Notes under the pieces: model-generated
Database searches by the model: none
What the model saw: the letters and a program-made list of their open reading frames with translations, nothing else
What the model was told of the DNA's origin: nothing
Assembly (NCBI GenBank): GCA_900234795.1
Contig: LT962688.1
Location: 4,680,001 to 4,712,000, forward strand
Direction of reading: 5' to 3'
Length of the DNA: 32,000 nucleotides
Origin: Methylorubrum extorquens
GTDB taxonomy: Bacteria; Pseudomonadota; Alphaproteobacteria; Rhizobiales; Beijerinckiaceae
Shown here: one piece after another, positions 1 through 32,000 of the stretch
How positions within the stretch are numbered: the stretch's first letter is position 1
How the letters are laid out: each line of letters begins with the position of its first letter
Position numbers and translations under genes: made by a program

Positions 1-216
1 TTTTCGCAAGGTCTCGCTATGCTCGGCGCGGAGGAGCGAGCGGTCAACGAAACGTGTTTCCAAAGATGGGACCTCTGGAAGGAGGTTCTGCCCGCACGCT
101 TCCGAATACCGGAAGATCGCGCTCTGCTCTGTCGACGACGCGTAGGACCTCTGCTTCGGAGGCCGTGTCCGCGGTGTCTCGCCCGCGAACGGACCGTCCT
201 GTCGCCGCTTCCCCAT
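1..216 (-). CDS. hypothetical protein, N-terminal part only (gene runs off the window start)
   Basis: ATG at 216 (minus strand) opens a frame that stays open to position 1 (72 codons, MGKRRQDGPFAGETPRTRPP...). Third-position GC is about 75%, higher than the overlapping plus ORF 19..354. No recognisable domain. Confidence 0.25.
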   Translation of the reverse strand, partial: MGKRRQDGPFAGETPRTRPPKQRSYASSTEQSAIFRYSEACGQNLLPEVPSLETRFVDRSLLRAEHSETLRK

Positions 217-471
217 GATCCAGCGCTGATCACCCGAAGCCCGGATCGCTGGGTGAAAAAATCTTCTCGCGGACGTCAAATCTGCGAAAGTCTATCGCCG
301 GACGTGCCGTATTTTGGAAATATGCTTCGATTGACTTTACTGCCAAGCAATTGAAAACTGAATAAGCCAGCCCCTTCCGAGAAGCTGTTCCCGATATCGA
401 CGCGCCGCATCGTCCCGGTTGACCGGGCGATTCTCCGGTGCGTCCCGCCTTGCGACCCTGCGGAGACGACT

Positions 472-1559
472 ATGACCGACGAGCCCTCGCGCCCCGGCCT
501 CCTGCTGTCGCGCCGGTTCCTGTTGCGCGCGGGCGCTGCCGCAGCGGCTCTCCCGCTCGGCTTCGGGGTAGGCGGCGTGCGGGCCTGGGGCCCCGGTCCG
601 GCCGTGCTGTTCGATCCCGGCCCGATCTGCCGCCCCGCCGCCGCGGAGGGGGGCCCGCCGGTCCCCTGAAGCCGATCAAGCTCGCCTGGAACGCCACCGC
701 GATCTGCACCGCCGCGGCGCCGCTGGCCAAGGAGCGCGGCATCTTCGCCGCCCACGGTCTCGACGTGGAGTTCGTGAATTTCGGCGGCTCGACCGAGGCT
801 CTGTTGGAGGCCATCGCCACGGGCAAGGCGGATGCCGGCATCGGCATGGCGTTGCGTTGGCTCAAGCCGCTGGAACAGGGCTTCGACGTGAAGATCACCG
901 CCGGCCTGCACGGCGGCTGCCTCCGGCTGCTCGGCGCGAAATCCGCCGGTATCACCGACGTCGCGGCGCTGAAGGGCAAAACGATCGCGATCAGCGATCA
1001 TGCGAGCCCGGCCAAGAACTTCTTCGCCCTGCTGCTCGCGCAGGCCGGCATCGATCCGGAGACCGGTGTCGAGTGGCGGCAATACCCGGCCGACCTCCTC
1101 AACCTCGCGGTGGAGAAGGGCGAGGCGCAGGCGCTGGCCGATTCCGATCCACGCACGTGGATCTGGCTGAAGGACCCGAAATTCACGGAAGTCGCGACCA
1201 ACCTCTCGGGGGCGTATGCCGATCGCACCTGCTGCGTGGTCGCCGTGCGCGGCAGCCTGATCCGCAACGACCGCGCTGCCGCCGCCGCGCTCACCCGCGC
1301 CGTGCTGGAGGCCGGTCATCGCGTCCACGAGAACCCGGAGGACGCCGCACGCATCTTTTCGGGCTACGGCGGCAAGGGTTCGGTCGAGGATCTTGCCGCA
1401 ATGCTGCGCAGCCAGCACCACGGCGACCGCCCGGTCGGCACCGACCTGAAACGCCAGCTCGTGCTCTACGGCGACGAGCTCAAACAGGTGAACGTCCTCA
1501 AGCGCACCACCGACACGGCTAAGTTCGCTGAGCGCGTCTATGCCGACGTGCTGAGCTGA
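472..1559 (+). CDS. ABC transporter periplasmic substrate-binding protein, NitT/TauT (NMT1/SsuA-like) family; reading frame disrupted between Tat signal and mature domain
   Basis: GGAG at 462-465 then ATG 472 encodes the twin-arginine signal MTDEPSRPGLLLSRRFLLRAGAAAAALPLGFG, but this frame stops at 669. The mature binding-protein sequence (LKPIKLAWNATAICTAAAPLAKERGIF...GKADAGIGMA...) is in the frame of ORF 438..1559. The frames swap near a G6 run at 648-653. A cognate permease and ATPase follow. Confidence 0.75.
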
Positions 1560-1568
1560 GGGGCGCTC

Positions 1569-2567
1569 ATGACCAGCCTCACCGGATTCGCCGGCGCCTT
1601 ACCCGATGCCCAAGGGCGCCCCCCGGGGCTGCCGCTGCGAGCGCTCGCCCTCGGCGCGGCCTGGCTCGCGCTCGCGGCGGCGACCTACGCCCTGCCGGAG
1701 GACGGCGACTTCCCCACCACCGCCGCCTTCGCGGCCGGGGCCCTCGGCCTCAGCCTCGTCCTGCCGCCGCTGGTCGCCCGGTCGGCGCATCTCGGCCGGG
1801 CCGGAGCCTCCCTGGCGCACTGGACGCCCTGGCTGACGCTTCTGGCGCTGGCCCTCACCGCCTGGGAGCTCATCACGGCGAAGTTCGCGCTCCTGCCGAT
1901 GCCCTTCTTCCCGCCGCCGCAGGCGATCCTCGAAGTCTTCCTGGAAGACTGGCCGAGGCTCGGCGGCAGCATCCTGGCCTCGCTGAAGCTGCTCGCCGGA
2001 GGCTACCTGATCGGCGCCGGTCTCGGCTTCGTGCTCGGCGTCGCGATCGGCTGGTCGAAGGCCGTGGGCTACTGGGTGCATCCGATCTTGCGCTTCGTCG
2101 GGCCGCTGCCGGCGACCGCGTGGCTGCCGATGGCCTTCTTCGTGTTTCCCTCGTCCTGGTCGGCCAGCACCTTCCTGATCGCGCTCGCCACCGGCTTCCC
2201 GGTCACGGTGCTGACGTGGTCGGGGGTCGCCGGGGTCAACAAGGCTTATTTCGACGTGGCGCGCACGCTGGGGGCCTCGCCCGCCTTCCTCGTGCTGCGG
2301 GTCGCGGTCCCGGCGGCGCTGCCGCACGTCTTCGTCGGGCTGTTCATGGGGCTCGGCGGCGCCTTCGCCGTGCTGGTGGTCGCCGAGATGCTCGGTGTGA
2401 AGTCCGGCCTCGGCTGGTACCTGCAATGGGCTCAGGGCTGGGCCGCCTACGCCAACATGTACGCCGCGCTGATCGTGATGGCGCTGATGTGCTCCGGGCT
2501 CATCACCCTGCTCTTCCGCCTGCGCGACCGGGTGCTCTCCTGGCAGAAGGGGCTGGTGCAATGGTAG
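1569..2567 (+). CDS. ABC transporter permease, NitT/TauT family
   Basis: 332 aa with multiple hydrophobic spans and an EAA-loop-like segment (VNKAYFDVARTLGASPAFLVLRVAVPAALP). Starts 10 nt after the binding-protein stop; its stop overlaps the ATPase start. Confidence 0.9.
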   Translation: MTSLTGFAGALPDAQGRPPGLPLRALALGAAWLALAAATYALPEDGDFPTTAAFAAGALGLSLVLPPLVARSAHLGRAGASLAHWTPWLTLLALALTAWELITAKFALLPMPFFPPPQAILEVFLEDWPRLGGSILASLKLLAGGYLIGAGLGFVLGVAIGWSKAVGYWVHPILRFVGPLPATAWLPMAFFVFPSSWSASTFLIALATGFPVTVLTWSGVAGVNKAYFDVARTLGASPAFLVLRVAVPAALPHVFVGLFMGLGGAFAVLVVAEMLGVKSGLGWYLQWAQGWAAYANMYAALIVMALMCSGLITLLFRLRDRVLSWQKGLVQW

Positions 2568-3361
2568 CCGGACCACTCGAACGCTCCACTCCGGCGCCCC
2601 TTGCGGCCGCCGGATCGCGGCTCACCGTCGAAGCCGTCTCGCACGCCTTCGACATCCGCGGCGCCGCGCTTCCGGTGCTCGACCGCATCTCCCTCGACGT
2701 GGCGCCAGGCGGCTTCGTGGCGCTGCTCGGTCCCTCCGGCTGCGGCAAGTCCACCCTACTGCGTCTCGTCGCCGGCCTGGAGCCGCCCGGCGCTGGCCGC
2801 ATCTCGATCGACGGGACGGGGGTCACGGGCCCCGATCCCTCGCGCCTGCTCGTGTTCCAGGACCCGACGCTCTATCCCTGGCGCACGGTGCAGGGGAACG
2901 TGATGCTGGGGCTGGAGGCCCGCGGTGTCGCCAGGCGCGAACGCGCGGCTCGGGTCGAGGCGGCCCTGCGCCTCGTCGGGCTCGACGGCTTCAGCGAGGT
3001 CTTTCCGCACCAACTCTCCGGCGGCATGGCCCAGCGCGCGGCGCTGGCCCGCGCCCTGGTGAACGCGCCGCGCCTTCTCCTGCTCGACGAACCGCTCGGC
3101 AAGCTCGACGCTCTGACCCGCCTCAGCCTGCAGGCCGAGATCCTGCGGCTGTGGCAGGAGACGCGCTTCACCGCGCTCCTCGTCACCCACGACGTGGAGG
3201 AGGCGCTGGTTCTGGCCGAGCGTGTCATCGTGCTCTCCGACCGCCCGGCCGCGATCCGCGCGGACATCCTCGTCGAGCGTCCCTATCCCCGCCACCGCGA
3301 CGATCCTGAATTGGTGCGTCTGCGCCGAAAAATCCTCGGCATCCTCGGTCAATCGATCTGA
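2561..3361 (+). CDS. ABC transporter ATP-binding protein, NitT/TauT family
   Basis: ATG 2561 overlaps the permease stop (ATGGTAG). Walker A GPSGCGKST, signature LSGGMAQR, Walker B LLLLDEP, H-loop VTHD. The N-terminal part of ORF 2120..3361 overlaps the permease and was trimmed. Confidence 0.9.
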   Translation: MVAGPLERSTPAPLAAAGSRLTVEAVSHAFDIRGAALPVLDRISLDVAPGGFVALLGPSGCGKSTLLRLVAGLEPPGAGRISIDGTGVTGPDPSRLLVFQDPTLYPWRTVQGNVMLGLEARGVARRERAARVEAALRLVGLDGFSEVFPHQLSGGMAQRAALARALVNAPRLLLLDEPLGKLDALTRLSLQAEILRLWQETRFTALLVTHDVEEALVLAERVIVLSDRPAAIRADILVERPYPRHRDDPELVRLRRKILGILGQSI

Positions 3362-3424
3362 TCGGCTGCCGCTCGGGGCCGTGCTTTCATCCTCCGTTCG
3401 ACTGGCTCATCCGTAACCACGGCG

Positions 3425-3451
3425 CCAACCGAAGCCGGTGGCGTCGGTTGG
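3425..3451 (+). terminator. possible stem-loop downstream of the ABC operon
   Basis: CCAACCGA (3425-3432) pairs with TCGGTTGG (3444-3451), with an inner GCC/GGC extension. It lies 64 nt after the ATPase stop. No clear T-tract follows. Confidence 0.3.
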
Positions 3452-4386
3452 TTGAGCGAACAATGTCGGACCGTCGTGATATGCGTGCCAAAGGTCTGCT
3501 GCTGGCGCGAAGCAGGCATTTCCATTGCGGATCAAAGCAAACTCCGGACCTCGATGACGCGCTGAAAGCGTTCGTGGGTAGCGTCGGGATGGGAGTTAAT
3601 CTCGAGGTTCTTATCCATTGCCGCCGACAACGTGAATCGCGAACGACCCATCGAACAGGCCAGGCACAGCGAGTGTACGATCACCGCGATTTTTGTCTGT
3701 GCTGAGGCATTCAAGCCTGAGGACAGACGCTACGAATTCCGCGTCTCGAATATATCAGAGCGGGTGCCTCCAGGATTCCACGGTCACTCTTAGTGCAGCG
3801 GTCACGGTCCAATCGCCCGCGTGAGGCTTGGTGACGCCCAACAGTGCATGCCGTTGCCTTGCATGACATTCGGCGGTCGGCATGACCGAGATGTCTAACG
3901 TTGAACCGGGCCAGAGCTACGGGTGTTCACGCGAGTTGATGCCGACCCGAGTGCAGTGCGAATGACAACGGACGATGGGCAGGCCGACTTGGGGCGTACT
4001 CGGTTTAGTGACTCTCACGAAACTCCCTCTGCGCTGTCATCGCAGGAGCGAGAACGGTCGGAGACCGAGAGTGTTGTGAGGCACTCTTAGCCCGGAGCTT
4101 GGCCGGCGGACCTGAACTTGGGCGCCGCTTGTATCGCCACGCATTGCGGCAGCATGCACGTAAGCACACCCATGCAGGCAGAGGGGCAAGGGTGCAGCGC
4201 GCGGAAGCGGCGACAGCCTGCAAGCAATCGACGCACCCCGCGCTTCGAATGACAATATTTTGAACAAAGATGACTGCATTTGCGCCACAATTCGGCGAAT
4301 CGCGTGCACCGCAACCGTAAATTGGACTTATGCGTACGCTCTCAGGCGCTGCCCAGCGCCGACTATATTCTTACATGGTCGCTTTT

Positions 4387-4412
4387 AATTCGAATTTAAC
4401 GAAAAATTTTCG
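4387..4412. promoter_or_regulatory. two adjacent AT-rich palindromes upstream of the glucan-synthase module (candidate operator/promoter region)
   Basis: AATTCGAATT (4387-4396, perfect 10-bp palindrome) and CGAAAA-A-TTTTCG (4400-4412, perfect 6-1-6 dyad). They sit in an AT-rich island about 105-130 nt upstream of GTG 4517. Confidence 0.3.
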
Positions 4413-4516
4413 CAACCCTTTCGGCGCCGCAGCAATTCAGAGGGCGTCGCACGGCCGATGACCCGAACGGTTGCCGTCCGCAGAGCGACCCATTCCACGC
4501 GCCTGGAGTTGGACTC

Positions 4517-6271
4517 GTGTCCCAGCCTACCCTCACGTCCGCGCCCGAGCACCGCCATGGCCGGCTCGTCCGCGTGTCGAGCGTCGGTCTTGCCTCGGTT
4601 CTGGCGATCTTGATCGGCACCTCGGTGCTTCCGCCTCTCGTGGCGGACCAATCCGATCGCGCGGTGGTCAACGCCCCGGTCACCCTGCTGACGGCCCCGA
4701 TCGCGGGCGATATCGGGGCGATCCCGGTCACCGCGGGGGACAAGGTCGAACGCGGTTCGCTGGTGGCCCAGATCACCAATGACCGCCTGGATCGCGCCAC
4801 GGCGATCCAGCTAGCCGGGCGTGTCTCCGAACTGCGGGAGCGCGCGCTTGCCGCCGAGAACAAGAGAACCTCGAACGAGGCCTATCTTGCGGCCATCGAT
4901 CGGGCGATCCGGGATCAGTCCGCACAGATGATGCAAGTCCTCCGCTCACAGGTCGAGGAACTCAAAGCCAAAATCGCCTCGGCCAACGCGTCGGGCGAGG
5001 AGAAGCGGGTGCTGATGGAGCGTCAGGTCGGCATGGTCGCGCGCGACGTGGCGAGCCCCGATATGGTGAAGTCGACGACGCAAGCCTTCAACGCCGCGAT
5101 CCAGGAGAAGAAGGCGGCGGAAGCCAAGCTCAATCAGAAGACGGTTCAGCTCGAGGGACTGGCTCGTGGGCTGTTCCTGGGCGACGAACTGCGCAGCCTC
5201 GCCGACCTGTCGGAGAAGCAACTCTCCATCACCTACGACACCCAGCGCCTTGCAATCGAGGAGAAGGAGCTGAAGGCCGCGATGGTCGATCAGCAGGCGC
5301 TGCTGAAGCGGGAGGACCAGCGCCTCGACAGGTTGACGACCTCCGAAATCAAGGCTTCGGCCAAGGGCGTCGTCTACAACGTCAACGCCACGACCGGACG
5401 CCACGTCGGAGCCGGCGACAGCCTCGCCTCCGTCGTGGATTGCGAGCGCAGCTTCGTCGTCGCCATCTTCTCCTACCGCCAGGGCCAGAACCTGCAGGTA
5501 GGAAGCGCGGTCACGATTTCGGGCGGATCCGTCGGGCCTCGCAAAGGCATCGTGACCGAGATTCTGCCCAAGACCAGCGACACCGTCGACGCGACCTACG
5601 CGGTGCCGTTCCCGCAGACGGAGCGGCGCGAGCTCTACGTCTTGGTCAGGCCCGAGCCGCTCCCGGCCAGCGGTGCGGCGTCCGAAACCCTGGTGGAGTC
5701 GGCTTGTGGCGTCGGACGCTGGGTGACGGTCACGCGGGAATCGGGCTGGGTGCCGTCGAACTCCGTCGTCTGGCGCGATCTCGGTGACGGCGCGAGCGGG
5801 CTCGTGACGAAGGTCGCGGCCGCCGCACCCGATGTCGTGCAAACCGTGTCCGATCACGCCCGGGCCATGGTCTCCTCCGCCAGCGACGTCCTGAAACACG
5901 TCGTCTCCACGGGTGCGGATGTCGCTGGCCCGGCACGGGCCGGCCACGACGTCCCCGTGCGGCCGGAACCCGGAACGCCTCGGGCGAGCTCAGCCGTTGG
6001 TGAGGGCCGTTCCGAGACGCAGTCGGAGGCGATCGCGCCCGCTATCCAGAGAGACGCGCCGACCATCGCGTCCACGGAGTCCGGGGAGAAGCCTGTGGTC
6101 GATCGCATGGCCCCGATCCTGACCCAGCCCTCGAGCACGGGGCAGCAGCCGGCCGAGATCGCCCCTGCGCGCCGCATCTCGATGCCGCCGCTCCCGCCGG
6201 CACGGCCGAATTCTTTCCAAAGCGAGGCTCCGAAACGGACAGGTTCCATCGCACAGGAGGCACGCAGCTGA
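4517..6271 (+). CDS. HlyD-family membrane-fusion (periplasmic adaptor) protein with a long Pro/Ala/Ser-rich C-terminal tail; BgsB-like partner of a glucan synthase
   Basis: GTG 4517 with GGAG at 4504-4507. N-terminal TM segment (VGLASVLAILIGTSVLPPLV), lipoyl-like hairpin (APIAGDIGAIPVTAGDKVERGSLVAQI), long coiled-coil, beta-barrel part (GVVYNVNATTGRHVGAGDSLASVVD). The last ~170 aa are low complexity. Confidence 0.8.
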   Translation: MSQPTLTSAPEHRHGRLVRVSSVGLASVLAILIGTSVLPPLVADQSDRAVVNAPVTLLTAPIAGDIGAIPVTAGDKVERGSLVAQITNDRLDRATAIQLAGRVSELRERALAAENKRTSNEAYLAAIDRAIRDQSAQMMQVLRSQVEELKAKIASANASGEEKRVLMERQVGMVARDVASPDMVKSTTQAFNAAIQEKKAAEAKLNQKTVQLEGLARGLFLGDELRSLADLSEKQLSITYDTQRLAIEEKELKAAMVDQQALLKREDQRLDRLTTSEIKASAKGVVYNVNATTGRHVGAGDSLASVVDCERSFVVAIFSYRQGQNLQVGSAVTISGGSVGPRKGIVTEILPKTSDTVDATYAVPFPQTERRELYVLVRPEPLPASGAASETLVESACGVGRWVTVTRESGWVPSNSVVWRDLGDGASGLVTKVAAAAPDVVQTVSDHARAMVSSASDVLKHVVSTGADVAGPARAGHDVPVRPEPGTPRASSAVGEGRSETQSEAIAPAIQRDAPTIASTESGEKPVVDRMAPILTQPSSTGQQPAEIAPARRISMPPLPPARPNSFQSEAPKRTGSIAQEARS

Positions 6272-7482
6272 GGGCGGCCGCCGCCGCGCTCGCTCTCACG
6301 TTGGGAATGTCGGCCCCTGCCTGGGCGGATGATCTCGGCCGGGAGCTGTGCCGCGCCCTGTCCGGCGCCGTCGAGAGGACGGCGCCCGATGGGGACCCCG
6401 TGTTCCTCGCGAGCTACGAGCCTGGGCCGGACGAGAAGGAGGTTCCGCCGCCGCTGCGCAGCACCGCCTTCTCCTACGACAACGCCCTGGCGGCCACGGC
6501 GCTCGCGGCCTGCGGCGACCTGCGGCGCGCCCGTCAGATCGGCGAGGCTTTCCTCGTGGCGATCGAGAGCGACCGCACCTTCGAGGACGGTCGCATCCGC
6601 AATGCCTATCGCGCCGGCCCGGTGCGCGCGCGTCCCGTCCTCCTCCCGGGCTGGTGGGACGCCGCGAACAAGCGCTGGTCCGAGGACCGCTATCAGGACG
6701 GCACGGCGACCGGCAACGTCGCGTGGGTCGGGCTGGCACTGCTCAATCTGCGCGACGCGACGCAGGACCCGCGTTTCGAGAAAGGGGCCACCCGTCTCGC
6801 GGCCTGGATCCGAGCGCGGACGGCCCGCCACAACGGGCCCGGCTTCACCGGAGGGCTCGACGGCTACGATCCCGACCAAGCGTCGCTGAGCTGGGCCTCC
6901 ACCGAGCACAACCTCGACATCGTTGCCCTGGGGATGCGGCTCGGCAAGCCCGACGACCGGGCCATGGCTGCCTCGGCACGGACATTCCTCGACGCCGCCT
7001 TCGACGAACGGGCCGGCTGCTTCCGGATGGGAACCGATACCGAGGGACATATGCGCGGTGTCGAGGCCATCGCCCTCGACACGCAGCTCTGGCCCCTGCT
7101 CGGGGTCGTCGATCCGCCGGACGCTTGGCGGCGCGCGCTGTCCTGCGCGACCACACGGTTGGGCGTGCCCGGCGGGTTCGATTTCAACGACGACCGCGAC
7201 GGCCTTTGGGTCGAGGGGACCGCACAGGCGGCGCTCGCTTATCGCTCCGTCCAGAACGAGGCCACGGCAGGCGAACTTCTGCAGACTCTGGCCGGTCAGC
7301 GCGCGCCCTCGGGCTGGCTCTATGCGAGCCGCGAAGCACGGCTGACCACCGGTCTGCGAATCGGGCCGGCGAGCACGCAGGACGATTTCTTCTACTTCCG
7401 CCGTCCGCATCTTGGCGCGACGGCTTGGGCCGCGCTGGCAGCTTTGGGCCACAATCCCTTCACAGGAGGCCGCGTCCAATGA
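6268..7482 (+). CDS. secreted helical-repeat protein, possibly (alpha/alpha)6-barrel glycan-processing enzyme; start codon uncertain (CTG 6268, TTG 6301 or ATG 6307)
   Basis: The frame is open from 6004. AGGAGG at 6255-6260 lies 7 nt before CTG 6268. Translation from there gives a Sec signal, (M)RAAAAALALTLGMSAPAWA/DD. The body has repeats such as FSYDNALAATALAACGDLRRARQIGEAFL and TGNVAWVGLALLNL. The stop overlaps the GT2 start (ATGA). Confidence 0.6.
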   Translation: MRAAAAALALTLGMSAPAWADDLGRELCRALSGAVERTAPDGDPVFLASYEPGPDEKEVPPPLRSTAFSYDNALAATALAACGDLRRARQIGEAFLVAIESDRTFEDGRIRNAYRAGPVRARPVLLPGWWDAANKRWSEDRYQDGTATGNVAWVGLALLNLRDATQDPRFEKGATRLAAWIRARTARHNGPGFTGGLDGYDPDQASLSWASTEHNLDIVALGMRLGKPDDRAMAASARTFLDAAFDERAGCFRMGTDTEGHMRGVEAIALDTQLWPLLGVVDPPDAWRRALSCATTRLGVPGGFDFNDDRDGLWVEGTAQAALAYRSVQNEATAGELLQTLAGQRAPSGWLYASREARLTTGLRIGPASTQDDFFYFRRPHLGATAWAALAALGHNPFTGGRVQ

Positions 7483-9437
7483 TGTTTCCCTCGCCCGGCG
7501 ACGCGGCCTCCGTGCTCGCGCTCTCGTTCGGCATCGCGCTCGGGCTTTTCGCTCTCGCGGGCCTGTTGCGGCCGGAGCGCGCCTTCGATCGCCTTCTGTT
7601 CGGAGCGCTGACGGCCGCGCTCATCGCTACCTACGCGCGCTGGCGCTGGAGCGACACGCTGCCGCCGCTGACCCCCGAGGCCGGTGCCCTCTGGTCCTAC
7701 CTGTTCTTCGCCGCCGAGATGGTGGCGGTGGTCTATACCCTGCTCTCGGTGATCATCCTGCTGCGCTTCAAGGACCGGTCAACGGAGGCCGACGCGGCCC
7801 AGGCTCGCCGCGAGGCGAGTGGCGAATGGCCGGCCGTCGACATCTTCATCTGCACCTACAACGAGCCGCGCGAGGTTGTGGAGAAGTCGATCCTGCCATC
7901 GCTCGCCATCGATTACGAACCCAAGACCGTCTGGGTCTGCGACGACACCCGTCGCGATTGGCTGCGCGACTATTGCGAGGAGGTCGGCGCCCGCTACATC
8001 ACGCGCCCGGACAACAAGGGGGCCAAGGCCGGCAACCTCAACAACGCCCTGCGTCACACCGCTGAGCGGACCGACGCCCCCCTTATTCTCGTGCTCGATG
8101 CGGATTTCGCGCCGCAGCCGAACATCCTCAAGCGCATGGTCGGCCTGTTCGATGATCCGAAGACGGGCGTGGTGCAGTCGCCGCAATTCTTCTTCAATGC
8201 CGATCCGATCCAGCACAATCTCGCCGCCTCCGATAGCTGGGTCGATGACCAGCGCATCTTCTTCGACGTGTTCCAGCCGGCAAAGGACGCCTGGAACGCG
8301 GCCTTCTGTGTCGGCACCTCGTTCATCGTGCGCCGCGACCGGCTCGGCGAGATCGGTGGCTTCCCGGATGCCGCGATCTGCGAGGATCTCAATCTGTCGC
8401 TCGGCATGTCACGCCGAGGCTACGAGACTCACTGGCTGAACGAGCGGCTAAGCATGGGCCTCTCGGCTGAAGGCCTCCCGGAATACATCACGCAGCGTAC
8501 CCGCTGGTGTCTCGGAACGATTCAGATCGCGTTGCTCGCCGACGGGCCGCTTCGCGGGCCGGGCTATACCCTGGTCCAGCGGATCCACTTCCTGCATGGT
8601 GTGCTGAACTGGGCCTGCAAACCTTACATCGTGCTGATGCTGCTGGCCCCGGCGGTCTACTGGATCGCCGGGCTGCCGGCCTTCGAGGCCGACGTGCTGT
8701 CCTTCCTGCGATACGGTGCGCCCCCGCTCTTCGCTCTGTGGGCCTATAGCGGCTGGGTTTCGCGCTCGCGCACGCTGCCGATCTTCATGGAGGTGACCCA
8801 CGCGATCAGTGCGCTCGCCGTCACCATGACGCTCATCCAAGCCGCCGTCCGACCCTTCGGCCGTCCGTTCAAAGTCACGGAAAAGGGGGGTGATCGCTCC
8901 CAGATGCGCGTCCGCTGGCGCATGGCCTCGGCCTTCGGCGGCCTCTCCCTGCTTTCGGCCTTCAGCATCGTCTGGGCCTTCATCGCCCCGACCGCTCCGG
9001 CCGAGATCTCGGATATCGACTACTTCAACCTCGTCTGGGCCGGAGTGGCGATGGTGCTGACCTTCATCTGCTTCCTCGTCTGTTTCGAATACCCGCGCGT
9101 CGATCTCGCATTCCGCTACGACGCCGACGCCCGGATCGAAGCCGGCGGGACCAGCCACGCCTGCCGCATCGCGACCCTTTCGCCCGGCCAGGCGACCCTC
9201 GCCGAGGCGGGGGAGCCGGTCTCCGCGGTGGGTGCGCCGCTCATCCTGCACCTTCCGGGCATCGGCGCGATCGACGCGGTTGCGGACTCCGCCGGCCTTT
9301 CACTCGATCCGACCCCGGAGCAGTACCGGGCTCTGGTCGTGGCCCTCTACTCCACCCCGCGCGATACCATCGCCCGGGCCGCCCGGTTCACACCGGCCGT
9401 TGGTGGCCTGCTCCGCCGGAGCCTGGGCCTCGGCTGA
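7479..9437 (+). CDS. GT2-family processive beta-glucan synthase (cellulose/curdlan/mixed-linkage-glucan synthase-like) with a C-terminal PilZ-like region
   Basis: AGGAGG at 7464-7469; ATG 7479 overlaps the upstream stop. Motifs: VWVCDD, LDADF (DxD), ICED (TED equivalent), QRTRW (QxxRW). Several TM segments lie on either side of the catalytic domain. 652 aa. The upstream part of ORF 6348..9437 is a spurious extension. Confidence 0.9.
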   Translation: MMFPSPGDAASVLALSFGIALGLFALAGLLRPERAFDRLLFGALTAALIATYARWRWSDTLPPLTPEAGALWSYLFFAAEMVAVVYTLLSVIILLRFKDRSTEADAAQARREASGEWPAVDIFICTYNEPREVVEKSILPSLAIDYEPKTVWVCDDTRRDWLRDYCEEVGARYITRPDNKGAKAGNLNNALRHTAERTDAPLILVLDADFAPQPNILKRMVGLFDDPKTGVVQSPQFFFNADPIQHNLAASDSWVDDQRIFFDVFQPAKDAWNAAFCVGTSFIVRRDRLGEIGGFPDAAICEDLNLSLGMSRRGYETHWLNERLSMGLSAEGLPEYITQRTRWCLGTIQIALLADGPLRGPGYTLVQRIHFLHGVLNWACKPYIVLMLLAPAVYWIAGLPAFEADVLSFLRYGAPPLFALWAYSGWVSRSRTLPIFMEVTHAISALAVTMTLIQAAVRPFGRPFKVTEKGGDRSQMRVRWRMASAFGGLSLLSAFSIVWAFIAPTAPAEISDIDYFNLVWAGVAMVLTFICFLVCFEYPRVDLAFRYDADARIEAGGTSHACRIATLSPGQATLAEAGEPVSAVGAPLILHLPGIGAIDAVADSAGLSLDPTPEQYRALVVALYSTPRDTIARAARFTPAVGGLLRRSLGLG

Positions 9438-9575
9438 GCGGCGCCGCGGGCGAAGCGCATCGGCGGATACTCTTGAACGCATTCCGACCGAGTGGCGGCC
9501 GGTGCGTCCGCAAGAACCCGCGGCAAGACAAGCATTTAGAGAAGCCGGCCTGAGGCAATCCGGCCGGATACGGCT

Positions 9576-12500
9576 CTAGGTGTGGTGATACATGTCGTGC
9601 ACCGGATGCGTCTGATCCGTGACCCCGATCAGGCCGACCGTGTGATGGGTCGTTGCCTCGTCCGGCCCGTGTGGAAGGGCCGATGGCGCCGGATCCTGAG
9701 GGGCGTCCGCGTGGAACACGAGATTGCCGTCCGCGTCGATCACCGCGGGCGGCGGGCTTGGCCGGCCCGGCTTCGCTTGACCGGACGCCCCCTGGGACGC
9801 CGCGGAGCCGGATTGGCCGTTTGGCAAAGGCCCGCCCGCCAGATCGGCTTCGACCTGTACAGGCGGCTGGGTCGGCTCGTTGGCCTTGACCGGAGGGGCC
9901 GCCTGTCCGGGCGCCTCCCGGTCGGTGCGGCCGCTGACCGAAAGGACGTCATCGACCTGTCCTCGATCGGGATGGGCCGGTGCGATCGCCTCCTGCGCAG
10001 CCGGTGCAGACGGCGACGTCAGGTCAGGACCACCGGACGGGCCGGACAGGTCATTCTCGTCCACGCCGTGAACTGTCGCCTGCGGGTCCGCCACTGGGAT
10101 CGCGCGAACGACGACGGGTCCCGCGCTGTCATGCGGTCCGTCAGGATCGGCTTGGGCGTGCTCACCCTTCGGCGACGCAATCTGAGCGTCCGACGCCGGT
10201 GAAGCGCCGTGTCCGAGGGGGTTTTCCGCCTCCGCCCGATCGCTTCCCCGATCCTGCAAGACTGGATCGTGGGCAGCCGACGCGGGAACGGCAGGCTCCG
10301 CATCGGCACTTTGCCCGTGCGGCGCCGACTCTTCCTGCGCAGGCCATGCCTGGGGCCCGGCGCCGCCGGCATGGACGTTCGATGGCGACGTCACGGCGAC
10401 GTCGCTTGGCGTGGATCCGTGCTCCTTCGTGCCGAACACGTCCCCGTTCGTCTGCTCCGAGGCTGCCGCGTTCGCGGCCTGATCGGAGCCATGCTCGATC
10501 GAATGACCCCGTGCGGGTTCGGAGGGCGACGATGTCAGATCCTGACCAGGTCCATCCGCCGCCGCGGGCGCCCGATCGGCCTTGGCTGCAGGCCCGGGAG
10601 CCGCTCCGTCGGTCGGATCGTGCGCGCCGCCCGGCAGCTCGGTCGCGCTGAGCGTTTTCGATCCGTGGAGAGCGGGATCGGGGTCGAGCAACGCATGAGC
10701 CTTCGGGGTCGGTGCCGCGTCGGATCGCGTTTCGCCGGGAGTTTCTGGCTTACCGTGACTTGAAGCCGTGTCGCTCGCGCCGGGACCATGCGCTTCGGGC
10801 GCTTGCTGGTCGTTCCGCTCGGCCGGAACCGAGTTTTGACTCTGGCCGCGATCGGCCTGCTGCTCAGTCGCGGGAAGAACGGCTTCGGCCTGCGCGGCCG
10901 ATCCCCGCTCGTTGGCATCGCTTGGGGCCCGGCCGTGGCCGGCGGTCGGCGCGTCTGAACCCGGCTCATGGTGCGCGACAACCTCGGCCTTCGAGTTGCT
11001 GCCATGACCCTGGCCGTTGTTGCTGCCCGTCGGCTCGATCTGCGGATCGTTTCCAGACGCCGCCTCGGTCGGCCGCTGCGAACCTTGATCGTTGGCATTC
11101 TCCTGGCCGCTGGCGCGACCAACCTGTTGACCCGCGGGAGGATCGCCGATCACGGCCTCGGCCCGTGTGCTTCCCGGGCCAGAGACGCCGGCATGGCCTT
11201 CACTCGGGCCGGTCTGCACGATCGGCGGGTTCTGTGCCACCGCAGTCTCGGCCTGCGGGCCCCGGTCCTGAGCAACGGCGCTCGCGTTGCCGTTACCACG
11301 GCCGGTCTGCTCGACCGGTGGGCCGTTCCTCGTCTCGGCCTGAGCCGGCACGGTTTCTTCCCGAGCGAAAACGCTGGATTGGTCATGGCCGCGGCCGGTC
11401 TGCGCGCTTGGCGGATTACTTCCCGTCGCAGGCTCAGCGTGCGGGCCCCGCTCCTGAGCAGCGACACCGGCATTGCCACGGCTGCTCGACTCGACCGGTG
11501 GGCTATTCGCCGCTTCAGCCTGAGCCGGCGAGGCGTGTTCCCGAGCGACAACACTGGATTGGTCATGGCCGCGGCCGGGCTGCGCGGTCTGCGGATTACT
11601 TCCCGTCGCAGGCTCAGCCTGCGGGCCCCGGTCCTGAGCAACGGCGCTCGTGTTGCCGTTGTCACGGCCGGTCTGCTCGACCTGTGGGCTATTCGCAGCT
11701 TCGGCCTGAGCCGGCACGGCGTCTTGCCCAGCGACAACGCTGGATTGGTCCTGGCCGCGGCCGGTCTGCGCGCTCGGCGGATTACTTCCCGTCGCAGGCT
11801 CAGCCTGCGGGCCCCGCTCCTGAGCAACGGCACCGGCATTGCCACGGCTGCTCGACTCGACCGGTGGGCTATTCGCAGCTTCAGCCTGAGCCGGCGCGGC
11901 GCTTTCCCGAGCGCCGCCGCTGGCGTGGCCATTGCCACCGCCGGCCGGCACGGTCTGCGGGTTGTTCCCGCTCGCCCCCTCAGGCGATGAAGCGCGGTCC
12001 GGACCGACGGTGTTCACGTGGCCGTTCGTGGGGCTCGTTGGCTCGGCCCGCATTTCATGAGAGGCCGCAGCCGGCGCGCCCTGATCCTGGCCTTGGGCGC
12101 TGGCTTGGCCCTGGCCGGGTCCAACCTGCTCGGCCTTCGGGCTGTGTCCGACGGCCGCCATCGCCGGCGAGCCGCGATCCTGACCGGTGCTTTCGATGAA
12201 ACTTTGACCGGGGCGGGCCTGCCCGGCCTGCGAAGTGTTCCCGGTCGCGGTTTCAACCTGCGCGCTCTGGGTCGCCGCAACGCTGGTGGGGTGCCTGTCA
12301 CTGTCGGCGCCACGCTCGGCCTGCGGACTATTCCCGGTCGCTGTATCCGTCTGAACGCCTCGGCCTCGACCGATGCCCTCGGGCTGGCTGTGACCGGGGG
12401 CGGCCTGTTCTCCTGTCGGATGGGTCTCGGCTCCAGCCTTGGCCGGGGATTCTCGATCCCGGCCCACGCCCTCGACGTGACCGTTGGCAAGCCCCGCCGG

Positions 12501-13802
12501 ATCGACCTTCGCACTGTCCTCGAGCGCAGCCTTTGCGGGTCGGCCGCCGCCCCGATCGTCGGCATCCCGCGAGGCTTCGGGGGCCGGTATCCGGTTCGTC
12601 GCAGTCTGGGTTACGGCATTGCCCCAGGCCGGTCGGGCAGGTCCGCTTCCGGCGTCAGCCGAGTCAGACGATGGGGCAGGTGCAGGACGGGCGCGGGAGC
12701 CGGGTTCGGCGATCGAGGCCAATGCCGAACCGGCATGCTGATCAGTTGAGTTTGACCCCGGCTCGTCCGATGTGGGCGCCGCACTCTCGCTGCGACCCGA
12801 CGTCGACGCCTGTTGGCCGCTGGATTTGGCGGCGGACGCCTCGGCCGATGTGCTGGCTAGCGCGACGTCGCTGCCAAATCTCGGCGCCAGCGGCTGGTTC
12901 TGCGAGGCTGGTGACTTCGGCGCTTCAGCCGGGGATTCGGTCCGCGCCACAGGAGCCGGATCGACCCGGCTCGCCGCTGTAATCGTGTCGGAAGCCGGGT
13001 GAGGACGAGCATCGGGATTCGCGCCGCTGCCCTGCGCCGTCAGAACGGCCGGCTGAGCCGACACGCTCCCGCGGCCGGAGCCGAACGCGGTGCCCGACGC
13101 CGGCGCCGCTTCACCCTGCGCGGTTAGGATCGAGGCGTTGCTCGCCCCGTCCGCGAAGTCGAGATTCAGCTCCGCGCTCACGGCGCGGTGATCGATCGCC
13201 ATGGCCTCGGCTGCGAAGATCATCGCGGAGAGGATGATGGCCTCGAGCTGCTTGCGATCGGTGTCCCGATCACCGGACCCGCCATTGGCCTTCGGCTGCG
13301 GATGGCCCGGCGCGGGCCCGCCACCCTGGGAGGCGGGCGGCGGAGATACGCCTTCGCCGTCCGCCACGAGCGAACCGGCATGGGCATCCTCTGAGGACAG
13401 GCTCAAGGCTGCCGCCGCCACCAGGGCCGCGAGCAGCGCGGCCGGATGAACCACGAGCGTCGTCCCCGTCGCTGTCGCCGGGATCGGAAGCAGGTGCGGA
13501 TGCAGTTGGGCGATCTGGTCGATCAGGGTCCGGAAATCCGTGCCGCGCACGGGCCGATCCAGAGCGTCCGAGGCGATGAGATAGCTGCCGTCGATTTTGG
13601 CGAAATGAATGATCGCGTCGCCGTCCGGTTGGCAGAAGACGAACCACGGCTCACCCTCGTCGCTGAGGCCGTGCTCGCTCGCGATGCTGAACCCGGCACG
13701 GAGGAGAGCCGCCTCGACGCGATAGAACTCGGCCAGCTCCTGCTGCGACCAGTTGCCTTGCCGCGCCGATGCCGGACGGAAGAAGGGAATGACCGTGCTC
13801 AT
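9576..13802 (-). CDS. giant low-complexity repeat protein (about 1408 aa) with a ~110-aa ordered N-terminal domain; unknown function, last gene of the T1SS cluster
   Basis: Single ORF 9576..13853. The best start is ATG 13802 (GGTGAG 6 nt upstream); alternatives are ATG 13808 and GTG 13853. N-terminus STVIPFFRPASARQGNWSQQELAEFYRVEAALLRAGF..., then a hydrophobic stretch LVVHPAALLAALVAAAALSL. The remaining >1200 aa are rich in A/P/G/S/Q/E with internal repeats. The tail is His-rich (HHTVGLIGVTDQTHPVHDMYHHT). Confidence 0.8.
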   Translation of the reverse strand: MSTVIPFFRPASARQGNWSQQELAEFYRVEAALLRAGFSIASEHGLSDEGEPWFVFCQPDGDAIIHFAKIDGSYLIASDALDRPVRGTDFRTLIDQIAQLHPHLLPIPATATGTTLVVHPAALLAALVAAAALSLSSEDAHAGSLVADGEGVSPPPASQGGGPAPGHPQPKANGGSGDRDTDRKQLEAIILSAMIFAAEAMAIDHRAVSAELNLDFADGASNASILTAQGEAAPASGTAFGSGRGSVSAQPAVLTAQGSGANPDARPHPASDTITAASRVDPAPVARTESPAEAPKSPASQNQPLAPRFGSDVALASTSAEASAAKSSGQQASTSGRSESAAPTSDEPGSNSTDQHAGSALASIAEPGSRARPAPAPSSDSADAGSGPARPAWGNAVTQTATNRIPAPEASRDADDRGGGRPAKAALEDSAKVDPAGLANGHVEGVGRDRESPAKAGAETHPTGEQAAPGHSQPEGIGRGRGVQTDTATGNSPQAERGADSDRHPTSVAATQSAQVETATGNTSQAGQARPGQSFIESTGQDRGSPAMAAVGHSPKAEQVGPGQGQASAQGQDQGAPAAASHEMRAEPTSPTNGHVNTVGPDRASSPEGASGNNPQTVPAGGGNGHASGGARESAAPAQAEAANSPPVESSSRGNAGAVAQERGPQAEPATGSNPPSAQTGRGQDQSSVVAGQDAVPAQAEAANSPQVEQTGRDNGNTSAVAQDRGPQAEPATGSNPQTAQPGRGHDQSSVVAREHASPAQAEAANSPPVESSSRGNAGVAAQERGPHAEPATGSNPPSAQTGRGHDQSSVFAREETVPAQAETRNGPPVEQTGRGNGNASAVAQDRGPQAETAVAQNPPIVQTGPSEGHAGVSGPGSTRAEAVIGDPPAGQQVGRASGQENANDQGSQRPTEAASGNDPQIEPTGSNNGQGHGSNSKAEVVAHHEPGSDAPTAGHGRAPSDANERGSAAQAEAVLPATEQQADRGQSQNSVPAERNDQQAPEAHGPGASDTASSHGKPETPGETRSDAAPTPKAHALLDPDPALHGSKTLSATELPGGAHDPTDGAAPGPAAKADRAPAAADGPGQDLTSSPSEPARGHSIEHGSDQAANAAASEQTNGDVFGTKEHGSTPSDVAVTSPSNVHAGGAGPQAWPAQEESAPHGQSADAEPAVPASAAHDPVLQDRGSDRAEAENPLGHGASPASDAQIASPKGEHAQADPDGPHDSAGPVVVRAIPVADPQATVHGVDENDLSGPSGGPDLTSPSAPAAQEAIAPAHPDRGQVDDVLSVSGRTDREAPGQAAPPVKANEPTQPPVQVEADLAGGPLPNGQSGSAASQGASGQAKPGRPSPPPAVIDADGNLVFHADAPQDPAPSALPHGPDEATTHHTVGLIGVTDQTHPVHDMYHHT
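11162..11891 (-). repeat. in-frame tandem repeat, four units of alternating 180 and 186 bp, inside the giant ORF
   Basis: On the minus strand, units start at 11891, 11711, 11525 and 11345, each beginning AQAE(A/T).... Peptide units alternate between type A (AQAEAANSPPVESSSRGNAG..) and type B (AQAEAANSPQVEQTGRDNGNTSAV..). The plus-strand landmark GC(C/G)TGCGGGCCCCG recurs at 11251, 11437, 11617 and 11803. Confidence 0.85.
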
Positions 13803-13880
13803 CGTCATCTCACCGTGTCGGCTCGTGGCGACCCTTGGCGGAGAGCGCCGCACCCCATGGCGGAGCGACCGGGTGCAGCG

Positions 13881-15263
13881 CTAGCGTTCATGGAAGGCGC
13901 GTCCCATCGCGTCGAAGAAGGGCGCGAACAGATATTCCAGGGCCGTGCGCTCCCCGGCCGAGACCACCACCTCGGCTGGCAAGCCCGCGAGAAGGCGATG
14001 TCGGACCTCGGCGGGAAGCTGGTGTTCGTCGATCTCCACGGTGCCGGCGAAATAGGCCTGCTTCGACCCCTCGTCGACCAGACGGTCCCGCGACACCACC
14101 GTGAGCGTTCCGAAGACTGCGGGCGTACGGCGAGCCTGAAAGGTCGGAAACTTGATCTCCGCCCGCATGCCGGCATGGACGGCCTCAAGGTCGTTGGGCG
14201 AGAATTGCACGTTGACCACGAGCCTGTCCGCCGTCGGGACGATCTCCATCAGCGGCTCGCCCGAGCGGACGACCTGCCCGATCGCGAAAACCTTGAGCCC
14301 CTGGATGACGCCGTCGTGGGAGGCGCGGATCTCGTGCCGCCGGAACACGTCCTGCGCGACGACGAGCTTTTCCCGGAGTTCGCCGATCCTCTGCCGCGTC
14401 TCGAGAAGTTGGCCGGTGACCGCCTCCTGAAGCTTCTGCTTCAACTGGGTGACCTGCAGCCCGGCCTCGCTGATGGCGTTCTCGGCTTTTGCTCTTTCCG
14501 CGACGGAGCGCCCGATCACACCCTCCAGTCGCGTGCGCTCCCGCTCCATCACGAGGAGGCGCGACAGCGGGATCAGATTTCGCTCGTGCAGGCTGCGCAG
14601 GCCCTCCAGTTCCTGTCGGATGAAGCCGACCTGCTGCTCGACCGAGGACTTCTCGACCGCAAGGCCGGAGATCTCCGTCCGCAGCTGGGTGACTTTGGCC
14701 TCGATGAGGGCGAGTTGGCCCTTCAGCGTCGTCCTCCGTTCGGCCAACTGACCCGCCTGGTCGCCGATCATGCGTGCGAGGACGGGCTCGTTGCGCCGTG
14801 CGGCGATGTCGGCGGGCAGTTGCAGGTCGTCGGACTGCGCCTGCTCCGCCCGCAGCCGCGCCTCCAGGACAAGAGCGGCGTCGAGCTGGTTTCGGAACAG
14901 GTCCGCACTCGCCTGGGACTGTAGGGGATCGATGCGCAGAAGGACGTCGCCGGAGCGAACCGTCTGCCCGTCCTTCACCAGCACCGCCTGGACCATGCCG
15001 CCCTCGAAGTGTTGGACGACCTTGCGGCTGGTTTCCGCGACGATGACGCCGGTGCTGATGACGGCGCGATCCAGGCGGACGGTGGCCGCCCAGGCACCGG
15101 CGACGCCGAAGGCCGCGGCGATGAGCGCATAGCCGCCGATCGCGTAACGCTGCCACGCGATCGACGGGACGGCGCTGTCCTCGGCACCCGTTCCGCCTCG
15201 GCCCAGCGACGACGAGGAAGCGGCGGAAGACGTGATCGGGATCGGGGCAGGAGGCATTGTCAT
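13881..15263 (-). CDS. type I secretion system membrane-fusion protein (HlyD/PrtE/AprE family)
   Basis: 460 aa. TM segment YALIAAAFGVAGAWAA; VVQHFEGGMVQAVLVKDGQTVRSGDVLLRID hairpin; long coiled-coil; C-terminal beta-barrel ending ...ERTALEYLFAPFFDAMGRAF. The start is 3 nt after the ABC stop. Confidence 0.9.
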   Translation of the reverse strand: MTMPPAPIPITSSAASSSSLGRGGTGAEDSAVPSIAWQRYAIGGYALIAAAFGVAGAWAATVRLDRAVISTGVIVAETSRKVVQHFEGGMVQAVLVKDGQTVRSGDVLLRIDPLQSQASADLFRNQLDAALVLEARLRAEQAQSDDLQLPADIAARRNEPVLARMIGDQAGQLAERRTTLKGQLALIEAKVTQLRTEISGLAVEKSSVEQQVGFIRQELEGLRSLHERNLIPLSRLLVMERERTRLEGVIGRSVAERAKAENAISEAGLQVTQLKQKLQEAVTGQLLETRQRIGELREKLVVAQDVFRRHEIRASHDGVIQGLKVFAIGQVVRSGEPLMEIVPTADRLVVNVQFSPNDLEAVHAGMRAEIKFPTFQARRTPAVFGTLTVVSRDRLVDEGSKQAYFAGTVEIDEHQLPAEVRHRLLAGLPAEVVVSAGERTALEYLFAPFFDAMGRAFHER

Positions 15264-15266
15264 GGC

Positions 15267-17030
15267 TCAGCCCGCGCTACGTTGGATTTCGGACAGCCTC
15301 TCGTTCTCGGGCATCGCGCGACCGCCGGTCGCGACCAGCGCCGGAACCGGGCGCGGCCCGGAAACCTGGGTGAGGATCTGATCCGCCGGGCCCGAAGCGC
15401 GGAGCGTTCCGCCCTCCAGCATCAGGATCTGATCGGCGCCCGCCAGCAGGCTCACCTTGTGCGTGACGATCACAACCGTCGTCCCCCGCTCTCGAAGGTC
15501 CGCCACCGCCCGCATCAGCGCGGCCTCGCCGGCTTGGTCGAGGCTGGCATTCGGCTCGTCGAGGACGACCAAGCTCGGGTCCCCGTACATCGCCCGCGCC
15601 AGGGCGATGCGCTGACGCTGGCCGCCGGAGAGGCCGTGCCCGCCCGATCCGATCCGGGTGTTGTAGCCGTCCGGCAGAGCCTGGATCAGGTCGTGGCAGC
15701 CCGCGCGTTGCGCCACCGAGACGATGGCGGCGTCGTCCTGGGTGTCGAAGCGCGCGATGTTCTGCGCCACCGTGCCGTCGAACAATTCAACGTCCTGCGG
15801 CAGGTATCCGAGATGCCGGCCGAGCGCCTGCGGGTCCCAGTGCCGGAGGTCGGCTCCGTCGATGCGCACCGCGCCGGAGGTGATGGGCCAGACGCCGGTG
15901 ATCGCGCGGACCAGGGTCGATTTCCCGGCCGCACTCGGACCGATGATGCCGACGACGCTGCCGGGCTCCAGCCGCACGCTGACATCGTGGAGAATGGCCG
16001 TCGGCGAGCCCGGCGCCGCCACGACCAAATTCTCGGTCTCGATCAGACCGCGCGGACGCGGCAGCATCACGCGCTGCGGTTCGAGGCCGATGCGCCCCAC
16101 GATGTCCGCCAGCCGGGCATAGCTGCGCCGGGCCGCCGTGAAGCTCTTCCAATGCCCGACGACCGCCTCGATGGGCGCGAGCGTCCGGCCCATGATGATG
16201 GAAGCCGCGATCATCGAGCCGGCAGAGATCTCGCCATGGATGGCGAGGTAGGCGCCGACACCGAGGACCATCGTCTGCAGGAACATGCGCGTGAACTTCG
16301 TCGCCGCGGTGATGAGGCCGGCGCGATCGCTCGCCCGGGCCTGCAGCCGAATCGCCTCGTCGTGACGCCGACGCCACCGGGACCGCAAGGCGCCGAGCAT
16401 GCCCATGGCGCGCAGAACCTCGCCCCCTCGCATGGTCGCGCGGGCCTGCTCGCCCGCTTCTCGGGCCGCTTGGCTCGCCACGTCGAGGGGCCGCCGGGTC
16501 GTGAGATCGGTCAGGAGCGTGAGCCCCAGGAGCGTGCCGCCCCCGAGCAACGCCATCCAGCCGAACCACGGATGGAGGATGAAGCAGGCCATCAGGAACA
16601 GCGAGGCCCAGGGCAGGTCGCAGAGCGCCAGGATCGCGCCGCCCGTGAGGAACTCACGCAGGACATCGACATCGCGAAGGATCGTTTCGTGCCCGGCGCG
16701 CGGCTTGAGCAATGCGGCCCTGTGAACGATCTCGAAGACTGGTCCGGCAACCTTTCGATCGAAGATCATCCCGCCCCGCACCAACAGGCGCGAACGAAGC
16801 ATTTCGAGGACGGCATAGACGGCGAGCGCGAAGGCCGCGATGCCCGTGATGCCGAGGAGCGTCGCCTCGTTCCGGCTCGAGAGGACGCGATCGTAGACCT
16901 GCAGCATATACAGGGGACCGGCGAACAGAAGCAGGTTCGTGAAGAAGGCGAAGACGAACACCGTCATCAGAACGGGGCGGATCGCCCGCAGCCCATCCTT
17001 CAAGACGGACTCGGCCACACGATCGCTCAT
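15267..17030 (-). CDS. type I secretion system ABC transporter (permease + ATPase), PrtD/AprD/HasD type without an N-terminal C39 peptidase domain
   Basis: 587 aa. The N-terminal half has 6 TM segments and starts directly with FFTNLLLFAGPLYMLQVYDRVL. Walker A GPSAAGKST, signature LSGGQRQR, Walker B LVVLDEP. RBS GGGAGG lies before ATG 17030. Confidence 0.9.
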   Translation of the reverse strand: MSDRVAESVLKDGLRAIRPVLMTVFVFAFFTNLLLFAGPLYMLQVYDRVLSSRNEATLLGITGIAAFALAVYAVLEMLRSRLLVRGGMIFDRKVAGPVFEIVHRAALLKPRAGHETILRDVDVLREFLTGGAILALCDLPWASLFLMACFILHPWFGWMALLGGGTLLGLTLLTDLTTRRPLDVASQAAREAGEQARATMRGGEVLRAMGMLGALRSRWRRRHDEAIRLQARASDRAGLITAATKFTRMFLQTMVLGVGAYLAIHGEISAGSMIAASIIMGRTLAPIEAVVGHWKSFTAARRSYARLADIVGRIGLEPQRVMLPRPRGLIETENLVVAAPGSPTAILHDVSVRLEPGSVVGIIGPSAAGKSTLVRAITGVWPITSGAVRIDGADLRHWDPQALGRHLGYLPQDVELFDGTVAQNIARFDTQDDAAIVSVAQRAGCHDLIQALPDGYNTRIGSGGHGLSGGQRQRIALARAMYGDPSLVVLDEPNASLDQAGEAALMRAVADLRERGTTVVIVTHKVSLLAGADQILMLEGGTLRASGPADQILTQVSGPRPVPALVATGGRAMPENERLSEIQRSAG

Positions 17031-17434
17031 GGCACCTCCCGGCGCGCCGGTTCACGTGGCCCGGATCGCGCGGCCAAGCAGTCCGCCTGCGAATGCCGGC
17101 CACAGAGCGCCATCCCTCGGAACAGGAAGGGGAGCTTCGAGGCCGTCGGCCGGGATTCATTCCCGGAAAAATGTGACTTGTGCCGCCGCATCGCGTCCGC
17201 TTCCCCGGCTCGCGTCATCGCGTGCCGGCTTATGAATCTTAGCGCAGGCTTATTGTATTCCAAGGAGCGCCGCCGAGACCGTCGAAAATCGGACGCAATG
17301 CCAACTGGACATCGGCTGTCTGAGCGCCATATGGAAATCACTGTACCATTCGGCGCTCTCGCAATTGAGCGCTGGCGGGAGCCGCACATTTGTATGTCCA
17401 TCAGCAACGTCTCGGCTCTGAGGAGGTGCAGGAA

Positions 17435-17686
17435 TTGCGCCGCGAAGGTGGCCGCTTCCTGAAGGACCTTCGCGAGAAGCAGGGTCTCTCACAGAGACAG
17501 TTGGCTGCCCTGGTCGGTGCCGAGTACTACACCTTCATCTCACAGCTTGAGACGGGCCGCGGCCGAGTGCCCCCGGACCGGTACCGGCTCTGGGCCGATG
17601 CCCTGGGAGTGGATGCGAAAGACTTTGTGAAGAGCCTGATGCGCTTCTACGATCCGCTGACGTTCGAGATCCTCTTCGGCGACTGA
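17435..17686 (+). CDS. XRE-family helix-turn-helix transcriptional regulator
   Basis: HTH segment LREKQGLSQRQLAALVGAEYYTFISQLETGRGRVP. AGGAGG at 17421-17426 lies 8 nt before in-frame TTG 17435 (the ORF track begins at TTG 17390). Divergent from the T1SS operon. Confidence 0.75.
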   Translation: MRREGGRFLKDLREKQGLSQRQLAALVGAEYYTFISQLETGRGRVPPDRYRLWADALGVDAKDFVKSLMRFYDPLTFEILFGD

Positions 17687-17747
17687 CCCGTCGTCGATAC
17701 AGGCTCGACTCTTGCCGTAGAACGCGCGGGAAGCTGGCTGTCTGCGC

Positions 17748-17963
17748 CTATTCCGCCGCGAGGCTGAGCGTCTCCGCTTCGACAAGGACGGCGCCACAGG
17801 CTGTCATCAGGTCGCGCAGCATCGCCAGAGCGGTTTGCACTTCCGCCGGCGTCGACAAGCCCTCGCGGAAATGCGTGCCACCACCGGCCAACGTCACTGC
17901 GATGTCGAACCGTCCGTCAGGGCGTTCGAGGATCCGATACGACGCGCGGCGAGGCATGGGCAC
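17748..17963 (-). CDS. small hypothetical protein (69-71 aa), paralogue of 19046..19279
   Basis: About 40% identity over ~54 aa with the product of 19046..19279 (YRILERPDGRFDIAV...GL.T.AE...LRDLMTACGAVL versus YRVVDCPDGRFAVVV...GL.TLAE...LRAILAHCGAAL). GC3 about 76%. No good SD sequence. Confidence 0.5.
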   Translation of the reverse strand: MPMPRRASYRILERPDGRFDIAVTLAGGGTHFREGLSTPAEVQTALAMLRDLMTACGAVLVEAETLSLAAE

Positions 17964-18171
17964 GAGGGAGAGCGATGGCTGGAAGCGTGAAGACCAGCCC
18001 TGTCATGCGTCGCCCGTTCGTGCAGTTCAAGCTATGGACTTCGCTGTATCCAGCCGCTCCAAACGAGGCGTGGACAGCCGCAATGTGAGACAGAGCCCGA
18101 ATCCGCACTGATCGCGGACGACGTCATCCGGCGCTCGAAGCAGATTTGGGCCAATCGGAGAAAGATGAAGT

Positions 18172-18885
18172 TCAGGCCGGCACCTTGGTGGAAGGCGTGC
18201 TCAGCCGCTCCATCAAGTAGGAGCGAGCACGGCTTACCCGGCTCTTCACCGTACCGGTCTGGCAGCCCATGACCTCCGCGGCCGCTTCGTAAGTCAGGCC
18301 CTGCGCACCGACGAGAAGCAGCGCTTCGCGTTGGGGGGCCGGTAGCCGCGCGATGTAGGACAGGACGACCTGAAGGTCCGAGCCATGCTCCTGTGCCGCC
18401 AGCGCAACCAGTTGGCCCGCCATGACACCGTCCACGTCCTCCACCTCACGCCTGTGCTTGCGTCGCTCGGTGTAAAAGTGATTGCGGAGGATGGTGAACA
18501 GCCACGCTTTCAGATTCGTGCCTGGCACGAACCGATCCTGATTGGCCCACGCTTTCAGCACGGCCTCCTGCACGAGATCGTCGGCCCGTGCAGCACTTCC
18601 AGCGAGCGACTGCGCGAACACCTGCAGCGCCGGAAGTGCTGCCGTGAGCCCCGCGCGAAAGGCTGCGTCGCGCTCACTCGCCAGGGGCGCGAGAGCACTC
18701 TCCAGAACCCGCGTGAGATCAAGCAAATGCTGCGGCGCACCTGAAACGACGATTTCGAGATAAGTCGCCTGCAACTGAGCTCCGATGTGCTTCTGCACCG
18801 CGAAGGGCAGCCGGGCAGCTCCCGCTTTCCCTTCCGGATCCGAGCAAACCGGACCGAGTCCGCTTGCAATCAGCATGTCGATCAA
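18172..18885 (-). CDS. ECF (group IV) sigma-70 factor with an N-terminal NepR-like anti-sigma motif fused in frame
   Basis: Region 2 is DDLVQEAVLKAWANQDRFVPGTNLKAWLFTILRNHFYTERRKHRRE. The region 4 HTH is LPAPQREALLLVGAQGLTYEAAAEVMGCQTGTVKSRVSRAR. The N-terminal extension contains IGAQLQATYLEIVVSGAPQHLLDLTRVLE. Start is TTG 18885 (AAGGA 7 nt upstream) or ATG 18876. The longer ORF to 19194 is antisense to the paralogue gene and low complexity. Confidence 0.8.
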   Translation of the reverse strand: MIDMLIASGLGPVCSDPEGKAGAARLPFAVQKHIGAQLQATYLEIVVSGAPQHLLDLTRVLESALAPLASERDAAFRAGLTAALPALQVFAQSLAGSAARADDLVQEAVLKAWANQDRFVPGTNLKAWLFTILRNHFYTERRKHRREVEDVDGVMAGQLVALAAQEHGSDLQVVLSYIARLPAPQREALLLVGAQGLTYEAAAEVMGCQTGTVKSRVSRARSYLMERLSTPSTKVPA

Positions 18886-19045
18886 CCCACGTTCCTTCTC
18901 GGAGCGAGCGGCTGAGAGATGCCTGAGCCAGCTCCTCCCGCCGTACAGTGAACATCTAACTCGCGAACCTCGGGGATCGATCCATTCCGTCGGCGCGTTC
19001 GGGGTTGCGCTCGGAGTAGCGTTGAGAGCTTGCACGGTCGAAGTG

Positions 19046-19279
19046 ATGACATGCCCGGTGACGTATCGAGTCGTTGACTGTCCGGATGGTCGGTTCGCGG
19101 TCGTCGTCGTGGCTGCATCGGGTGCTGCGTACTGGCGCAACGGATTGCTCACGCTCGCAGAGGCAGAGGCTTGCGTCGAGGATCTCCGCGCCATCCTGGC
19201 GCACTGCGGCGCGGCGCTCGCGTGCTACGACAATACGCAAGACATTCAAACGGAGCGCTGGCCGCGCTCGCTGAGGTAG
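19046..19279 (+). CDS. small hypothetical protein (77 aa), paralogue of 17748..17963
   Basis: ATG 19046 within ORF 18785..19279. The product MTCPVTYRVVDCPDGRFAVVVVAASGAAYWRNGLLTLAEAEACVEDLRAILAHCGAAL... aligns with the 17748..17963 product. Divergent from the ECF sigma gene. Confidence 0.5.
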   Translation: MTCPVTYRVVDCPDGRFAVVVVAASGAAYWRNGLLTLAEAEACVEDLRAILAHCGAALACYDNTQDIQTERWPRSLR

Positions 19280-19541
19280 GTGGCCTGCGCGGGGGCTGCA
19301 ATTTCCTCGTAAGTGCACTGAGTAGCCTGCTTCAGCCGTGGACAGCCGCACGTCAGCCGGAAGAGCCCATTCTCGGCATGGAGCAGAAGCGGACAGAGGT
19401 GGCATAAGGTGTCCTTGGGCCGAAGTAGGCCTCGTAGCTCTCCGGCGACGGGCCAGGTTTCAGCCGGTTGCTTCCCCTGCCGCGATGGAGAAACTTGGCG
19501 GAGAAATTTGGCCCGGACCGTGCCTCACCTCAGATCACCGC

Positions 19542-20438
19542 ATGTTCGATTGGAACGACCTCACCTTCTTCCTGGAGTTGGCCCGGCATGGCCGGCTGAT
19601 GCCGGCCGCGCGTCGGCTCAAGGTCGATAATACGACGGTCAGCCGTCGCATTGCGGAGTTGGAGCGGGGGCTCGACACGAAACTGTTCCAGCGCTGCTCC
19701 GACGGCTTCCTGCTGACCGAGGCCGGCCACAAGCTCTTCGTGATCGCGGAGGCGATCGAACAGAAGATGCTGTCCGTGCCGGACGAACTCGGCCTCTCGG
19801 ATGGAGCCGAGCCCGCAGGACGCGTGCGTGTTGCCAGCATGGAAGGCATCGCCGCGTTCTACCTGTCGGCCAAGTTCGCCGAGTTCGCCGCCGCCATGCC
19901 CGGCATCGTGATTGAACTCGTCACGGAGCGGCACCTCATCAACCTGACCAAGCGCGAGGCCGACATCTCGGTGTCCTTCGTGCCGCCCCAGGGACCGCGC
20001 CTCAAGGTGCGGCGGGTCGGCGAGTTCCGCTTGGCCCTGTTCGGGGCGGAACGCTACTTCGCCACGCATGGCCGACCGACGACGCGCGCCGACCTTCAGG
20101 ACCACGATTTCGTGGACTACGTCGATGATCTCGTGGCGATCGAGCCGGTGCATTGGCTGCTCGAAGTCCTGAAACCGACGAACGTGGTCTTCCGCTCCAC
20201 CAGCATGGCCGCCCAGCAGACGGCCGTCGCCGCCGGGGCGGGGCTCGGCCTGCTGCCGCTTTTTTCAGCAAAAACCAACCCGGCGCTCATCCCCATCCTG
20301 GCGGACGATGTGGTGGTGCAGCGCGAACTCTATCTCGGTGTTCACGAGGATATCGAGCATGCCGGCCGGATCCGCGTCGTGACACGCTTCCTGGCCGACC
20401 TGTTCTCAAAGGAGGCAGCGTACTTGAACCGGTTTTAG
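19542..20438 (+). CDS. LysR-family transcriptional regulator
   Basis: MFDWNDLTFFLELARHGRLMPAARRLKVDNTTVSRRIAELERGL is a typical LysR N-terminal wHTH, followed by a substrate-binding domain. The start was chosen at ATG 19542 because LysR proteins begin at the HTH; the ORF track extends to 19338. Confidence 0.85.
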   Translation: MFDWNDLTFFLELARHGRLMPAARRLKVDNTTVSRRIAELERGLDTKLFQRCSDGFLLTEAGHKLFVIAEAIEQKMLSVPDELGLSDGAEPAGRVRVASMEGIAAFYLSAKFAEFAAAMPGIVIELVTERHLINLTKREADISVSFVPPQGPRLKVRRVGEFRLALFGAERYFATHGRPTTRADLQDHDFVDYVDDLVAIEPVHWLLEVLKPTNVVFRSTSMAAQQTAVAAGAGLGLLPLFSAKTNPALIPILADDVVVQRELYLGVHEDIEHAGRIRVVTRFLADLFSKEAAYLNRF

Positions 20439-20540
20439 GCAGGTCACGGCAAGAATGCAGCGGGCGTTGCGGATTTTCCACCTTCGCGACGCGGACGGCC
20501 TCTGTTGCAAATGCGGCATCCCGCTTCAGGAGCCGTGTCG

Positions 20541-21650
20541 ATGTCCGTCCAATACCCGAAGTTCAAGGCGGCCGCCTGCCACGTCGCCTCGGTCTTCCTC
20601 GACAGCATCGCTTCCGCTGAGAAGGCCGTTGCGCTGATCGGTGAGGCCGCCCGCGCGGGCGCCGACCTCGTGGTCTTTCCCGAGGGCTACATGCCGGGCT
20701 TCCCACTTTGGGCGGCCCTACGGGCGCCGATCCACAACCACGATCTGTTCAAGCGCCTCGCGGCCCAGTCCGTGCGCCTGGACGGCCCGGAGATCAGTGC
20801 GGTCCGCGCCGCCGCCCAGCGCCACGGCGTGCTCGTCTCGCTCGGGTTCAGCGAGAGCACCGAGGCCAGCGTCGGCTGCCTGTGGAACGCGAACGTGCTG
20901 ATCGGCCGCGACGGAGCGATCCTCAACCACCACCGCAAGCTCGTGCCGACCTTCTACGAAAAGCTCATCTGGGCGAACGGCGACGCCCGGGGCCTGCGCG
21001 TGACGCGCACCGAGATCGGCCGCGTCGGCATGCTGATCTGCGGTGAGAACACCAATCCGCTGGCCCGGTACACGCTGATGGCGCAGGGCGAGCAGGTCCA
21101 CATCTCGACCTACCCGCCAGCCTGGCCGACCCGCCCGCCGGGAGAGAGCGCCGCCTACGACCTAAAACGGGCCATCGAGATCCGCGCCGGCGCGCATGCC
21201 TTCGAGGCCAAGGTGTTCAACATCGTCTGCTCCGCCGTCCTCGACTCGGCCGCCAGGGCCACCCTCTGCGACGGGGACGCTGCCCTCGCCGAGCTCGTCG
21301 AGCGGACCCCCGCGGGCGTGTCCATGGTCCTCGACCCCACCGGCTCGCATGTCGTGGAGCCGCACCAGGGGGACGAGACGATCGTCTACGCCGACATCGA
21401 CGTCGAGGCCTGCGTCGAGCCCAAGCAGTTCCACGACGTCGTCGGCTACTACAACCGCTTCGACATCTTCCGCCTCCATGTCGACCGCACGCCGCGCGAG
21501 CCGATCAGCTTCGACGCGGCCGTCCGGCCGTCGGGAGTCGCCGCCGACGGCGTCGATGGGTTCGAGGCCGTCGATCCGGATGGTGCCCGCGCACAGCCCG
21601 GCCCCAGCGAGCCGGCGCCGGCCCCGCCGCTTCGCCGCGCAGGCCACTGA
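20541..21650 (+). CDS. carbon-nitrogen hydrolase, nitrilase/cyanide-hydratase branch
   Basis: CAGGAG at 20527-20532, then ATG 20541. Glu-Lys-Cys triad contexts: VVFPEGYMPGFP, HHRKLVPT, MLICGENTNPLARYTLMAQGEQVHISTYP. Pro/Ala-rich C-terminal tail. Confidence 0.85.
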   Translation: MSVQYPKFKAAACHVASVFLDSIASAEKAVALIGEAARAGADLVVFPEGYMPGFPLWAALRAPIHNHDLFKRLAAQSVRLDGPEISAVRAAAQRHGVLVSLGFSESTEASVGCLWNANVLIGRDGAILNHHRKLVPTFYEKLIWANGDARGLRVTRTEIGRVGMLICGENTNPLARYTLMAQGEQVHISTYPPAWPTRPPGESAAYDLKRAIEIRAGAHAFEAKVFNIVCSAVLDSAARATLCDGDAALAELVERTPAGVSMVLDPTGSHVVEPHQGDETIVYADIDVEACVEPKQFHDVVGYYNRFDIFRLHVDRTPREPISFDAAVRPSGVAADGVDGFEAVDPDGARAQPGPSEPAPAPPLRRAGH

Positions 21651-21758
21651 GACGGTTCGGGCGCGGCCGAGCCTCGAAGGCGACGCCGCGCCGGCTCCGG
21701 AGGCTTCGGCCTCCCGGAAGTGTTCGCAAAATCTCGCACGCATGGACGGAGGTGCAGC

Positions 21759-22055
21759 ATGCTTTCCCCCGATAGAGTGGCCCCTCGCGAGGAGGCCGAG
21801 GCGATTGCACGACTGTCGCGAACGCGATCGCGCGTGGCGGTCGTACTGAGCCTCGTGATGATCACGATGTATTTTGGGTTCATGACGATGTTCGCCTTCG
21901 CCAAGACTGCGATGGGCACGATCCTCATGCCCGGTTTGTCGCTCTGCATCCTGCTCGGTGCGGGGGTAATCGTCGGATCGTTTGTCCTTTGTCTAGTCTA
22001 CGTCGTCTGGGCGAACCGGTTCTACGACCCGGCCGTGCGCCGCATCATGAGCTGA
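21759..22055 (+). CDS. DUF485 (YjcH-like) small membrane protein
   Basis: GGAGG at 21747-21751, then ATG 21759. 98 aa with two TM segments and the typical position immediately upstream of an ActP-type symporter. Confidence 0.8.
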   Translation: MLSPDRVAPREEAEAIARLSRTRSRVAVVLSLVMITMYFGFMTMFAFAKTAMGTILMPGLSLCILLGAGVIVGSFVLCLVYVVWANRFYDPAVRRIMS

Positions 22056-22065
22056 GGAGCGAACC

Positions 22066-23634
22066 ATGCAGGCCGCCAACAACCCCCTCGCCGTCACGTT
22101 CTTCTTCATCTTCATGGCGCTGACGCTCGGCATCACCTACTGGGCCGCCCGGCGCACGCGCACCACGGAGCAGTTCTTCGCCGCCGGAGGACAGATCACG
22201 GCCTGGCAGAACGGCTGGGCCCTCGCGGGCGACTTCCTCAGCGCGGCCGCGCTGCTGGGCATTGCCGGCATCATCACGTCGCATGGCTTCGACGGCTTGA
22301 TCTACTCCATCGGCTTCCTGGTCGGCTGGCCGATCATCTCGTTCCTGATCGTCGAACCGCTGCGCAACCTGGGCAAGTTCACCTTCGCCGACGTCGTCGC
22401 CTACCGCTTGCGGCAGCGCCCGGTGCGGATGGCCGCCGCCATCGGCACCCTGACCGTGATCCTGCTCTACCTGATCGCCCAGATGGTCGCGACGGGCTCG
22501 CTGATCAAACTTCTGTTCGGCCTGCCCTACACCGCCTCGGTCATCGTGGTCGGCACCGCCATGCTCATTTACGTGATCTTCGGCGGCATGCTGGCGACCA
22601 CCTGGGTTCAGGTGATCAAGGCGGTGCTCCTTTCGCTGGGCGGTCTCGTTCTGGCGCTCCTCGTGCTCGCCCATTTCGAGATGAACCCGCTGCGCCTGTT
22701 CTCGGCAGCGGCCGACAAGTACGGCGAGCGCGTGCTCCAGCCGGGCTCCAAGGTCGCGGGAAGCGGGTGGGACGCGATCTCGCTCGGCGTCGGGCTGATG
22801 TTCGGCACGGCCGCGCTGCCGCACATCCTGATGCGCGCCTTCACGGTGCCGGATGTGAAGGAGGCCCGGATGTCGATCCTCTACGCCACCGGCATCATCG
22901 GCTCGTTCCACCTCCTCGTCTTCGTGATCGGCTTCGGGGCGATGGTTCTCGTCGGGCCCGAGGCCGTCACGAAGGCGGGCGGCGGCGGCAACATGGCAGC
23001 GCCGTTGCTCGCCCTCACGGTCGGCGGCAACGGGTTCTTCGGCTTCATCTGCGCCGTCGCCTTCGCGACCATGCTGGCGGTCGTCGCGGGCCTGACGCTC
23101 TCCGGTGTCGCGACGGTCTGCCACGATCTCTGGGTCAACGTGGTGCGCAACGGCCATGCCCCGGAGCGTGAGCAGCTCACCGTTGCCCGGATCGCGACGG
23201 TCGCCATCGCGGTCCTGGCGGTAGTGCTCGGGATCGTCTTCGAGGGCCAGAACGTCGCCTTCATGGCAGGGCTGGCTTTTGCCGTCGCCGCGGCCGCCAA
23301 CTTCCCGGCCCTGCTGCTGTCGATCACGTGGAAGCGGTTCACGACGGCAGGCGCGGTCGCCAGCATCCTGATCGGCACGTTCGCCTCGCTGCTGCTGATC
23401 AGCCTCTCCCCCACGATCCAGGTCGATGTGCTGGGGCGGAGCCTCGCGGAGGTCTCGCAGGCCTGGTGGTTCGTCCCGATGAAGAACCCGGCCCTCATCA
23501 GCATGCCGCTGTCCTTCCTGGTGGCGATTGGCGTCTCGCTCGTGACCAAGGAGGATGCGGCCGACAGCACCTTCCAGGAGATGCGCCGGAGGATCATGTT
23601 CGGTGCGTCGCGGACGGCCTACGCTGGCCGCTGA
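22066..23634 (+). CDS. actP: solute:sodium symporter family cation/acetate (monocarboxylate) symporter
   Basis: GAGGAG at 22054-22059, then ATG 22066. 522 aa polytopic protein with SSF-type sequence (AAGGQITAWQNGWALAGDFLSAAALLGIAG..., ...LPHILMRAFTVPDVKEARMS...). Paired with a DUF485 gene, as in yjcH-actP. Confidence 0.85.
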   Translation: MQAANNPLAVTFFFIFMALTLGITYWAARRTRTTEQFFAAGGQITAWQNGWALAGDFLSAAALLGIAGIITSHGFDGLIYSIGFLVGWPIISFLIVEPLRNLGKFTFADVVAYRLRQRPVRMAAAIGTLTVILLYLIAQMVATGSLIKLLFGLPYTASVIVVGTAMLIYVIFGGMLATTWVQVIKAVLLSLGGLVLALLVLAHFEMNPLRLFSAAADKYGERVLQPGSKVAGSGWDAISLGVGLMFGTAALPHILMRAFTVPDVKEARMSILYATGIIGSFHLLVFVIGFGAMVLVGPEAVTKAGGGGNMAAPLLALTVGGNGFFGFICAVAFATMLAVVAGLTLSGVATVCHDLWVNVVRNGHAPEREQLTVARIATVAIAVLAVVLGIVFEGQNVAFMAGLAFAVAAAANFPALLLSITWKRFTTAGAVASILIGTFASLLLISLSPTIQVDVLGRSLAEVSQAWWFVPMKNPALISMPLSFLVAIGVSLVTKEDAADSTFQEMRRRIMFGASRTAYAGR

Positions 23635-23657
23635 ACCCTCGGCCCGGGACTACCCAT

Positions 23658-23688
23658 GGACGGGGCGTCGAAGGACGCCCCGTCCTTT
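23658..23688 (+). terminator. intrinsic terminator hairpin between convergent genes
   Basis: GGACGGGGCGTC (23658-23669), loop GAAG, GACGCCCCGTCC (23674-23685), then TTT (23686-23688). Perfect 12-bp GC-rich stem, 24 nt after the symporter stop. Confidence 0.65.
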
Positions 23689-23708
23689 GGCGTTCGGGTG
23701 TCGGCCGC

Positions 23709-24413
23709 TCAAGGCTGCACGCCGAGCCGGGCGGCGACGCGTCGGGCGGTGGCCGTGCGGCGTTCCGTGATCGCCGCCACCGCGGCGCGGGCCTGTTCGA
23801 GGATGGCCGGCGGCGCCCTCTCCGGGGTGCCGCTGTCGAAGGGCGGCTCGGGCGCGTAGGCCATGTAGAGCTGGATCGCCTTCGCGGCGTCCTCGCCGCG
23901 CAGCTCCGCGGCCAGCCGCAGCGCGCCGTCGATCCCGGCCGTGACGCCCGCCGCAAACACCCATGTGCCGTCGACGACCACCCGCTGGTCGACGGGGATC
24001 GCGCCGAAGTAGGGCAGCAGATCGAACGAGGCCCAGTGGGTCGTGGCGCGGCGGCCTTTCAGGAGGCCCGCGGCCCCGCAGAGCAGGGCGCCGGTGCAGA
24101 CCGAGAAGACGCTCCGCGCGCCGCCCGCCTGGCGGCGGAGCCAGGCGAGGACGGCCTCGTCCTCCATCAGATCCTCCTGGCCGAAACCGCCGGGGACGTG
24201 CAGCACGTCGAGTTGCGGCGCATCCTCGATCGCCGTGTCCGGCGTCAGCTTCAGGCCGCGAACGTCCCGCACCGTCTCGGCCGTCTTGCCGTAGACGCGG
24301 TAGGCCGCGTTCGGGATGCGCGACAGGACCTCGAACGGGCCGGTGAGATCGATCTGGTCGATGCCCTCGAACAGGAGGGAGCCGATTTCCAGGTGAGTGT
24401 CGGGCGGGATCAT
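23709..24413 (-). CDS. DJ-1/PfpI family protein (class I glutamine amidotransferase-like fold; isocyanide-hydratase-like subgroup possible)
   Basis: GGAGG 5 nt upstream of ATG 24413. Nucleophile-elbow context VFSVCTGALLCGAAGLL; LHVPGGFG; ATTHW. 234 aa. Confidence 0.85.
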   Translation of the reverse strand: MIPPDTHLEIGSLLFEGIDQIDLTGPFEVLSRIPNAAYRVYGKTAETVRDVRGLKLTPDTAIEDAPQLDVLHVPGGFGQEDLMEDEAVLAWLRRQAGGARSVFSVCTGALLCGAAGLLKGRRATTHWASFDLLPYFGAIPVDQRVVVDGTWVFAAGVTAGIDGALRLAAELRGEDAAKAIQLYMAYAPEPPFDSGTPERAPPAILEQARAAVAAITERRTATARRVAARLGVQP

Positions 24414-24463
24414 GTCTGCCTCCGGTGGACAGCCGAAGGGTACTCGGGCAGGCTCTGGCGCGG

Positions 24464-25480
24464 ATGCCAAAGAACCCTCGTTTCCCGCCAAAACCGGTGC
24501 GGTCCGTGGAGGTGCTCGCCTTTCCGGGCGTGCAGGTGCTCGACGTCACCGGTCCGCTTCAGGTCTTCGCCTCCGCCAACGAGCATGTCGCCCGCAGCGG
24601 AGACGGGCCGCCCTACCGGCTCCGGGTGGTCGCGAAAAGCGGCGGTGCCGTCGCGTCCTCCGCCGGCCTCGCGCTCGCGGCGGAGCCGCTGACGCCGATG
24701 CCGGAGGCGGTCGATACCCTGATCGTTGCCGGCGGGCCCGGCGTCGATGCGGCGGCCGACGATCCCGAACTGCTCGATTGGCTGCGTCGGCGCACCGCGC
24801 AGGCGCGGCGGGTCGCCTCTGTCTGCACCGGTGCCTTCATCCTGGCGGCTTCGGGTATCCTCGACGGCCGGCGGGCCGTGACCCACTGGTCGTACTGCGA
24901 CGCCTTCGCCCGGCGCTTCCCGGCCGTGCGCGTGGAGGCCGATCCAATCTTCGTGCGCGACGGCCCCGTCTGGACCTCCGCCGGCGTGACGGCCGGGATC
25001 GACCTCGCGCTAGCGCTCGTCGAGGCGGATCTCGGCCGCGAGACGGCGCTGGCCGTGGCACGCTACCTCGTCGTCTTTCTCAAGCGTCCGGGGGGGCAGG
25101 CGCAATTCAGCGCGGCCTTGTCGCTGCAGACGGAGGGGGACCGCTTCGACGCGCTGCATCGCTGGATGCGGGTGAATCTCGGCGCAGACCTGTCGCTCTC
25201 GGCCTTGGCTGCGGAGACGGGGATGAGTGAGCGCAGCTTCAGCCGGCATTACCTCAAGGAGACCGGGCTTACGCCGGCCAGAGCCGTCGAACGGCTGAGG
25301 GTCGAGGCCGCCCGCCAGATGCTGGCGGAGACCCATCGGCCGATCAAGCGGATCGCGCAGCATTGCGGCTTTGCGTCCGAGGAGACGATGCGCCGAAGCT
25401 TCTTGCGTCTGCTCGCGAGCACGCCGCAGGACTACCGCTCTCGCTTTGGCATCGATCCGCAGATGAAGGCCTTCGCGTGA
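24464..25480 (+). CDS. GlxA-family transcriptional regulator (DJ-1/PfpI-like N-terminal domain + AraC HTH)
   Basis: N-terminal domain VASVCTGAFILAASGILDGRRAVTHW. The C-terminal AraC-type HTH pair is LAAETGMSERSFSRHYLKETGLTPARAV...IAQHCGFASEETMRRSFLRLLASTPQDYR. Divergent from the DJ-1 gene with a ~50-bp intergenic region. Confidence 0.85.
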   Translation: MPKNPRFPPKPVRSVEVLAFPGVQVLDVTGPLQVFASANEHVARSGDGPPYRLRVVAKSGGAVASSAGLALAAEPLTPMPEAVDTLIVAGGPGVDAAADDPELLDWLRRRTAQARRVASVCTGAFILAASGILDGRRAVTHWSYCDAFARRFPAVRVEADPIFVRDGPVWTSAGVTAGIDLALALVEADLGRETALAVARYLVVFLKRPGGQAQFSAALSLQTEGDRFDALHRWMRVNLGADLSLSALAAETGMSERSFSRHYLKETGLTPARAVERLRVEAARQMLAETHRPIKRIAQHCGFASEETMRRSFLRLLASTPQDYRSRFGIDPQMKAFA

Positions 25481-25837
25481 GCCGCACCGAACGTCCTCTC
25501 AGCCGAGCCCGAGCCTCGTAGCGGACGGGCGGTCCTGGCGCCCAGCGGCTCTTTGGAGTTGGCGGAGCAAGGCCAGGAATGGATCAAGCGTTCGCACTCT
25601 TCGTGATTGGCCGCGCACTCCTCGTTTCCGCACAGTCGATCCACGCTTAAATTCCGAAGTGGCCTCGGATCCGAGCGCATTGCCCGATCGAGATGGGCTC
25701 AGAGGCATGCAACTTCGGGCATCCAATTTCGGCTGCTTATGCCTGATCGGCGCGTCTTCGGGGACCCGCCGGTTCGGATGTGCGCCGACCTTTGCACGAA
25801 GCTTGCAGGTTGCTGAGGCGCCAATCAGGAACCTGGG

Positions 25838-27454
25838 GTGCGCCGCGGAATGGATGGAAGCCTCAAGGGCGCGTCGAGCACACACTGGCGTACGCAGGAG
25901 ATGTTCCTCGTCCAGGAGGTCATGAACCTGATCGGCAAGGGCCTGCGCCTGGATCAGGTCGCGCGGGAGATGCTGCATCTCCTGTCCGAGATCGTCGGAC
26001 TGAACCGGGGACGGATCGTCCTGAAAGACCCCGACGGCAATGGACACCGCATTGCCTACGCCTATGGGCTCACCCGCGAAGAGGTCGCTCGGGGCCGCTA
26101 CGCACCGGGCGAGGGCATTACCGGACGCGTTATCCAGGACGGTCACCTCATCATCGTGCAGGACATTGACAAGGACCCGACCTTCCTTGGGCGGGCGGTG
26201 GCGCGGGCGCAGCTTCCCCGCGGCGCCGTGTCGTTCCTGGCGCTGCCGATCCGCGTTGATCACCGGACGGTCGGCGCCATCGCCTGCCACCGTATCCGCC
26301 ACCGGGAGCGAGCGCTCTCGGACGACCTCACCATCCTGCGCATCATCGCCACGATGGTCAGCCAGTTGCTGACCTTGAACGAGCGGGTGGAGCAGAAGAC
26401 GCGGGCGCTCGAGGAGCACAACGACATGCTGGCGCGCGAGCTGCGCATCAAGCGCGCCCGCTACGGCATCATCGGAACCTCGCCCGCGCTGCTGCGCGCC
26501 CTCGCCCAAGTGGAGAAGGTCGCGAGCGCGACCGCGAGCGTGCTGCTGCTCGGCGAGTCCGGAACCGGCAAGGAACTCTTCGCCCGAGCGCTCCACCTCG
26601 CGAGCCCGCGGCGCGACCGGCCCTTCATCAAGGTCAATTGCGCGGCGATCCCCGACAGCCTGTTCGAATCCGAGCTATTCGGGCACGAGCGCGGCGCCTT
26701 CACCGGGGCTGTCGATGCGCGGGCCGGCTGGTTCGAGCAGGCGAGCGGCGGCACGATCTTCCTCGACGAGATCGGCGAGATGCCGGCGGTCCTCCAGACC
26801 AAGCTGCTGCGCACCCTGCAGGAGGGGACGGTCGTGCGCCTCGGCGGCAAGCGCGAGATCCGGGTCGATATGCGCCTCGTCGCCGCGACGAACCGGGATC
26901 TCGCCACCGAGGTCGCCCATGGCCGCTTCCGAGAGGACTTGTTCTACCGCCTCAACGTCGTGCCGATCACCCTGCCTCCGCTGGCGGAGCGGCGCAGCGA
27001 CATCCCCGATCTGGTGCTGCACTTCCTCACCCAGGCGAACCAGAACAACCAGCGCAACGTCAACCTGACCCAGGGCGCGGTCACGCATCTCGCCCGCCAG
27101 TCCTGGCCGGGTAACATCCGCCAGCTCGCCAACTTCATCGAGCGGCTCGTGCTGCTGGCAAGCGAAGGTGTCTTGGACGTCGAGGACGTGCGTCCGATGC
27201 TCGAAGGCGCCGTCGTCACGGCGCCCCCGCTGCTCGCTCCCGCCTCGGCCCCGTTCTTCTCGCCCGAACGGGAAGCGGCGTTGCGCGCGATGGGCACCGT
27301 GCGCCCCTACCTGCCGGCCGACTCGCACGGCCACGAACAGTTGCGCATGGCCCTGGCCCAGGCCGGCGGCAACAAAACGCGGGCGGCCCAGCGGCTCGGG
27401 CTCACTGAGCGCCAATTCTCCTATCGCTGGCGCAAGCTCCAGCCGGCCCCCTGA
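25838..27454 (+). CDS. sigma54-dependent transcriptional activator (bacterial enhancer-binding protein), GAF + AAA+ + Fis-type HTH
   Basis: GAF-like N-terminus (LLSEIVGLNRGRIVLKD...GEGITGRVIQDGHLIIVQDIDKDPTF). Walker A GESGTGKE, GAFTGA loop (ERGAFTGA), Walker B IFLDEIGE, WPGNIRQL. C-terminal HTH GGNKTRAAQRLGLTERQFSYRWRKL. The start is uncertain (GTG 25838, ATG 25850 or ATG 25901). Confidence 0.9.
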   Translation: MRRGMDGSLKGASSTHWRTQEMFLVQEVMNLIGKGLRLDQVAREMLHLLSEIVGLNRGRIVLKDPDGNGHRIAYAYGLTREEVARGRYAPGEGITGRVIQDGHLIIVQDIDKDPTFLGRAVARAQLPRGAVSFLALPIRVDHRTVGAIACHRIRHRERALSDDLTILRIIATMVSQLLTLNERVEQKTRALEEHNDMLARELRIKRARYGIIGTSPALLRALAQVEKVASATASVLLLGESGTGKELFARALHLASPRRDRPFIKVNCAAIPDSLFESELFGHERGAFTGAVDARAGWFEQASGGTIFLDEIGEMPAVLQTKLLRTLQEGTVVRLGGKREIRVDMRLVAATNRDLATEVAHGRFREDLFYRLNVVPITLPPLAERRSDIPDLVLHFLTQANQNNQRNVNLTQGAVTHLARQSWPGNIRQLANFIERLVLLASEGVLDVEDVRPMLEGAVVTAPPLLAPASAPFFSPEREAALRAMGTVRPYLPADSHGHEQLRMALAQAGGNKTRAAQRLGLTERQFSYRWRKLQPAP

Positions 27455-27470
27455 CCCGGCTCCGCCAAAC

Positions 27471-27498
27471 CCGACAATGTCGACAAAGTGTCGACATT
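27471..27498. promoter_or_regulatory. palindromic upstream activating sequence, copy 1 (candidate enhancer for the adjacent bEBP)
   Basis: CCGACAATGTCGACAAAG-TG-TCGACATT. Dyad AATGTCGACA / TGTCGACATT at 27476-27498. The first 18 nt are identical to 30807-30824. It starts 120 bp upstream of the -24 element. Confidence 0.6.
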
Positions 27499-27590
27499 CA
27501 TCAACGTTTCATCCGGAGGGGACGTTCGATAATTTTACTAAGTAGTTGAAAAACAGCAGCAATATGAAATAGTCGCATGGGCGGCCGATT

Positions 27591-27606
27591 TGGCACCCGC
27601 TTTGCG
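27591..27606 (+). promoter_or_regulatory. sigma54 (RpoN) -24/-12 promoter, P1
   Basis: TGGCAC-CCGCT-TTGCG matches the consensus TGGCAC-N5-TTGCW with correct GG/GC spacing. It is 60 nt upstream of ATG 27666. An AT-rich tract at 27520-27575 lies between the UAS and the promoter. Confidence 0.7.
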
Positions 27607-27665
27607 CAAGTCCCTCCGAGCCGGCCCCGACGAAGACGGAGGCAGGGCACGAACAGGAGTTACCG

Positions 27666-28217
27666 ATGAGCGCGAGCGCCGCCCCCACCACCGTCACGAC
27701 CTACTTGCGTCCGATCGACCGGGACGGCCTGATGCAGTTCGCCGAGAAAGGCCGCTGCAATCCGGGCTCGCGTGGCACCAACAAGGTGCACACCGTCGTC
27801 GACGGGCAGTACCGTACCCTCAGCTATGTCGGCGACCACCAGCCGGTCGTGGTGGACGAGCCCTTGCACCTGTTCGGCGAGAACACGGCGCCGGCGCCGG
27901 GTGAGATCGTGCTCTCGGCCCTCGGCGGCTGCCTCGCGGTCGGCATCACCGCCGTCGCGACTTGGAAACAGGTGCGCCTCTCATGCCTCGAACTGCATCT
28001 CGAGGGCGACATCGGCAACCCCGCCGCCTGGGGCGCGGGCGGCGCCGAGAAGCTGCCGGAAGACATGGGATTCCAGGAGATCCGCGTGGCCGTGACCATC
28101 GAGGGCGATGCGAGCCGCGAGGAACTCGACGAGATCGTGCGCCACGCGAATGTCTACTCGCCGGTGGCCAACTCCATGCGGAACCCGATCGCCTTCAAGA
28201 TCGGCTTGGCTGGCTGA
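27666..28217 (+). CDS. OsmC/Ohr-family protein
   Basis: AGGAG at 27655-27659, then ATG 27666. OsmC-fold signature around APAPGEIVLSALGGCLAVGITAV, a second Cys in VRLSCLELHLEG, and C-terminal HANVYSPVANSM. Confidence 0.8.
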   Translation: MSASAAPTTVTTYLRPIDRDGLMQFAEKGRCNPGSRGTNKVHTVVDGQYRTLSYVGDHQPVVVDEPLHLFGENTAPAPGEIVLSALGGCLAVGITAVATWKQVRLSCLELHLEGDIGNPAAWGAGGAEKLPEDMGFQEIRVAVTIEGDASREELDEIVRHANVYSPVANSMRNPIAFKIGLAG

Positions 28218-28224
28218 CCCGCAG

Positions 28225-28246
28225 GGCGGGACCGAACGGTCCCGCC
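28225..28246 (+). other. intercistronic GC-rich hairpin
   Basis: GGCGGGACC (28225-28233), loop GAAC, GGTCCCGCC (28238-28246). Perfect 9-bp stem, 8 nt after the OsmC stop, with no T-tract. The next gene's RBS GAGGAG is at 28263-28268. Confidence 0.4.
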
Positions 28247-28276
28247 GCCTTCCCCGATCCTTGAGGAGACTGCACG

Positions 28277-29470
28277 ATGTCGAGCGCCCTCGCTCTGCGG
28301 CCGGCGGATGATGCCGTCGGGCCGGTGCCGCCTGCCACGCCGAACCGCCCCGATTGGACCGACGAGGCCGTCCTCGCCGGAACGAAGGCCATCGCCGATG
28401 GTCCCTTGAGCGCCGCGGCGGCGGAGATCGACCGCGGCGCCTACCCGCTCGAGATCCTGGGCAGGCTCGGTGGCGCGGGCGCACTCGCCGTGCATCTCGA
28501 CCGGCACGGGGGGCGCTTCGGCCTCTCGGTGGCTGCCATGCAGGCGGCGAGCCAGACCTGCGGCGCCACCGGCTTCCTGATGTGGTGCCACGACGTGTGC
28601 GGCCTGTACCTGGAGCAGTCGGGCAATTCGGCTCTGACCGGCGCGGTGCTCGACGATCACGCCGCGGGCCGCAGCTTCGGAGGCACGGCGCTCTCCAACC
28701 CGATGAAGGCCTTCGCCGGGATCGAGCCGATCCTGCTGCGCGCCCGCCGAGTCCCCGGCGGCTACCGGGTCAGCGGCATGCTGCCCTGGGTCAGCCATAT
28801 CGGGCCGGGCCAGTATTGCGGCGCCATTGCGGGTGTCGTCGGCGCCAACGACACGATCAGCCACGAGATCATGTTCGTGCTGGCTTGCGACCGTGCCGAG
28901 TTGCGGCCCTGCCCGCACTTCTCCGGCATGGAGGGCACCAGCACCTGGGGGGTTCGACTCGACGACCTCTTCGTCGGGCATGACGACCTCATCGCCGATC
29001 CGGCGCGCCCCTTCATCGGACGCATCCGCAGCGCCTTCATCCTGCTTCAATGCGGCATGGGCCTCGGCGTGGCCGAAGGGAGCCTCGATGCCATGCTGGC
29101 GGTCGAGGAGACGCTGGGCCACGTCAATCAGTTCCTCGACGATCGGCCCGACGCCATCGCGGCCGAACTCACCGAGCTGCGCGCCCGCGTGATGCGGCTC
29201 GCCGAGACGCCCTATGACGGTGCCACCGACTACCTGATCGACGTTCTCGACGCCCGCGCCCAGGTCTCCGAACTGGCTTTGCGCGCCTCTCAATCGGCGC
29301 TGCTGCACCAGGGCGCCCGGGGCTACCTGATGTCGGTCGCACCCCAGCGCCGGATCCGCGAGGCGCATTTCGTCGCCATCGTCACCCCCGCGATCAAGCA
29401 TCTGCGCTGGGAGATGGCCCGGCTGTCGCGGGAGACGCAGCCCACCGTGACGGAAGGGAGCCGGGCATGA
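28277..29470 (+). CDS. acyl-CoA dehydrogenase-fold flavoprotein (possibly a group-D-type flavin monooxygenase/oxidase)
   Basis: 397 aa with ACAD-like three-domain layout: N-terminal helical part, a middle beta domain around [14 protein letters not shown]...[14 protein letters not shown], and a C-terminal helical bundle [14 protein letters not shown]...[18 protein letters not shown]. The call is from overall sequence character, not a search. Confidence 0.65.
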
Positions 29471-30801
29471 GCCTTCCTGAGCCCACCGACGGCCTCGGCC
29501 CCTGGCAGCTTTTCCTCTGCCGGGCCTGCGGCCTGATCTACGACGAGGGCGAGGGCGACCCCGATAGCGGCCTGCCGCCCGGCACCCGCTTCGCCGACAT
29601 CCCCGATGACTGGGCCTGCCCGATCTGCGGCGTCACCAAGTCGGATTTCGAGCCCTATCAGCGGCGTGCGCATGTCGCGCCCGTACCGGCCCCGACGGTG
29701 CCGCAGCGCCGGCCCGGCGTGGTGATCGTCGGCGGCGGAATCGGCGGATGGAGCGTCGCTGAGGCGATCCGGGCCGAGGATGCGGGGGTGCCCATCACTC
29801 TGGTGAGCGCGTGCGACGGCAGCCTCTACCACAAGCCGGAACTCTCGGTGGCCCTCGGACGCGGCCTGACACCCGACGCGCTCCGCCGTGAGACGGGCGC
29901 CGCGGCGGCGGCACGCTTGTCCCTGCGCCTGATGGCCGACACGGTCGCGGTCGGCCTCTCACCCGAGCGCCACGCCTTACGCACGACGCGCGGCACGCTC
30001 CCCTACACCCATCTCGTCCTCGCCCACGGGGCGCGGCCAGCGTTGCCGGATGGCCTCGACCCCGCCCTGTGCTGGCGGGTCAACGACCTTGCCGCGTGGT
30101 CTTCGCTCCATGCCGAACTCGCCCGCGGCCCCCGTACGGTCGCGGTGATCGGTGCCGGCATGGTCGGCTGCGAACTGGCCGAGGATCTGGCCCGCGCCGG
30201 ACATGCCGTCACGCTTCTCGGGGCCAAGGCGCTGCCACTGCCCGAACTCCTGCCGGAGCAGGCCGGACGGCGCCTGCTGGCGGGCCTCGAAGGCGTGGGT
30301 GTCCGCTACCGCGGCGAGAGCCTCGTGAGTGGTCTGAGCCGCCGGCCGGACGGCACCGTCGCGCTCGCCCTGTCGGACGGGACGAGCCTCGCCGCTGCGA
30401 CCGTGATCGCCGCGACCGGCCTCGCCACGCCCTCGCGCCTCGTGCGGGGAGCGGGCCTCGCCTTTGAGCGCGGCATCGTCGTCGATCCGGCGACCTTGCG
30501 CACGAGCGGGCCGGACATCTTTGCGCTCGGCGACTGCGTCAGCATAGCGGGGCGGCCCTGCCGCTTCATCGAGCCCATCGCCCGCCAAGCCGCGGTCATC
30601 GCGGACGCGATCCTCGGCCGGGCTCATCCGGGCTACGCGCACGCCGCCCCGGTCATCCGCCTGAAGACCCGCTCGGCGCCGATCGCGCTGCACGGCACCC
30701 CCGTCGCCGACCGCCCCTGGCACGTCGTCGAAGAGAGTGAGCACCGGCTCGCGATGGAGCAGCGGCAGGGCGGCGACGTCACCGCCTGGCTCGCGGCCTG
30801 A
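29467..30801 (+). CDS. rubredoxin domain fused to an FAD/NAD(P)-dependent pyridine-nucleotide-disulfide-family reductase (rubredoxin-reductase-like)
   Basis: ATG 29467 overlaps the upstream stop (ATGA). Rubredoxin knuckles CRACG ... CPICG with the typical [25 protein letters not shown] between them. Then GxGxxG twice ([24 protein letters not shown]) and a C-terminal ALGDC motif. Confidence 0.85.
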
Positions 30802-30806
30802 GCCTG

Positions 30807-30838
30807 CCGACAATGTCGACAAAGGATCGACATTGTCG
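30807..30838. promoter_or_regulatory. palindromic upstream activating sequence, copy 2
   Basis: CCGACAATGTCGACAAAG-GA-TCGACATTGTCG. Perfect 12-nt inverted repeat CGACAATGTCGA (30808-30819) / TCGACATTGTCG (30827-30838). It starts 110 bp upstream of the second -24 element. Confidence 0.6.
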
Positions 30839-30916
30839 AAGGCGCGAGAACCGACTGAGCCGTCCCCAGAGGCGGCAAGTCGCTGGCCGAAAAGCAGGAA
30901 TAAAAATTCCAGCGGT

Positions 30917-30932
30917 TGGCGCGACTGTTGCT
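30917..30932 (+). promoter_or_regulatory. sigma54 (RpoN) -24/-12 promoter, P2
   Basis: TGGCGC-GACTG-TTGCT with correct GG-N10-GC spacing. It is 34 nt upstream of ATG 30966, whose RBS GGAGA is at 30956-30960. Confidence 0.65.
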
Positions 30933-30965
30933 GAGAAATTCTTACTTGCCCTGCCGGAGACCGCG

Positions 30966-32000
30966 ATGGCCCCGTTCGACAATCCCTTCGATGCCAAACG
31001 CCGCTTCGCACGCGGCGGCTGCTCCTGCGGTTCGCATGCGTCCCAGGCCGCGCATGAGGCGGCCCTGCCAAGCGGGGACGCCGCAATCGAGCGGGTCGTC
31101 GAGGCGACGATGATGCGGGCCCTGTTTCCGCATCAGGCCGAGCGCCGCGCCTTCCTGCGCAGCGTCGGCCTCGCGACGGCGGCGGCGGCCGTCAGCCAGT
31201 TCCTGCCGACGAAATTCGTGGCCGAGGCCTTCGCCGAAGCGGGCAAGCCGGAGAAGACCGACCTCAAGATCGGCTTCATCCCGATCACCTGCGCCACGCC
31301 GATCATCATGGCCAAGCCCATGGGCTTCTATGAAAAGCAGGGCCTCAACGTCGATGTCGTGAAGACCGCCGGCTGGGCGGTCGTGCGCGACAAGACCCTG
31401 AACAAGGAATACGACGCCGCCCACATGCTGGCACCGATGCCGCTCGCCATCACGATGGGGCTCGGATCGAACCCTGTTCCGTTCGCCGTGCCAGCGATCG
31501 AGAACGTCAACGGGCAGGCAATCTGCCTCGCGAATAAGCACAAAGACAATCGCGACCCGAAGAATTGGAAAGGATTCAAGCTCGCGATTCCGTTCGATTA
31601 CTCGAATCACAACTACTTGTTGCGCTACTACCTCGCCGAGCACGGGATCGACCCCGACACCGACGTGCAGCTCCGCTCGGTGCCGCCGCCCGAGATGGTC
31701 GCGAACCTGCGCGCCGACAACATCGACGGCTTCCTCGCGCCCGACAACGTCGTCCAGCGCGCGGTCTATGACGGCGTCGGCTTCATCCACATCCTGTCGA
31801 AGGAGATCTGGGACGGGCATCCCTGCTGCTCCTTCTCCGTGGCGCAGGACACGATCCGCGACATGCCGAACGCGACGGCCGCGATGCTGCGCGCCATCCT
31901 CCAGGCGACCGCCTACGCCTCGAAGGCGGAGAACCGCAAGGAGATCGCCGCCGCCATCGCGCCCGCGAACTACCTCAACCAGCCGCTCACCGTGGTGGAG
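30966..32000 (+). CDS. ABC transporter substrate-binding protein, NrtA/CmpA/SsuA (NitT/TauT) family, with a long N-terminal extension before the Tat motif; 3' end outside the window
   Basis: Translated by hand; the frame is open from ATG 30966 to the window end (345 codons). MAPFDNPFDAKRRFARGGCSCGSHASQ...ERRAFLRSVGLATAAAAV (Tat-like), then LKIGFIPITCATPIIMAKPMGFYEKQGLNVDVVK...NIDGFLAPDNVVQRAV, typical of NrtA-like proteins. It is absent from the ORF track because no stop lies in the window. Confidence 0.85.
   Translation, partial: MAPFDNPFDAKRRFARGGCSCGSHASQAAHEAALPSGDAAIERVVEATMMRALFPHQAERRAFLRSVGLATAAAAVSQFLPTKFVAEAFAEAGKPEKTDLKIGFIPITCATPIIMAKPMGFYEKQGLNVDVVKTAGWAVVRDKTLNKEYDAAHMLAPMPLAITMGLGSNPVPFAVPAIENVNGQAICLANKHKDNRDPKNWKGFKLAIPFDYSNHNYLLRYYLAEHGIDPDTDVQLRSVPPPEMVANLRADNIDGFLAPDNVVQRAVYDGVGFIHILSKEIWDGHPCCSFSVAQDTIRDMPNATAAMLRAILQATAYASKAENRKEIAAAIAPANYLNQPLTVVE

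Follow-up and report, generated by a model that had tools for sequence, protein, structure and literature searches.

The locus raises the question of what a giant protein of strongly biased composition does beside the genes of a type I secretion system (T1SS). In a Methylorubrum extorquens-like genome, the genes for a PrtD-type ABC transporter, a HlyD-type adaptor (MFP) and a protein of probably 1408 aa lie on the minus strand of the 32-kb stretch of DNA that was analysed as a whole, here called the window (Table 1). The protein is best read as an oversized Methylobacterium representative of an alphaproteobacterial family that has no name and to which CCNA_01057 of Caulobacter crescentus belongs. 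Tentatively, with a probability of roughly 45%, we propose that it is a membrane-anchored partner, probably an antagonist, of an XRE regulator and that its C-terminal arm is engaged by the T1SS.

The secretion genes and the giant protein

The ABC gene scores 682 bits against TIGR01842 (type_I_sec_PrtD; cut-off 510) and the MFP gene 362 bits against TIGR01843 (cut-off 209). As the ABC match, spanning residues 15-555, begins at residue 15, the transporter is without a C39/CLD N-terminal extension. The T1SS assignment of a preliminary description of this DNA is correct. The operon-like, co-oriented layout seen there also holds, with 3 nt between the ABC and MFP genes and 78 nt between the MFP stop and the ATG of the giant gene; the latter gap showed no terminator-like site, and the hairpin across the MFP stop is not significant because its z-score is only -1.25. 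The GC content at third codon positions (GC3) is 0.74 in the giant ORF versus 0.85-0.87 in the ABC and MFP genes. As described before, no TolC-like gene was seen, with no TolC/OEP family match among the scanned ORFs of the window.

Table 1. Features of the locus, with positions counted from the first nucleotide of the window
Feature	Position	Strand	Evidence or content
Giant gene, 1408 aa + stop, Methylobacterium-expanded CCNA_01057-family member	9576..13802	-	homologues, NTD identity
Conserved C-terminal motif, residues 1351-1408	9579..9752	-	conserved across genus
Acidic low-complexity arm, residues 204-1350, predicted disordered	9753..13193	-	composition, Uversky boundary
Four tandem 180-nt (60-aa) repeats in arm, residues about 638-880	11207..11913	-	TRF
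Hydrophobic helix 2, residues 184-203	13194..13253	-	Kyte-Doolittle, conservation
Hydrophobic helix 1, residues 115-135, near-invariant HPAALL motif	13398..13460	-	Kyte-Doolittle, AF2
Conserved N-terminal domain (NTD), residues 17-112: helix, 5 strands, helix	13467..13754	-	AF2, conservation
GC-rich hairpin, 12-bp stem, across MFP stop, in 78-nt gap, without T-run	13844..13885	-	fold of 13795-13890(-)
HlyD/RsaE-type T1SS periplasmic adaptor (MFP), 460 aa	13881..15263	-	TIGR01843
PrtD/RsaD-type T1SS ABC transporter, 587 aa	15267..17030	-	TIGR01842, PF00664, PF00005
Conserved promoter/operator-like element 5' of XRE	17306..17346	+	TGGACA, 17 nt, ATATGG, then ATCACTGTAC
XRE-family HTH protein, 98 aa (start most likely TTG 17390)	17390..17686	+	PF13560, PF01381
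ECF sigma factor, EcfG/PhyR-sigma-like, start uncertain	18172..18876	-	Sigma70_r2, Sigma70_r4_2, PhyR_sigma2
Second exact core copy (TTCACTGTAC), upstream of ECF sigma gene	18943..18952	-	pattern search

The giant gene is real: intact ORFs of 775-1471 aa, conserved at both ends and variable in the middle, occur in more than 40 Methylobacterium and Methylorubrum genomes. The open frame extends over 9576..13853(-), and translation probably starts at ATG 13802 (MSTVIPFF), in register with the annotated homologues. All 81 homologues (775-1471 aa) are annotated as hypothetical, and the protein gave no match in Pfam, NCBIfam or PADLOC. It comprises a folded N-terminal domain (NTD), a pair of conserved hydrophobic helices, an acidic low-complexity stretch of about 1150 aa and a His-rich C-terminus that is conserved as well.

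The NTD, a predicted cytoplasmic domain with the sole Cys of the protein, is modelled by AF2 with a pLDDT of about 90 or more from residue 21 to residue 90 and has a column identity of 0.73-0.89 within the genus; fold searches of PDB and BFVD and a sequence search of PDB gave no match, and no relative was detectable among anti-sigma or anti-repressor folds, which counts against the regulatory reading. Helix 1 (Kyte-Doolittle 2.13; above 1.6 in 97% of 316 family members) is flanked by basic residues on its N-side and acidic ones on its C-side, is given as a helix over residues 120-140 by AF2 and is predicted to cross the membrane. Helix 2 (1.67; column identity 0.71) possibly forms a second transmembrane segment in a hairpin with helix 1; 96% of family members have a hydropathy above 1.2 here and 51% one above 1.6, and the marginal values in half of them count against a firm topology.

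The arm is composed to 72% of A/P/G/S/Q/E/T, carries a net charge of about -63 and shows hydrophobic peaks of 0.76 at most. It has a pI of 4.8 and 9% hydrophobic residues, and the charge-hydropathy (Uversky) boundary places it among disordered sequences. Its length and sequence vary strongly between species, with a gappy, poorly conserved alignment; the repeats (TRF period 180, 3.9 copies, 81% matches) start at residues 638, 698, 760 and 820. The C-terminal motif runs from IDADGNLVF over a Pro/His spacer and VGLIGVTD to the His-rich tail, the final 60 residues of the protein containing 8 His. The search for GGxGxD found none, and RTX repeats are absent. The ordered N-terminal domain, the hydrophobic helices, the His-rich tail, the missing GGxGxD and the intrinsic disorder had all been recognized in the preliminary description; its figure of more than 85% A/P/G/S/Q/E/T has to be lowered to 68% for the whole protein.

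An alphaproteobacterial family and its XRE partner gene

A profile search with the NTD retrieved 1513 clusters (at least 1500) across Alphaproteobacteria, with members typically of 450-640 aa, about 500 aa, in which the NTD and the helix pair are followed by a linker of low complexity and a small C-terminal domain; Pfam, NCBIfam and PDB hold no match to this family. Residues 4-133 of the giant protein are 51% identical to P0277 (CCNA_01057) of C. vibrioides (E 1e-36). Judged by its sequence, the C-terminal motif of the giant protein is a degenerate form of the small C-terminal domain of the family, with which only its last strand aligns (hhalign probability 9.6%). In the Caulobacter orthologue this domain (residues 411-498) is modelled with block-mean pLDDT values of 74-97, and the linker mostly with low confidence (block means about 25-66). 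Being confidently folded, the canonical domain is unlike the classical unstructured T1SS signals, an observation that counts against the reading we favour.

The 241 family loci are spread over Alphaproteobacteria, and the tightest partner of the family is the XRE gene, not the pump. All 39 non-Methylobacterium loci have an XRE 57-78% identical to that of the window, in 37 of them at most 400 nt upstream of the family gene on the same strand; in Rhodoblastus (L049) and a metagenome (L089) its stop overlaps the start of the next gene by 4 nt. Conservation is highest in the NTD and the XRE, while the arm is unconstrained, its length ranging from about 250 to 1150 aa. In 30 of the 39 loci a PrtD/HlyD pair is found at a distance of 7 kb or less, often with a divergent RsaA-like gene, and compact XRE-NTD-ABC-MFP(-TolC) modules occur in Bradyrhizobium and Phenylobacterium. 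The ABC genes beside family members in other genera share 47-57% identity with that of the window. In Methylobacterium-type loci the MFP gene is directly upstream of the family gene in 35 of 41. The adjacency of homologues to prtD/prtE-like genes, proposed earlier as a check, is thus frequent inside and outside this group. The Methylobacterium giant gene occupies a place often taken by a cargo gene, with no other cargo gene nearby; this, too, counts against the favoured reading.

The window XRE is 70% identical to CCNA_01058 of C. vibrioides over its full length, and its closest solved relative is the controller protein C.BclI. Alignment with the Caulobacter orthologue from residue 1 makes TTG 17390 the most likely start, in place of the 17435 first given. 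Its proposed role as a local regulator gains weight from the conservation of the gene pair across Alphaproteobacteria. The element upstream was read from the sequence; among 73 loci, its core CTGTAY lies at most 200 nt upstream of the XRE in 49 versus about 5 expected, and the extended motif in 33 versus 1.1 expected. Caulobacter has another copy, which is oriented towards rsaA. In the window, a pattern search for the core returned three matches including sites with one mismatch (0.6 expected), of which the two listed in Table 1 are exact. The ECF sigma gene is tied to the cluster in Methylobacterium only, adjoining it in M. komagatae, M. radiotolerans and M. gregans.

In one subfamily (P0352-P0359, P0362) the same N-terminal module is joined to a beta-strand-repeat, S-layer-like protein, which at its C-terminus matches the C-termini of stand-alone RsaA-like proteins (hhalign E 3.5e-5, 66 columns), and we count this as support for T1SS engagement of the family. 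Against the favoured reading, the canonical C-terminal domain and the giant C-terminus were not significantly similar to the secretion regions of RsaA-like proteins (hhalign P 0.28 and 0.073, respectively) and had no match to NCBIfam T1SS target domains. Together with the finding that no RTX-type ORF lies in the window or within 7 kb in any Methylobacterium locus, the subfamily makes export of the arm by the T1SS plausible.

Regulator, cargo, sensor or subunit

In C. vibrioides, the CCNA_01057/CCNA_01058 pair, whose numbering is confirmed by the supplement tables of PMC4241560 and PMC13001222, is divergent from rsaA-rsaD-rsaE, and its role is known from Tn-seq only (PMC4241560, PMC13001222). 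Upon challenge with the S-layer phage phiCr30, insertions in CCNA_01057 were enriched 420x, in rsaA 166x, in rsaD 9x and in rsaE 7x, and those in the XRE gene CCNA_01058 were depleted 7-fold (0.137x; PMC4241560 supplement). With the S-LPS-dependent phage Circe, RB-TnSeq values for the XRE were +1.3 to +2.3 under challenge and about +0.5 in the mildest condition, for 01057 about -0.3, like rsaA, and for rsaD down to -4.5 (PMC13001222 supplement), all these figures being from Caulobacter, not M. extorquens, with polarity within the 01058-01055 operon only partly controlled. The downstream O-antigen genes 01055/01056 were strongly positive with Circe (PMC13001222 supplement), so that insertions in 01057 are not simply polar on them. 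CCNA_01057 hence behaves like rsaA and unlike rsaD/rsaE, and the XRE has the opposite sign. In the original publication 01057 was taken to be 'required for S-layer assembly' rather than a regulator.

Since the family is kept with the XRE and a T1SS pump and the S-layer of Caulobacter depends on the member found there, a protein that controls or reports secretion is more likely than an ordinary cargo. We infer that the conserved cytoplasmic NTD, anchored to the inner membrane through one or both hydrophobic helices, would bind the XRE and act with it, most likely as its antagonist. The XRE in turn would control the promoters of the T1SS locus, namely its own, that of the rsaA-type cargo in Caulobacter and possibly that of the ECF sigma gene in the window. 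The acidic unfolded arm with its C-terminal motif would be the input side, on which the PrtD/HlyD pump next to it most likely acts, and such engagement would tie XRE activity to secretion. The data show the family and its build, the linkage of the genes, the conserved motif in the upstream DNA and the opposite Tn-seq phenotypes; XRE-NTD binding, the direction of regulation, the membrane topology and contact with the T1SS are inferred.

The preliminary description had thought of a new kind of T1SS cargo. On a cargo reading, the giant protein itself would be the pump substrate, the C-terminal motif its signal and the acidic arm a passenger forming a surface 'brush', with the NTD and helices anchoring it or being secreted too and the XRE regulating transcription without binding it. 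The ABC-MFP-giant order with its short gaps in most Methylobacterium-type loci, the lack of RTX-type ORFs there, the acidic, Cys-free, predicted unfolded arm, the conserved element at the extreme C-terminus, the S-layer-like passenger of the fusion subfamily and the XRE-NTD-ABC-MFP locus of Bradyrhizobium sp. MOS002, with no other cargo candidate nearby, would all fit. However, the loci of Caulobacterales, Chelatococcus, Phenylobacterium and Xanthobacter carry a separate large RsaA/RTX-type gene, linkage is tightest to the XRE, and an NTD about 50% identical across orders beside an unconstrained supposed passenger is unusual in a surface protein. As, in addition, significant likeness to known T1SS C-terminal regions is missing and CCNA_01057 insertions mimic rsaA loss with a sign opposite to XRE insertions, the cargo proposal explains less of the evidence, and we regard it as unlikely, if the best of the alternatives.

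Ranked after it, and likewise unlikely, is a pure transmembrane sensor without T1SS transport, in which helix 1 is the single span, the arm and the C-terminal domain are periplasmic and perceive an envelope cue (O-antigen or S-layer status, or metal via the His-rich tail), and the NTD controls the XRE as an anti-sigma factor controls an ECF sigma factor. The plan of cytoplasmic domain, transmembrane span and variable outer part, encoded in one transcript with a small transcription factor, the charge flanks of helix 1, which suit an N-in, C-out orientation, the compact, sensor-domain-like fold of the canonical C-terminal domain and the loci rich in O-antigen and glycosyltransferase genes are consistent with it. 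Helix 2 bears on both sides, as its hydrophobicity is weak in half of the members but it is conserved as a hydrophobic segment in 96%. A sensor leaves unexplained the strong, rearrangement-resistant ABC/MFP linkage and the subfamily with the RsaA-like C-terminus, which must begin in the cytoplasm for export. A structural accessory subunit for pump assembly or cargo recognition is highly improbable, despite the shared operon with ABC and MFP in Methylobacterium, the membrane helices and the need of CCNA_01057 for phiCr30 sensitivity, as its phenotypes (420x; about -0.3) are unlike those of rsaD/rsaE (7-9x; down to -4.5), arm length varies widely and, to our knowledge, the well-studied PrtD/HasD/RsaD systems need no such subunit.

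Comparison with known systems

As in the RTX adhesins LapA and MpIBP, a large protein is encoded beside T1SS genes and a folded N-terminal part could stop its full release. The LapA-type retention plug once suggested nevertheless finds no backing, as the giant protein has neither homology to their N-terminal domains nor RTX or Ig-like repeats and the window is without LapG/LapD-type genes; retention in LapA/MpIBP relies on a plug in the outer-membrane channel, here it would rely on inner-membrane helices. RsaA-type S-layer proteins share the kind of locus and, in the fusion subfamily, an RsaA-like C-terminus, but the giant protein is without the RsaA_NTD, RTX motifs and the beta-strand repeat region.

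Membrane anti-sigma factors of the RseA/RsiW/FecR type resemble the family in the cytoplasmic N-terminal domain, the span, the variable outer part and the co-transcription with the partner, and CCNA_01057 likewise has a genetic sign opposite to that of its partner XRE. They differ in that the partner here, to which binding is proposed, is an XRE/controller-protein-like HTH and not a sigma factor; sequence and fold similarity and a zinc-binding anti-sigma (ZAS) motif are absent. FlgM of the flagellar apparatus and ExsE of the type III system provide an analogy, as regulator-binding proteins that are genetically linked to secretion machinery and whose unfolded chain is compatible with export. 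They are small, soluble, fully exported by type III machines and not homologous, whereas the giant protein is predicted to be membrane-anchored and would be drawn out C-terminus first by a type I machine, and the family member is positive for cargo production in Caulobacter.

With respect to CCNA_01057/01058 themselves, the Caulobacter protein has 498 aa and a folded C-terminal domain, whereas the arm of the giant protein is about 4-5 times longer and its C-terminal domain degenerate. The gene order differs as well, with XRE-NTD divergent from rsaA in Caulobacter and XRE divergent from ABC-MFP-giant, without an RsaA-like gene, in the window. Nevertheless, the NTD and helix 1 are homologous, the XREs are homologous, a homologous PrtD/HlyD-type pump is encoded nearby and the architecture is the same.

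The giant protein and its family

Sequence comparison places the giant protein, as an expanded member, in a large family without a name, called here the CCNA_01057 family after its Caulobacter crescentus member. A profile of the N-terminal 150 residues, with the window sequence as the first row of the alignment (A1), retrieved 1513 clusters at E <= 0.001 and 606 at E <= 1e-30 from 1.8 billion representatives, with family members all named 'hypothetical protein'. The giant protein carries the family signature (W-x-x-QELAEFYRVE ... EGEPWFVF ... HFARIDG, followed by the HPAALL hydrophobic helix), and its residues 4-133 align with CCNA_01057 (P0277) at 51% identity (E 1e-36). The typical family member of 450-640 aa consists of the conserved N-terminal domain (NTD), two helices, a low-complexity linker and a small C-terminal domain of one helix and four strands with the signature F-x-DGS-x-ISLVG; in the model of the Caulobacter orthologue this last domain reaches a block-mean pLDDT of 74-97 (residues 411-498), while the linker is mostly of low confidence.

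Judging by its homologues and the surrounding sequence, the giant gene probably starts at the ATG at 13802, which gives 1408 aa and a 78-nt gap after the gene for the periplasmic adaptor (MFP). The closest relatives of the window are found among Methylorubrum extorquens and Methylobacteriaceae genomes, the best homologue of the giant protein being 99% identical. More than 40 genomes keep the reading frame open (775-1471 aa), both termini being conserved around a variable centre, and it is considered a real gene; its GC3 is 0.74 versus 0.85-0.87 for the neighbours, in a window of approximately 68% G+C. By the charge-hydropathy criterion the arm is classed as disordered, and it is Cys-free. Its tandem repeat region is missing from most other species' homologues, which points to a recent expansion of the arm. 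The ordered N-terminus, hydrophobic helices and His-rich tail that the preliminary description had reported are all recovered (see the table), and only the composition required correction, as A/P/G/S/Q/E/T account for 68-72% of the residues and not for more than 85%.

Profile and structure prediction had been recommended as a check of both termini. The NTD is predicted to be folded and led to the family. Pfam, NCBIfam and PADLOC searches with the giant protein gave no match, Foldseek found no match at E <= 0.001 for the NTD model against PDB and BFVD nor for the full Caulobacter model against PDB, and PDB sequences searched with profiles of the NTD and of the C-terminal domain gave chance-level matches only. 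When the giant C-terminus is compared with the canonical domain, the last strand alone aligns (VGLIG/ISLVG; hhalign probability 9.6%, E 0.0033), so that it may be a degenerate trace of that domain, which is kept intact in other Methylobacterium paralogues (P0070-P0079). In M. nigriterrae (L045), M. soli (L046) and M. planeticum (L048) there are second family paralogues whose C-terminal domain is of the canonical kind, and within 7 kb of them neither ABC nor MFP genes occur. A protein from a metagenome-assembled genome labelled Parafilimonas terrae (Bacteroidota; P0063) closely matches M. radiotolerans-type proteins, with the C-terminal 45 residues identical, and its label is probably due to bin contamination.

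Features of the locus and of the encoded giant protein (nucleotide positions in the window unless residues are indicated)
Feature	Position	Strand	Description
PrtD-type ABC exporter gene	15267..17030	minus	TIGR01842 type_I_sec_PrtD
HlyD-family periplasmic adaptor (MFP) gene	13881..15263	minus	TIGR01843, 362 bits (cut-off 209)
Giant ORF	9576..13853	minus	open reading frame
NTD	residues 17-112		helix, five strands, helix; AlphaFold2, pLDDT ~90 or higher over 21-90
Hydrophobic helix 1	residues 115-135		strongly hydrophobic, near-invariant HPAALL motif; conserved family-wide
Hydrophobic helix 2	residues 184-203		weaker than helix 1; conserved family-wide
Disordered arm (predicted)	residues 204-1350		acidic, net charge ~-63, only 9% hydrophobic
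Four tandem 180-nt repeats (60-aa units)	11207..11913		within the arm
C-terminal motif	last 58 residues		IDxxGNLVF, Pro/His spacer, VGLIGVSD, His-rich tail; genus-wide
XRE gene	17390..17686		70% identical to CCNA_01058 over whole length
Conserved element 5' of XRE start	17306..17346		TGGACA, 17 nt, ATATGG, then ATCACTGTAC
Second exact core copy	18943..18952	minus	TTCACTGTAC; just upstream of ECF sigma gene; only other exact copy in window
ECF sigma gene	18172..18876	minus	PhyR_sigma2-type matches; linked to cluster in Methylobacterium only

Secretion genes, XRE regulator and conserved neighbourhood

The assignment of the two genes upstream to a type I secretion system (T1SS) with an exporter of the PrtD/HasD/RsaD class and a HlyD adaptor holds. 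The ABC exporter scores 682 bits on TIGR01842 (cut-off 510), with residues 15-555 corresponding to model positions 2-543, and because this match begins at residue 15 the exporter has no N-terminal domain of the C39 or C39-like kind. The models of HlyB and LssB, in which an N-terminal domain is included, match only from model position 138-141 onward. The ABC stop and the MFP start are 3 nt apart. Among the window ORFs scanned there was no match to the OEP/TolC family, as had been noted previously; the TolC-family component of T1SS is frequently unlinked, and a TolC gene is present at the Rhodoblastus and Phenylobacterium loci. Scans of 9300..19300 gave no sigma-70 promoter-like site and three terminator-like sites, fewer than the approximately five in shuffled sequence. 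A GC-rich hairpin with a 12-bp stem and no T-run (13844..13885, minus strand) lies in the gap 5' of the giant gene, right at the stop codon of MFP, its fold not differing significantly from shuffles (z -1.25). Convergent with the giant gene are the genes for a 584-aa HlyD-family protein (4517..6271, plus strand) and a 1029-aa GT2 cellulose-synthase-like protein (6348..9437, plus strand; TIGR03030 328 bits, below cut-off), an adaptor and glucan-synthase pair which presumably resembles the bgsBA mixed-linkage glucan genes.

With one genome taken per species, 241 family loci were collected, all from Alphaproteobacteria except for a few metagenomic bins with discordant labels; the genera include Methylobacterium, Bradyrhizobium, Caulobacter, Phenylobacterium, Devosia, Xanthobacter, Rhodoblastus, Chelatococcus and Hyphomonas, among others. 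Neighbourhoods were counted by comparison with the window proteins in the best 80 of the 241 loci (41 Methylobacterium-type and 39 other). Methylobacterium-type loci repeat the order of the window, a divergent XRE gene followed by ABC, MFP and the family gene, with MFP directly upstream of the family gene in 35 of the 41 and an ECF sigma gene often near. Outside Methylobacterium, an XRE homologue of 57-78% identity occurs in all 39 loci, in 37 of them on the same strand and ending no more than 400 nt before the family gene, up to a 4-nt overlap of the XRE stop with the next start in Rhodoblastus (L049) and a metagenomic locus (L089); in the window, the XRE gene is divergent from the ABC gene and not directly upstream of the family gene. 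In 30 of these 39 loci a PrtD/HlyD pair is encoded no further than 7 kb away, in several arrangements, which include the compact modules XRE-NTD-ABC-MFP (Bradyrhizobium) and XRE-NTD-ABC-MFP-TolC (Phenylobacterium). Homologues are thus commonly adjoined by prtD/prtE-like genes, and the counts in the 80 best loci identify the XRE regulator as the tightest partner of the family and the pump as a strong second. XRE and NTD are encoded together at 76 loci, which yield at least 73 distinct pairs. An RTX-motif gene of 1000-2166 aa, divergent from XRE, is present at no fewer than 14 loci (at least 14; Caulobacterales, Chelatococcus, Phenylobacterium), with none in the window or at any Methylobacterium locus. 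In M. radiotolerans (L002, CP001002) a 586-kb replicon carries the sigma-XRE-ABC-MFP-giant cluster, with repABC-type replication genes approximately 3 kb away, and therefore the module can ride on a secondary replicon.

The proposal of the XRE protein as a candidate local regulator gains from this co-conservation. Among solved structures, the XRE protein is most closely related to a restriction-modification controller protein, and such proteins bind palindromic operators. Of 73 loci, 49 have the core CTGTAY of the conserved element in the 200 nt preceding the XRE gene (approximately 5 expected) and 33 have a longer version (1.1 expected); Caulobacter has two copies, one towards XRE and one towards rsaA. 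The element is a candidate promoter or candidate XRE operator, and the core copy 5' of the ECF sigma gene suggests control shared with XRE. The ECF sigma factor was considered as partner of the giant protein in an anti-sigma reading and rejected, as sigma linkage is confined to Methylobacterium and XRE linkage is found everywhere. Between the ECF sigma and XRE genes of Methylobacterium loci lies a 71-aa ORF without Pfam match (17748..17963, minus strand), 75-96% identical in the closest relatives of the window and lower or undetected in more distant species; a diverged paralogue forms the C-terminal part of the ORF 18785..19279 (plus strand) on the other side of the sigma gene, and the 71-aa ORF could encode a sigma-associated small regulator.

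A proposed membrane-held partner of the XRE regulator

In Caulobacter vibrioides, the CCNA_01057/01058 pair adjoins rsaA (RsaA_NTD, 1026 aa), rsaD and rsaE, the S-layer cargo, ABC and MFP genes. According to supplementary tables, CCNA_01055 encodes a GT1 glycosyltransferase, CCNA_01056 a methyltransferase and CCNA_01057 a 498-aa 'hypothetical protein', with CCNA_01059 being rsaA and CCNA_01060 rsaD (PMC4241560; PMC13001222). Upon challenge with the S-layer-specific phage phiCr30, Tn-seq ratios (with phage/without phage) were 420 for CCNA_01057, 166 for rsaA, 93 and 79 for CCNA_01055 and CCNA_01056, 9.1 and 7.3 for rsaD and rsaE, and 0.137 for the XRE gene CCNA_01058 (Ardissone et al., 2014; PMC4241560). 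With phage Circe, which needs smooth LPS, RB-TnSeq fitness was +1.3 to +2.3 under challenge for CCNA_01058 (approximately +0.5 at the mildest condition), approximately -0.3 for CCNA_01057, like rsaA, down to -4.5 for rsaD, and up to +4.8 and +3.3 for CCNA_01055 and CCNA_01056 (2026 study; PMC13001222). From these screens we infer, beyond the reading of their authors, that CCNA_01057 would act positively and XRE negatively on the S-layer, and that CCNA_01057 insertions are probably not simply polar on the O-antigen genes. An XRE regulator acting downstream of CCNA_01057 fits, because XRE insertions, upstream in the same operon, are not resistant. Literature searches on rsaA regulation and on CCNA_01057/CCNA_01058 found no mechanistic study of either gene. 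Expression of rsaA may fall in secretion mutants, an effect which is not used as evidence here.

The reading preferred here, to which a probability of somewhat less than one half (about 0.45) is given, is that the N-terminal module of the giant protein, held at the membrane, would partner with XRE, the regulator of the secretion locus that is conserved alongside it, and probably antagonise this regulator, with the opposite Tn-seq signs in Caulobacter as the only, and indirect, support for a direct, inhibitory binding. The unfolded arm would be the input side, probably engaged by the adjacent pump. That the arm is a T1SS client is favoured by pump-gene linkage which survives rearrangements, by the unfolded, acidic and Cys-free nature of the arm, and by the position of a conserved element at the extreme C-terminus. 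The strongest support comes from a subfamily of nine clusters (P0352-P0359, P0362; one, from Rhodoblastus, annotated 'beta strand repeat-containing protein') in which the N-terminal module is followed by a DUF4214-like segment, approximately 800 aa of beta-strand repeats and an RsaA-like C-terminus, which aligns with stand-alone RsaA-like C-termini over 66 of 75 columns (hhalign E 3.5e-5). At the only locus of this subfamily looked at, that of P0353 (L089, 10001..13627), XRE overlaps the start of the fusion gene by 4 nt, with a divergent ABC/MFP pair and no second cargo gene. As T1SS substrates are recognised from the cytoplasm, the subfamily favours a two-helix hairpin with both ends cytoplasmic. 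It also replaces as export evidence a metagenomic NTD and RTX/beta-helix protein (P0080; L004, 571..3789), which may be an assembly chimera and was not used, since identity is 90% between its N-terminal third and an ordinary member of 589 aa (P0344) and 62-66% between the remainder and stand-alone proteins (P0341-P0343).

Such fusions bear also on the original proposal that the giant protein is itself a new kind of T1SS cargo, anchored or released. The observation behind it, a giant non-RTX protein next to T1SS genes, is confirmed; the proposal itself is supported only in part. The regulator reading covers most of the evidence, and cargo, the best placed alternative, is unlikely. Disfavouring the arm as a client, neither canonical nor giant C-termini are significantly similar to RsaA-like C-termini (hhalign P 0.28 and 0.073, respectively, the last strand alone aligned), no T1SS target domain was found by NCBIfam in 32 C-terminal domains or in the giant protein, the canonical C-terminal domain is predicted to be stably folded, and in half of the members the hydrophobicity of helix 2 is marginal. 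A periplasmic sensor without T1SS transport ranks just behind and is likewise improbable. An accessory subunit of the pump is very improbable; loss of CCNA_01057 would, again in our and not the authors' reading of Tn-seq, resemble loss of cargo and not of the pump.

A more specific version of the regulator reading, a T1SS-coupled transcription switch in which an anchored decoy substrate reports secretion to an XRE repressor, is itself rather unlikely. The NTD would hold or inactivate XRE at the inner membrane only while the C-terminal arm is pulled into, or passes through, the PrtD/HlyD/TolC channel, and cargo and pump genes would then be expressed in proportion to free secretion capacity. Some lineages would have merged decoy and real cargo in one protein (the NTD::S-layer fusions), while the Methylobacterium arm would have grown to approximately 1150 residues, enough to cross the whole envelope and reach the surface.

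XRE, the proposed membrane partner and the conserved upstream DNA motif form a conserved three-part module beside T1SS pump and cargo genes across Alphaproteobacteria, and a concrete, testable candidate for the missing control. The family, with at least 1500 sequence clusters, is without Pfam, NCBIfam or structural annotation, and in a model organism CCNA_01057 already shows a strong Tn-seq phenotype that lacks an explanation. The Methylorubrum protein, the extreme form of the family, offers a natural experiment on the effect of a disordered arm of roughly 1150 residues beside a T1SS pump. Should the arm prove to be a T1SS client, the protein would be the first anchored regulator to be read out through type I secretion. 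Follow-up of the mechanism that we infer is worthwhile, as the family is uncharacterised and widespread and sits next to a bacterial surface layer that is among the best studied.

Comparison with known systems

The giant protein differs from RTX-type T1SS cargo, as it has no GGxGxD motif, in agreement with the preliminary description, and no PF00353 match. The LapA-type retention plug suggested for its N-terminus is not borne out: LapA-type RTX adhesins combine an N-terminal retention module, LapG, LapD and Ig-like/RTX repeats, which the scans did not recover at the giant locus, with no Pfam match on the protein and no BTLCP or LapD-type gene in the window. Compared with membrane anti-sigma and anti-repressor proteins, the NTD is without homology to a known anti-sigma domain (Pfam, NCBIfam, PDB fold and sequence). 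The logic of the proposed switch would be similar to that of FlgM and ExsE, exerted here for a T1SS through an anchored decoy.

Follow-up and report, generated by a model that had tools for sequence, protein, structure and literature searches.

The gene analysed here is ecfG3, a general-stress-response sigma factor paralogue (ECF15/EcfG) of Methylobacterium (Methylorubrum) extorquens, encoded on the minus strand of a 32,000-nucleotide window of the genome, and the first ~68 residues of its product derive, as judged from profile comparison and gene order, from the anti-sigma factor gene nepR. The nepR-ecfG fusion occurred in an ancestor of the Methylobacteriaceae and is both ancient and family-wide. 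The fusion was already known for ecfG3, having been published in 2009 and 2016; the divergent pairing of a small gene with the sigma factor gene is new here. Taken as a whole, the explanation we put forward, in which ecfG3 carries a nepR-derived front acquired through an ancestral fusion and in which we infer a contact in cis and a weak autoinhibition, is in our view very probably correct.

Gene identity, reading frame and domain architecture

The initial annotation had described a NepR-like anti-sigma motif fused in frame to an ECF sigma factor, without giving its strand. The interval it named, 18172-18885, coincides with a single ORF of 237 codons on the minus strand, which runs unbroken from TTG 18885 to a stop codon at 18172-18174, and direct reading of the sequence finds no stop between the motif and the sigma domain. 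All peptides it quoted are present in this ORF, with FAVQKHIGAQLQATYLEIVVSGAPQHLLDLTRVLES at residues 28-63, followed by NLKAWLFTILRNHFYTERRKHRRE and then by VEDVDG. The gene comprises the following elements:

18172..18885, minus strand: ecfG3 coding sequence, ECF15/EcfG sigma factor with a NepR-like N-terminal domain, 237 aa from TTG
18893..18897, minus strand: Shine-Dalgarno-like AAGGA, read off the sequence, 7 nt 5' of TTG 18885
18811..18885, minus strand: variable N-terminal tail, aa 1-25, predicted to be disordered (pLDDT <50 for aa 1-23)
18688..18810, minus strand: NepR-like core, aa 26-66, LPFAVQKHIGAQLQATYLEIVVSGAPQHLLDLTRVLESALA, with profile matches and two predicted helices
18661..18687, minus strand: short linker, aa 67-75, ~9 residues, variable in sequence and nearly constant in length
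18421..18660, minus strand: sigma region 2, aa 76-155, with ADDLVQ, NLKAWLFTILRN and VEDVDG (Pfam, alignment to 5uxx_A, pLDDT 86-96)
18199..18381, minus strand: sigma region 4, aa 169-229 (Pfam, alignment to 5uxx_A, pLDDT 91-98)

Two candidate start codons lie 9 nt apart, TTG 18885 (237 aa) and ATG 18876 (234 aa), and one of these is likely to be the ecfG3 start; the published full-length EcfG3 construct begins at TTG (PMC4814048). The databases carry 237-aa and 234-aa annotations of the protein alike. The longest open frame around ecfG3 spans 18172-19194 on the minus strand (340 codons), and we rejected its start, ATG 19194. The 5' third of this version has no homologues and overlaps the conserved divergent small ORF sB, which disfavours it, and homologues and annotations begin at TTG/ATG near 18885. 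An internal start for the sigma domain was also rejected: as the initial annotation had noted for the stretch between the motif and region 2, the sole in-frame candidate between the NepR motif and the first sigma-2 helix is a CTG (18684), and CTG 18627 and the first GTG, at 18621, fall within that helix and have no Shine-Dalgarno sequence. The NepR-like part is not free-standing, lying within the 237-aa ORF with neither a stop codon nor a plausible internal start, and the ecfG3 product is a single polypeptide of ~26 kDa.

Identification of the gene relies on the oligonucleotides of Francez-Charlot et al. (2016, PMC4814048). Of the ten ecfG3 (MexAM1_META1p0932) primers in their Table S5, eight agree exactly with the window where they would be expected to lie, and the gene is therefore ecfG3. 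The forward primer of the full-length two-hybrid construct, 932 F bac (TTGATCGACATGCTGATTGC), matches 18866-18885 on the minus strand exactly, and its reverse counterpart, 932 R bac, matches 18175-18194 on the plus strand exactly. The primer for the N-truncated 'S' construct, 932 woN F bac, matches 18662-18681 on the minus strand, so that this construct starts from Ala69, in the linker; the promoter and complementation primers match at 18850 (plus strand) and 19088-19106 (minus strand). Of the five remaining ecfG paralogues, four had their primers tested against the window, and none matched. EcfG3 shares its entire sequence with ACK82202.1 / B7KQZ7_METC4, an M. extorquens CM4 protein that carries a 237-aa annotation, and the EcfG3 row of Table S3 in PMC4814048 lists CM4 Mchl_1318.

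The proposal that the sigma factor is EcfG-like is supported. Three Pfam models match EcfG3 above their cut-offs (Sigma70_r2, 1.7e-14; PhyR_sigma2, 4.5e-10; Sigma70_r4_2, 1.7e-13), and the best PDB match of residues 76-229 is the Bartonella quintana EcfG/RpoE chain 5uxx_A, crystallised with NepR (E 2.6e-44), the sigma domain being 48-52% identical to the EcfG of 5UXX. This alignment begins at residue 8 of the 5uxx_A chain and the NCBIfam sigma models start at residue ~69-73 of the 237-aa protein, from which it follows that the sigma factor proper begins at about residue 69 and that the first ~68 residues constitute an extension. On EcfG3, NCBIfam yielded 'RNA polymerase sigma factor' models below cut-off and no match to a NepR model. 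With sigma-70 regions 2 and 4 only, and closest to characterised EcfG, the protein has the domain composition of ECF15/EcfG, the group to which its orthologue has been assigned (PMC4814048).

Origin of the extension and age of the fusion

The relationship of the extension to NepR, which the initial annotation had read from a sequence pattern, emerges at the level of the family but not of the single sequence. The N-terminal 82 residues of EcfG3 score below the cut-off of the Pfam NepR model PF18557 (E 0.047; 13.8 bits against a cut-off of 25.7), and the EcfG3 core has diverged from the family consensus, reading SGAPQH where the consensus is PPQR. The same model matches 20 of 30 homologous extensions at E <= 0.01, with a best value of 1.7e-7. 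A profile built from the extensions and searched against 177,635 PDB sequences retrieves NepR chains only (2lfw_B, 4.7e-6; 5uxx_B, 1.1e-4; 4qic_B, 1.5e-4; 3t0y_B, 0.91), and an hhalign comparison with 22 canonical NepR proteins drawn from nepR-ecfG operons gives a probability of 97.6% (E 3.7e-12) across 48 columns. In short, profiles detect homology to bona fide NepR, and EcfG3 alone falls below the Pfam threshold. The positions conserved in both extensions and canonical NepR follow the pattern (I/L)-G-x-x-L-(R/K/Q)-x-x-Y ... P-x-(R)-(F/L)-x-x-L-(L/I)-x-x-L-(D/E).

Conservation is distributed unevenly along the protein. Among 67 homologues, mean pairwise identity amounts to 56% in the NepR-like core (aa 26-66), 29% in the N-terminal tail and 24% in the linker, and to 72% and 75% in sigma-2 and sigma-4, respectively. 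In an alignment of 30 extensions, many of the N-terminal tails of the relatives open with MLIA(S/G)GLG.

To compare fused and separate arrangements, the three forward frames 5' of the sigma-2 motif ADDLVQ were searched with an HMM of the extension in a sample of one genome per species, for which the scan returned 80 loci. The arrangements encountered were:

Fused, 27 loci: 24 in Methylobacterium/Methylorubrum, 2 in Microvirga and 1 in a Microvirga-like MAG
Separate nepR, same frame behind a stop, 24 loci (one stop in 23, two in L072): Mesorhizobium, Aminobacter, Nitratireductor, Bartonella, Rhizobium, Afifella and others
Separate nepR, different frame, 30 loci: various Hyphomicrobiales and other Alphaproteobacteria
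No nepR match, 3 loci: 1 Methylobacterium and 2 Lichenihabitans

By this HMM, nepR lies directly 5' of ecfG in 54 of the 57 unfused loci, and the profile matches together with this placement make the extension a nepR homologue in both sequence and position. The distance between the NepR match and the ADDLVQ motif is 105-209 nt in these 54 loci; measured from the end of the match, the 27 fused loci show 84-93 nt in 25 cases and 81 and 111 nt in the remaining two. EcfG3 conforms to the Methylobacteriaceae type of fusion, a continuous ORF with a NepR-like extension of ~55-70 aa. The same-frame loci (L016, L024, L025, L029-L032, L034, L037-L041, L045, L047, L051, L053-L056, L072, L075, L077 and L082) include examples such as QLEKAEPVQKKD followed by a stop codon and then by GMAAVSQGFK, and in many lineages one substitution in the stop codon would suffice to generate a nepR-ecfG fusion. 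Methylobacterium terricola (L043, 2684-3534) carries an unfused pair, with nepR (98 aa) and ecfG (185 aa) overlapping at ATGA; not every Methylobacterium ecfG is of the fused type.

These comparisons also bear on how and when the two genes were joined. The initial annotation had offered, as one option, a nepR-ecfG pair merged by loss of the stop codon. As an account of the origin this is retained, since 24 of the 54 separate nepR genes share the frame of their ecfG, and the fusion plausibly arose by loss of the stop between them; as a local lesion it is not, the event being ancient. A recent merger at this locus, through stop loss, frameshift or sequencing error, or translation of the sigma factor from an internal start, would draw on the canonical arrangement seen elsewhere, with nepR directly 5' of ecfG, the two frequently sharing a frame that one stop interrupts. 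Against it, the fused ORF is unbroken in the 27 genomic loci and in more than 100 proteins returned by a database search, which are 230-240 aa long and 57-99% identical over 97-99% of the query. Named homologues belong nearly all to Methylobacterium/Methylorubrum, with several paralogues per genome; many bear a precomputed NepR domain, and NCBI labels some of them 'NepR family anti-sigma factor'. The comparison with related genomes that the initial annotation had suggested found the fused ORF intact, with no separating stop or frameshift in two strains. Over the 17.6 kb compared, the DNA is ~96.4% identical to M. extorquens CM4 and to GCA_024169945, with no exact copy, and across this 3.6% difference the EcfG3 protein is the same in the window, in CM4 and in the second assembly. 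The 17 nucleotide differences within ecfG3 (9 and 8 against the two strains) are all synonymous and include extension codons 10, 25, 26, 69 and 72. An internal start would have at its disposal, ahead of the sigma-2 helix, a single CTG, the first GTG being inside the helix. HA-tagged EcfG3 has been detected by Western blot, with multiple isoforms reported for EcfG1 only (PMC4814048). The comparative data already refute a recent merger or internal start, which we regard as exceedingly improbable, and they indicate that the fusion is neither a lesion nor an artefact of the ecfG3 locus.

Promoters, neighbouring genes and linked small ORFs

The EcfG promoter consensus is GGAAC-N16,17-(C/G)GTT. No EcfG-type promoter of the form GAAC-N16,17-SGTT was found 5' of ecfG3 or of the small ORFs sA and sB described below. 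In the whole window there are 2 exact matches, neither of them at ecfG3, with 2.3 expected by chance, and sites with one mismatch resemble chance. One exact match, GAACGTCCCCTCCGGATGAAACGTT at 27503-27527 on the minus strand, lies between an OsmC gene and a gene for a GAF/sigma-54 activator and points antisense to the activator gene; ~2.3 such matches are expected per window by chance. Scans for sigma-70 promoters and terminators over 17300-19500 found nothing, and Rfam over 17000-20000 returned sub-threshold chance matches only.

The initial annotation had seen no phyR in the window, and this held for what was covered here: no phyR, nepR or receiver-domain gene occurs among the genes called within +/-10 kb of the sigma factor gene in two related strains, and Pfam detected none in ten long ORFs examined from the outer portions of the window. 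Elsewhere in the window, a type I secretion ABC transporter (15267-17030, minus strand) and a membrane-fusion protein (13881-15263, minus strand) are encoded next to a 1425-aa repeat-containing protein, the group spanning 9576-17030 on the minus strand. The homologues of this protein in CM4 and GCA_024169945 have no Pfam match on record, and its length varies across strains (1425, 1468 and 1527 aa).

Two small ORFs flank ecfG3:

19046..19279, plus strand: sB, 77 aa from ATG 19046 or 73 aa from GTG 19058, divergent from ecfG3; called as a gene in locus L002
17748..17963, minus strand: sA, 69-71 aa, 3' of ecfG3; called as a gene in loci L001 and L002 and conserved downstream in L003 and L005

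The two are paralogous (42% identity over 53 aa, E 7e-12) and share the invariant pattern Y..DGRF...G....R.G....A........LR.....CG..L; Pfam and NCBIfam searches with sA and sB gave no family match. Homologues of sB lie upstream of, and divergent from, the sigma factor gene in L003-L006 and are found beside fused ecfG genes in M. komagatae and M. longum; in M. durans, an sB homologue adjoins an ecfG paralogue in a different genomic context. When metagenomes were scanned with the small protein alone as the query, 34 loci were recovered (L085-L118), in 29 of which the small gene adjoins a fusion-type sigma factor gene. The pair is divergent in all but one of these, usually ~150-500 bp apart, and four of the five loci with no adjacent sigma factor gene end at a contig edge. 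This pairing is not mentioned in PMC4814048.

Possible role of the tethered module and comparison with known systems

Published work on M. extorquens AM1 provides the functional frame for these observations. Francez-Charlot et al. reported a NepR-like extension on all six EcfG paralogues, which in their words 'resembles NepR' and points to an 'ancient fusion event', and whose role is 'currently not known'; a 2009 PNAS paper is credited there with noting the extension. According to the same study (PMC4814048), ecfG3 makes a minor contribution to the expression of stress-response targets, and stress leads to a build-up of EcfG3-HA that depends on PhyR/EcfG, without induction of the ecfG3 promoter. 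In two-hybrid assays NepR and three of its paralogues failed to interact with EcfG3, whether full-length or N-truncated, NepR binding being confined to truncated EcfG1 and truncated EcfG5; in vitro, EcfG1 bound NepR only when N-truncated. A sextuple mutant is complemented by EcfG1 of full length, which also pulls down together with NepR in vivo. The authors could not account for the control that PhyR exerts over those EcfG paralogues to which NepR fails to bind. According to a 2021 review, there is no mechanistic information on the N-terminal extensions of ECF sigma factors, and the later literature consulted adds no mechanism for the NepR-like one.

In the explanation we favour, the NepR core has been retained as a conserved module of two predicted helices, which a short linker of near-constant length connects to sigma region 2, and the most likely contact of this module is one in cis, with the surface of its own sigma domain that NepR would bind. 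Such a contact would shield the EcfG3 sigma domain from free NepR and make it weakly autoinhibited, a state that phospho-PhyR might relieve; for EcfG3 itself, the published control acts on protein abundance. The best support for self-inhibition comes from the published assays: binding of NepR by the truncated forms alone of EcfG1 and EcfG5 is what would be expected if the extension occluded the NepR site in cis; since neither form of EcfG3 bound NepR, this occlusion argument draws on EcfG1 and EcfG5. Because EcfG1 works at full length and is co-purified with NepR in vivo, autoinhibition, if there is any, can only be weak or reversible. Self-inhibition of EcfG3, which the initial annotation had raised, is a plausible hypothesis.

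Structure prediction was carried out with AlphaFold2 on the full-length protein (67 sequences) and on aa 24-229 (116 sequences), together with Foldseek. The models predict two extension helices, at aa 28-48 and 54-68, with moderate confidence (pLDDT 62-78). A compact docked cis state was not seen in either model, both of low pTM (0.42 and 0.48), and their comparison with the compact NepR-bound EcfG chains 5uxx_A and 5uxx_C gave TM-scores of 0.44-0.48 and rmsd values of 12-18 A.

The absence of a docked state in these low-pTM models is among the observations that favour another role, in which the NepR-derived segment would no longer act as an anti-sigma element and would be kept for other purposes, for example as a stability or degron element or to dock another partner, which might be the small divergent protein, a role that would underlie the stress-dependent accumulation of EcfG3. 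Regulation of EcfG3 through protein abundance rather than NepR binding (PMC4814048) is in line with such a role, as are the sub-threshold Pfam score of the EcfG3 core and the tight linkage of the small ORF to fusion-type sigma factor genes. The conserved positions of the extension are nevertheless those of canonical NepR, which suggests that the original binding surface is retained, and the effect of N-truncation on NepR binding by EcfG1 and EcfG5 implies that the extension touches the NepR site. We therefore consider this other role possible, if on the unlikely side. Still less likely, in our estimation, is the joint reading that the EcfG3 module works as a cis anti-sigma factor removed by phospho-PhyR and that sB encodes a dedicated extra regulator. 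Were it true, the paralogues would be self-contained partner-switch sigma factors bypassing free NepR, and the sB product might govern the stress-dependent accumulation of EcfG3.

Returning to the favoured explanation of a weakly autoinhibitory contact in cis, a NepR module tethered in this way would make EcfG3 a natural test case for the N-terminal extensions of ECF sigma factors. The one-stop-codon path to fusion, the conserved core with its near-constant linker and the tightly linked small gene offer experimental handles.

The closest known counterpart is AM1 sigma-EcfG3 (MexAM1_META1p0932), which is the same gene and in which a NepR-like stretch of ~55-68 aa likewise precedes sigma-2 and sigma-4. 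Between the ecfG3 of the window and those of AM1 and CM4 there is no substantive difference, in a strain with ~96.4% DNA identity to CM4, and the AM1 ecfG genes (PMC4814048) resemble the ecfG3 of the window in having neither an EcfG-type promoter 5' nor phyR or nepR nearby. The canonical PhyR-NepR-EcfG system, represented by B. quintana 5UXX and by the S. melonis PhyR-NepR complex 2LFW, has a homologous sigma factor and a homologous NepR in the same relative position. In that system NepR, a two-helix protein, binds the sigma-2/sigma-4 domains of EcfG and keeps the sigma factor inactive until phospho-PhyR, whose sigma-like domain NepR also binds, releases it. Canonical NepR, however, is a separate protein of ~50-90 aa acting in trans, whereas the NepR-like part of EcfG3 is covalently joined, a ~9-residue linker takes the place of the NepR C-terminal tail, and published assays found no interaction with free NepR. 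A fused anti-sigma-like element is likewise present in ECF41, ECF42 and CorE, as a C-terminal extension, and in some ECF36 proteins, as an N-terminal fused anti-sigma factor; gene fusion has been proposed as the origin of fused ECF extensions (PMC8103513, PMC8999054). Unlike the elements of ECF41, ECF42 and CorE, that of EcfG3 is N-terminal and corresponds to a soluble class II (NepR-type) anti-sigma module.

Follow-up and report, generated by a model that had tools for sequence, protein, structure and literature searches.

A putative sigma-54 regulon in Methylorubrum extorquens for scavenging nitrogen from pseudohalide anions

Gene content of the locus

The locus lies at the end of the window, that is, the whole 32-kb stretch of Methylorubrum extorquens DNA analysed here, and all of its genes are on the plus strand. 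It opens with a gene (25838-27454) for an enhancer-binding protein (bEBP) of 538 aa, in which Pfam models recognise GAF, Sigma54_activat, AAA_lid_14 and HTH_8 domains; this GAF, sigma-54 AAA+ (GAFTGA) and Fis-type HTH architecture agrees with that described in an earlier note on the same DNA. The activator matches the nifA model TIGR01817 over its full length with 480.6 bits, below the cut-off of 528.85, and is best described as NifA-like. Three genes follow, here called the trio (osmC-acad-rdRed), which encode an OsmC-fold protein of 183 aa (27666-28217; Pfam OsmC, 67.8 bits), a divergent ACAD-fold flavoprotein-like protein of 397 aa (28277-29470; weak Pfam Acyl-CoA_dh_N match), and a 444-aa fusion of a rubredoxin (CxxC...CxxC) with an NAD(P)H:rubredoxin reductase (29467-30801; Pfam Rubredoxin and Pyr_redox_2), whose start overlaps the acad stop codon. 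The last feature, running from 30966 to the window end at 32000, is the 5' part of a gene for a CynA/NrtA-family periplasmic anion-binding protein (Pfam NMT1_2, 279.6 bits). The same cargo domains had been named in the earlier note. Of the open reading frames annotated in the window, none was identified as rpoN.

A shared enhancer and two sigma-54 promoters

The trio and the importer gene are each preceded by a copy of one palindromic element. In a scan of the 32-kb window, CCGACAATGTCGACAAAG was found exactly at 27471-27488 and 30807-30824, with no third match in the window even when three mismatches were allowed (0.01 expected by chance). Two nucleotides beyond each copy stands TCGACATT, which gives a 28-nt repeat whose copies are identical at 26 of 28 positions, and the second copy forms a perfect inverted repeat with 12-nt arms (30808-19 and 30827-38) and a 7-nt spacer; the repeat and its dyad symmetry are thus present as previously claimed. 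The basic unit of the element is the 9-bp palindrome GACAWTGTC, which occurs in perfect form only three times in 32 kb, at 27473, 30809 and 30829. The first putative enhancer, UAS1 (27472-27498, no strand assigned), contains GACAATGTC at 27473-81 and two TGTCGACA octamers (27478-85 and 27489-96) 11 bp apart, and relatives carry homologous arrays upstream of the osmC promoter. The second, UAS2 (30808-30838, likewise unstranded), contains two perfect GACAWTGTC units (30809-17 and 30829-37) 20 bp apart, and is kept before cynA only among Methylobacterium/Methylorubrum loci.

Only two sites in the window match TGGCNC-N5-TTGC, both on the plus strand, and they lie 120 and 110 bp downstream of the element, as the earlier note had stated. 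P1 (TGGCACCCGCTTTGC, 27591-27605) would serve osmC-acad-rdRed from a predicted start at about 27617, and P2 (TGGCGCGACTGTTGC, 30917-30931) would serve cynABD from a predicted start at about 30943. Between UAS1 and P1 lies an AT-rich tract (27520-27575, unstranded), with a GC fraction of 0.28 at 27525-27574 vs 0.68 window-wide, and within it is an IHF-like site on the minus strand (27539-27551), TTTCAACTACTTA, one mismatch away from WATCAANNNNTTR. IHF-like sites are found between UAS and promoter in 22 of 72 related loci, compared with 9 of 405 random segments. An IHF-type bend, in line with the earlier note's reading of the AT-rich DNA, is predicted at P1; no similar tract or IHF-like site was found ahead of P2.

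Conservation of the regulatory layer

The comparison drew on alpha-, beta- and gammaproteobacteria and covered about 90 related loci, nearly all of which keep TGGCAY-N5-TTGC before osmC. Their UAS arrays sit 90-122 bp upstream of the -24/-12 site and almost exclusively before osmC or cynA, only three stray arrays having turned up in some 1.4 Mb of sequence from such loci. The density of perfect GACAWTGTC upstream of osmC is 1.49 per kb, compared with 0.022 per kb, which is a 68-fold enrichment. In 46 of 65 related loci, osmC is immediately preceded by an orthologue of the activator gene, and at least two UAS sites are present in 43 of the 55 loci with an adjacent bEBP but in none of the 19 without one. 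The sequence of the element drifts between species, while its palindrome units are retained. The conserved osmC promoter and the way in which arrays track the adjacent bEBP strongly back the prediction, already made in the earlier note, that one GAF-type bEBP drives two sigma-54 units via a shared palindromic enhancer.

These data also bear on the alternative that the element has no regulatory function, having spread as a REP-like dispersed repeat or arisen by recent local duplication, and that the -24/-12 matches arose by chance. Although two TGGCNC-N5-TTGC matches were reached in 3 of 100 shuffles (0.34 expected), such an origin is scarcely credible for an element with only two copies in 32 kb, whose arrays are confined to regions upstream of osmC and cynA at a fixed distance from -24/-12, follow the bEBP, and preserve their palindromes as the element otherwise drifts.

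The layout with two promoters is a speciality of Methylobacterium/Methylorubrum and not general. Most of these relatives that carry the P2 15-mer have it, in identical or near-identical form, 47-51 bp before the mapped cynA start, with one outlier (L007) in which it lies 206 bp before that start. In beta- and gammaproteobacterial loci the predicted sole promoter is that of osmC and no second promoter was found, which implies that the trio and the cyn genes form a single operon there.

The redox trio

The products of the trio are three conserved, uncharacterised enzymes. All 80 homologues compared keep Cys89 of the OsmC-like protein, and no second Cys is conserved among them; the second Cys of OsmC/Ohr proteins is replaced (YSPVAN), and the closest solved structure (2opl) is a hypothetical protein. 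The ACAD-like protein retains the FAD-contact motifs and lacks the catalytic Glu, and its Cys95, Cys108, Cys181 and Cys212 are invariant. Its family is small, with 124 clusters at E<=1e-30 among 1.84 billion representatives. The AlphaFold2 model (pLDDT 84.9) matched ACADs in Foldseek with TM 0.75-0.80 at 15-21% identity, and the C-S-cleaving 3-sulfinopropionyl-CoA desulfinase was among the top fold matches, whereas DszC-type monooxygenases were absent from the top 50.

The fusion protein matches rubredoxin reductase (PDB 2v3a) with 2.3e-45, and the best NCBIfam match of its reductase is NorW. This match raises the idea of a nitrosative-stress module of the NorR/NorVW kind, in which the GAF-bEBP would sense NO and the NorW-like reductase and rubredoxin would deliver electrons; the AAA+ and HTH parts of the bEBP also match the NorR model, and a nitrate/nitrite-type ABC transporter adjoins. 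Such a module is very unlikely, in that the NorW score of 213.8 bits falls short of the cut-off (392), the match to NorR spans residues 134-527 only and omits the GAF domain while NifA matches full length, and no flavodiiron/NorV protein is present. Judged by eye, the UAS is also unlike the NorR site, which is GT-N7-AC, and the cyanase and persulfide dioxygenase partners described below would be left unexplained.

The importer and its link with cyanate

The substrate-binding protein (SBP) encoded at the window end shows a Tat-like signal together with a Cys motif near its N terminus; cynB and cynD follow cynA in the same genome (seen in L081/L082). A full-length orthologue matches NrtA (2g29) with 8e-51 and CmpA (2i48) with 1e-49, and the permease clears the nitrate-type ntrB cut-off; the SBP matches SsuA, TauA and SaoX models weakly, SsuA reaching 50 bits where the cut-off is 163. 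The second unit is thus supported, at family level, as a CynA/NrtA-type ABC importer predicted to take up cyanate-like anions, nitrate and bicarbonate being other candidate substrates.

Neighbours were counted in the 61 loci for which 5 kb or more of downstream sequence was available, of which 39 have CynA and 23 have CynS; the cyanase of relatives scores 223 bits with NF002773 and 146 bits with TIGR00673. Cyanase comes after the importer in most relatives, and both usually share one operon with the trio; independent PGAP annotations give OsmC-ACAD-RdRed-CmpA/NrtA-ntrB-ATPase-cynS on an Acetobacter plasmid and OsmC-ACAD-RdRed-cynS on a Marinobacter plasmid. Half of the cargo thus corresponds to the known pathway of cyanate assimilation, and the label 'unassigned' that it bore earlier still fits the redox trio. 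The description of the system as self-contained is doubtful, as within 5 kb of the cluster the window genome has no cynS, persulfide dioxygenase (PDO) or TauE sulfite exporter gene; after cynD come genes for an ArsR-type regulator and a P-type ATPase.

Given this link, the whole locus might be a plain cyanate-assimilation regulon in which the trio makes no cyanate and is a protective or maintenance module. It would consist of an OsmC/AhpD-type thiol peroxidase, re-reduced via rubredoxin, and an ACAD-like oxidoreductase, and would be co-expressed to counter oxidative damage or carbamoylation while the cells grow on cyanate. CynABD and CynS are the commonest partners of the trio, and the cluster of the window genome lacks sulfur genes. 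Both the OsmC and AhpD/CMD families are Cys-based hydroperoxide reductases, and an AhpD/CMD-type protein takes the place of OsmC in Moraxella as well as in a gonococcal homologue, a swap that fits generic peroxide scavenging and sulfur carrying equally. This explanation is nonetheless rather unlikely: the resolving Cys of OsmC/Ohr is missing, and the characterised Pseudomonas cyn cluster functions without a trio (PMC6627978). Moreover, in two loci (L021, L022) the trio and cynABDS are regulated separately: a PAS-type CynF-like bEBP with Pseudomonas-type ACGAAnTTTCGT sites governs cynABDS and the GAF-bEBP retains osmC-acad-rdRed-pdo, which suggests that the signal for the GAF protein is not cyanate.

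Sulfur genes beside the trio

A protective function would also leave unexplained the sulfur genes of relatives. Of the 61 loci, 28 combine the trio with PDO and/or TauE. At least six gene orders occur among these 28, and cyn genes are missing from seven of them; both PDO and TauE are absent from the other 33, and the trio stands alone in 14 of the 61. The co-operonic MBL-fold protein matches the solved MBL-family structures 4ysk/4ysl, deposited as 'Beta-lactamase domain protein' and which we take to be the persulfide dioxygenase of P. putida, with 9e-136, and human ETHE1, deposited as persulfide dioxygenase, with 1e-27; TauE matches PF01925 with 140 bits. In Methylorubrum thiocyanatum DSM 11490 the order is bEBP-OsmC-ACAD-RdRed-PDO-TauE-CynABD. 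In a distant OsmC-ACAD subfamily a rhodanese-type sulfurtransferase comes next, and distant pairs occur without reductase and without cyanase, so that the reductase may be accessory.

Two further explanations are affected by these neighbours. In the first, the trio would be a cyanide monooxygenase or oxidase (CN- to OCN-), with the flavoprotein reduced via rubredoxin and the product passed to the co-operonic cyanase. NADH-dependent electron delivery would suit an oxygenase, and we know of no gene for a cyanate-forming cyanide oxygenase, nor did the literature searched yield anything linking these proteins. Cyanide, however, carries no sulfur and would not account for the recurrent PDO, TauE and rhodanese; HCN diffuses freely, which would make an anion importer superfluous; and the nearest folds belong to dehydrogenases and a desulfinase, not to oxygenases. 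This assignment is accordingly improbable. The second explanation, to which we give a similarly small chance, is organosulfur or sulfonate scavenging of the SfnR/SfnB kind, in which an SsuA-like importer would be paired with an ACAD-like desulfuriser that frees sulfite. It draws on the weak SsuA/TauA/SaoX matches, on the TauE, PDO and rhodanese of relatives, and on the faint sequence match and the fold match of the ACAD-like protein to 3-sulfinopropanoyl-CoA desulfinase. Yet the SBP is far nearer to NrtA/CmpA (E about 1e-50), the permease is of nitrate type, neither a sulfonate monooxygenase nor a flavin reductase is present, and the operon cyanase and sigma-54 control point to limitation by nitrogen and not sulfur. 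The analogy drawn earlier with SfnR and an ACAD-type monooxygenase is loose, since ACADs and the desulfinase are the nearest folds and no DszC type is among the top 50.

A thiocyanate model and comparison with known systems

The reading that we tentatively prefer, as possible rather than probable, is that of a sigma-54 regulon scavenging nitrogen from pseudohalide anions, in which the trio would be a new system converting thiocyanate to cyanate and sulfane sulfur; thiocyanate itself is suggested entirely by gene neighbourhood. Certainty would decrease from the regulation layer, which is well supported, through the transport layer, which is assigned at family level, to the inferred trio layer. 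In this thiocyanate model, the bEBP, presumably upon sensing a small ligand with its GAF domain, would bind the GACAWTGTC arrays about 120-130 bp upstream of both -24/-12 promoters and, assisted at P1 by a predicted IHF-type bend, would switch on osmC-acad-rdRed from P1 and cynABD from P2; outside Methylobacterium, the seven genes would form one operon behind the osmC promoter. The ABC importer would take up cyanate-like anions, and the ACAD-fold flavoprotein would oxidise or oxygenate the sulfur of SCN-, its flavin being linked to NAD(P)H in one-electron steps by the rdRed fusion in place of ETF or a flavin reductase. The single Cys of the OsmC-like protein may capture the sulfur as a persulfide or trap a hypothiocyanite-type intermediate. 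Cyanate would then pass to cyanase and the sulfur to persulfide dioxygenase, with the resulting sulfite leaving via TauE; the PDO and TauE genes, co-operonic in many relatives, would be placed elsewhere or absent in the window genome. The earlier suggestion of nutrient scavenging (S or N) was right in spirit.

Heterotrophs including Methylobacterium use SCN- as a nitrogen source (PMC5328954), and only two enzymatic SCN- pathways were recognised as of December 2024 (bioRxiv 10.1101/2024.12.18.629290). If the model is true, the trio may be the long-missing route from thiocyanate to cyanate and sulfur in ordinary soil and leaf bacteria. The GAF activator is not an orthologue of the characterised CynF of Pseudomonas, whose sensor is of the PAS type and whose DNA site differs. 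The scnABC cluster of Thiobacillus, on the other hand, likewise combines a NitT/TauT ABC transporter with sulfur-handling genes and cyanase.

Enhancers and promoters in the window

The gene at 25838-27454 (+) encodes a sigma-54 activator, the GAF-bEBP, with GAF, Sigma54_activat, AAA_lid_14 and HTH_8 domains and a GAFTGA motif. It is followed on the same strand by the trio osmC (27666-28217), acad (28277-29470) and rdRed (29467-30801), and by the 5' part of cynA, a gene of the CynA/NrtA-type anion ABC importer set cynABD. A scan of the window finds the 18-mer CCGACAATGTCGACAAAG in exact copies at 27471-27488 and 30807-30824, and no third match in the window even at three mismatches (0.01 expected by chance). 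Each copy opens a 28-nt repeat consisting of CCGACAATGTCGACAAAG, 2 nt and TCGACATT; the two repeats are identical at 26 of 28 positions, and in the second, two perfectly inverted 12-nt arms flank a 7-nt spacer. The unit common to these enhancers is the 9-bp palindrome GACAWTGTC, whose three perfect copies in the whole window all fall inside the two enhancers. The pattern TGGCNC-N5-TTGC occurs in the window only at 27591-27605 (P1, before osmC) and 30917-30931 (P2, before cynA), 120 and 110 bp downstream of the element, and both sites have the -24 GG and -12 GC elements at the canonical spacing of the TGGCAC-N5-TTGC pattern. GC content is 0.28 at 27525-27574 against 0.68 for the window, and this AT-rich tract holds an IHF-like site at 27539-27551. 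The repeated element, the two -24/-12 sites, the AT-rich tract, the GAF activator and the cargo domains are all present where the earlier note had placed them. No riboswitch or known RNA was found in an Rfam search of the whole window, leaders included, and intrinsic terminators between the units were represented by weak pattern matches, no more numerous than in shuffled sequence.

Immediately upstream of the GAF-bEBP gene, at 23709-25480, the genes for a DJ-1/PfpI protein (-) and a GlxA-type DJ-1/AraC regulator are transcribed divergently, an arrangement kept in L081, a contig with the gene order of the window. Genes for a LysR regulator, a carbon-nitrogen hydrolase (nitrilase/amidase-like, 137 bits), a DUF485 protein and an SSF (ActP-like) symporter occupy 19338-23634, 2-6 kb upstream of the bEBP gene, and possibly form another small unit for the utilisation of nitrogen compounds, converting a nitrile or amide to acid and ammonium. 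The 340-aa ORF at 18172-19194 (-) matches PhyR_sigma2 as well as ECF sigma-70 regions 2 and 4; its probable product is an ECF sigma factor or a protein related to PhyR, the N-terminus having been predicted too long. Within 9576-17030 on the minus strand lie a type I secretion pair, comprising an ABC exporter (15267-17030) and an HlyD-family protein (13881-15263), and an adjoining 1425-aa ORF (9576-13853, -) that has no Pfam match and may be either a large secreted protein or a spurious high-GC ORF.

Gene order and regulation in related loci

A search with the ACAD-like protein gave 80 loci, one genome per species, at 63-97% identity, and their gene content was mapped by tblastn. These loci (labelled with L numbers) come from Methylobacterium/Methylorubrum, Xanthobacter, Azorhizobium, Acidocella, Paraburkholderia, Pandoraea, Cupriavidus, Azoarcus, Zoogloea, Azotobacter, Halomonas and many MAGs. 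The window protein shares 97-98% identity with proteins of Methylorubrum, and the window gene order recurs on contigs of two NCBI assemblies (L081 and L082), in which cynA is followed by genes for a permease, an ATPase, an ArsR-type regulator, a P-type ATPase (opposite strand) and YeeE-like proteins. The tblastn maps reveal OsmC-ACAD-RdRed as an invariant core trio, with the GAF-bEBP directly upstream in 46 of the 65 loci that have enough flank. Where at least 5 kb of downstream DNA was available (61 loci), CynA was found in 39 and cyanase (CynS) in 23, a persulfide dioxygenase (PDO)-like protein and/or the sulfite exporter TauE in 28, and none of the four in 14. PGAP annotations of two plasmids agree independently with this picture: an Acetobacter ascendens plasmid reads OsmC - ACAD - 'rubredoxin' - CmpA/NrtA - ntrB - ATPase - cynS - ... 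- sigma-54 regulator, and a Marinobacter plasmid reads sigma-54 regulator - OsmC - ACAD - FAD oxidoreductase - cynS. The order in Methylorubrum thiocyanatum DSM 11490 is bEBP-OsmC-ACAD-RdRed-PDO-TauE-CynABD.

The promoter pattern TGGCAY-N5-TTGC precedes osmC in nearly all loci, 66-150 bp ahead of the start codon. Some 100-120 bp upstream of this promoter the relatives carry arrays of overlapping units, such as ACAATGTCGACAATGTCGACATTGTCG in Paraburkholderia and GACATTGTC...GACATTGTC...GACAATGTC in Marinobacter, and the 400 bp ahead of their osmC genes show a 68-fold enrichment of the GACAWTGTC unit. Two or more TGTCGACA-type sites form an array in 43 of the 55 loci where a bEBP gene adjoins, as against none of the 19 where it does not; these 19 retain the sigma-54 promoter, which is presumably served by another activator. 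Throughout about 1.4 Mb of related DNA the arrays stand almost only before osmC or cynA, with three strays, and the distance from array to downstream -24/-12 site is nearly always 90-122 bp. Array placement, enrichment and co-occurrence with the bEBP together constitute strong comparative evidence that the GAF-bEBP acts through the element, and it is predicted to bind GACAWTGTC and to activate both promoters. The proposal of the earlier note that one activator drives both units through a shared enhancer is well supported by these arrays, the conserved promoter and the bEBP co-occurrence. The same evidence argues against a REP-like dispersed repeat, which could be rejected within the data compared (the window and the related loci) on the copies of the element, the confinement of the arrays and their enrichment; that the element is a non-functional repeat is hardly credible.

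The second enhancer-promoter pair, before cynA, is confined to Methylobacterium/Methylorubrum. In beta- and gammaproteobacteria the gap between rdRed and cynA measures 100-190 bp and contains no such promoter, so that osmC-acad-rdRed-cynABDS(-pdo-tauE) would form a single operon. In a group of Alcaligenaceae MAGs of about 50% GC (L038, L050, L059, L061-L065, L072, L074, L075, L077 and L080) the surroundings of the trio are free of bEBP, cyn and sulfur genes, and an Ldh_2/AllD-like gene is frequent upstream. These loci have a sigma-54-type promoter (e.g. TGGCATGAAATTTGC) and lack the GACAWTGTC array, and their trio must be served by a different activator.

Proteins of the trio

The OsmC-like protein (PF02566, 67.8 bits; PDB 2opl, 6e-15) shares the fold of the OsmC/Ohr hydroperoxide reductases but not their two-cysteine pattern of peroxidatic and resolving residues: Cys89 is invariant in 80 of 80 homologues, in which the resolving Cys of the OsmC/Ohr peroxidases is not conserved and the second site reads YSPVAN. 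On plasmid pNP7-5 of Moraxella osloensis, from human skin (L085, 8172-15212), OsmC is replaced by a carboxymuconolactone-decarboxylase/AhpD-family (CMD) protein, and in Neisseria gonorrhoeae (L088, 7416-9074) an AhpD-like CxxC protein adjoins a gene for a 38%-identical ACAD-like protein. Thiocyanate and hypothiocyanite are abundant in human secretions, and the exchange of OsmC for AhpD in human-associated bacteria may therefore be relevant. A more distant subfamily, at 38-41% identity, is encoded in ABC ATPase - SBP - permease - OsmC - ACAD operons that have no rubredoxin reductase; in a Pseudosulfitobacter plasmid (L089, 4797-10531) the operon is followed by genes for a rhodanese-type sulfurtransferase and a DsbA-like HCCA isomerase, and in a Methylocystis plasmid (L090, 4552-9107) it adjoins a TetR gene.

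The ACAD-like protein has a weak Acyl-CoA_dh_N match, and its database names are generic only ('acyl-CoA dehydrogenase family protein', 'AidB-like'). It belongs to a compact family set apart from ordinary ACADs, with 124 clusters at E<=1e-30 among 1.84 billion representatives. Its AlphaFold2 model (pLDDT 84.9) has the three-domain ACAD fold (Foldseek TM 0.75-0.80, at 15-21% identity to solved structures), and the FAD-contact motifs, LPWVSH among them, are invariant, from which we infer that FAD is bound. The protein departs from the ACAD superfamily in its active site and in its partner, which is a rubredoxin instead of ETF. In the profile alignment the catalytic glutamate of the YEG motif is replaced by VTP, after ...REAHFVAI, and alignment by eye showed no carboxylate at the helix-G position used in IVD. 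C95, C108, C181 and C212 are invariant, together with many His and Arg residues; three of these four Cys are kept in the gonococcal protein, Cys181 being the exception. The roles considered for them are those of an Fe-S or metal site or of catalytic residues, and an Fe-S cluster would account for the rubredoxin partner. The best fold matches are short-chain ACADs and 3-sulfinopropionyl-CoA desulfinase (PDB 5ahs/5af7), the latter being a precedent for C-S chemistry on an ACAD fold that has no catalytic Glu.

Organosulfur scavenging, suggested in the earlier note by analogy with SfnR/sfn and Dsz-type systems, bears on the same fold. The analogy holds in that nutrient scavenging would be carried out by a sigma-54-controlled ACAD-fold enzyme with a dedicated NAD(P)H-dependent electron supplier; it fails in that no DszC- or SfnB-like structure appears in the best 50 fold matches of the ACAD-like protein, and the systems also differ in that the supplier here is a rubredoxin-reductase fusion and not a flavin reductase, the transporter is of NrtA/CynA type and cyanase is a partner. 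We regard this explanation as improbable.

RdRed (PF00301, 73.4 bits; PF07992, 137 bits; rubredoxin reductase 2v3a at 2.3e-45) combines a rubredoxin CxxC...CxxC pattern, read as CRAC...CPIC in the translation, with a two-dinucleotide-fold FAD reductase, both being features of the AlkG/AlkT and NorW type. A NorR/NorW-like NO module might be considered on this likeness, but RdRed scores below the NorW equivalog cut-off and the activator was rejected as a NorR member on model cut-off, domain coverage and a UAS unlike the NorR site, which makes such a module very unlikely.

Transporter, cyanase and sulfur partners

The solute-binding protein of the window has an NMT1_2 domain and belongs to the NrtA/CmpA family (2g29 at 8e-51); in the window's genome cynA is followed by cynB and cynD, with the sigma-54 promoter P2 ahead, and in relatives the permease scores above the ntrB cut-off. 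The assignment of cyanase in the relatives is secure (NF002773, 223 bits; TIGR00673, 146 bits; each above its cut-off). The earlier note had left the cargo unassigned, and half of it is now explained by the known cyanate pathway (the transporter, and the cyanase of relatives), the trio itself remaining uncharacterised.

Two sulfur-related partners occur in relatives. A co-operonic MBL-fold protein matches 4ysk/4ysl (9e-136), 4efz (7e-148) and the human persulfide dioxygenase ETHE1 (1e-27); we take 4ysk/4ysl to be the Pseudomonas putida persulfide dioxygenase, the name given by the depositors being only 'Beta-lactamase domain protein'. The accompanying membrane protein is of the TauE/SafE family (PF01925, 140 bits). 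The tblastn maps place PDO and TauE in at least six arrangements. Their genes may follow rdRed, separate it from the cynA promoter, follow cynS in either order, or precede the bEBP gene; in Xanthobacter they lie 2.2 kb downstream, and seven loci carry them in the absence of any cyn genes. Neither the PDO-like MBL protein nor TauE is encoded in the window or in its genome's flank, and no cyanase gene adjoins the cluster in the L081/L082 flank after cynD.

Proposed function

Cyanase acts on cyanate, PDO and TauE on sulfane sulfur and sulfite, so the simplest source of both would be thiocyanate. [quoted passage not shown] On gene context, the trio might convert thiocyanate to cyanate and Cys-bound sulfane sulfur, a reading that we hold tentatively. 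The ACAD-like flavoprotein would be the catalyst, with the rubredoxin reductase as its electron link and the OsmC-like Cys as the acceptor of sulfur or of an intermediate; CynABD would import thiocyanate and/or cyanate. Cyanate would then pass to cyanase, and protein-bound sulfane sulfur to persulfide dioxygenase, with export through TauE.

Against the thiocyanate reading stand the locus of the window itself, which has no cynS, PDO or TauE, and the absence of the sulfur genes from about half of the loci. The exchange of OsmC with AhpD-like proteins is also compatible with peroxide scavenging, a role that fits a plain cyanate regulon accompanied by a protective redox module; this explanation seems to us unlikely, though deserving of weight. 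That the trio is a cyanide monooxygenase is a doubtful alternative. The trio can be described as a set of conserved but uncharacterised enzymes whose candidate role in heterotrophs is the cleavage of thiocyanate. A full-text literature search retrieved no paper mentioning the OsmC-ACAD-RdRed trio with cyanate or thiocyanate, and none in the literature searched tied these genes to heterotrophic thiocyanate physiology.

The consequences, if the thiocyanate reading is true, would extend to the bioremediation of mining and coking effluents and to nitrogen and sulfur cycling on Brassica-type plants, and may matter for bacteria in human secretions. The ACAD fold would also be extended to a chemistry new to it, with rubredoxin as a novel electron partner, and the enzymology would be new.

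Comparison with known systems

Among known activators, NifA is the best full-length model match of the GAF-bEBP, with the same order of GAF, AAA+ (GAFTGA) and HTH domains; an upstream palindromic UAS, a sigma-54 promoter and an IHF-type bend, as in NifA systems, are predicted for the window. The NifA UAS is TGT-N10-ACA, whereas the window UAS consists of GACAWTGTC / TGT-N2-ACA arrays (TGTCGACA), and the window targets are not nif genes. Membership in NifA was rejected on this difference in UAS and on the equivalog model TIGR01817, with 480.6 bits against a cut-off of 528.85.

The characterised cyanate cluster cynFABDS of Pseudomonas pseudoalcaligenes CECT5344 depends on the sigma-54-dependent activator CynF, which is essential for cynABDS (Saez et al. 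2019, PMC6627978); CynF has a PAS-like N-terminus, the cynF-cynA spacer carries ACGAAATCTCGT-type repeats, and CynA has a Cys-containing leader (PMC6627978, Fig. S1). Both clusters have a Fis-type sigma-54 activator and a -24/-12 promoter ahead of a CynA/CynB/CynD ABC transporter whose CynA bears the same odd N-terminal Cys-containing leader, both point to induction for nitrogen scavenging, and cyanase follows the transporter in CECT5344 as in relatives of the window. They differ in that the CECT5344 cluster has no OsmC/ACAD/rubredoxin-reductase trio and its cynF is divergent from cynA. The window activator would work like CynF without being its orthologue, because CynF starts with a PAS-like region and uses different repeats; the sensor of the window bEBP is a GAF domain, and no ACGAAATCTCGT-type repeats were found for it. 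A true CynF-type PAS-PAS bEBP, encoded alongside the GAF-bEBP in two of the related loci, also led to the rejection of orthology. In one of them, Methylobacterium locus L021, the divergent PAS-PAS gene lies at 13484-15379 (-) and the repeat and promoter region at about 15380-15480; L022 is the same. There cynABDS is preceded by ACGAAnTTTCGT repeats, the site type of the Pseudomonas cynF-cynA spacer, and by its own -24/-12 promoter TGGCACGCGGCTTGC, and the GAF-bEBP with its GACAWTGTC sites retains osmC-acad-rdRed-pdo only, a natural partition of the regulon. The coexistence of the two bEBPs identifies them as distinct regulators, and the use of a different sensor for each half suggests that the ligand of the GAF protein is not cyanate itself.

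The regulatory design is of the ordinary sigma-54 type, and what is new lies in the bEBP subfamily and its site. The regulatory part alone, if it holds, would define a new bEBP subfamily with a conserved recognition element, the GACAWTGTC array, and an example of regulon rewiring, in which enhancer and promoter were duplicated in Methylobacterium, capturing cynABD, and a CynF-type regulator serves instead in two species.

Two enzymatic routes of thiocyanate degradation were recognised in late 2024, through thiocyanate hydrolase and a copper thiocyanate dehydrogenase, TcDH (bioRxiv 10.1101/2024.12.18.629290). No nitrile-hydratase-type or copper-enzyme domains were found in the Pfam/NCBIfam content of the five window proteins and their annotated neighbours. 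It is possible, if short of probable, that the trio represents a third, flavin- and thiol-based thiocyanate system beside these two, a 'cyanate pathway' enzyme of heterotrophs such as M. thiocyanatum, with sensing by the GAF-bEBP and a wide distribution in plant-, soil- and possibly human-associated Proteobacteria (Moraxella and Neisseria homologues). Clusters of the window type resemble in their logic the scn cluster of Thiobacillus (ScnABC, COS pathway), in which cyanase and sulfur-handling genes accompany the degrading enzyme and an ABC transporter of NitT/TauT type (PMC5328954). With the TcDH clusters of the copper-dependent cyanate pathway they share a sigma-54-responsive regulator, and the products proposed here, cyanate and zero-valent sulfur, would be those of TcDH. 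The difference from both lies in the catalysts, the putative enzymes here being an OsmC-fold protein, an ACAD-fold protein and a rubredoxin/FAD reductase.
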